IMG/VR virus record: IMGVR_UViG_3300048672_000029
Location: 1 to 50,548 of that record
DNA length: 50,548 nucleotides
Direction: 5' to 3' (one strand)
From: a virus
Lineage: Duplodnaviria; Caudoviricetes
The position numbers and the translations under genes were made by a program. The notes below the pieces were generated by a model. The model ran no database searches, had not been told where the DNA came from, and was given only the letters and a program-made list of their open reading frames with translations. Positions 1 to 50,548 of this stretch are shown piece after piece. How positions within the stretch are numbered: position 1 is the first letter of the stretch; each line of letters opens with the position of its first letter.

Positions 1-127
1 GATCACGGGTGCCATCCCTATTAAGTTCAAAATTCTCTTCGTCTATCGAAGCATTAGCTGGATAGTTTAAAGGGCTGGCTTCAGTAATTAACCCTTTAAT
101 AAAGTTATTTACTTCCGCCCGAGTCGC
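1..127. repeat. 127-bp direct repeat of the window end (circular assembly overlap)
   Basis: Positions 1-127 are identical to 50422-50548 and lie inside a CDS; 127 is a common assembler k-mer length. Confidence 0.95.
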
Positions 128-139
128 TTTGTTTGCCAT
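1..139 (-). CDS. 5' part of tail tubular/nozzle protein (continues at 50421 down to 48263)
   Basis: ATG at 139-137 reads MANKATRAEVNNFIKGLITEASPLNYP; the frame stays open across the junction into ORF 48263..49891, giving 765 aa. Confidence 0.85.
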   Translation of the reverse strand, partial: MANKATRAEVNNFIKGLITEASPLNYPANASIDEENFELNRDGTRD

Positions 140-332
140 TATCTTCTTTATCTTTCTTAGAGTCTAGATATACAGAAATCTCAGACATAGCTAAAGTTGT
201 AGAAGTGAACATTCCAGAAAGCCTATCTGGTATTTTTCCACCTTTACCTACTGTAACTATAGCATAGTGTCTAGGATGTAGTTTATCAGGCTTTATGTAA
301 TACCCTTTAAACTCTTTTGCGTATTCATTCAT
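105..332 (-). CDS. Hypothetical protein, 75 aa, in the tail gene block
   Basis: ATGA overlap with the upstream gene; co-oriented within the late operon. Confidence 0.75.
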   Translation of the reverse strand: MNEYAKEFKGYYIKPDKLHPRHYAIVTVGKGGKIPDRLSGMFTSTTLAMSEISVYLDSKKDKEDNGKQSDSGGSK

Positions 333-1084
333 TTACGAGAAGCTCTTCCATAATTAGGATATACTATCCCACCATTAGCTGTCCATGCTTTACGGGCCAG
401 CCATCTATTTTGTCTATTGGCTTTCTGTTCAGCTTTCTGATTAGGCACTTGTTTAAGAGCTAAGAATGCTGTGCTTTTAGCTTCTGATAAGAGGGCTGAG
501 AAAGCTTCACTTGGAAGATCGGGAATAAAATCATTTTCATGATTCCACAGAGGCTCTACATAACCTAAGCACTGAGTTTTGGAAGCATGTAATGTGTCAT
601 CCACTGCATTATCGTAGGAATCTGTAACAATATAAGTATCGTCAAAGCTAGTCCAATAAGTGGGAGGAACATCCTTAAGAATAAGGAGCTTAACTCCGCT
701 AAAATCTGATACAGTTTGGACATTAGCGTTTAAACTATTACGGGACGATACCAGACGTAAAAATGAATCTGGATGCTTATATTCAACATCCAAGATTGTA
801 GTTTTTGGATTAGAAGCTGTAAATTTGTCATATTTGAAAAACGAAAGCTCTTTGATATTGTCTGGAATTTTTAAATAATTAGGTTTATCAATATATCCTG
901 AATCATTTAATTGAAACATCTGTCGTAGATGAGGCCAATTCCTATTGCCTAGCATCTCGAAGTAACAGGTCTTTACGATTTGAGCAACTTGCTGAGATTC
1001 AATAGTATCTGTAATACTATTAACCTCATCGCTGTCCATATCGTTAAGAATGTCTGTTACCATTTCTAATAGAGACATTTTCAT
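329..1084 (-). CDS. Tail tubular protein A / adaptor
   Basis: 251 aa; N-terminus LLEMVTDILNDMDSDEVNSI resembles podoviral gp11-like adaptors; lies between head genes and nozzle. Confidence 0.75.
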   Translation of the reverse strand: MKMSLLEMVTDILNDMDSDEVNSITDTIESQQVAQIVKTCYFEMLGNRNWPHLRQMFQLNDSGYIDKPNYLKIPDNIKELSFFKYDKFTASNPKTTILDVEYKHPDSFLRLVSSRNSLNANVQTVSDFSGVKLLILKDVPPTYWTSFDDTYIVTDSYDNAVDDTLHASKTQCLGYVEPLWNHENDFIPDLPSEAFSALLSEAKSTAFLALKQVPNQKAEQKANRQNRWLARKAWTANGGIVYPNYGRASRK

Positions 1085-1644
1085 TATAGAACTGCCTGAG
1101 CTACAAATTGCAAACCATATAAGGCCATAGTTCCCGCATTACCTGTCTTCATGTAAATTTCAAACTTATCTCCAGCAACTGCTGAAGTTTTTACAGAGAC
1201 ATGCATCCCTTGTCTATAAGTTGGAACACCTGCAACAATCTGACTAACACCAGTAAACGGAAGTATTACACCATTGCGATAAATAGCAACTGTTATATTA
1301 CGCCCAATAGATGCACTATCTGCTATAGTGAGATCAGCGTATATAAAAGCTACTCTTTGCTTCAAACCTACATATGTTAAACTGCAATCAGTACCTTCTG
1401 TAAATTCTATAGGAGATGTTTGTGGAGTAGTTGTAGGAGCTACTTTAACATATGCATTTGGACTTAATATTGAAAAAGGTGTACTCTCATTATAGAATGT
1501 AGTAGCTCCTTGTGCAGTAGCATACTCCCAAGAGCCGCTTCCTAAACCGTTTGACACATACACCTTATTAGCTACAGCCAAAGAAATATCTTTAGGTTCA
1601 TGCAATTGGCTATTGTCAATATTTTTATGTTGTACTATTGTCAT
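1084..1644 (-). CDS. Virion structural protein (possible head fibre)
   Basis: 186 aa; N-terminal LHEPKDI...VYVSNGLGSGSW anchor-like segment followed by a beta-rich domain; structural operon position. Confidence 0.55.
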   Translation of the reverse strand: MTIVQHKNIDNSQLHEPKDISLAVANKVYVSNGLGSGSWEYATAQGATTFYNESTPFSILSPNAYVKVAPTTTPQTSPIEFTEGTDCSLTYVGLKQRVAFIYADLTIADSASIGRNITVAIYRNGVILPFTGVSQIVAGVPTYRQGMHVSVKTSAVAGDKFEIYMKTGNAGTMALYGLQFVAQAVL

Positions 1645-1659
1645 AATCTTTTTACAAAG

Positions 1660-1696
1660 AAAAAAAGGGACAAGCTTTTTTAACTGCTTGCCCCTT
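1660..1696 (-). terminator. Intrinsic terminator after the capsid/decoration genes
   Basis: Minus strand AAGGGGCAAGC...GCTTGTCCC followed by a T-run, just after the stop of 1705..2184. Confidence 0.85.
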
Positions 1697-1704
1697 AATT
1701 TAGG

Positions 1705-2184
1705 TTAAACCTTCGTCTTGTAGATGTACTCAGCAATCAGCGTTGCTTTGCCTGCACCAGGCGTAACTGCTGGAGTAGTACCACCAAGAGCCTTGGTAAT
1801 CTTCTGAGCCGTCAGCGGACCCGTAGCATGATTGGTGGCCCAAGTACCAGTGCCTGCAGAAGCAGGAATCTTAGTACCAACAGCAGCAAGTTCGGCTGCT
1901 GTAAGGACAATACCATCAGTTGCCGGAGCCGTACCACCAAAGATCACCGTTGGTGAAGTACCCGTCATCGTAAATACTTCGTCTACACGAAGAATATAAC
2001 GAAGGAAGTGGGCACCCTTCGGAAGAACAATATTAGGCACGTAGGTTCCGATCAAGGATTCTGCCGTAAAGTCTACCGAGAGGAATTGGATAACATCATC
2101 CTCCACCTTACCCAGAGAACCACCAGTGTTTCGAACACCGTATTGGTTGAAAACGTTCAACCCTGCACTATTTTCATATGGCAT
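1705..2184 (-). CDS. Minor capsid / decoration protein
   Basis: 159 aa, Thr/Gly/Ala-rich; directly after the major capsid gene and before the terminator; similar strong codon bias. Confidence 0.65.
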   Translation of the reverse strand: MPYENSAGLNVFNQYGVRNTGGSLGKVEDDVIQFLSVDFTAESLIGTYVPNIVLPKGAHFLRYILRVDEVFTMTGTSPTVIFGGTAPATDGIVLTAAELAAVGTKIPASAGTGTWATNHATGPLTAQKITKALGGTTPAVTPGAGKATLIAEYIYKTKV

Positions 2185-2201
2185 TTATTATTTCCTAACT
2201 A

Positions 2202-3146
2202 TTAGCTAACTTTAACAGCGTCAGTAATAACAATACCCAGCGTGTCAACACGTTGCGTACCGAAACCAAAGCGGCAAGAAGTTACAAATTCATCACGACG
2301 AAGGTCTTTATTACGTTCACCTTCAACTCGTGGCATACGTCTCCAAGCTGCCATAATAGGCTTCGTGTTGTCATCAGCAACACACATGAAGATATTAGCT
2401 ACGCCATTAGTAACAGTGGTCGTACCATCACCAAACGAGCCTTTAGGCAGACGATTGGAAGTGATAATAGTCCAGCCATACAGATTCATAACATAAGCAT
2501 GATCTCGTTCGAAACCACTCTGGAGCAGCTTATCGCCGAAAGGCGTAGTCGTACCAGTCATCGTGATAGCAGTAGAGAACGTAGCTGCAGTTACAGGATC
2601 AACAATAGCCACCCGGCCAGCCATAGGCACATTAGCTTTATCGAAAGCAAGTTTCATCGAGATCAGATGACCAAGAGTGATAACGTTGTTCGTAGCAGCA
2701 GATGCGATACGGTGGGCAAAGCCGTTAATCAAATTAGCGTTAGCATTCGTCTGAGCGGAATTACAACGAGCCAAGAAACGTGTTTCAAACACTTCCTGAA
2801 TAGCGCGAGTAGATTCGCTAGAGCGAGCCGACATCAATTGTTCAACTTGAGCACCATCTTCACGAAGGTCATCGGTAACGTACCAAGCGTCACCAACATA
2901 GTCGGTAATCGTCAGCGTTACTTCACCAGATTCAATCGGAGAGTAATCAAATGCAACTTCTTCAGCACCGTCCTGAATAGTGACAGTACCAACAGTTTTG
3001 ATGTGGAGAGTCGTACCAGAACCAAAGTCCGATACGTTACGATAGAATGTTCCGGGGAGCATACCATCATGCAGATTGCGCAGAATGAAAGCAGAATACT
3101 GTTCACTTTCGATAAAGGCAGTCGAGTTTGCTCGATTTTGAGCCAT
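2202..3146 (-). CDS. Major capsid protein
   Basis: 314 aa; follows the scaffold gene; podoviral MCP-like segments (LHIKTVG, LTITDYVGDAWYVTDDL, FGFG near the C-terminus). Confidence 0.9.
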   Translation of the reverse strand: MAQNRANSTAFIESEQYSAFILRNLHDGMLPGTFYRNVSDFGSGTTLHIKTVGTVTIQDGAEEVAFDYSPIESGEVTLTITDYVGDAWYVTDDLREDGAQVEQLMSARSSESTRAIQEVFETRFLARCNSAQTNANANLINGFAHRIASAATNNVITLGHLISMKLAFDKANVPMAGRVAIVDPVTAATFSTAITMTGTTTPFGDKLLQSGFERDHAYVMNLYGWTIITSNRLPKGSFGDGTTTVTNGVANIFMCVADDNTKPIMAAWRRMPRVEGERNKDLRRDEFVTSCRFGFGTQRVDTLGIVITDAVKVS

Positions 3147-3162
3147 ATTTTATTTCCTTATA

Positions 3163-3978
3163 TTAACCAAATCGTTTAAAATAAACTTTAGGGTCTGAGA
3201 AGTCGTGTACAGACTTACCTTCTTTGTGAAGCTCTTCAACCATTTGATTAGCTCTTCGCTGTTCAGCTTGAAGCTCTTGTGATGTAGCACCAACTAAAGT
3301 AGGGGTCTTATTACGACCAACATTAGAATCGGTAGGAGGAACAAAGCTAGAGCTATTCACCGAGCTGGTCTGGGTAGACCCTTGTGTAGGTGGAGCAGCT
3401 TGCGTAATGCCGAGAGTCTTAAAAATTAATTTTGGATTTTTGGCTGCAAGAACATTAAGTTCTGCAACGCTCATCCCTAGTTCTGCGGCGGTCTCATTAA
3501 ACGTTTGTTCAGCTTTATCACCAAACTTTGCAACCAAAGCATTAACAACAGCTTTTTGATTGATCTTAGCTTGAGCAATTTGCTCACGTTGACTGAGGGT
3601 TCTATCTACTAATTCGGCAACAGTCTGTTCTGACAATGCTGCAGGTGGTTTGCCTGCTTCATCTGTCTTCTCAGTGAGGCTACGTATAGAATTCTCTAGT
3701 TCTGCAATTCGCTCTGCTTCTTTACGCAAACGTTCAATTTCCTTATCTTTCTGAGAGAGATCGTCTGTCAGTTTAGGAATGTATGTTTGTGCATTTTGCA
3801 AACCTACTAAAGCATCCTTTAGAGTTTTATACTTAGGCTCTCCACGTTCATTCTTGATTCCGGCTAACAGGTTTGTAAGCTCAGATTCTGTATTAACGTT
3901 GTCGGTATTGCCAGTACCGGAGGGTGGGAGGGTAGTCCCGGATTCTTGATTATCAAAAATACTTGTCTGGTCTGACAT
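3163..3978 (-). CDS. Capsid scaffolding protein
   Basis: 271 aa with coiled-coil and low-complexity linkers; between portal and MCP. Confidence 0.8.
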   Translation of the reverse strand: MSDQTSIFDNQESGTTLPPSGTGNTDNVNTESELTNLLAGIKNERGEPKYKTLKDALVGLQNAQTYIPKLTDDLSQKDKEIERLRKEAERIAELENSIRSLTEKTDEAGKPPAALSEQTVAELVDRTLSQREQIAQAKINQKAVVNALVAKFGDKAEQTFNETAAELGMSVAELNVLAAKNPKLIFKTLGITQAAPPTQGSTQTSSVNSSSFVPPTDSNVGRNKTPTLVGATSQELQAEQRRANQMVEELHKEGKSVHDFSDPKVYFKRFG

Positions 3979-3993
3979 GTATTGTTCTTTCTA

Positions 3994-4281
3994 TTAAATT
4001 GTTTGCGAAAGCTTGAAATGTAATTTTCTATGACAATTAGCGCATAGAACAATACATTTAGATATTTCTTTTTCTAGACGAGTCCAAGAAATGTTAACAG
4101 ACATACTACCTATAGAATAATCTTTAGTAGAAGAGTCTATATGATGTAAATCTAAAACACATGTTTCTTTTTCTCCGCATTCCTTACATTCTTGTGTAGC
4201 TTTCCATTCTCTAAACTTTTGTCTATTTTTATTTTGCCATTTTACACTTGCAAGTTTTTGAGAATCAGTACGTTTAGCCAT
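3994..4281 (-). CDS. Free-standing HNH endonuclease
   Basis: CKECG...DLHHID...LCANCHRKLH zinc-binding HNH signature. Confidence 0.85.
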   Translation of the reverse strand: MAKRTDSQKLASVKWQNKNRQKFREWKATQECKECGEKETCVLDLHHIDSSTKDYSIGSMSVNISWTRLEKEISKCIVLCANCHRKLHFKLSQTI

Positions 4282-4362
4282 TAGAATATATTAAATATTA
4301 ATTATACTTCTTAATCTCACTCGCTTCGCTCGTTCGTATTAAGATAATTTAGTAATAGCTAA

Positions 4363-4388
4363 TATCGGAAATTCACCTACTTCTCGAC
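4363..4388 (-). promoter_or_regulatory. Putative phage-sigma promoter GTCGA-N15-CCGATA
   Basis: One of four same-spacing copies; upstream of the HNH-scaffold-capsid genes. Confidence 0.65.
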
Positions 4389-4634
4389 AATTTTGTCAGA
4401 AATAAGTGAAATAACATCTAAAATAGCTCTTTCGTACCCTACAGCGTCCGCTTGGAGGTACGGCCAACCAGCCTTCTCGTAATTATCTTTACTACGTGAA
4501 AAGCTATTAGAAGCTCTAAGTTTATCGTCTAAAAGCTCTATGAGACGCTTTCGCATCCCATAGGAACTTATATAATCTTGCTTAACTTCTTTTGCTTTTT
4601 CTTCTGGAAGTCCAGAAATCCAACTTTGTTTCAT
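4377..4634 (-). CDS. Hypothetical protein, 85 aa (portal-linked)
   Basis: ATGA overlap with the portal stop; WPYLQADAVGYERA segment. Confidence 0.75.
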   Translation of the reverse strand: MKQSWISGLPEEKAKEVKQDYISSYGMRKRLIELLDDKLRASNSFSRSKDNYEKAGWPYLQADAVGYERAILDVISLISDKIVEK

Positions 4635-6397
4635 GCTGCTATAGGAGGTGATTGAGGATCAGCAACTGTATCTTCTACAGCTAAATCTTCCTGAGATTGC
4701 TTAGCAAGTCTTGTAGTTTCTTGTTGTTCAAACACTGCAATATTAGGTATAAACAAGGAATAGCGATTAAGACCAAGAATGTCTTCCAAAAGCTTAGATA
4801 GAGCAAGTCCACTAAGGTGAGGAGCAACAACTTTAGAGATAGGGCTATTAAAGATATTTGTTACGTTCTGTAGGAGTTGAGCTTGAGCTGCAAAATGTCT
4901 TGCACCAATAGGGCGTAATACACCAGAAGCTGTAATATCTTCCTTCGTAATCTTAAGAAATTTCTCTACACCTACAGCGTCATCCAGAGTACGAACAGTA
5001 TCTGTAGCGTCCATATTTCTACGAGAAGTTTCTAACATATCGTTAAGAGCTGGCTCTAAAAGCTCAATCTCTAGATTTGTAATCTTCTCTTGGAAAATAC
5101 GACTAGCTGCATTCTCTAAGCGTTGCACTTCAAAGGCTGTTTTCTCTCCTGCAGTGCGTACACCCATAGCTTCCCTAGGTGCCCCTGCATAAAGCTCCAT
5201 ACGCTGCTCTAAACGCTCTATAGACGTGTCTGCAGCCATTACCCACTGGACATTATGACCAAGCTCTGCAATATCTCCTGCTTCGTCTAAATGAATCTCT
5301 ACACCTGGCCCATAAGCAAACTCTTCCACTTCACCTTTAATAACTAAAGGAGGAAGAACAGCTAAATCCATAGCGTCTGCTTTAAGATTCTCTAAGTGGT
5401 CAATACGATATTGCATACCAACCAGATTATCTAGAGGACCCATAGCCCATAGATTATCAGGGCGTGTACGCCATCCACAATGATAAATAGGGGCATGACC
5501 GTTCCAAGATTGATATGCTTCGTCATTGATGACGTACATACGATCTACAACAGTAATTTTCCTACCTGTCAATGTTTCACCAGTTTTCTGGTTATGGATG
5601 TTACCATAGAAGGTTAGAAATTCTACATATCCACTTTGCAGATAATCATAATAGTTACCAAAACCATCTACCTGAATTCCTTCAGCTTTCTGCCAATCTT
5701 CGATACCGTATGCATTCATATGAGCATACATTTTATCTCGTTGTCTAAGAGCTTTCTTAAGGAATTTATTCTCTGGACTATTCTGAGCTAATAGGTGAAG
5801 CTCACCAAGCGTCTTTACGCTACGTATAATCTTAGGGCTGTCGTTAAATGAAGCAGCTAAAGGATTAAATACAATATCCATAGGACTAATCCTATGAAGC
5901 TTGGGACCAATATAGATTTGAATTTTCTTGTCATTATCATCTGTACGATATGACGATTCAAAATCTACAAAAGCAAAAGCATTACCATAATCAATGTAGT
6001 CGTAAACAAGCTTACTTGTCTCTGTCCTAAAGCCACCTTCTCTAGTCTTATTGCTCATATACGCTTCAATGGCTGTTACCTTTTGCTTGGTAGCATCATT
6101 CATCGTATAGGCTTCCCATTTCAACCAATTATCATTAGGGAAAAGAGCAGAAATGTAATTAGAATGCAGATTATCCCTAATCTGACATAGTTTTGGAAGG
6201 GTCGTACTATTCTTCCAAGGAAGAGTTTTGTTAGTAGTGGTAGTAGTATCCGTAGCAAAAATATAGTCTCTAAGCTCTTGCCATTGCTTAATCTTCGTAT
6301 CACGCTGACTATTCCAATTCTGCCACATATAGGAAATCTCTTTGCCAAAAGCATCTCCCTTGAATTCTGTACGTATTTCTAATGCCGATTGTGACAT
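4631..6397 (-). CDS. Portal protein
   Basis: 588 aa directly after TerL; podoviral portal motif KTAFEV. Confidence 0.9.
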   Translation of the reverse strand: MSQSALEIRTEFKGDAFGKEISYMWQNWNSQRDTKIKQWQELRDYIFATDTTTTTNKTLPWKNSTTLPKLCQIRDNLHSNYISALFPNDNWLKWEAYTMNDATKQKVTAIEAYMSNKTREGGFRTETSKLVYDYIDYGNAFAFVDFESSYRTDDNDKKIQIYIGPKLHRISPMDIVFNPLAASFNDSPKIIRSVKTLGELHLLAQNSPENKFLKKALRQRDKMYAHMNAYGIEDWQKAEGIQVDGFGNYYDYLQSGYVEFLTFYGNIHNQKTGETLTGRKITVVDRMYVINDEAYQSWNGHAPIYHCGWRTRPDNLWAMGPLDNLVGMQYRIDHLENLKADAMDLAVLPPLVIKGEVEEFAYGPGVEIHLDEAGDIAELGHNVQWVMAADTSIERLEQRMELYAGAPREAMGVRTAGEKTAFEVQRLENAASRIFQEKITNLEIELLEPALNDMLETSRRNMDATDTVRTLDDAVGVEKFLKITKEDITASGVLRPIGARHFAAQAQLLQNVTNIFNSPISKVVAPHLSGLALSKLLEDILGLNRYSLFIPNIAVFEQQETTRLAKQSQEDLAVEDTVADPQSPPIAA

Positions 6398-6405
6398 TTA
6401 TTTCC

Positions 6406-8016
6406 TTATCTGTAAGATACGCCACCAAAGCGGCTATTAAACTGTATTACATTGCTTTGAAGATCATTTAATCCTCTGGAACGTTTAGGTTTGATTGCAA
6501 TAGTTACTGCGGATGCCAGTGCATCCTTAATGTCGTCATGAGGAGGACGAGCAAGAATAAGTTCTTCTTCTAGAACATCTGTATATCCGCCTTTAAAATG
6601 CCAGATGGTCATGTTCTCATATTTATGCTCTAAAGCTGCAGCTATACGTTCTTGCTTATTACCTTCATTACGAGTAGGTCTATGTTCATCAATTGATAGG
6701 CTTAATCCCTCTTCTCGGAGTTTATCTTTAAGGTCTGAGACAATAACTGCTTGCGCGACTGTAACTTCCGCTCTGAGCTTTTTGAATTCCCAACGGGAGT
6801 GTAGCTCAGCAATGGATCGGAAGTAGTCACTAATTTTGTCGCTTTTGAATACCACAATGTCAAGTACATAAATATACCCTTCTGCATCTATACCAACAAC
6901 AACTATCGCTGTATTATCGCTTTTCTTACTTAAGGAGAAAGCGAAGTCTATAGCACCAAAGATATTAAGCTTATTGTTTTTATAATACCAATTTCCGTTT
7001 GTCTGCTTAAGAAACTTCTTATCGTAATATTGGAACTTATTCCTATCTATTCGATTACTTCCTGGATCATTAGGGTTGTTATAATACTGAGCGTGAAACT
7101 GTATTTTGTCAGTGTATTCTGCCCTAATACGAGAAAGAACTTGAGCATCAAAACCAAAGAACTTCTTATCGTCTCTCATAACCTTAGGCCAGATGAATAC
7201 ACCATCTACCTCTACAGCGTATTCTCTAATTTCCCATACAGGCTGTTGTTTAATCACTTCTCCTTCTTCGTTGTAAATGTCATACTCTTGGTCTCTCCAA
7301 GTAGCATACACATCTGAAGGGTGGTAGCGAGTACCACAGGCTAGCGTAAAACCACCAGCATTACGGATAGATGTAAACTGAGAAGCCTTCTTCATTACGC
7401 TATCTCGTCCATCTGCCGTATACGCGTTCTCAGGAACCACGATGTCATCTGAGATGATTACATCTGCGTGCCATCCTGTGGTGTTAGTAGTTAAGCCTGC
7501 TGTAGCAACAGTTTCATCCCGAATAGCTTCAGTCTTACGCTTCTCATGGTCAATAGAGAATTTACGCATAGACCACTTCTCTCGCTTTCCTTCTTGAGGA
7601 TTGATATATTCAGGGAAGTAACGATTGTAAATTGTACTACCTAGAATATTCTGAATAGCGTAGAGCTGTTTCTCAGCAAGCTCGGCTGTGGCCGAAAGAT
7701 AGAGAATAGTTATTTCAGGATGACGAGTGATAATCCAAGCTGCCCAAGTAGCCACCATATGGCTCTTTAAATGCCCTCGCGGGAGCATAATAAGCTTATT
7801 GGTGGACTGACCAACTCCTTGACCAAAAAGAGAATACTCTTCTAGCCATTTATAAAATTTCTTATGTATGTCACCATACATATAACCGGGATTTACTAAT
7901 CTAGCGAAGAAATACAAGTCATTGTAAGCTGTTTCTCTTAATTGTTTAGCCTCTTCAGGCATCTTCTCTAAGCGTAATTTAGCATCTCGCAGCCATGTAT
8001 CTACTTCTTTTACCAT
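6406..8016 (-). CDS. terL: Terminase large subunit
   Basis: Walker A-like LPRGHLKS, Walker B VIISDD, GTRYH coupling motif, nuclease IDFA...HDDIKDAL. Confidence 0.95.
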   Translation of the reverse strand: MVKEVDTWLRDAKLRLEKMPEEAKQLRETAYNDLYFFARLVNPGYMYGDIHKKFYKWLEEYSLFGQGVGQSTNKLIMLPRGHLKSHMVATWAAWIITRHPEITILYLSATAELAEKQLYAIQNILGSTIYNRYFPEYINPQEGKREKWSMRKFSIDHEKRKTEAIRDETVATAGLTTNTTGWHADVIISDDIVVPENAYTADGRDSVMKKASQFTSIRNAGGFTLACGTRYHPSDVYATWRDQEYDIYNEEGEVIKQQPVWEIREYAVEVDGVFIWPKVMRDDKKFFGFDAQVLSRIRAEYTDKIQFHAQYYNNPNDPGSNRIDRNKFQYYDKKFLKQTNGNWYYKNNKLNIFGAIDFAFSLSKKSDNTAIVVVGIDAEGYIYVLDIVVFKSDKISDYFRSIAELHSRWEFKKLRAEVTVAQAVIVSDLKDKLREEGLSLSIDEHRPTRNEGNKQERIAAALEHKYENMTIWHFKGGYTDVLEEELILARPPHDDIKDALASAVTIAIKPKRSRGLNDLQSNVIQFNSRFGGVSYR

Positions 8017-8525
8017 TAGGTTCCAGTGTTAAGTCTGATAATATCTGCCGTATAATCTTTATCTACACGAGCTTGAAAGCGTTTCTCATTCTGAACTTCT
8101 TCCTTAGAAGGTCGTCCAGCACCTCTATTAGCCCAACCTCTATCGGCTAGCCATTTAGAAGCTTGAATATTTCCTTTTTCAGCTTTCTTAATCATTTCTT
8201 TTGTAGCTCGGCTACGTAGCTTCAATTCCAGCTCCTCACGCCAATCTTCAATATGTGGGCGTAATAGTTTATTGTCATATAGACGTTGCCATTGTCTCCA
8301 ATTTAGGAGATATTTGGTAACAAAACTATATTCTGTTGGGTCTTCTTCTTCAAGATATAGACGCTTAAGAGAAGGGTATACCTTACCTTTGTAATCATGA
8401 TCTTGATCTTTTAACGTATAAATAGCAGCATCACTATACCCAACTTCTAAGAACATAGATTGGGTAATAGGGCGTCCACTAGTGTCTAGCATTAAAGCTT
8501 TATCTGGTACAAATTCTTCCATCAT
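8016..8525 (-). CDS. Terminase small subunit (putative)
   Basis: 169 aa immediately upstream of TerL; ASKWLADRGW...AGRPSK segment. Confidence 0.65.
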   Translation of the reverse strand: MMEEFVPDKALMLDTSGRPITQSMFLEVGYSDAAIYTLKDQDHDYKGKVYPSLKRLYLEEEDPTEYSFVTKYLLNWRQWQRLYDNKLLRPHIEDWREELELKLRSRATKEMIKKAEKGNIQASKWLADRGWANRGAGRPSKEEVQNEKRFQARVDKDYTADIIRLNTGT

Positions 8526-8968
8526 ATAAGAGCTACTTCAGCTTCTCTCCGTAATACAAGACCTTTTAATACTTTACCACCTCCTCTGTTCCACTTACGT
8601 AGTTCAGTAGGCACTTCGTCCCAATCTTCAGCTAAGATTTTCTTACGAAGGGTGGAGGTCTTGAGTCTTCCGCTTCCTAAATTAAAAGTAAAATCAATAA
8701 TAGCAGCTAAACGATTAGCATCTGTGATATTAGGGCAAAGCTTACGAACTGCAGGAAGATATACATAACGTATATGCCACATCAGTAATTGCTCTGCACG
8801 CTCTTTAGAGATCATAGGATCAGTTAAGGCTACCCTAGTACCATTCTCGTAATAAGTCGCCCCGTAGCCTATGCTAGGCACTCCTGCGGGGCATAGATAA
8901 GGACCTCTGTAAAGCCCTTCAAACTTACGACATAATATAGCTGCTATTTCGGCTGCTAGTTTATTCAT
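8522..8968 (-). CDS. Endolysin, GH24 lysozyme
   Basis: FEG...YLCPAGVPSIGYG, FTFNLG, GLVLRREAE motifs. Confidence 0.92.
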   Translation of the reverse strand: MNKLAAEIAAILCRKFEGLYRGPYLCPAGVPSIGYGATYYENGTRVALTDPMISKERAEQLLMWHIRYVYLPAVRKLCPNITDANRLAAIIDFTFNLGSGRLKTSTLRKKILAEDWDEVPTELRKWNRGGGKVLKGLVLRREAEVALI

Positions 8969-9432
8969 TTTCCTCTCTTAATTAATGCTCTATCTGCGAG
9001 ATATAAACCTAAAGCAGCAGATGCTACAGACCAGCTAGATTCGCTAAGAACAAATACTGAAAACTCTGAGAGAGTCATCATTACTATTGCCCAAGTAGCA
9101 ACTCCGGGACGTATTGTAGCATTCCAAGCATCAACCCAGCGTATTCCTGTTTGTTTAGTCGTAGATTCTGAGACAGTAGCCCAAGCTGCAGCTTCTATTT
9201 CACGAATGTGATTGTCTGCTTGAACAGTGATGGTTTTAATACCAAGGTCTGCTTGTACGCGAATAGCTTCAAGATTTCTTTCATGCTGTTTAGCATCAAT
9301 TCCTTCTTGAAGCTTAATTCTTTCTATCTCAAATTCATGATCTTGTTTCTTATTCCACCAAGAACTAATCTCTCCCCATAACATGCGGAAAGCTGTTCCT
9401 CCAAGGAAAGAAAATAGTGTGGAAAAAATCAT
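8965..9432 (-). CDS. Putative holin (GTA 3TM-holin-like)
   Basis: Hydrophobic N-terminus, charged helix, then IRP followed by two hydrophobic segments; adjacent to the endolysin. Confidence 0.55.
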   Translation of the reverse strand: MIFSTLFSFLGGTAFRMLWGEISSWWNKKQDHEFEIERIKLQEGIDAKQHERNLEAIRVQADLGIKTITVQADNHIREIEAAAWATVSESTTKQTGIRWVDAWNATIRPGVATWAIVMMTLSEFSVFVLSESSWSVASAALGLYLADRALIKRGK

Positions 9433-9683
9433 TTCTTATCTTCTTTTGTGTTTAAAGCATCTAAAATCTTATCTAGCTTCTCTAGAATAGTATTCTGAAA
9501 CTCTCTAAATTCTGTACGTTTTAGATATTCTCCTGCTATTAACACTTCAATATTTTGTAAGCGAATAGCAGTTTCTTTATGCGAATCCTTAACACCTTTG
9601 ACATCCTGCCAAAGCATATGAGAGACCCAACCAACTACGGTTAGGCCCACTCCCAATAGCCATTGAACCCAGCCCTCACTCAT
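9429..9683 (-). CDS. Single-TM membrane protein (holin/antiholin-like)
   Basis: N-terminal TM segment then coiled coil; in the lysis cassette. Confidence 0.55.
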   Translation of the reverse strand: MSEGWVQWLLGVGLTVVGWVSHMLWQDVKGVKDSHKETAIRLQNIEVLIAGEYLKRTEFREFQNTILEKLDKILDALNTKEDKK

Positions 9684-9828
9684 CTTTAGGAGCCTCCTCT
9701 GCAGGTTTCTCCAAAAGCTGATTGCCTATGTAATTTATTAGGTCATTAACTTCTTTATAAGGAAGCTCAATAAGTCCTCTAAAAATTAGAGAGATTTGTT
9801 GTTCAGTTAAGTTATTGATATTCTTCAT
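9676..9828 (-). CDS. Small protein, 50 aa (possible tail-fibre chaperone); not in the ORF track
   Basis: MKNINNLTEQQISLIFRGLIELPYKEVNDLINYIGNQLLEKPAEEAPKDE; ATGA overlap with the fibre stop; fills the gap exactly. Confidence 0.65.
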   Translation of the reverse strand: MKNINNLTEQQISLIFRGLIELPYKEVNDLINYIGNQLLEKPAEEAPKDE

Positions 9829-11459
9829 TGCGTTGCTGTCTTTGTATCTTTAAGATGTTGTACGATGCTTCCAATGATACACCAGAGAGGTCGCATATAA
9901 GTTTCGATATTGGAAGCACTATACGTACCTCCTAATCCTGAAGCAATATTACCTACTGCACAAGTTCCATTCCAATCAATATTAGCTACGGAGTTGAAAG
10001 CATTAACGTTAGAGCCTGTCCAGTTTACGAGGTTAGCAGACCATCCTAATGATGCTCCAAAAGCCTTGCTAGCCCCTGCTAAGGTCATCCCTGTAGCTCC
10101 AAAGCTTACGACAGAAACTGTCCCAGGACGTATTTCAATCGTAGGATCAGTGCTTCCTCTGTTAAACGTCTGTATATAACCTTTACCAGAAGCAATACCT
10201 ACGTCAAAACATTGATATACAGTGTCTGATGTAGAATTGTTACTAAAGAAAAGATTAGAGCTAGTTCCTGATCCACTAGGCTTAAACAATAGCGAAGTAG
10301 GGCTATTAGCTGTAGAAGATTGGAACGTAAAGAATGAAAGGAGGGAAGGACCAGTGCTAAAAGGGAATTTAAACCTTTGAGACGTAGTGGTAAATTCCAT
10401 ATCGCCAGCTACGTCTGCTCCAAATTTATTGAGCTTAGCTGTCTGATCTGAAACTACAGTTTCTGGAGGTCCCCAAGTACCTTTAATATTCGAGAAATCA
10501 ATGCTCCAAGTACCTAGATTATCTAAGAATACAGCAGCAAACATAAAGCCAGATTTAGAGAAATCTGCTCCTCCATTATGATCTAGAACATGCCCTGTAT
10601 CATTCTGAAGCTCCCAATATTTAGTTGTAGCTCCACTATACTTCCATAAACGATAACGAATATATTTAGCACTATTGTAATAAAGGACAGATTCTACTGA
10701 CACTTTATACCTAGCACCATCTACCAACAATTTATTACGAGGAGTTGTACTATCTGGAAATAAAAGCCTCTGAGTGCTAATACGTGTAGGGTCCCAAGTC
10801 TCTAGCATCATCACAGGAGTGAAGAGAGCTTGGTCTCCATTAAAACCACTCCAAGTAAGATTGCCCATAATAGCTCCATTACCTGTTACGGTAGTAGCTA
10901 CAGTAGCTGGGTCTTGTCTTAGAACAGTCGCTATATGAGCATTAGGATTATACAAGAAATAGTTATTACTAACAAACTCATATTCTAGCGTAAACTTACC
11001 AACTCCAGTATTAAATCCTGAAGGGTTGGTACTCATAAACTCTTGTCTACCATTAGGCGTAGAAGCATTCATAGTGAAATTGCTATACGTAGTGGTTACA
11101 GGAGTAGAAGCTGCTACTGTAGGAAGTTCTGCTAAAAGTTCAGCAATAGCTGCTTGTACATTAGTAGAGCTAATTGTTCCTACTGGAGTGAAGCTAATCA
11201 GGTTAGCTGTTGTAGCCCCTGATATAGCGTTTGTAACATCCTGTAGCCTAGCTGCTTCACTAGGGGAGAGAGGTTCTCGTAAATTATACAGACGAACACC
11301 ATTAACATCAACGTCTGTACGAAGTTGATTAGGTTCCCCTTCTGGGTTATTACGGTATAGAATTTTATTATTGAGTTCATCTTCTAGCTTGATAAAATTA
11401 TCGTTAATAGCTGCTAAATTAAATCCACTTGTTGGTTTCTGTAAAACCACTTTTGTCAT
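9825..11459 (-). CDS. Tail fibre / receptor-binding protein
   Basis: 544 aa; N-terminal anchor (AINDNFIKLEDELNNKILYRNNP...DVDVNG...AARLQDV) followed by a Ser/Thr/Gly beta-rich body; first gene of the late arm. Confidence 0.75.
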   Translation of the reverse strand: MTKVVLQKPTSGFNLAAINDNFIKLEDELNNKILYRNNPEGEPNQLRTDVDVNGVRLYNLREPLSPSEAARLQDVTNAISGATTANLISFTPVGTISSTNVQAAIAELLAELPTVAASTPVTTTYSNFTMNASTPNGRQEFMSTNPSGFNTGVGKFTLEYEFVSNNYFLYNPNAHIATVLRQDPATVATTVTGNGAIMGNLTWSGFNGDQALFTPVMMLETWDPTRISTQRLLFPDSTTPRNKLLVDGARYKVSVESVLYYNSAKYIRYRLWKYSGATTKYWELQNDTGHVLDHNGGADFSKSGFMFAAVFLDNLGTWSIDFSNIKGTWGPPETVVSDQTAKLNKFGADVAGDMEFTTTSQRFKFPFSTGPSLLSFFTFQSSTANSPTSLLFKPSGSGTSSNLFFSNNSTSDTVYQCFDVGIASGKGYIQTFNRGSTDPTIEIRPGTVSVVSFGATGMTLAGASKAFGASLGWSANLVNWTGSNVNAFNSVANIDWNGTCAVGNIASGLGGTYSASNIETYMRPLWCIIGSIVQHLKDTKTATQ

Positions 11460-11744
11460 ATTTTTTTCCTAAAAATTTTTACACGTTTACGACAAGATAT
11501 TCTACTAGAGAACTCCGTTCCTATGTAACGCTCCTGCGGAGCAGTAATTACCTATATGTGGCAAAGCCACGTTATCGCTTTACAAGCTCATCTATACATT
11601 ATGCTTCTTTACACCTGCTCATAATGGTCAGGAGTTATTCTCAAGAGGCATGTCATAATTTCTTGGAGAAATTTAGAAGGTGCAATGCACCTCTTTCTCC
11701 AAAAGTAAACCCCTGCATACCCCTCAAGCATAAGCTCAAGCTTA

Positions 11745-11763
11745 TATGAGAATCATTATCATT
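11745..11763. promoter_or_regulatory. Fur-box-like inverted repeat
   Basis: TATGAGAATCATTATCATT matches the 9-1-9 Fur box AATGATAATCATTATCATT at 17/19 positions. Confidence 0.5.
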
Positions 11764-11961
11764 TTGATCCAATCATCATATGAATAGACTAGATGGTTAC
11801 AATGCATTCTCCCCATTCTATTCATATACTGTCCAGTCACAATCTAGCCTTATTGTTCACATTATGTACTGTTTATGCGGGTTTCCGGACTATTGTGCCG
11901 TAAGGCACGTAGTAACAATTCAATATACATTATAGTTATATATCCTCATATGCTATACACA

Positions 11962-11978
11962 TTGGCATAACATATGCT
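11962..11978 (+). promoter_or_regulatory. sigma54-type -24/-12 site
   Basis: TTGGCATAACATATGCT: GG-N10-GC. Confidence 0.5.
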
Positions 11979-11998
11979 TACATGACATAAATGGCATT

Positions 11999-12053
11999 AC
12001 ATTATTGTCACATTTACATTATTGTCACATTCTCCCTGACATTATTGTCACAT
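11999..12053 (+). repeat. Three 15-bp direct repeats ACATTATTGTCACAT
   Basis: Exact copies at 11999-12013, 12016-12030 and 12039-12053. Confidence 0.9.
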
Positions 12054-12227
12054 ACGATAGAACATCTCTTATATAAGAAACCTATCAGAATCTCTGGGAG
12101 AATGCCGTTTAAACACGTTTTAAGTCACCTATCAGACGCCTAACGGCATTTATGCTATACACCCTGCCTGATATAGGTTTAATGCCTTATAGAGGCTAAA
12201 ATCTAGGAAAGTGTAACATTTCTATAG

Positions 12228-12244
12228 TTGGCACAGTCGTTGCA
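12228..12244 (+). promoter_or_regulatory. sigma54-type -24/-12 site
   Basis: TTGGCACAGTCGTTGCA, near-consensus to YTGGCACGRNNNTTGCW. Confidence 0.7.
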
Positions 12245-12292
12245 AGTATAGAAACGTCGGGGCAACAAACTTGTTCAGACAGGATAGGTAAG

Positions 12293-12309
12293 TTGGCATG
12301 ATAGCTGCT
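12293..12309 (+). promoter_or_regulatory. sigma54-type -24/-12 site
   Basis: TTGGCATGATAGCTGCT: GG-N10-GC. Confidence 0.6.
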
Positions 12310-12586
12310 TATATATCCGGGTCAGACAGTCATCGTACAGTCTGACAGTGTTCATTAAAAATTAGCTGTGTATGCGTTTATCAGTAGATGTTATGCATCT
12401 ATGGTTTAGCTTTAAGCGCTTTAGGATTGTCGTCCAGACTATGCCATTGATTCCAGATTGTGGAATCCAGGCAGGGTGCTGCTCGTCCGAAAAGTTAATA
12501 AAGAAAATCATAGTATGCCATGCATAACGCAATGGGTAAACAGGCACGATTTAATCGTAAATCGTGATATATCAGTACACAGTGAA

Positions 12587-12599
12587 TTCTTTAACAATT
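12587..12599 (+). promoter_or_regulatory. boxA-like antitermination signal
   Basis: TTCTTTAACAATT versus rrn boxA GCTCTTTAACAATT; preceded by a hairpin at 12545-12566. Confidence 0.45.
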
Positions 12600-12873
12600 C
12601 AATTACATAGAGTATCGCGGAATTAACTATTAAAAAGTAGCTGCGCTATCATGCTTTATTCTCCCTTACGTGTATGACAATCACACTATACGTAACAGAA
12701 TAGAGAATGGTAAACCAGTGATGAATAGCATTAAATGGCCGAATACATCTATAGATTTGCTAACCTATTGTTAATTCGATAGTATGTAAATCCATGCCCA
12801 TGTGACAGATGGGCATTAGTGTACATACTGTACAAACCCGCCTAATTCTGGGCAAACCTTATCGGAGATAATT

Positions 12874-13437
12874 ATGCCTTTCAAAGCAAATGATTTTGTT
12901 GCTTCTTTCGTTGCAACACTGGAAACCCTGACACAATCGGAAAAGATTACAAAAGCAACCCTTCAAACCCTTAGCCGTGATGTGCTTTATGCATTGCACT
13001 GTGATGGTGACACAAAGGGGGATATTGGGTATATCAATCGCACCATTGCCGTGCTTACGCCAGTAAACAAGAAAGCATTCATTCTGTTCTGCAAGGAGTT
13101 CACCGGGTTCATTATGAACAATGAGGGGAATGCTTTCCTTAAGAAATCCAAGAAGCATTACGAAGAAGTGTCACTAAAGGCACTGGCATTCTTGGATGAC
13201 CCAATGAATAACCTTTGGTCATGGGCTGATCGCAACATTGAAATGGAAAAGAAAGAATTCTCTCTTGATGCTGTGACACACACTATCGAAGTGCTGCTTA
13301 AGAAAGCGGCAAAGAACAACATCAGTCAGGCTGATTTCCTGCGTGCTGTAATGAAGGGCGGTATTGATTCCGATTCCATCATTGCGATTATGGATGATCT
13401 GGGTTTTGAAGTGGCTGATGAAAAGGAAGGCGAATAA
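12874..13437 (+). CDS. Early hypothetical protein, 187 aa
   Basis: GGAG SD upstream; first gene of the + arm. Confidence 0.85.
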   Translation: MPFKANDFVASFVATLETLTQSEKITKATLQTLSRDVLYALHCDGDTKGDIGYINRTIAVLTPVNKKAFILFCKEFTGFIMNNEGNAFLKKSKKHYEEVSLKALAFLDDPMNNLWSWADRNIEMEKKEFSLDAVTHTIEVLLKKAAKNNISQADFLRAVMKGGIDSDSIIAIMDDLGFEVADEKEGE

Positions 13438-13542
13438 GAATCAGTTTGTAAAACAATAAACTGTAGAGCATTAGAGATAGTGCTCTATGGTTTAGTGTTT
13501 CCTCAACCCGTATCAATAGATACATATTTTCAGGAGTTTTCC

Positions 13543-13851
13543 ATGTCCGCTACACACAAGATCAACACTGCTATGCGTAACGCTATCATCAATGTCAGGG
13601 TGATGCGAAGCGCAGAGAAAGCAGAGAACACGGAAGCATCGAAGGCTTGTATCAATTACCTTATGAATGCTGAAAAGAAGGGGAGTGGTGTTATCAATCG
13701 TCCTGACTGGAATGCTAATCTGTCATTCAAGACAGCAAAGCTTTTACATGCTCCATTGTTCACCAATGGAAATGACAAGAATGGGAATGCTTTGCCTTGG
13801 AATTTCCATCAGGGCAAGAACAATGCATACGATTGTATGGTAATGGGTTGA
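13543..13851 (+). CDS. Early hypothetical protein (start re-called at ATG 13543)
   Basis: CAGGAG SD before the MSATHK start; in frame with ORF 13480..13851. Confidence 0.75.
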   Translation: MSATHKINTAMRNAIINVRVMRSAEKAENTEASKACINYLMNAEKKGSGVINRPDWNANLSFKTAKLLHAPLFTNGNDKNGNALPWNFHQGKNNAYDCMVMG

Positions 13852-13857
13852 TTAATA

Positions 13858-13945
13858 GCGAGAGTGGCGAAACTAGGTATACGCAAGAGATTTAAAATCT
13901 CTCGATAGTAATATCATACGGGTTCGATTCCCGTCTCTCGCACCA
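13858..13945 (+). tRNA. tRNA-Leu(TAA)
   Basis: Acceptor stem GCGAGAG/CTCTCGC; anticodon arm AGAGA-TTTAAAA-TCTCT; long variable arm; GGTTCGATTCCC; encoded CCA. Confidence 0.95.
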
Positions 13946-13949
13946 ATAT

Positions 13950-14024
13950 ACGCCATTAGCTTAATGGATAAAGCTATGATCTTCTACATCATTGATATAG
14001 GTTCGATTCCTGTATGGCGTACCA
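13950..14024 (+). tRNA. tRNA-Arg(TCT)
   Basis: Acceptor ACGCCAT/ATGGCGT; anticodon arm ATGAT-CTTCTAC-ATCAT; T-loop TTCGATT; CCA. Confidence 0.95.
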
Positions 14025-14028
14025 ATAA

Positions 14029-14104
14029 GCAATCTTAGCTCAGTGGTTAGAGCAGGGTACTCATAATGCCTTGGTCATTGGTTCAAATCCAATAGATTGC
14101 ACCA
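14029..14104 (+). tRNA. tRNA with CAT anticodon (Ile2-like or Met)
   Basis: Acceptor GCAATCT/AGATTGC; loop CTCATAA; D arm, G27-U43 pair and variable loop resemble E. coli ileX; CCA. Confidence 0.9.
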
Positions 14105-14119
14105 ACAATAGGAGAAATT

Positions 14120-14287
14120 ATGTCTTTAGGACAGATAAATCTTATTCGTTATCAAGTAAGGGATGCTACATTGCGAGCTATCCCTTTTTCTTTTTCTGTT
14201 TTATATCGTCCATTAAGGACAGACAAAAGGAGCTATCATGCCTCAACCAACCAAACCGACTGTACGTTACACACCTTCCAGATTTGA
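14120..14287 (+). CDS. Possible small protein, 55 aa
   Basis: AGGAG SD before ATG 14120; overlaps the next ORF. Confidence 0.4.
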   Translation: MSLGQINLIRYQVRDATLRAIPFSFSVLYRPLRTDKRSYHASTNQTDCTLHTFQI

Positions 14288-14441
14288 TTACATTGAGGAA
14301 GGCAAGAGTGCTAACGTAATTCCAATTGACCATACATCAGAGCTTGTATCGAACAAATGTCTTGTTCATACATCTCCAGTAATCAAGAAACATCCTAATG
14401 GAGATTTTGAAACCAGGAATTCTTTCTATCAAAAGTTCTAA
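14238..14441 (+). CDS. Hypothetical protein, 67 aa
   Basis: AAGGAG SD; HTSPV...FETRNSFY segment typical of small phage proteins. Confidence 0.75.
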   Translation: MPQPTKPTVRYTPSRFDYIEEGKSANVIPIDHTSELVSNKCLVHTSPVIKKHPNGDFETRNSFYQKF

Positions 14442-14443
14442 GC

Positions 14444-14562
14444 CTTAAGTATTCTTAAGGTTCACTTCGTTCACTCTTAAGGTATATTAGCATTATTCTC
14501 ACTCGCTTCTTAAGGTTCGCTAATCGCTCACTCTTAAGATAATCTAATATATAATACTTAAG
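14444..14562. repeat. Array of six CTTAAG palindromes in an intergenic gap (candidate origin)
   Basis: CTTAAG starts at 14444, 14454, 14476, 14509, 14533 and 14557. Confidence 0.85.
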
Positions 14563-14572
14563 GTATTCCTTA

Positions 14573-14598
14573 TATCGGTTTTTCAGTCGTTTCTCGAC
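14573..14598 (-). promoter_or_regulatory. Putative phage-sigma promoter GTCGA-N15-CCGATA, leftward
   Basis: GTCGAGAA-N5-TGAA-N3-CCGATAT is shared with the 4363-4388 copy. Confidence 0.6.
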
Positions 14599-14632
14599 TA
14601 AATTCTTTTAAATTGTTACAAAATAGAGTAAA

Positions 14633-15760
14633 ATGATGCGTAAATTTGAAGATGGTGACTTGGTTAAGCTGGTTTCCACTCGTAAAGATAACAATCGTGC
14701 TCATTATATTCCAGCAATGGAGCATTTGTTAGGAAAAACATCAATTGTTGAATATGTAGAACATTGGGGTGGTCCTATTATTAGGATGAAATGCCCGGAA
14801 GATATTGATGATCGTGGCTATATCAATTTTGATGAGCTTTGCTTTAGGCGTATACGTAAAGCTATTAACGTCAAGAAAAAAGATGACGTAAAGGTAGAAG
14901 TTCCTAAGGTAGAGGAAGTAAAACCTATTGCTTTAAAAGAAGGAAACGATCCTACTGGATTACGTGCCTACTTTACCAAATCTATGGGAGATGCTGATCC
15001 AGCAACATGCTCATATGCAATTAAGCTTGCAAATGGAAAGATACGTGAGCAGAAAAGAGATGTATGCCATGCACGTCTTCCTTTACAAACTGGTGATTAT
15101 TTGGGGCATAAGCAAGAGAAAGACCCTATTGCTGTAGTGTTGCATTTAAAAGGACATTACAAGAATGCACAGCCAGACCTTAAAGAAACATACGTTAAGT
15201 ATGTAGATTACATGATTAATCGTAGCCCTTGGGCACCAATTCATTTGGTGAAAGATGCTCATGACGCAATTGCTAATTGCGCCTCTCTAGACGTATCACG
15301 TCCATTGTATGAATTGATGGGTGCTGCTGTATCTCTGCGTGAAGCTAGTGAATTTCCTAGCAATTTCCGTAGCTTTAAGAAAGCTTTAGAGCTTGGCTAT
15401 TCTGAGCATACAGCATATTTGATGACATGCTGCTTTATCACTAGAGAATCAGGTGATTCTTGCAGGACATACATCACCAACGGTCATAAGGTTATGCATA
15501 CTGACAATAAGGTGCCAGCTATCATCAATTTCTTTACGAAAGGTTATAAGCCAGCAAAAGAAGCTTACAACAAAGGTGGTATAGATAATGGTATTAACAA
15601 GTATATGATGACCATATTTGAAGGAAGTTCTTTCAAGAATGCCGTTGATGCTTTGGCTCCTTTAAATGATTGGGCTTTTGGTACAAATGGAGTGGTAGAT
15701 AACAAAGGCTTTATTTCTGTTGCGGATATGTTTGAGAAATTTTTTAAGAAAGCAAAATGA
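14633..15760 (+). CDS. Hypothetical protein, 375 aa, heading the amide-ligase cluster
   Basis: Long ORF translationally coupled (ATGA) to the class I amidotransferase. Confidence 0.85.
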   Translation: MMRKFEDGDLVKLVSTRKDNNRAHYIPAMEHLLGKTSIVEYVEHWGGPIIRMKCPEDIDDRGYINFDELCFRRIRKAINVKKKDDVKVEVPKVEEVKPIALKEGNDPTGLRAYFTKSMGDADPATCSYAIKLANGKIREQKRDVCHARLPLQTGDYLGHKQEKDPIAVVLHLKGHYKNAQPDLKETYVKYVDYMINRSPWAPIHLVKDAHDAIANCASLDVSRPLYELMGAAVSLREASEFPSNFRSFKKALELGYSEHTAYLMTCCFITRESGDSCRTYITNGHKVMHTDNKVPAIINFFTKGYKPAKEAYNKGGIDNGINKYMMTIFEGSSFKNAVDALAPLNDWAFGTNGVVDNKGFISVADMFEKFFKKAK

Positions 15761-16368
15761 AGAAGGTTTATATCGTAAACGGAAGCAAACAGTATTCTGA
15801 TTTGTTCCGTAATGTTGGATGGTTTATTACAGATATGCTCCATGAGGCTGATTTAGTATGCTTCACTGGTGGAGAGGATGTAACCCCTTCCTTCTATGGT
15901 GATGCTCCTCATATGCATACACATAACAATGTCCATCGTGATCGAGATGAACAAATAATCTTTGAAGTGTGTACACATGACAAGGTGCCTATGGTGGGCG
16001 TCTGTAGAGGCGGACAATTTTTAAACGTAATGTCCGGAGGACGAATGTATCAACATGTCAGTGGACATGGTGGAGCACATTCGATTATAGACGCTAGGAC
16101 AGGCGAAACAGTGTTAGCCACATCTACCCATCACCAAATGATGATGCCCTCTCCTGAGGCCGTTCTAGTGGCTTCTAGCACCCTTGGTGGTACTAGAGAA
16201 TGGTACGATCATGAAATCTTTCGTAGAGATGTATCTAAAGAAGATATTGAGGTGGTTTTCTATCCAGAAACAAAGGCTCTCTGCTTTCAGCCTCATCCAG
16301 AATTCAATGGCTATGCATCATTGAAGGAATATTTCCATTCACTTATTAAGGAGTTTTTTCATGTTTAA
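15757..16368 (+). CDS. Class I glutamine amidotransferase / peptidase C26 family
   Basis: FTGGEDV, GVCRGGQ nucleophile elbow, STHHQ, FQPHPE catalytic triad motifs. Confidence 0.9.
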   Translation: MKKVYIVNGSKQYSDLFRNVGWFITDMLHEADLVCFTGGEDVTPSFYGDAPHMHTHNNVHRDRDEQIIFEVCTHDKVPMVGVCRGGQFLNVMSGGRMYQHVSGHGGAHSIIDARTGETVLATSTHHQMMMPSPEAVLVASSTLGGTREWYDHEIFRRDVSKEDIEVVFYPETKALCFQPHPEFNGYASLKEYFHSLIKEFFHV

Positions 16369-16516
16369 TATAAATTACATCTTCGGTTATTACGCTTATA
16401 TGCGTAAGAATCTTGTGTCTAAGCGCCCTTGGGCACATTTCCGTAAGAAGGGGCCTGGTCGTAAGCATCAGCAAGGACAGCCATTGACTAAGGGAGAGCG
16501 TAATGGAAAAGCATGA
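16361..16516 (+). CDS. Small basic protein, 51 aa; not in the ORF track
   Basis: AAGGAG SD; MFNINYIFGYYAYMRKNLVSKRPWAHFRKKGPGRKHQQGQPLTKGERNGKA. Confidence 0.6.
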   Translation: MFNINYIFGYYAYMRKNLVSKRPWAHFRKKGPGRKHQQGQPLTKGERNGKA

Positions 16517-16670
16517 ACAATTATTTGTTCCTAAAGCAGATTACAATAGAGATATTAAATGGAAAAAAGATTCTAAACAAAAATGTTTAGCTCAATCCAT
16601 TGGATATTTCTATATGGACGAAGAAGAAAGAAGTTGGTATTGGTTATTTAAATATGAAAGTGGTGAGTAA
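16503..16670 (+). CDS. Small protein, 55 aa; not in the ORF track
   Basis: GGAG SD; MEKHEQLF...DEEERSWYWLFKYESGE; TAATG coupling to the ATP-grasp gene. Confidence 0.65.
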   Translation: MEKHEQLFVPKADYNRDIKWKKDSKQKCLAQSIGYFYMDEEERSWYWLFKYESGE

Positions 16671-17371
16671 TGCTTAAAGTAGCTATCATCCATTCTGTAG
16701 CAGGGATTTCTAGCAAAATTCTGGCTACAGCATTGAAGAATAATGGTGTAAAGGCTGATGTTTTCCGTTATAGTGACATACTTAGCAGGGATTTTAGACA
16801 ATATGATTATGTTTTTTCGTATGGTTGCTCGGGGCGTACTGACCATAACAATCGGCTCAATTCTGCTAATGCAGTGGCTACTTGCGTGTCTAAACCAGCT
16901 ACTTTTAACAAGCTTATACAAGCTAAGGTTTCGACAGTAGAATATGTCACTGAGAAGCCTATTCCTAAGCATTGGGATTGGGTGGTGATACGAGATAAGA
17001 CTGATGGACGTAAAGCAGAAGGGCTTCATTACCATGAAAATAATGCAAATGTTCCAGATGGTGTTCTCTACTCCGAATACTTTGAACACAAATATGAATA
17101 TCGAATTATGGTGTTCAAGAATGAAGTTGTTGGACGATATTTCAAAGCTGAGGACAATGGCGATTGGTACTTCAATAAGCAGCCCCCTAGAGCTTTTGAA
17201 GATATGGATGAGCATTGCATTCGTGCAGCTAAAGCTATTGGCATTGACTACGTGGGCTTTGATGTAGTAGCTAATAACAAGAAGGATTTCCGTATTCTTG
17301 AGGCTAACTCAGCCCCTCGTATTACGGATGAAGCAGAGAATGCTATTGTTGAATATTTCATTAACCTTTAA
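16670..17371 (+). CDS. ATP-grasp (RimK-like) ligase
   Basis: EYRI, GIDYVGFDV and ILEANSAP ATP-grasp motifs. Confidence 0.88.
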   Translation: MLKVAIIHSVAGISSKILATALKNNGVKADVFRYSDILSRDFRQYDYVFSYGCSGRTDHNNRLNSANAVATCVSKPATFNKLIQAKVSTVEYVTEKPIPKHWDWVVIRDKTDGRKAEGLHYHENNANVPDGVLYSEYFEHKYEYRIMVFKNEVVGRYFKAEDNGDWYFNKQPPRAFEDMDEHCIRAAKAIGIDYVGFDVVANNKKDFRILEANSAPRITDEAENAIVEYFINL

Positions 17372-17412
17372 AGCAACTGATTAACTCAGGCTTGGATTAC
17401 GGAGCTTTTATT

Positions 17413-18762
17413 ATTTGTGGTATTGTTGGCGTTGCGGGTGATCTAACCCAAAAGGAAGACAAGATTTTTCGTACTATGCTTATCCTTGACACTGTACGAG
17501 GGGAAGACAGTACAGGATTGGCTGCTGTTCCTAAGTTTGGTGATTCAGTGGTGGTTAAGACTGTTGGTCCTGCTTTTGATCTATTTGCTAGTAAGAAATA
17601 CGATGCAACTATGAACAAAATGAATAGAGCAGTGATTGGACACAATCGCTATGCTACTCAGGGCGTAGTGAATAAAGCTAACGCTCATCCTTTTGAATTC
17701 CAAACTCTTATTGGTGTACATAATGGTACATTGAAGAATAAACACAAGCTTCTTGATCCTCATAAATTTCAGGTAGATAGTGAAAATCTATATCATCACA
17801 TTGAGAACAATGGTTTACGTGATGCTATTGACATTGTTGATGGGGCTTATGCTCTAGTATGGTGGAATAAAGATGAGGAAACTCTTAACTTCCTACGTAA
17901 TAAAGAACGTCCATTGTTCTATGCCTATTCTAAAGATACTAAAGTTATCCTTTGGGCATCTGAGAAATGGATGATTGACATTGCTTGCTTCAAGCATGAT
18001 CTAGTGATTGACGAGATCAAGAGTGTTCCAGTAGACTATCATTATTCTTTCCATATTGACAACAAAGGCTTCATACATAAGCCTAAAGAAGTTGAGATGA
18101 AACAGAAAGAGATTAATCGTCCTGATATTTCCTACTACACTGGTGGTTATTTTGGTAATCAATATCAAGGACATAGACAACAGCAGCAAGGATTTGCTCC
18201 TCAACTTCCTGCTCCGACAACAAGTAATGTAACAACTCTTCCAGTAGTTGACGCTAAAAAAAACTTGGTTTCGGACAAAGATATCGAGACTTATTCCAAC
18301 ACAAAAGGAGTGATTCTTAATGTTGTAGAGAGCGATATCAATACGCATGGAGCTAAGTATGTAACTCTACGTGACCCTTTACACCCTACATTTCCTATCT
18401 CAATGTACATCAATAGAGATACAGGAATTCTCAAACTAATTGGCAAATCAATTAAGGCCAATGTTGGGAAATGGTGTATGACGTATAAAGCGGGAGGTTT
18501 CTTTCGTGTCAGTGAAAATGAATACGAAGAAATCCCTGATGAATCTCCAGAGCTATACATCTACGATGATGGCAAAGGTCACATGCTTAACAAGAAGGAG
18601 TGGGAAACGAAGTTCTCTAATTGTGAATGGTGCTTCGATCATCTGTTTGCAGAAGATCATGGTAATAGGATTAATGATGCTGGTCAGTGTTTCTGTGCTA
18701 CTTGCGTAGCTACGTATCCAGAGATTGAAGAGCATGCTGGTAAATTGAAACGTGTTTATTAA
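17413..18762 (+). CDS. Class II (Ntn) glutamine amidotransferase with C-terminal Cys-rich domain; inferred ATT start
   Basis: CGIVG N-terminus, RGEDSTG, GHNRYAT, NAHPF, HNGT, VDSE, RPL; GGAG 8 nt before ATT-TGT. Confidence 0.9.
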   Translation: MCGIVGVAGDLTQKEDKIFRTMLILDTVRGEDSTGLAAVPKFGDSVVVKTVGPAFDLFASKKYDATMNKMNRAVIGHNRYATQGVVNKANAHPFEFQTLIGVHNGTLKNKHKLLDPHKFQVDSENLYHHIENNGLRDAIDIVDGAYALVWWNKDEETLNFLRNKERPLFYAYSKDTKVILWASEKWMIDIACFKHDLVIDEIKSVPVDYHYSFHIDNKGFIHKPKEVEMKQKEINRPDISYYTGGYFGNQYQGHRQQQQGFAPQLPAPTTSNVTTLPVVDAKKNLVSDKDIETYSNTKGVILNVVESDINTHGAKYVTLRDPLHPTFPISMYINRDTGILKLIGKSIKANVGKWCMTYKAGGFFRVSENEYEEIPDESPELYIYDDGKGHMLNKKEWETKFSNCEWCFDHLFAEDHGNRINDAGQCFCATCVATYPEIEEHAGKLKRVY

Positions 18763-18780
18763 CTTTAGGAGATATATGAA

Positions 18781-19575
18781 ATGACGAAGATTCTAATTGG
18801 TTGCGACCCAGAAGTGTTTATTAAACAGAAAGGCATCTTTAAGAGTGCTTACAATCTAATTAAGGGAGATAAGAAAAATCCTCAAAAGATTCGTAGTGGA
18901 GCAGTGCAAGTAGATGGTATGGCATTAGAGTTTAATATTGATCCAGCCGCTACTGAAGATGAATTTGTCTTTAATGTACAAGACGTGTTCAATCAAATGA
19001 AGGCTATGGTGCCTAAGTATGAGGTGGTAGTGTCTCCTGTTGCTCACTTTGATGCAGCATATATGAAGAAGCAACCTAAGGAAGCCTTAGAGCTTGGTTG
19101 TGATCCTGACTATAACGCTTGGACAGGTGAGGCTAATGCTCGCCCTGATGGTGATCGTCCTATGCGTACTGCGTCAGGTCATATCCATATTGGATGGACT
19201 GCTAATCGTTCTAAAGACGATATGGGCCATGTAAATGATTGTCACATCATTGCTAAGCAAATGGATTATTATCTGGGCCTCACCAGCCTGTTTTATGACA
19301 AGGAAGTAGAACGTCGGGAGATGTATGGGAAAGCTGGCGCTGTTCGTTATAAGCCTTATGGTGTTGAGTATCGTACTCTCTCTAATGCTTGGCTTAAGTC
19401 TGAAACTCTTATGCGCTTTGTATACCGTAATGCGGTAAAGGCCGTTACTAACGTTATGGATGGTAATATCCTTGTGGATAAGTATGGAGATATTCAAGAC
19501 ATTATCAATACGTCTAATCTAAAGAAGGCTTCGGCTATCATTAAGTCTGAGAATCTAGAGGTTTGTTATGGATGA
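18781..19575 (+). CDS. COOH-NH2 ligase type 2 (phiEco32-like)
   Basis: IGCDPEVF, QVDG...EFN, LGCDPDYNAW, GHIHIG, RREMYGKAG, KPYGVEYRTLSN. Confidence 0.9.
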   Translation: MTKILIGCDPEVFIKQKGIFKSAYNLIKGDKKNPQKIRSGAVQVDGMALEFNIDPAATEDEFVFNVQDVFNQMKAMVPKYEVVVSPVAHFDAAYMKKQPKEALELGCDPDYNAWTGEANARPDGDRPMRTASGHIHIGWTANRSKDDMGHVNDCHIIAKQMDYYLGLTSLFYDKEVERREMYGKAGAVRYKPYGVEYRTLSNAWLKSETLMRFVYRNAVKAVTNVMDGNILVDKYGDIQDIINTSNLKKASAIIKSENLEVCYG

Positions 19576-20170
19576 AGAAGAAGTATTGTCTAATGACGAT
19601 ATTGTCCAACAGTATTACAAGAACATAGTAATTTATAATACTAAGTTGGTATTTGTTAGTCATTGTAAAGATGGGATCGTTACACTTAATCCAGTAGGAG
19701 TGGCTAAGAATTTCAATGTAAAGTTTGAGAGGAAATTGTTTAAGCCTTGTCTCAATCGTATTGGAATGATTAACGTCTTAGGCTCTGTTATCTATGGCTC
19801 ACGTAATCCTGTACGTAAGATGCAGATAGGACACAATCGTAATAACATTTCTTTGCATTATATCAAAGGGCTGGAATACAAAGAAGGAGCAATGGCTACT
19901 AAGGATTACCTATACAATGTTAATTGTGTAGAAATTGGTAATTCTTTAGAAAATAATTATCCTACTTTTGAGAAAGCTTTAGAGATAATTGATAAGAAAT
20001 CTGGTATTAATGCTGTTGCTTTTGATAAGCAATTCTGCCTAGATAAGCTAGGCAACATCTACTATAAACTTGATTGCGTTGGTAAGGTAAAAGATAAACG
20101 TATTGAGTTTAAGTCTGGTAAAGAACATCTTGAACTTCTTTTAGAGAATAGCTATGAGCAGTATATTTGA
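19568..20170 (+). CDS. Hypothetical protein, 200 aa, within the ligase cluster
   Basis: GAGG SD; overlaps both neighbours. Confidence 0.8.
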   Translation: MDEEEVLSNDDIVQQYYKNIVIYNTKLVFVSHCKDGIVTLNPVGVAKNFNVKFERKLFKPCLNRIGMINVLGSVIYGSRNPVRKMQIGHNRNNISLHYIKGLEYKEGAMATKDYLYNVNCVEIGNSLENNYPTFEKALEIIDKKSGINAVAFDKQFCLDKLGNIYYKLDCVGKVKDKRIEFKSGKEHLELLLENSYEQYI

Positions 20171-21356
20171 AATCCTGGAAATGGAAAATGGTAAAAAGCA
20201 AGCTGGCTTCTTCGGTATTGAGATTGAAGTGGAAGGTAAGCACTTAGGTATTAATCCTGCTAGATTCTGGAGAGCAGAGGCTGATGGAAGTTTACGTAAC
20301 GGTATTGAATACGTTCTTAAGAAACCTTTGTTTATTAAGGAAGTGTCTACAGCATTGCAATATCTAAATAATTATCTAAAAGATCAAGGAAGCCGTCCTG
20401 TATTCTCCTTCCGTACTTCTGTGCATGTGCATCTCAATGTGCAATCTCTTACAGAGGATCAGCTCCTTAATCTAATCTATACGTATTCTCTCCTTGAGAA
20501 TGTGTTTATGGAATATTGTGGAGATAGTCGTAAAGGCAATCGCTTTTGTCTACGAGCACAAGATGCTGACGGATATGTGGATAATGTGGACAAGTTATTC
20601 TCTCAAGGTGTACGAGAAATCTTTCGTATTCCTCAGAATCAGATTAGGTATTCCTCTCTTAATCTCGAAGCTTTGCTTAAGTATGGCAGTATTGAATTCC
20701 GGGGATTGGCTGGTACATTAGATGAGAAACGTATTCTTGTATGGTGCCAAGCTATTGACAAGCTCAGAGAATATGCTGTTAAGCAAGAAAATCCTATTGC
20801 TATTATGAATCACTTTAGAGAGAGTCATAGTATTTCTTTTGCTAAGGAAATTCTTGGGGAACTTTTCCAGGAATTTGAATTCAAAGGGATGGATAAGGAG
20901 CTTGTTCGTAATTTCTCATTAGCTATTGATTTCCCTTCTTCGTATAGAGATCGGAAAGAAAAGAAGGAAGTAGCTAAAGCTAAGAAGGAAATTGATCCTA
21001 TTCGTCAACAGAATGTTTTAAACGAAGTTCTTGTAGACTTGGCTAATAGGGAAGCAGCACGTATAAGGAGAGATGCTGCTGGACGTTTTGCTCCGTGGCA
21101 TCAGGCTGTCCCTAATGAACATGAATTACGAGCAGCAGGTGTGGAAGTTGCCGGACATGTACATGATGCTGTAAGATTTAATCCTTTTGCAATTCCTGAA
21201 GCTGTTATTAGAGATGAAGTTGCTGTGGCAGATCATAATAATAGATTGAGAGGAGTTATGGATGAACAAATACGTGCTCATCGTGTAGGTGTTAGGCGTG
21301 TTCCTGTCCCTCCTAATAGAATGTTTGATGAGCCTCAAGAGGAACCATTGGAATAA
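20154..21356 (+). CDS. Putative amidoligase (glutamate-cysteine-ligase/GS fold)
   Basis: FGIEIEVEG, DGSL...EYV, SVHVHLN, RYSSLN, GSIEFR. Confidence 0.88.
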   Translation: MSSIFEILEMENGKKQAGFFGIEIEVEGKHLGINPARFWRAEADGSLRNGIEYVLKKPLFIKEVSTALQYLNNYLKDQGSRPVFSFRTSVHVHLNVQSLTEDQLLNLIYTYSLLENVFMEYCGDSRKGNRFCLRAQDADGYVDNVDKLFSQGVREIFRIPQNQIRYSSLNLEALLKYGSIEFRGLAGTLDEKRILVWCQAIDKLREYAVKQENPIAIMNHFRESHSISFAKEILGELFQEFEFKGMDKELVRNFSLAIDFPSSYRDRKEKKEVAKAKKEIDPIRQQNVLNEVLVDLANREAARIRRDAAGRFAPWHQAVPNEHELRAAGVEVAGHVHDAVRFNPFAIPEAVIRDEVAVADHNNRLRGVMDEQIRAHRVGVRRVPVPPNRMFDEPQEEPLE

Positions 21357-21358
21357 TT

Positions 21359-21595
21359 ATGAAAAAACTATCTTTAATTGCATTCCTGCTCCTTGCAGGA
21401 TGCTCTCAACAATTAAGCTTGAAGGATGCTATCATTGCACAAACCTTCTGTAGAGCTTTAGGTGGAGAGCTTGTTACATATGGCGTATCTGATGAAACAA
21501 GGTATGGAAGATATACTATTACAGCAAATTGTTCAGCAGGAGTAGTGGTGACTATTCCTATATCTCCTAATAAGAAAGTGGAGCCTAATGTATGA
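21359..21595 (+). CDS. Putative lipoprotein
   Basis: MKK plus hydrophobic core plus LAGC lipobox. Confidence 0.75.
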   Translation: MKKLSLIAFLLLAGCSQQLSLKDAIIAQTFCRALGGELVTYGVSDETRYGRYTITANCSAGVVVTIPISPNKKVEPNV

Positions 21596-21807
21596 TAAGC
21601 GATGTAGATATTCGTGATTGGGAAAAAAGTATTGTAGCTGCTAAGATGGCTTCAGAACGTTTAGGAAAAGATCATCCTAATGGATCGTATGACTTATCCT
21701 TTCTTAAGGAATTTATAGACAAAGTAGAAGCTGCTATCTATCTTAATCGTAAGCAAATTCCTGCTTTGTTTAAGCCTATGTATTTGGAGGTGCCTACAAG
21801 TGATTGA
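21592..21807 (+). CDS. Hypothetical protein, 71 aa
   Basis: ATGA coupling; GGAG SD. Confidence 0.7.
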   Translation: MISDVDIRDWEKSIVAAKMASERLGKDHPNGSYDLSFLKEFIDKVEAAIYLNRKQIPALFKPMYLEVPTSD

Positions 21808-22048
21808 TAAAACACAACAGGGGGAACCGGTAGCGTGGCGCATCTGGTCACCTGATGGGACGAACGTCTACCAGTACACAGAAAACGGTGATGGAGAACC
21901 GCTATTCACCCACCCAGCGCCAAGAGAGCCGATGACGCCTGAGAAAGTGCGCGCAGTCGGTGGAATTGTCCACAGTGATGGCAACGTGTTTTTCACAAAT
22001 ATGGCGCAGCTTAACGAGGCTATCGGCATCAAGGAGAAATCAGAATGA
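21800..22048 (+). CDS. Hypothetical protein, 82 aa (EPVAW-type phage protein)
   Basis: GGAGG SD; EPVAW...PLFTHP segment; GC-richer codons. Confidence 0.7.
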   Translation: MIDKTQQGEPVAWRIWSPDGTNVYQYTENGDGEPLFTHPAPREPMTPEKVRAVGGIVHSDGNVFFTNMAQLNEAIGIKEKSE

Positions 22049-22206
22049 ACCTCACCCTACATCTTTGGATGGCTCCGCTTGCGTGCTTGTGGATCTTCTG
22101 CTTGTGGCTTTGGGTTTGTGACGGCTTTGCGGCTGAGTCTCTTGTTTTTGGCTCGTCTACTTGCACTTTCGTTACCGCTATTGCTTTACTCACGAGGTTC
22201 CTATGA
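22045..22206 (+). CDS. Small membrane protein, 53 aa; not in the ORF track
   Basis: AAGGAG SD; ATGA overlaps on both sides; two hydrophobic segments (MNLTLHLWMAPLACLWIFCLWLWVC...). Confidence 0.6.
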   Translation: MNLTLHLWMAPLACLWIFCLWLWVCDGFAAESLVFGSSTCTFVTAIALLTRFL

Positions 22207-22655
22207 CCAAAGAATACACCGGAGCCGAGTTTGCTCCAGTCTTTTACCGCGCATTGGCTGACTGGTTTGAAAGCGGGTGTAACGGCCCTGACCCAAGGAA
22301 AAATATCGAGGTTTGTCGCTATGAGAATTATTGGGCTACAGGAGAATCAAGGCAAGTCGATTGCATGGAGGAGACGTTTCGCTACCGCTGGAAGCCCGTC
22401 CCCAAGCGCACCGTAAAAATTAGCTATCAAGACAAGTTCGGCAAAGAGCATCAGAAAGAGCTTGTCGCGCCAGAGGTGGAGGCACCGCCAAAAGGAAGTT
22501 TGTACTTTCACTATGGCCGTGACACTGCGCTTCCGTGGGCTGGAGGTGGGATAGATTGCAAGTGGTTGGAAGCTGGCGAAATTTTCCTCACCCGTGAAGA
22601 CGCCCAAGCAATGGCCGAATGGCTGGCTGTATGTCGTCGGGGAGGTGCAGCATGA
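22203..22655 (+). CDS. Hypothetical protein (start re-called at ATG 22203)
   Basis: GAGG SD; ATGA overlap; in frame with ORF 22161..22655. Confidence 0.7.
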   Translation: MTKEYTGAEFAPVFYRALADWFESGCNGPDPRKNIEVCRYENYWATGESRQVDCMEETFRYRWKPVPKRTVKISYQDKFGKEHQKELVAPEVEAPPKGSLYFHYGRDTALPWAGGGIDCKWLEAGEIFLTREDAQAMAEWLAVCRRGGAA

Positions 22656-22831
22656 GGTACGCAATGCTCTTGCCACTGCTATTGCTTTCTGGCTGTGTTT
22701 CTGACCCGAAATTCGATGGAAAGTTGTATTGTGAATCCGGCACTGCCTACGTCATTACATGGCGTGTTGGATCGCTTTACTGGTTTCAACCAACCCCAGC
22801 CGCTAACGCTTTATGCAAGGTGACGCCATGA
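22652..22831 (+). CDS. Putative lipoprotein (start re-called at 22652)
   Basis: GGAGG SD; MRYAMLLPLLLLSGC lipobox. Confidence 0.7.
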   Translation: MRYAMLLPLLLLSGCVSDPKFDGKLYCESGTAYVITWRVGSLYWFQPTPAANALCKVTP

Positions 22832-22864
22832 ATCAGGACAAGGCACGCAATAAGGAAAATCAAA

Positions 22865-23065
22865 ATGAAATTATACGAAGTACCTAACCACTCTTGGATA
22901 ATTGTAAAAGAAGCAGAAGCACCCCCTCCCGGAGCTAAAGCTGTAGATGTTGGGCAGATGATTAAATTCCATCATATTGATGGGATGTATTCCTATTGTA
23001 AAACTGTTGATGGTGATGTTGTGCATCTACCAGCTTGGGCTGAAGTGGAATTAATAGATGGCTAA
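22865..23065 (+). CDS. Hypothetical protein, 66 aa
   Basis: TAAGGA SD; overlaps the primase start. Confidence 0.75.
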   Translation: MKLYEVPNHSWIIVKEAEAPPPGAKAVDVGQMIKFHHIDGMYSYCKTVDGDVVHLPAWAEVELIDG

Positions 23066-24713
23066 ATGCGTAGAGAAAATAGCACACAACACAGATAAGT
23101 GTAATAGTAAGAATGGTTTACAAGTATTCCTAAAGGACGATGGGACTTATGATGGATATTGTTTTGCATGTGGTACCGTGGTACCTAATCCTTATAGTGA
23201 TAAGCCTGTGGGCTTTAAGCCTACACGAGCGATCAAAACGCAGGAAGAAATTGATGCTGAAATTCGAGAGATTGCAACGCTTGGCACATCGTCGTTACCA
23301 CAACGAGGACTTAGAAAAGACTCGCTTGAATATTTTGGAATTAGAATTGGAAAATCTGAGACAGATGGCGAAACACCTGTAAGCCATTACTATCCCTATT
23401 ACAAGGGAGATATTCTCTCAGGATATAAGGTACGCTTGATTGAAGATAAGCGTATGTGGAGCATTGGAGATATTAAAGGAGTTGATCTATTCGGATGGAA
23501 TCAAGCTATTGCTGCTGGTGGTAAGAAATTATTCATCACAGAAGGAGAGCTTGATGCTGTAGCTTTATATCAAATCTTTAAAGATCATAACAAAGGCACC
23601 CCATACGCTGACATGTCTCCAGCTATTGTTTCATTAACTAATGGGGCATCTGGAGCAGCTAAGCAAATAGGTGGATGTATAAAGGAAATACGTCAAGTAT
23701 TTAAGGAAATCATCCTTGTATTTGATATGGATGTTCCTGGTCGTAAAGCTGTAGAAGAAGTGATTAGGATTGTCCCAGATGCTAAGGTGGCAATTCTTCC
23801 AGCTAAAGATGCTAATGAATGTCTTATTCAAGGACGTAGTAAGGCTTGTTATAATGCTTGTCAGTTTAATGCAGAGAAGCCTAAAAACACTAGGCTAGTG
23901 TCTGGAGACGATTTGCATGAGAAAGCTAAGGTACCCCCTGTCTACGGATATTCATGGCCTTGGAAGCACATTACAGAGGCTACTAGAGGCATTCGCTTAG
24001 GTGAAACTATCTATATTGGAGCAGGACAGAAACAAGGGAAGAGTGAAGTTGTTAACACCCTTGCTGCCCATTTCATTCAAGAACATAAATGGAAGGTGTT
24101 CCTTGTTAAACCTGAAGAATCAAATAACAAGACATATAAACTTGTTGCTGGCAAATTGGTTGGGAAGTTTTTCCATGATCCTAATAAGCCTTTTGATGAA
24201 GAAGCCTACGACAGAGCTGGTGCTATTCTCCACGGTAATCTTTACATGCTCAATTTGTATCAGCATGTTGATTTTAATACGCTTAAAGGAGACATTAGAC
24301 AAGCTGCCTTAGAAGGGTGTCAGGCTATCATCATTGATCCAATTACCAATTTTACGAATGGAATGAATGCAGCAGATGCTAATACGAAACTTCAGGAAAT
24401 TGCCCAAGAGCTTGCTGCTATGGCTCTCGATCTTAATGTCGTTATTTTTATATTCTGTCACCTTAGGAACCCTGAAAGTGGTCCTCCTCATGAACGAGGT
24501 GGTGAGGTTCTTAGCAGTCAGTTTGCAGGGTCTAGAGCAATGGCTAGATCGTGTAATCTCATGCTTGGTTTGCAAGGAAATAGAGACCCGTCACTATCAA
24601 TAGAAGAACGTAATCTGCGTACTCTTATCTTATTAGAGGATAGAGAATTCGGAGAAACTGGTAGATTTGGGTTGTATTGGGATAAGGCTACAGGACTTTT
24701 TAATGAGATTTAG
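23058..24713 (+). CDS. T7 gp4-like primase-helicase
   Basis: N-terminal Zn-binding segment (YCFACG), TOPRIM ITEGELDA and FDMD, KDAN, Walker A GAGQKQGKS, IIIDPI, HLRNP, GSRAM. Confidence 0.95.
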   Translation: MAKCVEKIAHNTDKCNSKNGLQVFLKDDGTYDGYCFACGTVVPNPYSDKPVGFKPTRAIKTQEEIDAEIREIATLGTSSLPQRGLRKDSLEYFGIRIGKSETDGETPVSHYYPYYKGDILSGYKVRLIEDKRMWSIGDIKGVDLFGWNQAIAAGGKKLFITEGELDAVALYQIFKDHNKGTPYADMSPAIVSLTNGASGAAKQIGGCIKEIRQVFKEIILVFDMDVPGRKAVEEVIRIVPDAKVAILPAKDANECLIQGRSKACYNACQFNAEKPKNTRLVSGDDLHEKAKVPPVYGYSWPWKHITEATRGIRLGETIYIGAGQKQGKSEVVNTLAAHFIQEHKWKVFLVKPEESNNKTYKLVAGKLVGKFFHDPNKPFDEEAYDRAGAILHGNLYMLNLYQHVDFNTLKGDIRQAALEGCQAIIIDPITNFTNGMNAADANTKLQEIAQELAAMALDLNVVIFIFCHLRNPESGPPHERGGEVLSSQFAGSRAMARSCNLMLGLQGNRDPSLSIEERNLRTLILLEDREFGETGRFGLYWDKATGLFNEI

Positions 24714-24738
24714 TCGAATAACTATAAGAAAGACGATA
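24713..24738 (+). promoter_or_regulatory. Putative phage-sigma promoter GTCGA-N15-ACGATA
   Basis: Same motif and spacing; 24 nt upstream of the HNH-AP2 gene, which is followed by the sigma gene. Confidence 0.55.
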
Positions 24739-24762
24739 GAAGATATTTCTTGAAAGGCACTA

Positions 24763-25257
24763 ATGGATAAAAAATATTTAGAAAGTTTGCTAAGCTATGA
24801 CCCTAATACAGGTTTATTTACATGGAAAATAAATAAAGGAAGGGTTTCAGCAGGGTCTGTATGTAATAATACACAAGATCAAGGTTATAAAAAAGTGAAT
24901 ATAGATGGGAAATCCTACTATTTACACAGGTTAGTTTTTCTTTTAGAGGATGGGTTCTTTCCTAATGTAGTTGATCATATCAATGGGGATGTGTCAGACA
25001 ACAGAAGAATTAATTTACGAAAAACTTCTAGAGCAGGTAATAGACGCAACTCTAAAGTATCCAGTAACAACATCTCCGGTGTTAAAAATGTGCATTATAA
25101 CAAAAAGACCTCTTCTTATTCTGTAGCTATGCATGTAAACGGTGTTAGAAAAAGTTTTGGTAGTTTTAGTACCCTTGAAAAAGCAAAACAGGTAGCAGAT
25201 AAAGCTAGAGAAAATAACCATAAAGAATTTGCTTATAATGTACATTCCCATAATTGA
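24763..25257 (+). CDS. HNH homing endonuclease with AP2-like DNA-binding domain
   Basis: YDPNTGLFTW, HRLVF, VDHINGDVSDNRRINLR, NNISGVKNV...FGSF...A. Confidence 0.92.
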   Translation: MDKKYLESLLSYDPNTGLFTWKINKGRVSAGSVCNNTQDQGYKKVNIDGKSYYLHRLVFLLEDGFFPNVVDHINGDVSDNRRINLRKTSRAGNRRNSKVSSNNISGVKNVHYNKKTSSYSVAMHVNGVRKSFGSFSTLEKAKQVADKARENNHKEFAYNVHSHN

Positions 25258-25711
25258 ACAACACTTCATTGAGAATAGGCGTAAGCTTGTTAAGAAGATG
25301 GGGTTTAGGGCAGGAACTCCAGAAGATGCTGAAGATGTTGTACAAGAAGCTTATGCCCGAGCTATTAAATATCAAAAGAGTTTTGATGGAACTAATATAG
25401 ACAGATGGTTCCATACAATTCTTAACAATGTTCTTAAAGAGTTTAAGAATACACAAAAAGGATATTCTACAGTTGAATACGAAGAAGAAGAAGACCAAGC
25501 TGTAGAATATATCTACCCAACTAGGGTGATGGCTGAGATTTATGAAATGATTGATAAGCGTCCAGTAGTTCAGAAAGAAATACTTACGCTCTTCTTCACT
25601 CAAGAATATTCAGCTAAAGATATTAGCAACATCTTGCCCTCTTCATATTCCCAAATACATCAAGTGATACAAAGGTTCAGAAATGAACTAAAGGAAATCT
25701 ATCGTGAGTAA
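25238..25711 (+). CDS. ECF-like RNA polymerase sigma factor
   Basis: Region 2 (EDAEDVVQEAY...IDRWFHTILNN) and region 4 HTH (YSAKDISNIL...IHQVIQRFR); about 157 aa. Confidence 0.85.
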   Translation: MYIPIIEQHFIENRRKLVKKMGFRAGTPEDAEDVVQEAYARAIKYQKSFDGTNIDRWFHTILNNVLKEFKNTQKGYSTVEYEEEEDQAVEYIYPTRVMAEIYEMIDKRPVVQKEILTLFFTQEYSAKDISNILPSSYSQIHQVIQRFRNELKEIYRE

Positions 25712-26228
25712 CGTATGGTTTTGTAGTGATTTACATTTCGGTCACGAAGGAATCGGAAAGTTTAGAGAAGCTCTAGGTATTAAAGACGAGCAACATAATC
25801 GTTCAACAATCAAAGATGATTGGAAAGAACTGGTACATAAGAAAGATATTGTATATGTATTAGGTGATGCGGCATTCACTATGGAAACAATAGAGGATTT
25901 TGCTGAATTGCCTGGAACTAAGTATCTTATTCGTGGAAATCACGATCAACTAAATACCAACGTATATCTCAAATATTTTAAAGAAGTGTACGGTCTTCTT
26001 AAATATAAAGAGTTTTGGTTGAGTCATGCTCCTATACATCCTGAAGAACTTAGAGGTAAGGTGAATCTTCATGGACATGTTCACTTCTCGTCTATCAGGT
26101 ATCCTTTTGAAGCTGGACAGCCTATAGATCGACGCTATTTAAACTGTTGTCCTGAGAATCTTATGCCAACTTACGATAGATGTTTGGTATCTCTAGATCA
26201 GATTAGGACTTCTTTAAGCTACAAATGA
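25704..26228 (+). CDS. Calcineurin-like metallophosphoesterase
   Basis: SDLHFGH, LGD, GNHD, SHAP, LHGHVH. Confidence 0.9.
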   Translation: MSNVWFCSDLHFGHEGIGKFREALGIKDEQHNRSTIKDDWKELVHKKDIVYVLGDAAFTMETIEDFAELPGTKYLIRGNHDQLNTNVYLKYFKEVYGLLKYKEFWLSHAPIHPEELRGKVNLHGHVHFSSIRYPFEAGQPIDRRYLNCCPENLMPTYDRCLVSLDQIRTSLSYK

Positions 26229-28108
26229 AAATAGTATTCGGAGATTTAGAAGCTAATGGATTCTTGGATACTGTAACTACAGCTTGGTGTGGCGTCTTCA
26301 AAGACTTAAACACTAAAGAAGTAGTTAAGTTTAGACCACATCAAATGAAAGAGATGTTGGATTTTCTAGATACAGTAGATGTGCTTATTATGCACAATGA
26401 GCTTGGCTACGATCTCCCTTTACTAAAGAAATTATTCAACTACGAATATAAGGGGAAGAAAGTAGACACGTTAGTGATGTCTAGACTTCTTAATCCTAAG
26501 CGTATTGTTCCATTCAATTGCCCTAATAAGAAATGTGGACCTCACAGTATAGAGGCATGGGGTTACAGAGTGGGACGTGGTAAGCCTGAACATAATGATT
26601 GGATGCAATTCTCTGAGGATATGCTACATCGTTGTTCAGAGGATGTAGAGATTCTAGAGCTTGTCTATTATGAATTACTAAAAGAAGCTAAAGGAGACAA
26701 CTGGAAGAATGCTTTCCTATTGTCTTTCAAACTATTTGAGAATCTACATAAGCAAGAAGCTTATGGTTGGCTTGTAGATAAAGAGAGAATAGCATTCTGT
26801 ATCCGTCAGCTTACTAAGTGGATGGACAGGATAGATCGAGTGATTGTTCCTAAACTCCCAATGATATTGGAGGTAGATGAAACTAAAAAAGGTGAAGAGT
26901 TCTATGTCAAGAAACCATTCCTCAAAAGTGGGGCTTACTCAGAGAGTAGTTTACGGTGGTGTGCTAGTGGTGGTCTTAATCCTGACGATAGGCCCATCGT
27001 TGGCTGTTTTAGCCGTATCCATTTTAGGGTTACTGACTTAAATAGTAATGAAGAAACTAAAGATTTTCTATTAGCATCTGGATGGGAACCATTAGAATGG
27101 AATACAAATGATGACGGACAACGAACAAGCCCTAAGCTCTCGAAAGACGATCCTTTCGAAGGCATTGAGGGTAAAATTGGAAAACTTGTTGCTAAGCGAG
27201 TGCAATGCAGACACAGAAGAAGCTCAGTTGAAGGTCTTGAGAAACTTATTAGACCGGATGGACGAATCGCATCTGTCGTTAATACTCTTGCGGTTACAGG
27301 AAGAGCCACGCACAGAAACATCGTTAATATCCCTAGAGCGGGGAGCTTCTATGGTAAACAGATTAGGGCAATATTTACTTCCGCTAAAGGCAAGGTCTTA
27401 GTAGGAACAGATAGTGATGGTTGTCAGCTTCGTATGCTTGCTGCCCGAATGGGAGGAAAAGCTTACATAGATGCTATGGTGTCTGGAGATAAGAAGAAGG
27501 GCACTGACAATCACTCAATGACAATGAAGATTGGTGAGCTTGACAGTAGAGATACAGCTAAGAGCGTAATGTATTGTCTACTATTCGGAGGTGGCGATCC
27601 TAAACTGGCTAAGACAGCAAAGAAGCCAGCAGGTAGTGGTGCCGAATTAAGAAGCAAGCTTTACAAGGGTCTTGATGGTTTAGAAGAGCTTATGGAAAGG
27701 CTCACTAAAGAATGGAAGGAAACAGCTAAGAAGCGATTTAACAAGCAATACAATCGTATGGAATATTACGATGGAAAGATAACAGGATTGGATGGAAGAC
27801 CTATTGTAGTGCCTTCTGAACATATGCTGTTAGTATATTTATTGCAATCGGATGAGGCCATAATGATGGCAGCAGCCTATAACAGATTTCACAAGCGTAT
27901 GGAAGTCTTAGGATATACATACGGAAAAGAGTATGGAACTGTTTGTTGGTATCACGACGAATTCACTGTAGAGTGTGACGAAGATATTGCACATATTGTG
28001 AAGAAGGAGAGTGAAGATTCGATTGCCTGGGCTGGAAAATTCTATAACATCTTATGTCCACATTTAGGACAAGGTGCTATAGGCAAAAATTGGTATGAAA
28101 TTCATTAA
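26225..28108 (+). CDS. Family A DNA polymerase with 3'-5' exonuclease
   Basis: ExoI DLE, ExoII HNELGYD, TGR, motif A DSDGCQLR, motif B RDTAKSVMYCLLFG, LLQS, motif C HDE. Confidence 0.95.
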   Translation: MKIVFGDLEANGFLDTVTTAWCGVFKDLNTKEVVKFRPHQMKEMLDFLDTVDVLIMHNELGYDLPLLKKLFNYEYKGKKVDTLVMSRLLNPKRIVPFNCPNKKCGPHSIEAWGYRVGRGKPEHNDWMQFSEDMLHRCSEDVEILELVYYELLKEAKGDNWKNAFLLSFKLFENLHKQEAYGWLVDKERIAFCIRQLTKWMDRIDRVIVPKLPMILEVDETKKGEEFYVKKPFLKSGAYSESSLRWCASGGLNPDDRPIVGCFSRIHFRVTDLNSNEETKDFLLASGWEPLEWNTNDDGQRTSPKLSKDDPFEGIEGKIGKLVAKRVQCRHRRSSVEGLEKLIRPDGRIASVVNTLAVTGRATHRNIVNIPRAGSFYGKQIRAIFTSAKGKVLVGTDSDGCQLRMLAARMGGKAYIDAMVSGDKKKGTDNHSMTMKIGELDSRDTAKSVMYCLLFGGGDPKLAKTAKKPAGSGAELRSKLYKGLDGLEELMERLTKEWKETAKKRFNKQYNRMEYYDGKITGLDGRPIVVPSEHMLLVYLLQSDEAIMMAAAYNRFHKRMEVLGYTYGKEYGTVCWYHDEFTVECDEDIAHIVKKESEDSIAWAGKFYNILCPHLGQGAIGKNWYEIH

Positions 28109-28114
28109 GGAAAT

Positions 28115-28351
28115 ATGAAGAAAACTTTGAGCGTAGTAAGTAACGATGCAGCAACCCCTGTCATCACTAAAGAGCAATTTATCATCGTTGAGTTTCAAGA
28201 TGGTAAAGTAAAAGGCCATGCAGATATTAAAGGCTATTCGATTAATGGCCCCTACTTCGTAGTTCAGCAAACTGACGATACACAATACATCTACCCTATG
28301 GCTAATGTACAATTTATTAAGATTTCTGTTAACACTATTGCAGAGGAATAA
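28115..28351 (+). CDS. Hypothetical protein, 78 aa
   Basis: TAAGGA SD. Confidence 0.75.
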   Translation: MKKTLSVVSNDAATPVITKEQFIIVEFQDGKVKGHADIKGYSINGPYFVVQQTDDTQYIYPMANVQFIKISVNTIAEE

Positions 28352-28353
28352 TC

Positions 28354-29034
28354 ATGGGACTAAATGCTAATAAAGCTGGTGGTGAGAAGCAATTTACTAA
28401 ACAAGATAATTTAGAGCCAGCAACATATCCTGCACGTCTTGTACAGCTTATTGATCTAGGCTTGCAGGCTCAACGAGAATTCAAGGGACAAGCTAAGGCT
28501 CCTGTTCAGGAGATTATGCTCACCTATGAACTCGTAGACACCTTTATGAAGGATGAGAAAGGGAACGATATTGAAGACAAGCCTCGCTGGATTAATGAGA
28601 TTCTTCCGTTCTATGGCCTATTCGCTGACAAAGCCAAAAGCACTCAGCGTTATAATGCTTTTGACCCTAATGGTGTGTATGATGGAGATTTCGCTAGAGC
28701 TGTCGGGAATCCTGTTAACGTCACTATTGTTAATAACAAAGTAGGTGATAAGGTTTACGATAATGTTGGTGCTGTAAATCCAATGCGAGCTAAGGAAGCT
28801 GAGAAGTGCCCTCCTCTCATTAATCCAGCAGTGACATTCGATCTGGATGCTCCTAACTTGGAAGTGTTCAATAAGCTTCCTAAGTTTGTCAAAGATAAGA
28901 TTATTGCTAATCTGAATTACAATGGCAGTGCTCTTAGCAAGTTGTTAGGAGATAAACCAGCTCCTAAGGCTGAAGAGAAGCCAGCCCCTGCTCCTGCTGC
29001 TGAAGCAGATGCAGCAGACGACAATCCATATTAA
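28354..29034 (+). CDS. Single-stranded DNA-binding protein (putative)
   Basis: Beta-rich core, Pro/Ala linker, acidic tail ending DAADDNPY; in the replication module. Confidence 0.75.
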   Translation: MGLNANKAGGEKQFTKQDNLEPATYPARLVQLIDLGLQAQREFKGQAKAPVQEIMLTYELVDTFMKDEKGNDIEDKPRWINEILPFYGLFADKAKSTQRYNAFDPNGVYDGDFARAVGNPVNVTIVNNKVGDKVYDNVGAVNPMRAKEAEKCPPLINPAVTFDLDAPNLEVFNKLPKFVKDKIIANLNYNGSALSKLLGDKPAPKAEEKPAPAPAAEADAADDNPY

Positions 29035-29831
29035 TGAAACCTCTGGTCGATAGCGATGTTTTGTTCTATGAAGCAGGTTTTGCTGCTGAAGCAGGCTGGC
29101 AATCAGAAGGAACTCCTCCCTTTGATTATGCTAGAGAACTAATTGATGAGCGTATAGCTAATATCTGTGCAATGGTGGAGGCATCCCAGCCTCCTACATT
29201 GTATATCTCTGGAAAGGAAAACTTCAGATATAAAATAGCTAAACGTACACCATACAAAGAACGTCCTAGCAATAAACCTTGGCATTATTACAATCTCAAG
29301 GCATATGTTAAAGCTCAATATGACACAAGAATATCAGAAGGAATGGAAGCAGATGACCTTATGGCCATTGAACAAACCCGGATGGGTGGAACAGCTATCA
29401 TCTGCACAAGAGACAAAGACCTTAGACAAGTCCCCGGATGGATTTACTCGTGGGAACTCGGCAATCAGCCTTCCTTCGGACCAGTGCTGGTTGACCCCTT
29501 GGGAAGCTTGCGCTTGTCAGAGGATGGGAAAAAGCTGTCAGGCACCGGGAGTTTATTCTTCTATGCACAATGCATCACCGGTGATCCAGTAGATACTGTC
29601 CCTGGCCTTCCTAAATTTGGGGCTGTTAAAGCCTTTAATATATTAGAAGGCTCCGATAGTATTGAGGAAGCTTTTAAACGTGTCCTAGAGGCTTATAGAG
29701 GGGTGTATGGGCCTAATGCAGAAGAGGAGCTTCTTGAGCAAGGAAGACTGTTGTGGATGACAAGAGAGCTTAACGAGGACGGCTCTCCTAAGCTATGGGA
29801 ATTTCCAATTGACAATAAAAACAAGGAATAA
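29034..29831 (+). CDS. 5'-3' exonuclease (T7 gp6-like)
   Basis: LVDSD, NFR...YK, MEADD, DKDLRQVPG, GDPVDTVPGLPKFG. Confidence 0.92.
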   Translation: MKPLVDSDVLFYEAGFAAEAGWQSEGTPPFDYARELIDERIANICAMVEASQPPTLYISGKENFRYKIAKRTPYKERPSNKPWHYYNLKAYVKAQYDTRISEGMEADDLMAIEQTRMGGTAIICTRDKDLRQVPGWIYSWELGNQPSFGPVLVDPLGSLRLSEDGKKLSGTGSLFFYAQCITGDPVDTVPGLPKFGAVKAFNILEGSDSIEEAFKRVLEAYRGVYGPNAEEELLEQGRLLWMTRELNEDGSPKLWEFPIDNKNKE

Positions 29832-30186
29832 CGGTGAATGGTCAGAATCGAGATATTTCTCTTTCGTCAAAGGCGGCCTCAGAAGCGCTAGTCAGAGATG
29901 GCCTCCTAAATATCGTGTTCTTAACGAAGCTTGCGTTGGACAGAGAGTTAACCCCGCGTCTGGAAGACTTGCTAAGTTCTATAGATGCGCAGCTTGTCTT
30001 GATACGTTCCCAGCTAAGCTCGTTGAAGTAAATCATATCAAACCAGTGATTCCTGTTACTGGATTTGATAGTTGGGATGGTGTAGTGGATAGATTGTTCT
30101 GTGAAAAGGAGGGCTTAGAGGTATTATGTAAGCCGTGTCACCGAGTAGTTAGTAAGCAAGAAAATATACAAAGAAAGAATAAATGA
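29809..30186 (+). CDS. HNH-type endonuclease
   Basis: CAAC...EVNHIKPV...LEVLCKPCH. Confidence 0.8.
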   Translation: MTIKTRNNGEWSESRYFSFVKGGLRSASQRWPPKYRVLNEACVGQRVNPASGRLAKFYRCAACLDTFPAKLVEVNHIKPVIPVTGFDSWDGVVDRLFCEKEGLEVLCKPCHRVVSKQENIQRKNK

Positions 30187-30440
30187 ACGAAATTAAGAAG
30201 ACATTTAAAGGTTTTGAATTGTTTAACGATATTACAGACCGTATCCTACGTAATCGTAATAGGGCTGTGGTGTTGGCTAATATTGCCGAAGACCATTCCA
30301 AAAATAAGCTTATCACTCCTAAAGCTGCTGGCCTTATTCTAGGATATTTCAAAGAAGTGCCTAACGATGAGAAAGCAGAAGTACAGGAAGAGTTTAAAAA
30401 GAATATGAATCTACGAGGATTTAAACTTGCTACTCAGTGA
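30183..30440 (+). CDS. Hypothetical protein, 85 aa
   Basis: ATGA coupling in the replication operon. Confidence 0.75.
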   Translation: MNEIKKTFKGFELFNDITDRILRNRNRAVVLANIAEDHSKNKLITPKAAGLILGYFKEVPNDEKAEVQEEFKKNMNLRGFKLATQ

Positions 30441-30735
30441 TAATTCAGCAGAGCGTAAAGCTATTCCTATTGCTACAGGTGTTATGGATTATTTCCCATT
30501 AGCCTTGATAGAAGTAGCTAAAACCTCTAAAGCAGGGAATGACCAGCACAACCCTGGTCAGCCCTTACATTGGGATAAAACTAAGAGCATGGATCATGCT
30601 GATTGTATTGCTAGGCATCTAATTGATAGAGGAACAGTAGACTCAGACGGTATTAGACACTCAGCTAAAGTTGCTTGGCGTAGCTTGGCGATGCTACAAG
30701 TTGAGTTAGAAAATATTCAGAATGCCAAGTTGTAA
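30427..30735 (+). CDS. dATP/dGTP diphosphohydrolase-like (DUF5664-like) protein
   Basis: FPLALIEVAK...G...W...RHL...DSDGIRHSAKVAWR pattern. Confidence 0.7.
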   Translation: MLLSDNSAERKAIPIATGVMDYFPLALIEVAKTSKAGNDQHNPGQPLHWDKTKSMDHADCIARHLIDRGTVDSDGIRHSAKVAWRSLAMLQVELENIQNAKL

Positions 30736-31168
30736 AATTTGTTCTAGAGCTTTACCACAAGAGAGTTTCTACAAAACACGAACAAAGCACAGAAATAGTG
30801 GAGGTTACTACGAAGGTTTTCGTAAGGAATGTAAAGAGTGTACTTTAAATAGGAACCAATCTGAACGCGATCTGTGGAAAGATAATCTATTCTACGTTTA
30901 TACCCTACCTGCTGAACATTACTGTGGTTACACAAACAATGTACGTCATAGAATAAATCAACATAAAAGATCAGGTAAAGATACTTCTAACTTTCAAGTT
31001 GTGTTCAGTTCATCTAATCAAATAGAAGCACATTTGATTGAAACACAGTACCACTTAAACGGTTGGAACGGATTTAATTCTAATATCGGTTATTATAAAC
31101 GAAGAGTTCATACTAATCGGCATAAACTATTACAAATTGAAATGGAGCAAGAAAATGCATCTACATGA
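30722..31168 (+). CDS. Zn-finger plus GIY-YIG-like endonuclease
   Basis: CKIC...CKEC, then YVY-x7-YCGYT...R...H...E. Confidence 0.75.
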   Translation: MPSCKICSRALPQESFYKTRTKHRNSGGYYEGFRKECKECTLNRNQSERDLWKDNLFYVYTLPAEHYCGYTNNVRHRINQHKRSGKDTSNFQVVFSSSNQIEAHLIETQYHLNGWNGFNSNIGYYKRRVHTNRHKLLQIEMEQENAST

Positions 31169-31565
31169 AGGTCATCTAGACCCTCAATCTCTAAGTGCTA
31201 AAATTAGAGAATGTAAGGATGGTGTTGTAAAGAATCCGTATCAAGGAAAGGATAAGAAAGTAGTGTTTGTTTGTAGCATGGGAATCTTACGTAGTGCTAC
31301 AGGAGCTAGACTATATGCTCATAAACATAACACTAGAACTGCCGGGAGTTATCCAGATGCTTTAGTGCCTCTAACTCCAATGCTAATTGCTTGGGCTGAT
31401 GAATTAGTGTTTGTCAATAACGATAACTACAAATACATCGTAAACAAATACGATAACGATGTAGAAATCATTAATAAATCCACAGTGCTTAATATTCCAG
31501 ATTGCTACGAACATATGCATCAGGAGTTGATTAAAGCCTTCAAAGAGCAATATGAAGATTTCTGA
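31155..31565 (+). CDS. Low-molecular-weight protein tyrosine phosphatase-like protein
   Basis: VFVCSMGILRS (CX5R), WAD, IPD; GGAG SD before ATG 31155. Confidence 0.85.
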   Translation: MHLHEGHLDPQSLSAKIRECKDGVVKNPYQGKDKKVVFVCSMGILRSATGARLYAHKHNTRTAGSYPDALVPLTPMLIAWADELVFVNNDNYKYIVNKYDNDVEIINKSTVLNIPDCYEHMHQELIKAFKEQYEDF

Positions 31566-32187
31566 AATCACAGTTGATTACGTAAACCATATGGGAAATG
31601 ATCTTAGCGTAGTTAATGCTGCTAGGGTTAGCTTCCATAAAGAAAGCAAGGAGATGTCTCTAGGAGACGAGAAGCTTATCAATTATCTTGCTAAGCACAA
31701 ACATTTCTCTCCTTTCAACCATACGTTCTTAACCTTCAAAATAAAAGCTCCAATCTTCGTTTCAAGGCAACTTGTAAAACATAAGTTCATGCCTTGGAAT
31801 GAAGTGAGTAGGAGATATGTGGATGAAGAGCCTGAGTTTTATATCCCACAACTACGTAAACGTGCTGAGAATGTAAAGCAAGGCAGCAGTGATGAGTTGA
31901 TGAACAATAACTGGAGAATCTCTGGAGAAGTTCATACAGAGAATATGTTAAGCTATTATACTGCTGCTATTAAAGCAGGTATGGCTCCTGAAGTGGCTAG
32001 AGCATTTCTTCCACAGAGCATGATGACCGAATGGTATTGGAGTGGGACATTGGGAGCGTATGCAGATATGCTGCGATTACGGCTTGATCCCCATACACAA
32101 GCTGAATCTCGTGTTGTAGCAAATTTAATTCATGAGGAAATTAAGAAATTATTTCCTATTTCAATAAAGGCATTATTAAATGATTGA
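31552..32187 (+). CDS. thyX: FAD-dependent thymidylate synthase
   Basis: VNAARVS, HFSPF, RQLVKHK...NEVSRRY, EVARAFLP, HTQAE. Confidence 0.93.
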   Translation: MKISEITVDYVNHMGNDLSVVNAARVSFHKESKEMSLGDEKLINYLAKHKHFSPFNHTFLTFKIKAPIFVSRQLVKHKFMPWNEVSRRYVDEEPEFYIPQLRKRAENVKQGSSDELMNNNWRISGEVHTENMLSYYTAAIKAGMAPEVARAFLPQSMMTEWYWSGTLGAYADMLRLRLDPHTQAESRVVANLIHEEIKKLFPISIKALLND

Positions 32188-32470
32188 AGATATGAAAGAA
32201 ATTTCTTTATCTAGTGAAGAAGTTGAAGATTTGTATATGAATGATGGGAACGAATATTTGATATTAGAAGACTCAGGAGATTGGGTTTCTGAAGGTAAAT
32301 ATGAATACTGTTGGTTCGTATATAAACATATAAAGACTGGTCGTTTTTATGAATTACATCTTAATAGAACAGGTTCTTATTATTCTGACTATTATATAAA
32401 TTATTCTGAACAAGTTCTGTGCGAAGTAGAAAAGATAGAAATTACTAAATGTGAATGGAGAACTAAATAA
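32180..32470 (+). CDS. Acidic hypothetical protein, 96 aa
   Basis: Coupled to both neighbours; RTGSYYSDY segment. Confidence 0.75.
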   Translation: MIEDMKEISLSSEEVEDLYMNDGNEYLILEDSGDWVSEGKYEYCWFVYKHIKTGRFYELHLNRTGSYYSDYYINYSEQVLCEVEKIEITKCEWRTK

Positions 32471-33234
32471 TGACTAAAATTCTCGTTATCCCTGATGTTC
32501 AGGCAAAATCTGGAAATGATTTCACTTTCCTTACAAATATAGGAAAATACATTGTAGACAAAAAGCCAGATATGGTTGTATGTCTTGGTGATTTTACTGA
32601 TATGGAAAGTCTCAGTTCTTACGACGTAGGTAAGAAGTCTTTTGAAGGACGTAGATATACTAAGGATATTGATGCAGCAATTGATGCGCAAGTAGCCTTG
32701 TTTACTCCTCTCTATGAGTATGCTGCTCAACAGATTCGTAATAAGAAGAAGACATATCAACCTTATTGTACCATGCTGCTCGGGAACCACGAGAATCGAA
32801 TTAATAAAGCGATTAACAATGATCCTAAGCTTGAAGGGCTTATTTCTGTAGATGATCTGAAGTATAACGATTTCTGGGACGAAGTAGTTCCTTTCCTAGA
32901 AACTGTCACTATTGACGGTATTGCTTTCTGTCACTATTTCGTAACAGGTTTAGCAGGGCGTCCTAGCACTACAGCTAACGCTCAGATGAATAAGCAACAT
33001 ATGAGCTGTATTGCTGGTCATCAGCAAGGGTTACAGATTGCTACAGCTAATCGAGCTGATGGCACTCGTCTCACTTCTATTATTGCTGGTAGTTGCTATG
33101 AGCATAACGAAGACTATCTCGGTCCTCAAGGAAATAACCATTGGAGAGGAATTCTAATGCTACATGAAGTAGATAATGGAAGCTTTGATCTGATGCCTGT
33201 CTCTCTTAAATATCTGAATAAGAAATATAGCTAA
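32470..33234 (+). CDS. Calcineurin-like metallophosphoesterase
   Basis: IPDVQ, LGDFTD, LGNHE, CHY, AGHQQ. Confidence 0.88.
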   Translation: MTKILVIPDVQAKSGNDFTFLTNIGKYIVDKKPDMVVCLGDFTDMESLSSYDVGKKSFEGRRYTKDIDAAIDAQVALFTPLYEYAAQQIRNKKKTYQPYCTMLLGNHENRINKAINNDPKLEGLISVDDLKYNDFWDEVVPFLETVTIDGIAFCHYFVTGLAGRPSTTANAQMNKQHMSCIAGHQQGLQIATANRADGTRLTSIIAGSCYEHNEDYLGPQGNNHWRGILMLHEVDNGSFDLMPVSLKYLNKKYS

Positions 33235-33545
33235 TGAACGCTAACGAATATCAATCATTCTGCCTCTCTATCCGTATGGAGAGTGCAGATGAGCAATATG
33301 CTAAAGAGAATCTAGTAGGAGAAGTGGGAGAGCTTTTCTCCCTCATGGCTAAAGCTAGACGAGATGGTAGAAAGCCTGATTTTGATATGAATGTCAAGAA
33401 AGAGCTTGGAGATATTATGTGGAGTGTAGCAGTTATTGCTTTTGATAATGGCTGGACTCTACAAGATATTATTGACGGCAACTATAACAAGTTGTCTAGC
33501 AGAGTAGCTAAAGGAACGCTACAAGGTAGCGGAGATGATCGTTGA
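33234..33545 (+). CDS. MazG-like NTP pyrophosphohydrolase
   Basis: LVGEVGE...KELGD...NYNKL...GSGDDR. Confidence 0.9.
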   Translation: MNANEYQSFCLSIRMESADEQYAKENLVGEVGELFSLMAKARRDGRKPDFDMNVKKELGDIMWSVAVIAFDNGWTLQDIIDGNYNKLSSRVAKGTLQGSGDDR

Positions 33546-34099
33546 GAGTATTAGTAGCTTGTGAGTACAGCGGAGTAGTAAGTCAAGCTTTTAGACTTAA
33601 AGGCCATATGGCTATTTCTTGTGATTTTCTAGAAAGTGAAATCACAGGGAATCAGTTTCATTATCAAGGAGATGTACGAAACATCTTAGATAAGAAGTGG
33701 GACTTGCTAATAGCTCACCCTCCCTGTACTCATCTAGCTGTAAGTGGGGCTAGGTGGTTTAAAGAAAAGAAAGAAGAACAAGTAGAAGCTCTAGACTTTG
33801 TACGTATGTTACTTGCTGCTCCTATTGATAAAATAGCTTTGGAAAATCCAATATCAATAATTAGCAGCAGGATACGTAAACCAGACCAGATTATCCAGCC
33901 TTGGATGTTTGGACATGGAGAGACCAAAGCAACATGCTTGTGGCTTAAGAACCTTCCTAAGCTTGTTCCTACGAACGTAGTAGAAGGAAGAGAAGCTAAA
34001 GTGCATAAGATGGGTCCTAGCCCAGATCGTTGGAAGAATCGTAGTAGAACATATCAAGGCATAGCAAACGCTATGGCAGAACAATGGGGGAATATTTGA
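33542..34099 (+). CDS. Short C5-cytosine methyltransferase-like protein
   Basis: VLVACEYSG (motif I-like), GDV, HPPCT (motif IV), LENP (motif VI). Confidence 0.75.
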   Translation: MRVLVACEYSGVVSQAFRLKGHMAISCDFLESEITGNQFHYQGDVRNILDKKWDLLIAHPPCTHLAVSGARWFKEKKEEQVEALDFVRMLLAAPIDKIALENPISIISSRIRKPDQIIQPWMFGHGETKATCLWLKNLPKLVPTNVVEGREAKVHKMGPSPDRWKNRSRTYQGIANAMAEQWGNI

Positions 34100-35262
34100 A
34101 TAAATCAGAATTTAAGACATCTTTTGGTGAAGACATCTTTAGATATAAATATGCTCAAGGTCCTGGAGACACCTGGGCTAAACTAGCAGAACGTATCGTA
34201 GAAGATGTATGTGGAAGTCGCTGGGGAACACTTCCTGTTTTAATGTCTACAGAAGATCGTAAGCAGCTAGTACAATACATTAAGGAATTTAAATTTATTC
34301 CTGGTGGACGATATTTGTATTACGCTGGTCGGCCTAATAAAGCATATAATAATTGCTATTTGTTACGAGCTGAAGAAGACACTAGAGAAGAATGGAGCGC
34401 TGTTACATGGAGAGCAATGTCTTGCTTGATGACTGGTGGAGGGATTGGAATTGATTATTCACGATTACGACCAGCAGGAAAAGCTCTTAGCAGAACTGGA
34501 GGAACTTCCTCGGGGCCACTCCCACTTATGTACGCTATTAATGAAATTGGGCGTAATGTTATGCAAGGAGGAAGCAGACGATCTGCTATATACGCATCTC
34601 TTAATTGGCAACACGAAGATATTATTAGTTTTCTTAAGAGCAAAAACTGGAGTGATTTAATCAAGGAGCAGAAGCTTCTAGATTTCAACTTCCCTGCTCC
34701 ATTGGATATGACTAATATCAGCGTCAATTACGATGATGCTTCTTTAATTAATGGATTAGAAAACAATGACATATTTAAGAGAAATGTTAGACAAGCAATG
34801 GAAACGGGCGAACCCGGCTTCTCCTTTAATTTTGGAGCAAAGCAGAATGAAACGTTACGGAATGCTTGTACTGAAGTTACCTCTGAGGATGATTCAGATG
34901 TTTGTAATCTTGGCTCTGCTAATCTCGGTAATATTCGAAGTATTGATGAGTTTCGTTCAGTGGTGCAACTTGGCAGTAAGTTCCTTGTTTGTGGCACTCT
35001 TCGGGCTGATCTCCCCTACGAGAAAGTTTACAAGGTTCGAGAAAAGAATCGACGCTTGGGTCTCGGACTTATGGGTATACATGAATGGCTATTACAGAGA
35101 CAGCTCCCTTACGAAGTTAATCCGGAACTTATTGAATGGTTAAAGGTATACAAGAATGACTCAGAAAAAGCTGCAAATGAGCACTGTGATCGGTTCTATA
35201 TTAGTCGCCCGGTTGCATATAGAGCAATAGCTCCAACTGGTAGTATTGGTATTCTTGCAGGT
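34084..35262 (+). CDS. nrdJ: Class II ribonucleotide reductase, exon 1
   Basis: PGGR, NNC, GGGIG, RRSA, GEPG, RNACTE, VCNLG, RRLGLG, IAPTGSIGILAG; no beta-subunit gene in the genome. Confidence 0.9.
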
Positions 35263-35336
35263 TATGTAGTAGCCTGCTCTGCAGAGTAATCTGCTTAAAA
35301 TAAATTGGGTGAATTCAGGGAAAACCTAAAGATATT

Positions 35337-35362
35337 GTCGAATTCGATTAGTAATCCAGATA
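35337..35362 (+). promoter_or_regulatory. Putative phage-sigma promoter GTCGA-N15-CAGATA inside the intron
   Basis: Same spacing; 29 nt upstream of the intron ORF, which has a TAAGGA SD. Confidence 0.55.
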
Positions 35363-35391
35363 GATAGGAATACAACCTAACTAAGGATATT

Positions 35392-35976
35392 ATGAATAAT
35401 TCGTTCGGAGATTATAAGTTGTTTGACAATGAAACAAAAGTCAACAACGATAATAGAAAACTCCTACATGTAATTTGCAAATGTGGAACTATTGATTTTA
35501 AAGAAGAAAGGAACCTTCTATCTGGAAGAACTACTTCTTGTAAATCTTGCTCTGCTAAGAAAACTGCTATAAACCATCCACCACCAATAATGTATAAAGG
35601 TTTCGGAGACTTATCTGGAACTCATTATCTTACGATACGTAATAACGCTATACGTAGGAATATATTGTTTAACCTATCTCCAGAATATCTCTGGAGGCTG
35701 TACGAGAGACAAAAAGGTAAATGTGCTCTTACAGGTGTTGATCTAGTTTTAAATAGATCATTAAAGAATAACAATGTAAATTGGGACGTAATAACTGCTT
35801 CTGTAGATCGTATCAAATCAGATTGTGGTTATGAAGATGGGAATGTATGGTGGGTTCATAAAGAAGTAAACCGTTTAAAGAATAATTATTCTATGGATGA
35901 ACTTCTTTATTGGTGTAAGTTACTAGTAAATAGACATGGCAATCCTGAGCCAAGCGTACTGAATAGCATAAAGTAA
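35392..35976 (+). CDS. Intron-encoded HNH-like homing endonuclease
   Basis: CKCG...SCKSC Zn motif; QKGKCALTG...SVDRI...GYEDGNVWWVHKEVNRLK. Confidence 0.85.
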   Translation: MNNSFGDYKLFDNETKVNNDNRKLLHVICKCGTIDFKEERNLLSGRTTSCKSCSAKKTAINHPPPIMYKGFGDLSGTHYLTIRNNAIRRNILFNLSPEYLWRLYERQKGKCALTGVDLVLNRSLKNNNVNWDVITASVDRIKSDCGYEDGNVWWVHKEVNRLKNNYSMDELLYWCKLLVNRHGNPEPSVLNSIK

Positions 35977-36126
35977 GTACGAAGGTGCAACGACTAACAG
36001 GTGAGAAGCTAACTCAATAATCCTGACACGAGCGCCCAACCCCTATTAATTAGGGTGAAGATATAGTCTGAGCTGCATAGAAATATGCAGAAGTATAAGA
36101 TAAAGAGCTTATACGATAACAAACTG

Positions 36127-36603
36127 ACAACCACAGGTATAGAACCTCTATTCGCTGTGGCATACAAAAGACGCTTCCTTACTGAGGGAACTAAGTGGAA
36201 ATACAAATACGTCGTTGACGGAACAGCTCAAAGCTTAATCCAGCAATACGATGTCAATCCAGATAATATAGAAAGTGCAATAGACTTAAGTGGAAAATAC
36301 GAGCAAAGAATCAAATTCCAAGCCGATATTCAGGATTTCGTTGATATGTCAATCAGTTCTACCATTAATCTCGAACAATGGGGGAGTGAATCTAATAACG
36401 AATCAAAAGTGGGAGAGTTTGCTAGCGTCCTTGCAAAATACGCTGGACGACTCAGGGGATTTACGTGTTATCCAGATGGTAGTCGAGGAGGCCAACCTTT
36501 AACATCTGTCCCATATTCTGAAGCTATTAAGCATAAAGATACTGTCTACGATGAGATTGTAGATATTTGTGACCTAACAGGTGGTGGCACCTGCGGTAGT
36601 TAA
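36127..36603 (+). CDS. nrdJ: Class II ribonucleotide reductase, exon 2 (spliced product about 551 aa)
   Basis: TTTGIEP, QDFVDMSISSTIN, RGFTCYPDGSRGGQPL, C-terminal Cys pair CDLTGGGTCGS. Confidence 0.9.
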   Translation, partial: TTTGIEPLFAVAYKRRFLTEGTKWKYKYVVDGTAQSLIQQYDVNPDNIESAIDLSGKYEQRIKFQADIQDFVDMSISSTINLEQWGSESNNESKVGEFASVLAKYAGRLRGFTCYPDGSRGGQPLTSVPYSEAIKHKDTVYDEIVDICDLTGGGTCGS

Positions 36604-36613
36604 AGTATAGACG

Positions 36614-36672
36614 AAAATAAACCCCTTAAATGGAATAGCTTTAATAGGCTAAACTGTTTAAGGGGTTTTTTA
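36614..36672. terminator. Bidirectional intrinsic terminator between the converging arms
   Basis: AAAATAAACCCCTTAAA...TTTAAGGGGTTTTTTA between convergent stops. Confidence 0.9.
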
Positions 36673-36676
36673 TTGT

Positions 36677-37981
36677 TTAACTATTTCTACGTTGTCCATA
36701 AGAAGAAAATCCTCTTACGTAAAACACAGTTGTAGCTGTAGAAGGCTCTCCACCAACTAAGGCAGGAATTCCAAACACTTCACCAGATGGTATTCCAGAA
36801 GGAAATATAACTACTGTTCCAGTTAAGAAAGAGGCTGTACCAAACCCTTCTTGAGAAGCAATACCTGTAGGCGTAACTATAATGGTTCCAGCATTTATTA
36901 ACGCTGTACCAAAAGCTTCATCACTAGGTATTCCATTTACAAGGACAGTTTGAGAACCTCCTGCTTGACTGATGATGTGACTACCAAATACTTCTCCTGA
37001 AGATATTCCAGAAGGAGAGATGGTAACGTTACCGACAGTTATTACATGAGTTCCAAACGCTTCAGCAGAAGCTATTCCTGCAGGAGCTAGAGCAACTATT
37101 GATGATAGCGTATGACTACCAAATGCCTCAGCACTAGCAATAGAAGTAGGAGATAATCCTACTAATCCCATTGAGATTAGATGACTACCAAATGCTTCGT
37201 CGCTAGGTATCCCTGAAGGAAGCAGAGTTGAAGAACCACCACCCGCAGCCGCTGGCGCCCATATCGTGCGGGAAAGTGGGGAAAATAGTTGCCAAGGATT
37301 GGCGGTTAGACTTCTTTGAAGCGCAAGCGGTATCCCATTTTTGAACACCGCCCACAGCAAAATCGAGGAGTTTGTTAAACCCGCGCCACCATTTGCCGCA
37401 TACATCGTCGCGCTGGTACGCAGCGCATTTAGGTTGAATGTCCTTGCGGTCGAAAATACCGTGTTCCCGTCTAACGAACCGGACCACGTTACACCATCAT
37501 ACGAATAGCAAAAGGCATGGGCCGATGTGTCCGAAACAACCAGACTGCTTCCGGTTCTAGGATCGGACCCAGTAAATGATGGTGCGTAAAACTCTATGGA
37601 GTTTGCCGTGTAACCATAAATAATTGCAGCTTGCGATGACCCACCCGATGAATGCTGTGCAAGATAAGTGTTGGTTAGCCCCGTCGCATTCGGCGCAAAA
37701 ACGCCAACGACTGTAAAACTTGTATTGGTTGGCGCGATTAGATCGCCAAAATTCCCTGAGATGGTCTTATAGGCTGCCCCACCATTTGATTGACCGATGC
37801 CTTTATTTGTCGCTCTTGGGCTAAAAGAGCCAACATCAACGCCAGAAATCCCGCCTCGTACTAAATTCCTACCATTAGCGTCAAGTAAGGTAACAAGCCC
37901 TAGAGATAGCCATTTTTGGTCTATCTCAACGGGCCTCTGCGGCTGGCGGGTCCACGGCGTGCGAAGTGTAAGCTTCGCCAT
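36677..37981 (-). CDS. Putative virion adhesin: LamG/ConA-like domain plus seven GIxSxExFG repeats
   Basis: LamG-like pattern (FTVVGVF...HAFCYSYDG...LDG); C-terminal tandem repeats of about 22-25 aa. Confidence 0.65.
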   Translation of the reverse strand: MAKLTLRTPWTRQPQRPVEIDQKWLSLGLVTLLDANGRNLVRGGISGVDVGSFSPRATNKGIGQSNGGAAYKTISGNFGDLIAPTNTSFTVVGVFAPNATGLTNTYLAQHSSGGSSQAAIIYGYTANSIEFYAPSFTGSDPRTGSSLVVSDTSAHAFCYSYDGVTWSGSLDGNTVFSTARTFNLNALRTSATMYAANGGAGLTNSSILLWAVFKNGIPLALQRSLTANPWQLFSPLSRTIWAPAAAGGGSSTLLPSGIPSDEAFGSHLISMGLVGLSPTSIASAEAFGSHTLSSIVALAPAGIASAEAFGTHVITVGNVTISPSGISSGEVFGSHIISQAGGSQTVLVNGIPSDEAFGTALINAGTIIVTPTGIASQEGFGTASFLTGTVVIFPSGIPSGEVFGIPALVGGEPSTATTVFYVRGFSSYGQRRNS

Positions 37982-37982
37982 A

Positions 37983-38498
37983 TTAAGTAGCCGTGTAAGT
38001 TATCCCGTTAAAGCTGAACAATCCACTATTTGAAGCACCCAATGAGCCAGTATGATTGTGGGCAACATACAGCCCCCAAAACTTGGGCATGATGCCACCA
38101 AACAACTGTGCCACGCTAAACGGTTGGATGTAATAAACAAGTGCAGCAGTTGCCACAGTTACTGTAGGAGCAGCAGCAAAACGTAGACTATTCAATACTG
38201 AAACATGACTTAACGTTTCTGCACTATCTGTACCGTCAAGTACATCTATAGCAGTTGTAGCCAATGAGGTGTCAGCACCCCACACCCACAGACCGATATA
38301 TTGACCTACAGTTGGTGCAGTTGAAGCATGACCAGTAATTCCTTTAACGTTCACTAGACAATCATCGTACATGGTTGACGTATTATCTATTTGGGTAGAC
38401 TCACGTCCAGCCACAAAAGTAGAGGACGTACCCAAACTAGAAAGATCAAAGGTAATTGCTGTATTCGCTGAATACGTTTGTGTAAGTATTGTTGCCAT
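37983..38498 (-). CDS. Putative virion protein, 171 aa
   Basis: Thr/Ser/Ala beta-rich; coupled within the late operon. Confidence 0.65.
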   Translation of the reverse strand: MATILTQTYSANTAITFDLSSLGTSSTFVAGRESTQIDNTSTMYDDCLVNVKGITGHASTAPTVGQYIGLWVWGADTSLATTAIDVLDGTDSAETLSHVSVLNSLRFAAAPTVTVATAALVYYIQPFSVAQLFGGIMPKFWGLYVAHNHTGSLGASNSGLFSFNGITYTAT

Positions 38499-39058
38499 TA
38501 ACTAATCCTTGCTGCCATTACATCAGCATCTGAAATTGAACCTTCAAAAACTAAAATAGCAGATAATGCCCGTGTACTACCATCTCCAACAGCAGTGTCT
38601 GCCAGAATCTTTTCAATATACTTAGCTTTACGTGCAAGCGTATTACGAACAGCCGTCCAACCTGCATCTTGAGAAGCACCACCTACACCAGAGCGAACAC
38701 TTTGCAAAGCATCCTGCAAACCATTACGGAGATTAGCATCCGATGCATCTAACGTGCCAGTAAATGGTACGATATTCTGAAGATTAAACTGTTTACCTTG
38801 GCATTGGAGAGAACGATTAGCCCATGCCTGTGTACCATCAGGTACATCAGCAGGGGTCAAGTTAGCCCAGACAATAGCAGCACGAAGTAGATTAACGTTT
38901 ACATTAGTAGACCAAACCCAAAAGGTAGGAGCTGCTTCTTTATTAAGTTGAACTGCAAGATCAAAATAGCCATCCCCAGTCATGGGATAAGCAGCCCACG
39001 TGGGGTTGTTATTAATTGCGGTTTTGAGAGCAGTGAGTTGTGGTGCAGTGAGTGCCAT
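38498..39058 (-). CDS. Putative virion protein, 186 aa
   Basis: AAGGA SD; TAATG coupling. Confidence 0.7.
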   Translation of the reverse strand: MALTAPQLTALKTAINNNPTWAAYPMTGDGYFDLAVQLNKEAAPTFWVWSTNVNVNLLRAAIVWANLTPADVPDGTQAWANRSLQCQGKQFNLQNIVPFTGTLDASDANLRNGLQDALQSVRSGVGGASQDAGWTAVRNTLARKAKYIEKILADTAVGDGSTRALSAILVFEGSISDADVMAARIS

Positions 39059-39198
39059 TATTTTCCTTCTTTCTTGTGTAATTCTAATTGCTCTTGTAGA
39101 AGAGCGTCACGTTTATCTTGCAATTGTTTAATCTTTTCTTCGAAAGAAAGTTCTTTTTCAGGAGCTTTAGAGAAAAGTTTCTTAATATATTCAAACAT
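39058..39198 (-). CDS. Small coiled-coil protein, 46 aa; not in the ORF track
   Basis: MFEYIKKLFSKAPEKELSFEEKIKQLQDKRDALLQEQLELHKKEGK; fills the gap with TAATG coupling. Confidence 0.6.
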   Translation of the reverse strand: MFEYIKKLFSKAPEKELSFEEKIKQLQDKRDALLQEQLELHKKEGK

Positions 39199-39200
39199 AA

Positions 39201-39599
39201 TTAAAGCTTAAAGATTTTATTAGTACCATTATCCCAAGTGATTGAAATATCACCACCATTAGGAGTTACTGGAAGATTAGTAGCAGTGTCGATATAAGCA
39301 ATTAGAGGGCTAGTGCCTGCTACGCCTGTATCTTTATAAATCACAATTGCTTCACAAGAAGCCCCTGATACTGCTGTATACGTTACGTCAGCAGCATCTG
39401 CTACACCTGATGTAACTGTCTTAGTTCCTAGCGTAGCTGCTGTACCAACAGTACCACTTAGAGACGATAAGTATTGATGAGCCTGAGAGAACGTATATGT
39501 ACCAGTATCTACCAATACAGCTTTAATAGTATCTCCGCTCCAAGAGATGCCTCCAGATAAGAAAGCTTCTCTCCCTTTGTCATATAGCGTATTTGCCAT
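39201..39599 (-). CDS. Virion structural protein, 132 aa
   Basis: MANTLYDKGREAFL...PLIAYID...PVTPNGGDISITWDNG..KIFKL, a pattern I recall from phage minor structural proteins. Confidence 0.7.
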   Translation of the reverse strand: MANTLYDKGREAFLSGGISWSGDTIKAVLVDTGTYTFSQAHQYLSSLSGTVGTAATLGTKTVTSGVADAADVTYTAVSGASCEAIVIYKDTGVAGTSPLIAYIDTATNLPVTPNGGDISITWDNGTNKIFKL

Positions 39600-39602
39600 T
39601 TA

Positions 39603-39914
39603 TTATTTCATCCTATTAACTGAGAACACTCCCGAAGAAGCTCCTACTTGAAGAACTGCTACGTGTGTTATATCTTGCGGAAGAGCAAACATTTCTACAC
39701 CAGCAGGGAAAAGAATAGAACTGGTTGTAGCTACTGCTGAGCCTGTTCCAAACTCTACATATACATTTCCTGTACAAGCCATTCTAACGAATTTAGTGCT
39801 TGTAGGGAGCGCGATCAATTGACTAGAAGCTGAGAGGGCTACATTCGTAGCTGATACAGGATAAAGAGATTGTACTGCTTCTCCGTTATGATCTCGTTGT
39901 AGTGCTTCATTCAC
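39603..39914 (-). CDS. Putative virion protein, 103 aa
   Basis: GTGA coupling; beta-rich. Confidence 0.65.
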   Translation of the reverse strand: MNEALQRDHNGEAVQSLYPVSATNVALSASSQLIALPTSTKFVRMACTGNVYVEFGTGSAVATTSSILFPAGVEMFALPQDITHVAVLQVGASSGVFSVNRMK

Positions 39915-40057
39915 TTCTTCTTACCTTTTTTAGCTTGCTTAGCACCTTTAGCTTCAACCTTCTTAAATTTAGAACTCTCACCTTTTTCGTGTTTCTTAGT
40001 TCCAGATTTACCAGATTTAGCTTCTTGATAACCTTGCTTAAACGGATTGGTAGCCAT
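39911..40057 (-). CDS. Small Lys-rich protein, 48 aa; not in the ORF track
   Basis: MATNPFKQGYQEAKSGKSGTKKHEKGESSKFKKVEAKGAKQAKKGKKK; AAGGA SD; coupled on both sides. Confidence 0.65.
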   Translation of the reverse strand: MATNPFKQGYQEAKSGKSGTKKHEKGESSKFKKVEAKGAKQAKKGKKK

Positions 40058-40338
40058 TATTTTTTCTTCCTTTGACGAGAGTCGTATTGATTCATAGCTC
40101 TATTCTTACTAGCTGAAAGAACTTGCGTATTGCTTTTCTTATTATTACGAGGATTGGAATCTTTATGGTCAATATCCTTCCCATCTCCCTTACGCACTTT
40201 TCCTGCTTTCATAGCTTCGCTACGAGCAGCATTTCTAGAGGCTCTATCCTTCTTACTAGAAGCTTTAGAGTTATATTCTCGTTGGCGAATACTGTCTGCT
40301 GTAGCATTGGCTTTAAATTGGCCTTTACGAGGCATCAT
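40057..40338 (-). CDS. Basic minimal HNH-like protein
   Basis: GDGKDIDHKDSNPRNN...SN...NR. Confidence 0.75.
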   Translation of the reverse strand: MMPRKGQFKANATADSIRQREYNSKASSKKDRASRNAARSEAMKAGKVRKGDGKDIDHKDSNPRNNKKSNTQVLSASKNRAMNQYDSRQRKKK

Positions 40339-40928
40339 TTTCCTTTCAGCTTTGTGAGAGTGTCTTCTAAGATTTTCTTAATCTTAGGGTCTTTTGTTTT
40401 AGAGATTTCTGTGAGAAGCTCTCTAATACTCTCTGGGCTTCTAATCTCAGCATGTTGAGCCTTTAGTTCTGCCGTAGTGAACTGAGCAGCTTTAATCATA
40501 TCAGCTTCAGTGTTTAAAGGCTTCACAGGAGCTTCAGGAGCCTTTTGTTTAGGCTTGTCAATACCTAACCAGCTTGGAGGGTTTCTAAAGGCTTCCTCGG
40601 CCCTTTGCCAAGGCAACATCTTTCCAATGTTTTGTACTAAACCTTCTGCTACACCTTTAAGACCAGAGACCATTTGATCTACTGATCCTTCCGATCTTCC
40701 TTGGATGATTCCTGCTGCTTTCCCTGCTGTACGTACGACAGTACCTACTGCAATAGGAACAGCTAAAGCTGGATTTTCAGCAGTAGCTTCTCTAGCAAAA
40801 GCTCCCCATTCAGCGTTAGCTAATTTATTCTGCCCTTCCTGTGTAGTAGCTTTATATCTAGCCATATACAATTCAGAATGAGCCTGATTAGCTAACTCCC
40901 AAGGAGGCATATCCTCATTTACTGGCAT
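40335..40928 (-). CDS. Hypothetical virion-associated protein (start re-called near 40928)
   Basis: In frame with ORF 40335..40988; ATG 40928 overlaps the end of the upstream gene. Confidence 0.65.
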   Translation of the reverse strand: MPVNEDMPPWELANQAHSELYMARYKATTQEGQNKLANAEWGAFAREATAENPALAVPIAVGTVVRTAGKAAGIIQGRSEGSVDQMVSGLKGVAEGLVQNIGKMLPWQRAEEAFRNPPSWLGIDKPKQKAPEAPVKPLNTEADMIKAAQFTTAELKAQHAEIRSPESIRELLTEISKTKDPKIKKILEDTLTKLKGK

Positions 40929-42741
40929 TATCAACCTTAGTGTAATTAGAAGGGCTACGAGCACTTCCACCATTAAACCTATAACCATTCATAACATCTC
41001 CGGGTTTTAGTCCTTCTAAGAAATATCCAGGAATCCAGCGATGTTTATTTTCTTCCCAATATTTTTGGTAGTCTGTACTTCCATCCATATGGGCAGCTAT
41101 GTGTATTAATTGGTTAATACCAGCTTGAGCAGATTTCAGATTTTCAATCTCTAAAGCAGCAGCTCTATATTCAGAACCTGTAAGTCCTTGCTTATTCAAC
41201 GGTTCGAATACAATACCACTCCCTGTAAATTTAATATCCACAGTGTCAGCAACTTTAGCGTCTTCTTTACGACCTACTAAAGAAGCTCCACCACCAGCAG
41301 CTAAACCTCTAGGAAGCACTTTCTCTAATTTCTTTTGTACGCCATCAATGATAGCAGGAGTATAAGACATTTCAAAAGTCTTTTGGCAAGCTCCTAATGC
41401 TTGTGGATCGAGAGTACCATTCTTGGCAAACTCCCCATATTCACTAGAAGCACAGAATGCTGCGATTCCTTTTAGTTGCTTAGGATCAGCACCTTTATCT
41501 AATAGCTCTCCAGTTTGCTTAAGCATCTGGTTAATTGAATTAGAAGCTTGTGCTTTAACTAGATCAGGTTCTGCAATCTTCCCACCTTTTAGATCGGAGA
41601 GAGCACCTTTCAATACTTTCAATACACCTTCTTCTGCATTAGGATCGCCTATTACAGCAGGAACAAAATCTTTACTGCCTATGTTCACTCCTGAGAGGAG
41701 AGACAAAGCGCGTATAGACTCTTTAGATACTGTTAAAGCAGTGGCAGGATTGTTACCAAACATTTTGTTTGCAACAACAGCCCCGAATACTTTAGGGTCA
41801 TTAGAAGCAGCAAGCTGCAATGTCATCACTCTACGATTGTATTCATTCTCAAGTTTAGCTATATCAGCTTTAGGATCAAGCATTTGTTGACCAAGCTTGA
41901 AAGCATCGTCAAACACTGTCTTGAAATGTGTAGCGTATTGAGGATTCGTTCTAGCTCCTGCATAAAGAGCAGCACTAATATTGTTATACTGAGACGTTAG
42001 ATAGTGAGCAGCTTCTTCAGGATTCATCTTACCGCTAGTAACCTGTGCTCGTAAATCCTTACTAAGAGATTGGAAACTCTCTAGGTGAGAACCTGCAAGC
42101 ATGTTAGTAGTTTGGAAAGCTGTTTCTTCAGCTTCTCGTTTGGCTACTTCAGCATTATACCTACCAAGCTGCATATCCTGATCTTGCTTGCGATATAAGG
42201 CATCAGTATCTGCTTTAGCTCGTATAGTGCTCTTATGAGCAGCTACAATAGAAGATTTAAGTTCTTCAGACGAGTTAGGAGGGATTACATATCCTGCTGT
42301 AGCAGCTTGTGAAAGATCAGCATACTTCCTGTCTCTCTCAGCTTTAATCTCTGCTTCAGCATCTCCTATTTCAGAATTACCTTTAAGAGCACCAGCAGCT
42401 TTATTAAGCTCATCAATAAACTGTGCATTACCTGCAGCATGTTTACGGAAGTTAGCTCTACTCATAGCGCCAGCCATAGCTGCTGTTAAACTTCCTTGTA
42501 GCAATCCAGACGAGATAGTGTTCTCAGCATCTACATAAGAATTAACTACAGCATTCTGCTTATCAAGCAAATCTTGCTTACGCTGAGCTTGCAACCCTTT
42601 AACGAAATAATCTCCAATCTCGTTAATAACACTTCCTGATAATGCAGAAGTTTCTTTAGCTGCTTGTACAGGAGTTACGACAGTAGAGCCAGCCCCCTGA
42701 GGGGCGGCTAAGTCTGTGGCATTTACACTGAAATCTGCCAT
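40915..42741 (-). CDS. Internal virion (ejection) protein, 608 aa
   Basis: Ala-rich and helical; in the core-protein block. Confidence 0.7.
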   Translation of the reverse strand: MADFSVNATDLAAPQGAGSTVVTPVQAAKETSALSGSVINEIGDYFVKGLQAQRKQDLLDKQNAVVNSYVDAENTISSGLLQGSLTAAMAGAMSRANFRKHAAGNAQFIDELNKAAGALKGNSEIGDAEAEIKAERDRKYADLSQAATAGYVIPPNSSEELKSSIVAAHKSTIRAKADTDALYRKQDQDMQLGRYNAEVAKREAEETAFQTTNMLAGSHLESFQSLSKDLRAQVTSGKMNPEEAAHYLTSQYNNISAALYAGARTNPQYATHFKTVFDDAFKLGQQMLDPKADIAKLENEYNRRVMTLQLAASNDPKVFGAVVANKMFGNNPATALTVSKESIRALSLLSGVNIGSKDFVPAVIGDPNAEEGVLKVLKGALSDLKGGKIAEPDLVKAQASNSINQMLKQTGELLDKGADPKQLKGIAAFCASSEYGEFAKNGTLDPQALGACQKTFEMSYTPAIIDGVQKKLEKVLPRGLAAGGGASLVGRKEDAKVADTVDIKFTGSGIVFEPLNKQGLTGSEYRAAALEIENLKSAQAGINQLIHIAAHMDGSTDYQKYWEENKHRWIPGYFLEGLKPGDVMNGYRFNGGSARSPSNYTKVDNASK

Positions 42742-45700
42742 TATTTATCTTTCATTTCTTTATTGTCTTTCATAGCCTTCTCGAAATCGTCTACAATAGA
42801 CAACGCTAAAGCTTTCTGATCGTCAGCAATAGGGGCTTTTCTTATATCGTCTCGTAATGATCCGATAGTAGGAAGTTGCATACGTTTCATAATAGCAGAA
42901 GATAAAGCATTATCTCGTCCCATCATATCCTTTTCAAACTCTCCAAGAATGATTCGTTGGCCTACAGGATCGTTAGCATAGGCTTTCATAACCATGCCGC
43001 TAATCTTAATAGCCCATTCTGGATTTGTATTGTCATCATCTAACTGTTCAGTTAAATAACGCTTCATTAAGTTGTAATCAGATAAGACAGTATCTCTGTG
43101 CTTCTTCTCTTCTGTTCTCCATTTATCCGTAAGCTCGAATAGCTCTCTAGGTTTCTTAGTAGGGATACCGAACATCTGAGCAACTGCTTCGTAGTTGGTA
43201 AGCCCTTGCTCTATAAGCAATCCATTCTTATCCCAAATCTTCCCTGTCTCCAAGATCATCTGAGCTTTGAACATATTACTAGCTCCAGAGAATATCTTAG
43301 CTGTTTCTTTCAAAACTGCTAATCCTGTCTCCGTAGTATCGTCTGGACTATCTTTAAGACCAAAATACCTAGCTGCAGCACCTAAAGCATTAGGAAGTCT
43401 ACCACCATCCTTCAAGAATAGCTGTCCTGATGGGCTATTAAGAACAGCTTGCATCATACCGCCTTGAGTGAAGACAGCTCCAAATATCTTAGACCATCCT
43501 GTAATATCGTAAGGAGCCATAGCAGAGAAATCTAGATTAACATCTTTTCCTGCTAGTACAGACAACGTATGGTTGAGTAAAGAGCTTTCCAATCCGTCTA
43601 CTAATGTTTCTCTCCAGAACTTATCATCTGGAAGAACGTCTGTACCTAAAGCTGCAGCAATAATAGCTGCTGTAGGCGTTCCCCACAATATACTGTCTGC
43701 TAAGAACATTCTAACCCTATCCATGCCATCAATACGCCTATTGGAATATTGCAGAGCCATCTTATGTGGAACTTGTAAGAAGTTTACCAAGACAGCAGGA
43801 GTAGTTTGATTATAAGGCATATCTCCAGCAAAATTCATTTCACCAGAAATAGCTCTTGTTTCAGAATGTATAGCATCTCTAACAGAAGGATCAAGAACGT
43901 TTACGCCTTCTCTAAGTTTCCTATCGTATACAGCAGCAGCGTGCCCAACAATGTTAAAGCTTTCACCAGCGTCAAAACCATACTTACGCATAGGTACAGT
44001 AGTGTACTTGGTAAGAGTAGTCATAACTTTATTAGACTTATCAGCAGCATCTAGTAATGTTCCACGAATAAGATTGCTCTTATCAACAGAAGCTACTAAA
44101 CCGCTTCGTTCAATGAAGTCATTAAAAGCTTGATGCTTAGCAGATAGACGCATACCTGGATTCATTACTCCAGTGATATATCCACCAACTAAATCAAAGA
44201 TGCTTCCTGAAGCCCATCCTGTAGGATTATAAGCTATAGTACGCAAGAACTGATGAGGCTGTACCACCCACTGACGAAGAACGTTACTGACAATAGTTGT
44301 CGTATATACAGAACTCTTTAATGCCCCTGTCAGAGATTTATCTGACATTTGCAAAGCTCCACGTTCAACAGCAGATAATACAGAACCCCCCACTTTAGCA
44401 TTAACGCTCGCCTTTCCAGCTATTGAAGCCGTTAAGTTAAGCAGTTGCTTAAGTGTTTCATCCATACTATTGATGTAACCATTCTCTAAATACTTAATGT
44501 ATTCGAAATTAGACCTAGCATCTCTAAGTTCTTTATCTGTAAATCTTCCTTTACCGCCTAATTGATTGGCAGAGCTAGGGAAAGTTTTACCTCCATAAGC
44601 ATTAGCTGGAATGACATTATCAAATTGTCTTACGAATCTAGCTTTAGCACCTTCTAGCATAGGACGTGTAACAATACGTCCTGAGATGCTCTTAGCAGCC
44701 CTCTCAGCGCTTTCTACAGGGCTGACGATATAACTACCATCACCTAAGTGATTCATGCCGCTAGCGTCTTCTAAGACCTTTCCACGCCTACGTTGAGCAA
44801 TACGACCAGAAGCAGAATTCACATCCCACCACTCGTTAGTTCCTCTACGCATTCCATTAACGTCCCCACGTACTACATATTCTTTTCCAGTGTTTCTGGC
44901 TAAACTGTCTGCAAAGTGTTGTGCTTCAGCAGTGTCTTTGGCTACAGCTATTGTGCGTATCTTCTTACTTCCGTTAGGGAGAGTGGACACTTCATCAATG
45001 AACTGAGCATTCTTCTTATACTGAGTTTGGAAATAGCCTTCTCTGTAAGGCAACACCATATCGCTGTCTCTAAAACCTCTGAGATATTCGTTAGGAGTGT
45101 TACGAACAATCATATGCTCCACTTCTATACCATTTACTTCAATAGGTCTACGAAGCCTAGCGTAAGTGCCCCCAGCAGCATACAAGATGTCTGCTTCGCC
45201 TTTACCATGTCTGATTACGTCATCTATAGCAGGATCATAAAACCATCCTATATTAGTATTCTTGACTATAGGCTTAGCATACAATTCGGTATTAGCATTC
45301 TTAAACATTTGAAAGCCATTAGCATTCAATGTCTTAACTACGTCTGCATTTTCTAAGTAGTAATGAGTGTTCCAAAAATCTCTAAACACTCGTATACTTT
45401 CAATCTCTTCGGCATTGAATCTAAGCGTTAAAGCATTAGGATCAAACTTAATACCATTAGCATTTGCTTCTTGCAGATAACGAGTAATTGCTTCTTGTCT
45501 ATCCTTAGGAAATTTAACAAACCTATTAGTGAAATCTTCCACCTTAGTAAGCAGAAGCTTTTCAAATCTAGAGATGTGATCTGTAGCTACAGAAGCAGCA
45601 CCAGTGATCTTAGGATCAAGCATAGAAGCTGCATCCATAAGATTACGAGCCAAGCTTCCGCTACGCTCTGTAATAGTGGCTGAGAAGCTATCTGTTACGT

Positions 45701-47429
45701 TACGCTTAGTGATGAGTTGTTCAAACTCCTCAATATCGTTACTTGTAATTTCATGAGAAGTAGAGACACGAATCTTATAGCTCCCTTCCACACCTTGCGA
45801 TTCAGCAAGAGTAGTAGGAACATAATCCAGCCCATCTTTACGCATCAGCGTAATGTCTTCATCCTTAATACCATACTTACGTAGAGCATATTTAGCTTGC
45901 TCTATTGCATCAGTAGCGGTGAGGAAACCTCCCTCGCTAGTGCCATATAACACATCCACCTTAACTCTATTACCAAGAATCGAAACACCTGTCTCAGCAT
46001 CATTAGCAACTAAGCCTTCAGCAGCTTTGAAATCATTAACCACTAAAGCTCTAGCTTGAGCCTTCTCACCTTGCGTAAAAGTAATTGCTCCAGTGTCAGT
46101 AAGATTGTCTATAACCTCTTGAGATACACCAAGCTCTTTACGAAGATTCCTATCTACGTCCACAACCTTAGCTGTAACAGCTCCAGTTTCTGTGGCTGCT
46201 TGTGGCATAATATCGTTTACAATTGCTTGCTCACGAGATGCTCCATGTAGAGCACCAGCCACTTCACCTGATTGATCTTTTACTACTGCTTCGTGAATAC
46301 CTCTAGCTTTTTCTGGATTAGCTTGAGCTACAACATTAGCAGGAGCTGCAGGATTCTCTAGACGAATAGGAGAATTCATTTCTATTCGTTTAATTCCATC
46401 TTCTAGCTTCTTGTAAGGAGGGTTAACTCTATCGTCTACAAGCTCCCATTTAGCAGGATGAACAATCTCATCTATGCCTTTAGAAGCCCCTCCAGAGGCT
46501 CTAGGAACGGCTTTAGTACCACGTACTATCTGCCCTATACCTACAGCATCTAAAATCGGTGAGAGATTATCTATCCACTTCTCTCCGCTAGAATATCCAC
46601 CTTCTTCAAATATCTTCTTAATCAAATCGGCTTGAGCAAATTGATTATCGTTGCTAAATAGAATGCCATTAGACTTGCTAATGCCTTCTAGAATTGTCTT
46701 AGCAACATGCACTCTCTGATCTGCAGGAATGTTGTTCAAGCTGTCTTTCAGCTTTTGTGTTGCACTTCCTGAAGATGCTAAATTCTTTAATGTTTCCCAA
46801 AAGCTTAAAGGCTTGCCTTGTGCTGCAGCAATCCCTTCAGAAGCTTTCGATACATTTATTGCATTGGCAAAAGGCATGCCAATCATGGCTGCGGCATTAA
46901 GCCCTTGCCCTTCACTATCCAAGCTTGCTACATAAGCATTAACTAAACCCTGTACTGCATTCCTAGATTCGTAGATTTTACGAATAGAATCAGCAGAAGA
47001 GATACGAGCAGCTTCTTGATATTGATTTTCACCTTTGCTCCCAGCAGCTAAACTTTGTGAATGTAAAAGAGAAGAAGAATCTTTTAAATACCTAGAAGAC
47101 TTCAAGCCTTCGGCTGCTTTCCTCTTATCTTCTATAGAGATGTTCTTATCTCCTAGAATAGACATAAGCCCTTCCATATCTAATTTGGAAGCTGCTTTAT
47201 CTACGTTCTCTTTTTGCATCTCGAAGGAGGCAGGGTTGTTCTCCTGCCCATCCTTCATAAGCACTTGATAAGTGCCAACAGGATCATCCGACATCATAGA
47301 GGCAGTAGCTGCCCTATTCCGTATAGACCCTGCAGGGATTAAGGACGGAGCTAGAGGCGTTCCAACAATTTCATGAAGCTCTACAGGAGCTGTTTGAGCA
47401 CCAAAGCTCTCGTCTAAAAAATCCACCAT
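42741..47429 (-). CDS. Large internal virion (ejection) protein, 1562 aa
   Basis: Size and position analogous to T7 gp16-type core proteins. Confidence 0.75.
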   Translation of the reverse strand: MVDFLDESFGAQTAPVELHEIVGTPLAPSLIPAGSIRNRAATASMMSDDPVGTYQVLMKDGQENNPASFEMQKENVDKAASKLDMEGLMSILGDKNISIEDKRKAAEGLKSSRYLKDSSSLLHSQSLAAGSKGENQYQEAARISSADSIRKIYESRNAVQGLVNAYVASLDSEGQGLNAAAMIGMPFANAINVSKASEGIAAAQGKPLSFWETLKNLASSGSATQKLKDSLNNIPADQRVHVAKTILEGISKSNGILFSNDNQFAQADLIKKIFEEGGYSSGEKWIDNLSPILDAVGIGQIVRGTKAVPRASGGASKGIDEIVHPAKWELVDDRVNPPYKKLEDGIKRIEMNSPIRLENPAAPANVVAQANPEKARGIHEAVVKDQSGEVAGALHGASREQAIVNDIMPQAATETGAVTAKVVDVDRNLRKELGVSQEVIDNLTDTGAITFTQGEKAQARALVVNDFKAAEGLVANDAETGVSILGNRVKVDVLYGTSEGGFLTATDAIEQAKYALRKYGIKDEDITLMRKDGLDYVPTTLAESQGVEGSYKIRVSTSHEITSNDIEEFEQLITKRNVTDSFSATITERSGSLARNLMDAASMLDPKITGAASVATDHISRFEKLLLTKVEDFTNRFVKFPKDRQEAITRYLQEANANGIKFDPNALTLRFNAEEIESIRVFRDFWNTHYYLENADVVKTLNANGFQMFKNANTELYAKPIVKNTNIGWFYDPAIDDVIRHGKGEADILYAAGGTYARLRRPIEVNGIEVEHMIVRNTPNEYLRGFRDSDMVLPYREGYFQTQYKKNAQFIDEVSTLPNGSKKIRTIAVAKDTAEAQHFADSLARNTGKEYVVRGDVNGMRRGTNEWWDVNSASGRIAQRRRGKVLEDASGMNHLGDGSYIVSPVESAERAAKSISGRIVTRPMLEGAKARFVRQFDNVIPANAYGGKTFPSSANQLGGKGRFTDKELRDARSNFEYIKYLENGYINSMDETLKQLLNLTASIAGKASVNAKVGGSVLSAVERGALQMSDKSLTGALKSSVYTTTIVSNVLRQWVVQPHQFLRTIAYNPTGWASGSIFDLVGGYITGVMNPGMRLSAKHQAFNDFIERSGLVASVDKSNLIRGTLLDAADKSNKVMTTLTKYTTVPMRKYGFDAGESFNIVGHAAAVYDRKLREGVNVLDPSVRDAIHSETRAISGEMNFAGDMPYNQTTPAVLVNFLQVPHKMALQYSNRRIDGMDRVRMFLADSILWGTPTAAIIAAALGTDVLPDDKFWRETLVDGLESSLLNHTLSVLAGKDVNLDFSAMAPYDITGWSKIFGAVFTQGGMMQAVLNSPSGQLFLKDGGRLPNALGAAARYFGLKDSPDDTTETGLAVLKETAKIFSGASNMFKAQMILETGKIWDKNGLLIEQGLTNYEAVAQMFGIPTKKPRELFELTDKWRTEEKKHRDTVLSDYNLMKRYLTEQLDDDNTNPEWAIKISGMVMKAYANDPVGQRIILGEFEKDMMGRDNALSSAIMKRMQLPTIGSLRDDIRKAPIADDQKALALSIVDDFEKAMKDNKEMKDK

Positions 47430-47437
47430 TCTATTCC

Positions 47438-47998
47438 TTAATTATCACCACGTTGGTTGTAATCTACACCAGACCAATTAGTAGTAGGAGTTGAAGCAGT
47501 AGAACCACTGCTACCAAAGATACTCTTAGTACCTCCAGCTTCTCTGAACATACTTGTAGAAATTCCAAATATTTGATCTTGGAATTGAGCATCACTACGT
47601 AGGTTGTCAGCTCTTCCAATGAAGTCAGCAGCATTCTGAGCAAATTGTCCAGTACGTTCTGCTGTAGCAATACTTCCTAAGTTTCTACCAATACCGACAT
47701 CTAGGTTAGTATCTAGAACACCTAGAGCACCTTGCTCACCAGAGCTACCTACTACTCCAGAATTGCTAGACATTTGTAATACACGAGCACGTTTGATACG
47801 CTCTTCTCTTACTTGCTGTCTACGTTCTGCCATAGCTGCTGCAGCATTGCTAGCCTTCTGTTCACCAGCTATTTTAGTCTGTTCATCTCTAGCTCTATTA
47901 GCTGCTTCATTAGCTTTATTCCTATCATCTACCCCCTGAACAAAACTAGCTACACTTAGGCCAGCAGTGATATAAGGGAGGGCTGCTGCTACAGGCAT
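47438..47998 (-). CDS. Internal virion protein (gp14-like)
   Basis: Hydrophobic Ala-rich N-terminus, coiled coil, SGVVGSS segment; follows the nozzle and a small gene. Confidence 0.7.
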   Translation of the reverse strand: MPVAAALPYITAGLSVASFVQGVDDRNKANEAANRARDEQTKIAGEQKASNAAAAMAERRQQVREERIKRARVLQMSSNSGVVGSSGEQGALGVLDTNLDVGIGRNLGSIATAERTGQFAQNAADFIGRADNLRSDAQFQDQIFGISTSMFREAGGTKSIFGSSGSTASTPTTNWSGVDYNQRGDN

Positions 47999-48270
47999 TC
48001 ATACACCTCGTAATTTAGTCCATCCATATTAATATCTCCCATTTTTCTACCACCAAAAGCTTTAACAAGTTTAGGTTGTCTTGTATAGGTGATGATTCTT
48101 GTAACACCTACAGCTTGCATTTCTTCTATAAACTTAGCAAACTCTCGGATTGCTGTCTTGAACACCGAGAGTTTCCATTGCTTCACTTCACAATGTATGA
48201 TAGCAATCTTATCTACTAGATCGTATTTAAATACTATATTACCATCATCGTAGTAATCTACTCTATACAT
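47989..48270 (-). CDS. Small protein, 93 aa (gp13/GNAT-like position)
   Basis: Between nozzle and internal proteins; KLVKAFGG resembles a GNAT C-terminal motif. Confidence 0.55.
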   Translation of the reverse strand: MYRVDYYDDGNIVFKYDLVDKIAIIHCEVKQWKLSVFKTAIREFAKFIEEMQAVGVTRIITYTRQPKLVKAFGGRKMGDINMDGLNYEVYECL

Positions 48271-50421
48271 CAGAATTACCTTTTAGAGAGATGCTCCAAC
48301 CTATGATACGACAATCTTTAAAAGCTTCAGTCTCTAGATATAACGCTAATGTTTTTCCCCTACCTCTAACTTTGTTCTTGCTAGAGATAATAGAAAAGCC
48401 ATTATCATAATCATCATTAACATCTTCAATATACAGAGCACGTCTGTATCTGTATACTTGAACTAATGGAGACCATTTCTTAGAAGCTATGCTATTAGCA
48501 AAATCCCATTGCATACGCATTAGGCAGCTAGACTGTTTATTAGGAATAAGCTCTTCTGTAACGCCTTGTTCAGTACGCCTAAAGAACATATTCAAGTAAG
48601 GCACTTGCTTAGCTACTGGAGTGTCTCCAGCATTCTGTTGACCAGTAAGCAAATAGGCTTTAGCATCAACACCTACACCATCTACACCTTTGAAGTCTCT
48701 AAACTCAAAATTATTGTATAAACCAAAAGTGATGTAAGATTGTCCACCATTAGCAAGTAGCAGTACATATCTCATAGACTGTACACCAGAATCTCTTACA
48801 GTTTCGTTGGTAACAACTTGGAATGCATCAGCATATACAGGATCAGTACCTACGTATACAGGGGAGTCTGATCGACCTCGGTTATAAGGTTTACCCGGAA
48901 ATAGTCCTACAACTTGAATAGTATTTATAGGAAGATTTCCTATATTATTCTGGTAAAAAGCCTGAATAATGGTATCTAGTACAAGCTCTTTAGTTACGGA
49001 AGTTAAACTATCGAATCTAACACCTGATTTGTAAATCCATCTAATCTTTTTAGCAATAGGGTCGTAAGAGCCTACAGCCTCTTCTTTAGAAGATTGAGGA
49101 ATAGTTTCGTACAGCTTCTGTATAGTTGTCTGAGTTAGATTGTTGACTACTAGATCACCAGTTTGATTCTTGGCAACTACATAAATACCATCTAAAGCCC
49201 AGAAGAATATTCTATCTGATTCCAATACGATAGATTTAGGAGCAATACCACCGAAGATAGAAAGCTGCTTAATCTTATAATTCGTAGCTGTAAATCCATA
49301 ATCAGCTCCTCCAGATACAGACCATACACCATTAGAAGCAATAACAATCAAAGAACTATCTAATACAGCCATTCCTAGAATATTCTTAGCTCCAGCTATT
49401 CGTACAAAACCACCATCTGTATCTACAATATCTGGGTTGTCTCTCGAAGAAGGATCACCTTCTTGGTAGCATTTTATCAAATCTCCTTTATTCTTAACAA
49501 GTTGTGAGAAGAATAAGAAATTGGAGAAATCAGGACTACGTGAGTCTTTATCGAACACTTCCCCATTAAAACCAGAATACCAAATACGTCCTGCAAAATT
49601 GCAAATAGTCTTAGCTCCACCTTCTGTTTTATCAGCAGGAAGAGTGATGGAAGAGAGAAGTCCAGTAGTGAACTTGCTTTTATTATTTAGGAATACAGTT
49701 GTACGCGATGCTCCTCTATCTAAAGCATCTATAATGTAATAACCTTTAGCCGAATACTCTCTACTACCTAAAGTTTCTGTATAGAGGTTAGTATACATTC
49801 TTTCAAATGTTACACCAGCAGTGACTGGCTGAAATTGTAATCCAGGCCAAACAGATTCAGAAGAGCTAGGAACTAATGCTAAATCTGTCATGTACTTTTG
49901 TACAGGGTCTACTAGCGTACCACCAGAATCTTTCCTAGGAATTCCCCAAGATTGATTTTGAAGATTATAATAATGTCTATCTGGAAGTCCTAAATTAGCT
50001 CTATATGTTGGATCAGTTTCGTATAAAGGTTGATCTTGAACCTGTACACCCCATAAATCTCTTACTAGAATCCGTTTATATTCTACAGAAAAAGTTCCAA
50101 GCTGATATGTTATAATAGCAATGTCAGGAACACCTCCTGCAACTATTAAACTTCGTTCTAATGAGGAAAAAGAAAATATGGTGTTAGAAGGGAAACTAGA
50201 AAGAGTTAACGATCCTAAATACCCTGAACCAGATATTGAATCTGCTAAAGCGTCATAGAATTTTAATTCTTTTTCTGATTGAATAACTAAAATATCTTTA
50301 TCTGTAGTACCGTTAGCACTAACCCAAATATAGCTAGAAATCTTAGCAGTGTTAATCAGAGTTATGTCAAACGTATTTAAGGATGTATTAGCATCCTCTT
50401 CATAATCCAGACCAAGCCTGC
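48263..50421 (-). CDS. Tail tubular protein B / nozzle, 3' part
   Basis: Open frame from the junction; FAGRIWYSG, CYQEGDP, VRGRGK motifs; true start at 139. Confidence 0.85.
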
Positions 50422-50548
50422 GATCACGGGTGCCATCCCTATTAAGTTCAAAATTCTCTTCGTCTATCGAAGCATTAGCTGGATAGTTTAAAGGGCTGGC
50501 TTCAGTAATTAACCCTTTAATAAAGTTATTTACTTCCGCCCGAGTCGC
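50422..50548. repeat. Second copy of the 127-bp overlap
   Basis: Identical to 1-127. Confidence 0.95.

Follow-up and report, generated by a model that had tools for sequence, protein, structure and literature searches.

The window analysed here, 50,548 nt long, is the whole genome (~50.4 kb) of a podophage. Its minus strand carries hairpin-forming sequences at 4.3, 11.5 and 14.5 kb (Table 1). Every sequence that the initial annotation described is present as given, save that the first hairpin, H1, whose sequence was correctly given, ends at 4344 and not at 4345. At the A locus (4.3 kb), an HNH endonuclease gene stands as a 'cargo' behind a promoter-like motif, P_A, and H1; P_A itself overlaps the stop codon of an 85-aa gene at 4377-4634. 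The slot taken by the HNH gene holds tRNA genes or nothing in relatives: the gene is missing at the A junction in 35/35 IMG/VR relatives and also in the relative L036, and in a contig of run X5 the sequence passes from 3963 to 4358. The first late gene, at 9825-11459, encodes the tail fibre, and its leader contains the three mini-hairpins at 11.5 kb. Hairpins H2 and H3 at the B locus (14.5 kb) are set in AT-rich sequence between transcription units with no co-oriented gene behind; their promoter-like motif, P_B, points away from a 375-aa gene (14633-15760, plus strand), and the locus runs antisense into ORF67 and tRNAs. A PHROG scan identified a T7-type primase-helicase and a DNA polymerase, and no RNA polymerase among the 64 ORFs scanned. 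Hairpins resembling intrinsic terminators are found downstream on the late strand, for instance at 1645-1704 after the capsid operon.

Table 1. Genes, promoter-like motifs and hairpins at the loci studied (positions in the window).
Feature	Position	Strand	Sequence or basis
HNH endonuclease gene, 95 aa	3994..4281	-	PHROG HNH families, E = 1.8e-25
H1	4309..4344	-	TCTTAAT / A / C-GA-AC-GA-GC-GAA-GC-GA-GT-GA-G / ATTAAGA
P_A, promoter-like two-block motif	4362..4388	-	exact motif; kept at equivalent junction in L036
Mini-hairpin	11510-11520	-	GAAC-GGA-GTTC
Mini-hairpin	11530-11542	-	GCTCC-GCA-GGAGC
Mini-hairpin	11558-11570	-	GTGGC-TTT-GCCAC
Larger predicted fold of B element	14443..14563	-	11-bp outer stem around H2 + H3
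H3	14454..14481	-	CTTAAG / A / GT-GA-AC-GAA-GT-GA-AC / CTTAAG
H2-H3 linker, conserved	14482..14508	-	includes AAGCGAGTGAGA, 13-mer shared with H1
H2	14509..14538	-	CTTAAG / A / GT-GA-GC-GATTA-GC-GA-AC / CTTAAG
P_B, promoter-like two-block motif	14572..14598	-	exact motif; conserved in L037
Phage sigma factor, 160 aa, candidate reader of two-block promoters	25229..25711	+	PHROG 1740; Pfam Sigma70_r2

The hairpins at A and B do lie downstream of the promoter candidates: the exact two-block motif, GTCGAGAA-N12-CCGATAT, occurs in the window only as P_A and P_B, each on the minus strand. Allowing three mismatches or fewer gave 4 matches against 0.85 expected, a number reached in 1/100 shuffles. Degenerate versions that keep the 12-nt gap were found in L038, L039 and other relatives, and the equivalent of P_B in the relative G005 has a motif in common with that genome's own A locus. 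The fixed-gap motif is found upstream of H1, of H2/H3, in L036 to L039 and at both G005 loci; in some distant relatives a consensus sigma-70 promoter replaces it at the A junction. The motif is probably a promoter read by the host RNA polymerase with the phage's ECF/FliA-like sigma factor. Against PDB this protein matched ECF sigmas and FliA weakly; 6/6 complete genomes examined have a homologue. That the phage carries such a factor implies that the host polymerase is used.

H1 consists of a 7-bp closing stem, a bulged A, two tandem-GA units and a C-GAA-G triloop, contains GCGAAGC, and parses as a zipper of 12 Watson-Crick pairs and 2 GA units. The 13-mer TCTCACTCGCTTC that the 4.3 and 14.5 kb loci were said to share occurs only at 4315 and 14497 in the window, and ATTATCTTAA stands upstream of H1 and of H2 alike. 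Against L036, the A locus keeps its promoter and has its hairpin region wholly replaced. The B locus is under strong constraint. From 14454 to 14602 B is 94.6% identical to L037 (375-aa gene, 68.7%; ORF67, 75.5%), with H2 and H3 unchanged and 3 substitutions in the linker; the H3 core also occurs in L058 and L124. The outer stem of the larger fold is not conserved, its 3' arm being replaced in L037. At 11.5 kb, all three mini-hairpins are identical in L036, in G002 the loops are kept and the stems carry compensatory changes, a similar set is found in G004, and G003 has a GA-zipper hairpin at the equivalent position.

Statistics drawn from this genome alone were mixed. Generic tandem-GA hairpins showed no enrichment genome-wide (13 vs 9.5 ± 3.2 in 30 shuffles), fold z-scores were -1.8 for H1 and -1.4 for the 11.5 kb pair, and the 14.5 kb region, at -5.0, folds equally well on the opposite strand (-6.2). 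CTTAAG is at chance over the genome (23 copies, 23.4 expected), with 6/23 copies clustered within 14444-14562. It is the comparison with relatives that shows the hairpins to be more than a chance occurrence.

Alignment with these relatives showed that the hairpins form a conserved, covarying family, which we named the 'G·A zipper'. Its members have a closing stem of 6-7 bp, one bulged base (usually A), and then the zipper, in which Watson-Crick dinucleotide steps alternate with tandem G·A/A·G pairs up to a triloop that is mostly GNA. They are always on the late-gene strand, a few tens of bases downstream of the two-block motif. A covariance model, R1, was built from a seed of four copies in which 39/39 pair cells are Watson-Crick and 6/10 pairs change on both sides, a covariation score that 0/500 shuffles reached. 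Searching the loci of 89 further relatives with R1 gave 26 matches at E <= 1, all 26 on the plus (late-gene) strand in a slot ~1 kb upstream of the capsid gene; H1 occupies the same slot, about -1198 from the capsid gene start. H2 scored 46.9 bits (E = 4e-9) and H3 39.6 bits. Among the 14 distinct match sequences, 134/134 pair cells are Watson-Crick and 9/10 pairs show double changes; again no shuffle out of 500 reached the score, and slid controls were only 20-42% paired. None of the 134 cells is a G·U pair, a count biased by fitting the alignment to a model trained without G·U.

A rule-based scan independent of R1 covered the subclade with capsids at least 75% identical (60 distinct loci). 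The slot upstream of the capsid gene matched in 33/60, against 7/53, 7/73 and 5/70 in equal-sized control regions and 5/60 on the opposite strand. Triloops of GAA or GTA occur in 14 of the 29 catalogued hairpins, and C-G closure likewise in 14. What follows the hairpin varies: the HNH gene in the window, a holin-like gene in G003, antisense sequence at B, and tRNA genes in L036, L038, L039 and many other relatives, the link to tRNA genes being weak (24/38 vs 11/28, p = 0.08). The element therefore seems tied to the promoter and not to one gene. The initial annotation had proposed a strand-specific structured element coupled to the promoter and a candidate for an undescribed cis-acting system. 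The first is upheld by the architecture and by compensatory stems in many relatives on the late-gene strand, and for the second no Rfam family matches the zipper hairpins and a literature search found no description of them. We conclude that these short, very stable hairpins constitute a genuine control element, conserved in this phage and dozens of relatives and so far undescribed.

As to what the element does, we lean slightly toward a promoter-proximal leader acting in nascent RNA, made from promoters for which the phage's own sigma factor is the probable reader. Host polymerase carrying this factor would start at the two-block motif, and within its first 10-100 nt the transcript would fold into the hairpins, a cis-acting leader element that would work on the transcribing polymerase directly or recruit a factor of phage or host to it; the complex so modified would continue through structured, untranslated or terminator-containing stretches downstream. 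Promoter-proximal RNA hairpins that act on the elongating polymerase as antiterminators are known in HK022 put and lambda nut. Processive antitermination of this kind, in which the polymerase is modified to read through terminators, is the mechanism we tentatively prefer, as a possibility only. Like put and nut, the zipper element is one or two stem-loops early behind a phage promoter, whatever gene follows, with action on the polymerase being proposed here; unlike them, it shows no likeness in sequence or size, no boxA and no Rfam match, and its conserved part is the internal G·A zipper and not the loop. Where tRNAs follow, tRNA processing would cut the hairpin from the downstream mRNA, which favours a co-transcriptional role. 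A role in 5' protection or processing of the RNA seems rather unlikely, and one as a binding site for a regulatory protein is doubtful. Against the RNA reading, the B locus, antisense and without a gene of its own, is odd for a leader, and the counts of loops and pairs suit DNA as well as RNA, or better. No RNA run was found to contain the phage.

The main rival places the same hairpins in DNA, and we regard it as possible, if unlikely. Firing of the promoter would displace the non-template strand, which would fold into hyperstable G·A/GNA mini-hairpins that either keep an R-loop open or mark a site for priming or helicase loading, so that B, and perhaps other loci, would be a transcription-activated replication origin or single-strand initiation signal. 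Leader RNA and single-stranded DNA have identical letters and are inseparable by sequence; we lean to RNA. The chemistry suits DNA: H1 contains GCGAAGC, C-GNA-G loops, as in the d(C-GNA-G) mini-hairpin, occur in 14/29 catalogued hairpins, and G·U pairs are nearly absent. The literature behind the initial annotation holds up: hyperstability is described for d(GCGAAGC), and mini-hairpins are known from phage origins and from N4 promoters (PMC13037366, PMC4496689). The RNA counterpart melts far lower, at 39 C for r(GCGAAAGC) against 76.5 C for the DNA, and the d(GCGNAGC)/d(GCGNNAGC) hairpins of Hirao and colleagues are reported at the complementary-strand origins of G4, St-1 and alpha3 and at ssiA of RSF1010 (PMC13037366). 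These share with the zipper an identical apex, C-GNA-G with a sheared G·A pair, strand specificity and a place in phage control regions (PMC13037366). In the zipper, by contrast, between one and four tandem G·A units, a bulged base and a covarying closing stem are added to the apex, and the whole stands behind a promoter in a double-stranded DNA podophage.

The B locus also suits an origin, being without a gene to lead into, the most conserved stretch of its neighbourhood, and AT-rich between transcription units; the phage has its own primase-helicase and DNA polymerase. Origins of the T4 oriF/ori(uvsY) type consist of a promoter and a downstream unwinding element with a persistent R-loop. B fits this order of promoter and AT-rich structured element, for which no downstream gene is needed, although the T4 elements are not G·A hairpins. 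Against an origin, the A locus evolves like a leader, with its promoter kept and its hairpin region replaced, the element precedes tRNA or late genes in most relatives, and GC skew tracks gene orientation without singling out B.

It is improbable that the conservation of B comes, partly or wholly, from plus-strand early sigma-70 promoters of the 375-aa gene operon, with the complements of the hairpin cores as -35-like hexamers and the AT-rich spacers as -10 hexamers. Such a match (TTCACT-N16-TATATT, 9/12) lies at 14461-14488, two more were seen by eye further on (TTCGCT-N16-GATAAT and CTCACT-N17-TATAAT), and a plus-strand terminator after the tRNAs, at about 14172-14215, implies that transcription has to start afresh from another promoter upstream of 14633. 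Promoter-like matches, however, are not more frequent than in shuffles (42 vs 34.1 ± 6.0), and neither the compensatory closing-stem changes nor the A-locus family, whose complement would drive antisense transcription, are explained; at best these promoters co-exist with the hairpin element.

Very unlikely, too, is that the CTTAAG palindromes are double-stranded operators for a dimeric phage regulator and their hairpin potential incidental. There are six within 119 nt (spacings of 10, 22, 33, 24 and 24 nt), five of them kept in L037, and closing stems in relatives are often CTTAAG-like (CTGAAG, CATAAG, CTCAAG, CTTAGT). Yet stems also swap to unrelated, still paired sequences (GTGAGG/CCTCAC, GTGTAG/CTACAC, TTAATC/GATTAA), the two half-sites lie 15 to 42 nt apart depending on zipper length, and the two strands are not symmetric in the conserved G·A core.

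The parallel with N4 promoters drawn in the initial annotation finds no support as membership. N4 early promoters likewise lie in an upstream control region and have small hairpins with a 3-nt purine loop, the required G:C closure and unusual stability on just one of the strands (PMC4496689), and our 11.5 and 14.5 kb hairpins lie upstream of plus-strand early genes on their template strand; however, the helices, measured from loop to base, exceed the 5-7 bp of N4, and the -8G/+1C positions are not preserved at 11510-11520 (PMC4496689). That a single-subunit polymerase delivered with the virion reads such template-strand hairpins to transcribe the plus-strand early genes can hardly be sustained, because no virion RNA polymerase was found among the 64 ORFs (neither Pfam nor PDB gave a match to the 1562-aa virion protein, which in the Atlas lies nearest to clusters named internal virion protein D), the sigma factor points to the host enzyme, and H1 and all A-locus members, wrong in strand and position, would drive antisense transcripts.

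Tandem sheared G·A pairs next to a bulge within a hairpin are familiar from RNA motifs such as the kink-turn, whose bulge is of 3 nt. The zipper likewise combines tandem G·A pairs and a bulge in one hairpin, but its bulge is a single base, two Watson-Crick pairs away from the G·A pairs, and its G·A units are symmetric and repeated, a layout different from that of the 3-nt bulge.

The same 127 bases open and close the window, and the record is a single contig; it follows that the window is a whole phage genome of ~50.4 kb, circularly assembled. Its distant kin are Citrobacter phage CVT22, Klebsiella phages and Vibrio phage ICP2, matched in terminase and portal only, at 71-80% nucleotide identity (megablast). 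No RNA polymerase family was found among the 64 ORFs with PHROGs, a sequence-level search that a very divergent enzyme could escape. For the 1562-aa virion protein, the nearest Atlas clusters are labelled 'internal virion protein D' (a lead only), and neither Pfam nor PDB gave a sequence match. A peptide-pattern search found no IMG/VR relative of the 375-aa early protein. Behind its gene, at 15757-21356 (plus strand), lie genes for a glutamine amidotransferase, an ATP-grasp (RimK-like) protein, a GlmS-like aminotransferase, a COOH-NH2 ligase and an amidoligase, which look like a peptide- or metabolite-modifying module.

Gene blocks, promoter-like motifs, hairpins and other features of the window
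Feature	Coordinates	Strand	Remarks
Late and structural genes	11459 down to 1, then 50548 down to 36677	-	
Early and replication genes	12874-36603	+	
A locus, promoter-like motif	4362-4388	-	
A locus, hairpin H1	4309-4344	-	
HNH endonuclease gene	3994-4281	-	free-standing, 95 aa; slot of one to four tRNA genes or nothing in relatives; without Shine-Dalgarno
B locus, promoter-like motif	14572-14598	-	
B locus, hairpin H2	14509-14538	-	
B locus, hairpin H3	14454-14481	-	
11.5 kb site, three mini-hairpins	11510-11570	-	leader of first late gene
Three tRNA genes	13858-14104	+	
Sigma factor	25229-25711		160 aa; PHROG 1740; Pfam Sigma70_r2; weak PDB matches to ECF sigmas and FliA
Further HNH-type genes (three)	24763-25257, 29809-30186, 35392-35976		
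Group I intron	35809-36090	+	Rfam RF00028, 51.4 bits; carries HNH/EndoVII-like ORF; interrupts ribonucleotide reductase large-subunit gene (34084-35289, 35392-35976, 36085-36603)
Strong intrinsic-terminator-like hairpin	1645-1704	-	downstream of capsid operon
Strong terminator-like hairpin	13457-13494		past 187-aa gene
Strong terminator-like hairpin	14172-14215	+	past tRNA genes
Strong bidirectional terminator-like hairpin	36604-36676		between convergent blocks

The hairpin sequences listed in the initial annotation were all recovered on the minus strand where it had placed them, and the 13-mer it described as common to the ~4.3 kb (A) and ~14.5 kb (B) loci occurs at those two places only. An exact two-block motif of 27 nt, GTCGAGAA-N12-CCGATAT, is common to its two promoter candidates and unique to them within the genome. 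H1 begins 17 nt and H2 33 nt past this motif. The hairpins are G·A zippers: a closing stem, a bulged base, and Watson-Crick dinucleotide steps alternating with tandem G·A, usually capped by a GNA triloop. Taken from the window genome alone, the case for them is not compelling. Tandem-GA hairpins of the simple type show no genome-wide enrichment over shuffled sequence, H1 and the 11.5 kb pair fold barely better than shuffles, and the 14.5 kb region folds strongly but on both strands. The hexamer CTTAAG is present genome-wide at its chance count, with six copies clustered within 119 nt. At the gathering threshold, Rfam returned only tRNAs and one group I intron; in E-value mode it gave tRNAs and otherwise nothing notable over 11300-14700, and noise only (E ≥ 0.23) over 14420-14640. 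Neither intergenic region has a look-alike in the GenBank phage collection, where the best matches span 21-33 nt at E values no better than 0.03. No RNA run was listed as containing the phage. Contigs of four runs over 3900-14800 gave almost zero cover of 14456-14800 and yielded no hairpin variation that could be used. Two other identities were discarded: a three-way-junction fold of the B element, whose 11-bp outer stem is absent in the close relative L037, and an intrinsic terminator (G+C-rich hairpin plus U run), as H1, H2 and H3 are without a T run and lie outside the terminator-like sites.

The relatives carry the argument. At the A-locus junction, two contigs with terminases 76-77% identical to that of the window (L038 and L039) have a degenerate two-block motif followed by hairpins of the same plan, in which the closing stems GTGAGG/CCTCAC and GTGTAG/CTACAC take the place of CTTAAG/CTTAAG. 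In an unfitted four-sequence seed alignment, all 39 pair cells are Watson-Crick and both sides have changed in 6/10 pairs. R1, a covariance model of the hairpin, recovered from 380 kb its own seeds and the L037 copies only (next match E = 2.4). When 89 further loci had been gathered through a capsid-protein alignment, R1 matched in them 26 times at E ≤ 1; without exception these hits are on the strand of the late genes, some 1 kb upstream of the capsid gene. Their 14 distinct sequences, aligned by fitting to the model (which favours pairing), are paired in 134/134 cells, with compensatory double changes in 9/10 pairs; their covariation score was reached by none of 500 shuffles, and slid controls were 20-42% paired. 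Since R1 and a second model, R2, both miss variants lacking the standard closing stem (H1, the hairpin of the close relative L036, and the A loci of complete genomes G002-G004), a rule-based scan was run beside them. It matched the slot in 33 of the 60 distinct subclade loci (capsid at least 75% identical), compared to 7/53, 7/73 and 5/70 in control regions, 5/60 on the opposite strand and 5/29 in more distant relatives. Members repeat the unit, tandem G·A next to two Watson-Crick pairs, one to four times (four in L075). Of 29 distinct catalogued hairpins, of which a few are likely false, GAA or GTA loops occur in 14, C-G closure in 14, and A as the bulged base in 16/24. The equivalent intergenic region of 35 distant relatives contains no tandem-GA hairpin.

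These data show that the hairpin is conserved, strand-specific and covarying, that its position is linked to a conserved promoter-like motif, and that it occurs independently of the following gene. The initial annotation had proposed a strand-specific structured element coupled to a promoter, to be judged by covariation in the intergenic regions of related phages, and the relatives bear it out. As a natural family with covariation, it indicates that selection clearly acts on the folded single strand. With ARAGORN, tRNA genes were located ~10-60 nt behind the hairpin in 18 hairpin-bearing loci checked. A strict link between hairpin and tRNA genes is unsupported, the hairpin being present in 24/38 tRNA-bearing loci vs 11/28 without tRNAs (all distinct subclade loci; p = 0.08).

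The two blocks keep a constant 12-nt gap in the window and its relatives, and precede the hairpin in 11 of 12 loci inspected by eye, with no formal score. Their second block is reminiscent of FliA-type -10 elements. All six complete genomes (the window and G001-G005) encode a sigma-factor homologue, with 43-54% identity in the five relatives. From sequence, we infer that the two-block motif would be a promoter for this phage sigma factor. A palindrome of the type ATAC-CTTAAG-TAT lies a few bases past the motif in the window (14553-14564, minus strand), L036 (8394-8407), G003 (near 10100) and the relative L009 (about 6075), and may mark the 5' end of the transcript or a binding site. Some distant relatives have at the A-locus junction a perfect sigma-70 consensus, TTGACA-N17-TATAAT, and no two-block motif (L019, 2803-2856; L027, 4827-4887), suggesting that the capsid operon is transcribed by different polymerase holoenzymes in different lineages.

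The two loci differ in their history among the closest relatives, a metagenome contig (L036) and a genome-bin contig (L037) whose DNA is ~80-86% identical to the window; the B locus of the L036 lineage was taken from L037. Where the 85-aa gene meets the scaffold gene, L036 retains the promoter motif; homology ends directly after it and restarts only at the scaffold ribosome-binding site. In the window this interval holds H1 and the HNH endonuclease gene; in L036 it holds tRNA-Thr, tRNA-Trp and another leader, whose hairpin reads GT-GA-GTAAC-TTTA-GTTAC-GA-AC. The HNH gene is missing from this junction in 35/35 more distant IMG/VR relatives, and positions 3963 and 4358 are joined in a contig of run X5. 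The B element behaves in the opposite way to the replaced A leader: 14454-14602 is kept at 94.6% identity in L037, and H2 and H3 are identical in every letter. Identity is 68.7% for the 375-aa gene next to it and 75.5% for ORF67 (50% and 81% as proteins). The B arrangement is present in 2/6 complete genomes, plus L037. In G005, the second hairpin locus lies 9.2 kb from that genome's own A locus, on the same strand, diverging from a homologue of the 375-aa gene as in the window, and it carries the same genome-specific version of the promoter motif as the A locus. Several lineages have a conserved block resembling AAATACTCTCAAA immediately 3' of the hairpin, and it is seen at A and B loci alike (L037, 2909-2921; L039, 8623-8636; L130, which is the B locus of G005; L084, 3889-3902).

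At the 11.5 kb site, all three small hairpins before the first late gene are identical in L036. G002 retains the loops TTT, GCA and GGA on compensatorily altered stems: GTGGC/GCCAC becomes GTGTGC/GCACAC, GCTCC/GGAGC becomes GTCCC/GGGAC, and GAAC/GTTC becomes GTAC/GTAC. This covariation was read off the raw sequences with no formal count, because MAFFT misaligns hairpins of unequal length. A similar set, including GTCC-GAA-GGAC, is found in G004, and G003 has a true G·A-zipper hairpin at the equivalent position, right upstream of a small late gene. Between the late and early blocks, which diverge here, a 1.4 kb intergenic region (11460-12873) wholly contains no ORF of at least 60 aa and is 84-86% identical in L036 and L037. 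In both relatives, as in the window, it includes ATGTGACAATAATGT as three direct copies (near 12000-12060 of the window, read on the minus strand); it may serve as a control region, an origin or a genome end.

We lean, with modest confidence, toward the hairpin acting as an RNA leader. The phage sigma factor would read the two-block motif as a promoter, and the hairpin would form in the nascent RNA. Where tRNA genes come next, their processing would cut the hairpin off the downstream message, which would make a purely mRNA-protective role less attractive and a co-transcriptional one more so. Such a role would be put/nut-like antitermination or anti-pausing; antitermination is the specific mechanism we favour most, tentatively and at a low probability. 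Known put and nut sites have family-specific features, boxA/boxB or the two-stem put fold. The window element has none of these, its architecture is different, and Rfam gives no match over it at the gathering threshold or at E < 0.2. Two observations speak against an RNA leader: the B locus runs into antisense sequence, and C-GNA-G triloops with few G·U pairs are the chemistry of DNA mini-hairpins, whose RNA versions have much lower stability according to PMC13037366. The non-template DNA strand and the RNA carry the same letters.

The main rival, which we consider rather improbable, is that the displaced non-template DNA strand folds, and that B in particular is a transcription-fired origin or priming signal. 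We would be equally doubtful of a bolder proposal, that the zipper is a new class of promoter-coupled single-strand element, either a protein-independent RNA that reprograms polymerase or a hyperstable displaced-strand fold that locks an R-loop as a transcription-fired origin or priming signal. Duplex operator sites and, at B, overlapping early promoters of the sigma-70 type on the plus strand are minor alternatives. Weakest are N4-type hairpin promoters, a parallel at which the initial annotation had hinted and which fails here: no virion polymerase was found, the strand logic is wrong at the A locus, where hairpins would drive antisense transcription, and the conserved N4 positions are not kept.

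As described in PMC4496689, the N4 promoter hairpin has a 5-7 bp stem and a 3-nt loop with a central purine, 5' G and 3' A, closed by G:C; it is located upstream of early genes, in the template strand. Its positions -10G, -8G and +1C are conserved, and the start is 11 nt from the loop centre. Two of the 11.5 kb hairpins have this apex and stems partly in range (GCTCC-GCA-GGAGC, 5 bp; GAAC-GGA-GTTC, 4 bp), and the zippers have the same apex type on helices that exceed 5-7 bp. By our own count, 11510-11520 has A at -8 and +1 instead of G and C, and the +1 of H2 and H3 would be inside the stem. The DNA mini-hairpin d(GCGNAGC), C-G-N-A-G between G-C pairs, is matched by GCGAAGC at 4322-4328 (minus strand), and the C-GAA-G, C-GCA-G and C-GGA-G loops of the window are of this type. 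Kink-turns consist of a canonical stem, a 3-nt bulge and then tandem sheared G·A pairs. The zipper has instead a single bulged base, with two Watson-Crick pairs between it and the G·A pairs, which rules out this identity.

Runs of tandem sheared G·A pairs with a GNA triloop as cap are known mainly from oligonucleotide biophysics, a few origins and the N4 promoters. With no Rfam family match and no description of the element found in a literature search conducted mostly at abstract level, the word 'undescribed' in the initial annotation stands: GNA mini-hairpins and tandem sheared G·A pairs are familiar as components, and a natural, covarying, promoter-coupled family made of them appears to be undescribed. 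For the ICP2/CVT22-like podophages, a large and uncultured group, it provides a concrete cis-element: a putative phage-specific promoter plus a hairpin whose chemistry is unusual. Whether it acts as RNA or displaced DNA would bear on transcription-replication coupling in such phages, and the hairpin could serve synthetic biology as a compact, very stable structural module.

The zipper core reaches further. A 16-letter core, AGTGARCGAAGYGAAC, matches at least 117 IMG/VR stretches (a raw count with no background model), 80 of which were taken as loci. Among the matches listed for these 80 loci, the two variable core letters are complementary in 77/87 (G/C 54, A/T 23), the remainder being G/T (7) and A/C (3), and several of the non-complementary matches fall in one conserved coding region. 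About 16 of the 74 distinct complementary cases among the matches listed cap a longer predicted hairpin, among them one that resembles a terminator (L154) and, in L153 and L188, long perfect inverted repeats. This suggests that the zipper module is more general than this clade, and hints that the 16-nt core is a general structural module of phage genomes. Among the matches listed, the core is seen in many unrelated viral contigs (L148-L227, IMG/VR), some of them 100-300 kb long, and the long perfect inverted repeat that it caps in L153 occurs twice in that contig, at 1840 and 3450.

Follow-up and report, generated by a model that had tools for sequence, protein, structure and literature searches.

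For phages that lack an RNA polymerase of their own, the usual assumption is that early promoters are of the strong sigma-70 kind, which fire once the DNA enters the cell. Sigma-54 promoters do not open without an ATP-driven activator, which in turn is usually switched on by a signal. What, then, is the role of three tandem sigma-54-type elements in front of the early genes of a virulent phage? We examined this question in the 50,548-bp stretch of DNA referred to here as the window, which is a complete IMG/VR virus record with repeats at its ends. On balance we favour the reading that the three elements, P1-P3, are real RpoN-dependent early promoters fired by a host activator, and that they stand in place of the sigma-70 array of related phages.

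The window phage and its gene-free slot

The window phage is uncultured and virulent, and has no RNA polymerase of its own. Its gene set includes a capsid, portal, large terminase, lysozyme, primase-helicase, family-A DNA polymerase, ThyX, ribonucleotide reductase and amidoligase/amidotransferase. From homology, gene content and gene order, as distinct from formal ICTV demarcation, we assign it to the podoviruses of Zobellviridae type, whose traits it displays: homologous capsid, portal and terminase proteins, its own sigma factor, an amidoligase module, and two convergent gene arms leaving one slot. Its capsid protein shares 70.4% identity with the CW02 (Salinivibrio phage) capsid and 68.5% with the Klyazma (Klebsiella phage) capsid, no isolate exceeds 69% identity in the terminase, and gene content and order match those of Klyazma and CW02. 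The best-matching metagenome run is labelled a freshwater metagenome, and may be the source of the phage; window-like pieces, 80-99% alike (mostly 85-95%), occur in four runs (aquatic, wastewater and freshwater) from four studies.

The late arm occupies the - strand, from 11459 down through 1 and then from 50548 down to 36677, and the early/middle arm runs on the + strand from 12874 to 36603. Both depart from 11460-12873 (1414 bp), which is the sole long gene-free stretch in the window, and the corresponding slot in Klyazma is the site of the 711-bp terminal repeat of its virion DNA. The early/middle arm opens with an ORF of 187 aa that belongs to no family (12874..13437, + strand), at a position equivalent to that of a 188-aa ORF in the relative L009, and carries tRNAs, the amidoligase module, replication genes and a gene for a phage sigma factor of the sigma-70 family (25229..25711, + strand). 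The latter matches PF04542 (E 2.4e-8) and PHROG 1740, 'RNA polymerase sigma factor' (E 2.9e-20), has annotated homologues in Klyazma and CW02, and presumably serves later genes.

Among further features of this arm, three tRNA genes (Leu-TAA, Arg-TCT, Met-CAT) lie at 13858-14104, right behind the first two early ORFs. Further along, an HNH/endonuclease VII-like ORF (35392-35976) separates the two ORFs (34084-35289 and 36085-36603) that share the barrel domain of ribonucleotide reductase, and several further HNH genes are dispersed across the genome.

Three sigma-54-type elements facing the early arm

The preliminary description of this DNA reported three + strand sites within 350 bp, TTGGCATAACATATGCT at 11962, TTGGCACAGTCGTTGCA at 12228 and TTGGCATGATAGCTGCT at 12293, all with GG-N10-GC geometry, and we find each of them as reported, with 10 bases between GG and GC in every case. 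The elements themselves are TGGCATAACATATGCT for P1 (11963..11978, with its GC at 11976-11977), TGGCACAGTCGTTGCA for P2 (12229..12244) and TGGCATGATAGCTGCT for P3 (12294..12309), all on the + strand. A sigma-54 transcript is expected to start some 12 nt beyond the GC, and the predicted starts are consequently at ~11989, ~12255 and ~12320, respectively. The extended sigma-54 consensus is TGGCACG-N4-TTGCW; outside the core, P1 matches this consensus at 5/8 letters, P2 at 7/8 and P3 at 6/8.

Both strands of the window were searched with the pattern TGGCAYNNNNNNTGCW (TGGCAY-N6-TGCW) and compared with 100 shuffles, yielding 4 matches against a shuffle mean of 0.44 (sd 0.67, largest 3); none of the 100 shuffles reaches 4, and the same pattern reversed, as a control, has 0 matches in the window. 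Calculated from the shuffle rate, the Poisson chance of at least three same-strand matches within one 1414-bp slot is ~4e-8. A weight-matrix scan of the window for RpoN sites agrees: with a matrix built solely from 8 sites of relatives, the three elements take ranks 1, 2 and 4 among all window positions, with P2 as top scorer; scores of at least 15.05 bits are expected 0.52 times per random window. The fourth pattern match, TGGCACGTTAGATGCA (38744..38759, - strand), lies within the late-arm ORF 38498-39058, is oriented with the late genes and has no boxA or hairpin behind it. It is probably incidental, and one chance match fits the expectation of 0.44. Judged by their sequence features, P1-P3 have everything that would be looked for in sigma-54 promoters.

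Conservation of the elements among relatives

Relatives were drawn from a terminase search of IMG/VR, which gave 17 loci. Those reaching the slot were scanned, together with L031, a metagenome contig found via the palindrome considered below; ten other terminase loci end short of the slot and lie outside the classification. Searching IMG/VR with the two proteins that flank the slot found no relatives, and blastn of the window slot against 50,697 phage records gave no match. Sigma-54-type sites occur in the homologous slots of L009 and L031 (3 each) and of L010, L020 and G005 (2 each). All 15 slot sites in these six genomes (the window plus five relatives) point to the early arm and 0 to the late arm, and the 10-base spacing of GG and GC is exact in 15/15. 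When the five sigma-54-type records other than L031 were searched whole (161 kb), only 2 matches were found beyond the slot.

In an alignment of the window, L031 and L009, core letters of the sites are invariant at 24/24 positions, compared with 7/21 in the spacers and 228/484 ungapped background columns. The core is invariant at 8/8 letters in each element, with spacer values of 2/7 for P1, 3/7 for P2 and 2/7 for P3. Invariant cores with variable spacers are the pattern expected of a two-part promoter element. However, P1 is limited to the closest clade, being missing in L010, L020 and G005, and this counts against the promoter reading. In an unbiased count of 4-N-4 dyads common to four slots, TGGC-N8-TGCT and TGGC-N7-TTGC belong to the leading group (6 occurrences), although this is level with the largest null maximum (mean 3.9, largest 6), and the dyad CCCC-N6-CCCC outranks them, with 8 occurrences and presence in all four slots compared.

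An alternative, which we regard as very improbable, is that the motif is read by something else, be it another DNA-binding protein, the packaging machinery (as a packaging or terminal-repeat signal) or the phage sigma factor. The slot is certainly rich in other conserved words (palindromes, a C-rich element, and a 40-nt element found in unlike contigs), and the physical ends of the genome are probably in the slot, by analogy with Klyazma. Nevertheless, the letters conserved are the exact sigma-54 core and spacing, and they recur in two separate clades with unrelated flanks. A role as promoters for the phage's own sigma factor is ruled out, given that Klyazma and CW02 possess the sigma gene yet lack the motif, and use of TTGGCA as a sigma-70 -35 is likewise ruled out, since neither P2 nor P3 has a -10 at 16-18 nt downstream.

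A ~40-nt element that includes the palindrome GGTGCAATGCACC (11679-11691) occupies 11651-11692 and is found in several otherwise unlike metagenome contigs, and the C-rich word AAACCCCTGCATACCCCTCAAGCATA is located at 11707-11732, towards the late arm; the elements of 11651-11732 may constitute a late promoter, an origin or a packaging signal. The word GAGAATCATTATCATTTTGATC at 11748-11769 resembles a Fur (iron-regulator) box, and similar words exist in the slots of L009, L031 and L012. The word ATAATGTATA, which resembles a phiEco32 late promoter, was considered and rejected, as it is not enriched in the window (11 matches vs 8.33 expected).

Sigma-70 promoters in the same slot

In eight relatives the slot carries 2-3 early-facing sigma-70-type promoters and no sigma-54 site. 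There are three in each of L013, Vibrio phage 468E53-1 and Klyazma, and two in each of G003, Vibrio phage 1.264.O, the oyster phage PQ867841, CW02 and ICP2 (the last by our scan; the depositors of the ICP2 record marked three sigma-70 promoters in the slot). In most of these genomes the promoters are near-consensus, with a TTGACA -35 and 10-12 of 12 letters matched. The sigma-54 slots, scanned for TTGACA sigma-70 promoters at 10/12 or better, contain none, and the sole early-facing sigma-70 match within them is TTGTAA-18-TATAAT in L009. Two slots depart from this division, which counts against the promoter reading: that of L014 has neither promoter class, and that of L012, of which 911 nt are present on the contig, has no sigma-54 site. 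L012 1-911 comprises a late-side slot part in common with the window, followed by weak TACATT-type sigma-70-like promoters and a boxA.

The absence of a clear TTGACA -35 from this region of the window, also stated in the preliminary description, is borne out by our scan of 11400-13000, in which all sigma-70-like sites on the + strand score 9/12 or lower and their number, 11, is near the 7.1 of shuffles (sd 2.7). Three such sites of 9/12, at 12623, 12674 and 12802, lie nearer the first gene than P1-P3, and count against the promoter reading. They admit an alternative in which P1-P3 are real but accessory or conditional: routine early transcription would start at weak sigma-70 sites such as 12802-12829 (GTGACA-16-CATACT), and the contribution of the sigma-54 promoters, when the host activator is on, would be a boost or the folded leader RNA alone. 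In keeping with this, the GTGACA of the 12802 site is retained in L009, inside a hairpin loop, P3 is far from the first ATG (554 nt), and the leader is itself a folded RNA. However, the weak sites are no commoner than in shuffles, both boxA signals precede them and would be left without a promoter to serve, and the sigma-70 relatives have consensus-grade TTGACA promoters in the slot and not weak ones. We consequently find an accessory role unlikely, and retain P1-P3 as the probable principal early promoters.

The structured leader and its boxA words

Between the predicted P3 start and the first ATG lies what would be an untranslated, structured leader of about 555 nt (12319..12873, + strand). 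As RNA, the + strand of this region folds much more strongly than its shuffles (z -5.16, compared with z -2.82 for the - strand), and the consensus fold shows paired changes in 37 of 108 pairs among 3 sequences, a small set whose covariation is at most suggestive. The fold includes a long-range helix in which the first boxA region pairs with a stretch ahead of the second boxA. An Rfam search of 11300-13000, at E values up to 1, gave no match.

Two hairpin and boxA pairs follow the sites. The first begins 1-2 nt past the predicted P3 start with the stem-loop GTCAGAC...GTCTGAC (12321..12346, + strand; fold -10.7 kcal/mol), which is kept in L031 through paired changes and for which L009 has a stem at the same place. 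Just 3' of this hairpin is the nutL-like boxA word GTTCATTAAAAATTAGC (12350..12366, + strand), at whose position L009 has an exact TCTTTAACAATT. The second comprises a perfect 9-bp hairpin, CACGATTTA-ATCG-TAAATCGTG (12545..12566, + strand), present in both the leader fold and the consensus fold, and behind it the rrn-type boxA ATTCTTTAACAATT (12586..12599, + strand), which matches the E. coli rrn boxA-spacer. The words were compared with the nutL and rrn boxA-spacer oligonucleotides of Table 1 of PMC2724277, where the E. coli rrn boxA-spacer is given as CACugcucuuuaacaauuua. Within the second word, TCTTTAACAATT (12588-12599) provides 12 contiguous letters identical to the rrn boxA-spacer UGCUCUUUAACAAUUUA. 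The position of both window words, in the predicted transcribed leader with a hairpin in front, fits that of rrn-type boxA.

The same anatomy is found among relatives irrespective of promoter class. The exact 12-mer TCTTTAACAATT is present in the slots of CW02, L009, L013, L014 and L020, facing the early arm every time, and all slots scanned have words within 2 mismatches of a 14-mer boxA that point to the early arm, with none pointing to the late arm. The order in CW02 is TTGACA promoter, hairpin and then TTCTTTAACAAT; L010 has a hairpin and GCTCTCTAACAATC behind its second sigma-54 site. In the window, L009 and L010, a hairpin follows a predicted sigma-54 start, with a boxA-like word at 30-60 nt from that start. 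Since other family members have sigma-70 arrays in this very slot, and this hairpin/boxA leader is common to the sigma-70 promoters of relatives and to the sigma-54 sites of the window, a promoter role for the latter is likely.

Two further observations concern this region. A contig of run X3, ~90% alike to the window, has 675 other letters in place of 15 bases at 12336-12352, between the P3 hairpin and the boxA-like word. Additionally, a hairpin ATGCCCAT-GTGACAG-ATGGGCAT is located at 12794-12816, ~60 nt upstream of the first early gene, and L009 keeps its GTGACAG loop with a stem that is spelled differently (paired changes).

Activator and candidate enhancer

No enhancer-binding protein had been recognised in this genome in the preliminary description, and profile searches lead to the same result: Sigma54_activat (PF00158) is missing in six frames of the window, in a search that was positive in 14/14 control genomes, and a PHROGs search of the window found no regulator besides the sigma factor. 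Because the phage encodes no enhancer-binding protein, a host activator would be needed. An activator-like phage protein without a GAFTGA motif is described in a recent preprint (10.64898/2026.10.06.757011), and has no bearing on the window phage.

A potential target for such an activator is a cluster of the 14-bp palindrome TGACATTATTGTCA, with three good copies and one degenerate copy, at 11983..12050, between P1 and P2. Copies with 0-1 mismatch are confined to 11983-12050 in the whole genome, L009 and L031 each keep three, and the cluster is the best-conserved 16-mer of the slot alignment of these three genomes. It sits right behind P1, and P2 and P3 follow at a distance of 210-320 bp. The usual enhancer distance is put at 70-150 bp, with variable position, in PMC3844500; the cluster exceeds the usual distance from P2 and P3, and this counts against the promoter reading. 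The cluster may be an enhancer or, equally, an operator.

Palindrome pairs of this type were also sought elsewhere. In IMG/VR the scan returned 2 loci, L009 and an unrelated phage in which the repeats precede the small terminase gene, and in metagenomes 5 loci, among them one true relative (L031); the remaining 4 have no more than 4-7 12-mers in common with the slot, and the 3 inspected are tandem repeats. A looser scan of bacterial genomes gave, among the matches listed (80 loci), palindromes of many kinds. Only 4 of the 80 listed loci have a sigma-54-like site within 1.2 kb, none of them adjacent, and in the closest look-alikes among the matches listed (Idiomarina) the palindromes read as the two arms of one hairpin.

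Other repeated words were noted in the course of these comparisons. In the L010 slot (4285-4352 and 3930-4290, - strand), another palindrome, GTCTTATATAAGAC, is present in four copies ~250 bp upstream of the first sigma-54 site, and TTATCCACA, the DnaA box sequence, occurs twice. The window has one TCTTATATAAGA at 12059-12070. In L027, an unrelated IMG/VR phage contig, TGACATTATTGTCAC occurs twice at 129-340, along with a run of TTGTCAC-like words, before a small-terminase-like gene.

Even when no activator is present, sigma-54 holoenzyme forms stable closed complexes. Such activator-free complexes, as described in PMC4591121 and PMC5095919, would allow the sites to bind the holoenzyme without firing, and to act as a polymerase sink or a roadblock, or to anchor or shield the DNA end as it enters. 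This corresponds to the proposal in the preliminary description that the sites capture RNA polymerase during DNA entry. This would accord with the lack of an activator in the phage, with the failure to find a link between palindromes and sigma-54 among the 80 bacterial loci listed, and with the terminal repeat of 711 bp held by the Klyazma slot. Moreover, many bacterial sigma-54 binding sites are not promoters, according to PMC4591121 and PMC3844500, and this weighs against the promoter reading. Yet a decoy needs no fixed orientation and no features at the level of the transcript, and 15/15 sites are early-facing; the sites are followed by a hairpin and boxA, as are the sigma-70 promoters of relatives; and binding without firing leaves these genomes without an evident early promoter. 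We therefore judge that the sites are quite unlikely to serve for binding alone.

Returning to P1-P3 as active promoters, the proposal in the preliminary description that early transcription depends on RpoN and an activator stands in part: the elements are of sigma-54 type and early-facing, and a promoter role is likely, but an activator delivered by the virion finds no support. RpoN is widespread in bacteria. The conclusion that the host contains RpoN is accordingly true but of little information.

Evolution of promoter class

The distribution of promoter classes was compared with a maximum-likelihood tree of one gene, the terminase, in which the midpoint root serves for display only. Sigma-54 slots occupy two separate places on this tree. 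The first consists of the window, L009 and L012, joined by L010, with support of 94-97, and is nested among sigma-70 types; the second consists of L020 with L023/G005 (support 100/100), next to L014. Read from this tree, promoter class has switched at least 2 times, or the slot has been exchanged by recombination. L012, whose terminase is 84% identical to that of the window, groups with the window and L009 (support 100/99) and so sits inside the first sigma-54 group, for which reason three switches are probable.

Taken to its full extent, the hypothesis suggested by this pattern is that a virulent podovirus lineage swapped sigma-70 for sigma-54 early promoters, on two or more independent occasions or by module exchange, and that infection is thereby gated by host signalling. 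We offer this composite scenario tentatively, as possible and not as the expected outcome.

A possible early programme and its implications

Under the promoter reading, the early programme would proceed as follows. After DNA entry, host core polymerase bearing sigma-54 would bind the three -24/-12 elements, and a host enhancer-binding ATPase would open P1-P3. Transcription would begin at about 11989, 12255 and 12320 and run rightwards through the 5' hairpin, the boxA signals would recruit host Nus antitermination factors, and the polymerase, having traversed the folded leader of ~550 nt, would enter the early arm with its tRNAs, amidoligase module, replication genes and phage sigma factor.

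If the tentative scenario above also holds, the first step of infection would depend on whichever enhancer-binding protein is active in the host. The phage would in effect put a physiological question to its host before committing itself, with the injected DNA able to stay poised in a closed complex until the answer is yes. A sigma-54 early programme would make infection conditional on host physiology, and would matter for the dormancy of phages in starved cells, for host range at levels other than receptor recognition, and for the use of phages in the field. Furthermore, sigma-54 and sigma-70 versions of one slot in related genomes represent a natural swap experiment, and they provide a promoter cassette that is orthogonal, tightly off and equipped with its own antitermination leader.

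Comparison with known systems

In our literature search, no account of arrays of sigma-54 early promoters in Zobellviridae-type phages came to light, and phage YuA was the only phage case returned. The closest likeness at the level of the elements is with bacterial sigma-54 promoters, which have the same GG/TGC cores at -24/-12, the same fixed spacing and the same extended TGGCAY-N5-(T)TGCW. The Salmonella sites hydH/zraS, hypA, yeaG and glnK are experimentally bound by sigma-54, as given in PMC3844500, and P3 with the next two bases matches the hydH site of that source at 16/18 letters. Unlike bacterial sigma-54 promoters, the window sites are in a virulent phage, before an early operon, and in tandem (2-3 per slot). 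They also differ in that neither a gene for a cognate activator nor an enhancer can be recognised in their vicinity, and in being followed by rrn-type boxA signals.

Pseudomonas phage YuA is a siphovirus unrelated to the window phage. It carries a sigma-54-like promoter (Ceyssens et al. 2008, as cited in PMC10914365), detected by ONT-cappable-seq and a promoter trap (PMC10914365), and resembles the window phage in having a promoter of host sigma-54 type and no known activator of its own. For YuA, however, a single sigma-54-like promoter is reported, beside sigma-70 and phage-specific ones. The window instead has an array in place of the entire sigma-70 early set, and relatives have such arrays too.

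Arrays of sigma-70 early promoters with boxA probably occur in T7 and phiEco32-like phages. The nearest counterparts in overall layout are the sigma-70 arrays of CW02, Klyazma and ICP2, which share with the window the slot between the arms, the orientation, the presence of 2-3 tandem promoters, and a hairpin and boxA within ~20-60 nt of the start. The two kinds of array differ in how they would be opened: sigma-70 promoters open unaided, whereas sigma-54 promoters need an activator that hydrolyses ATP.
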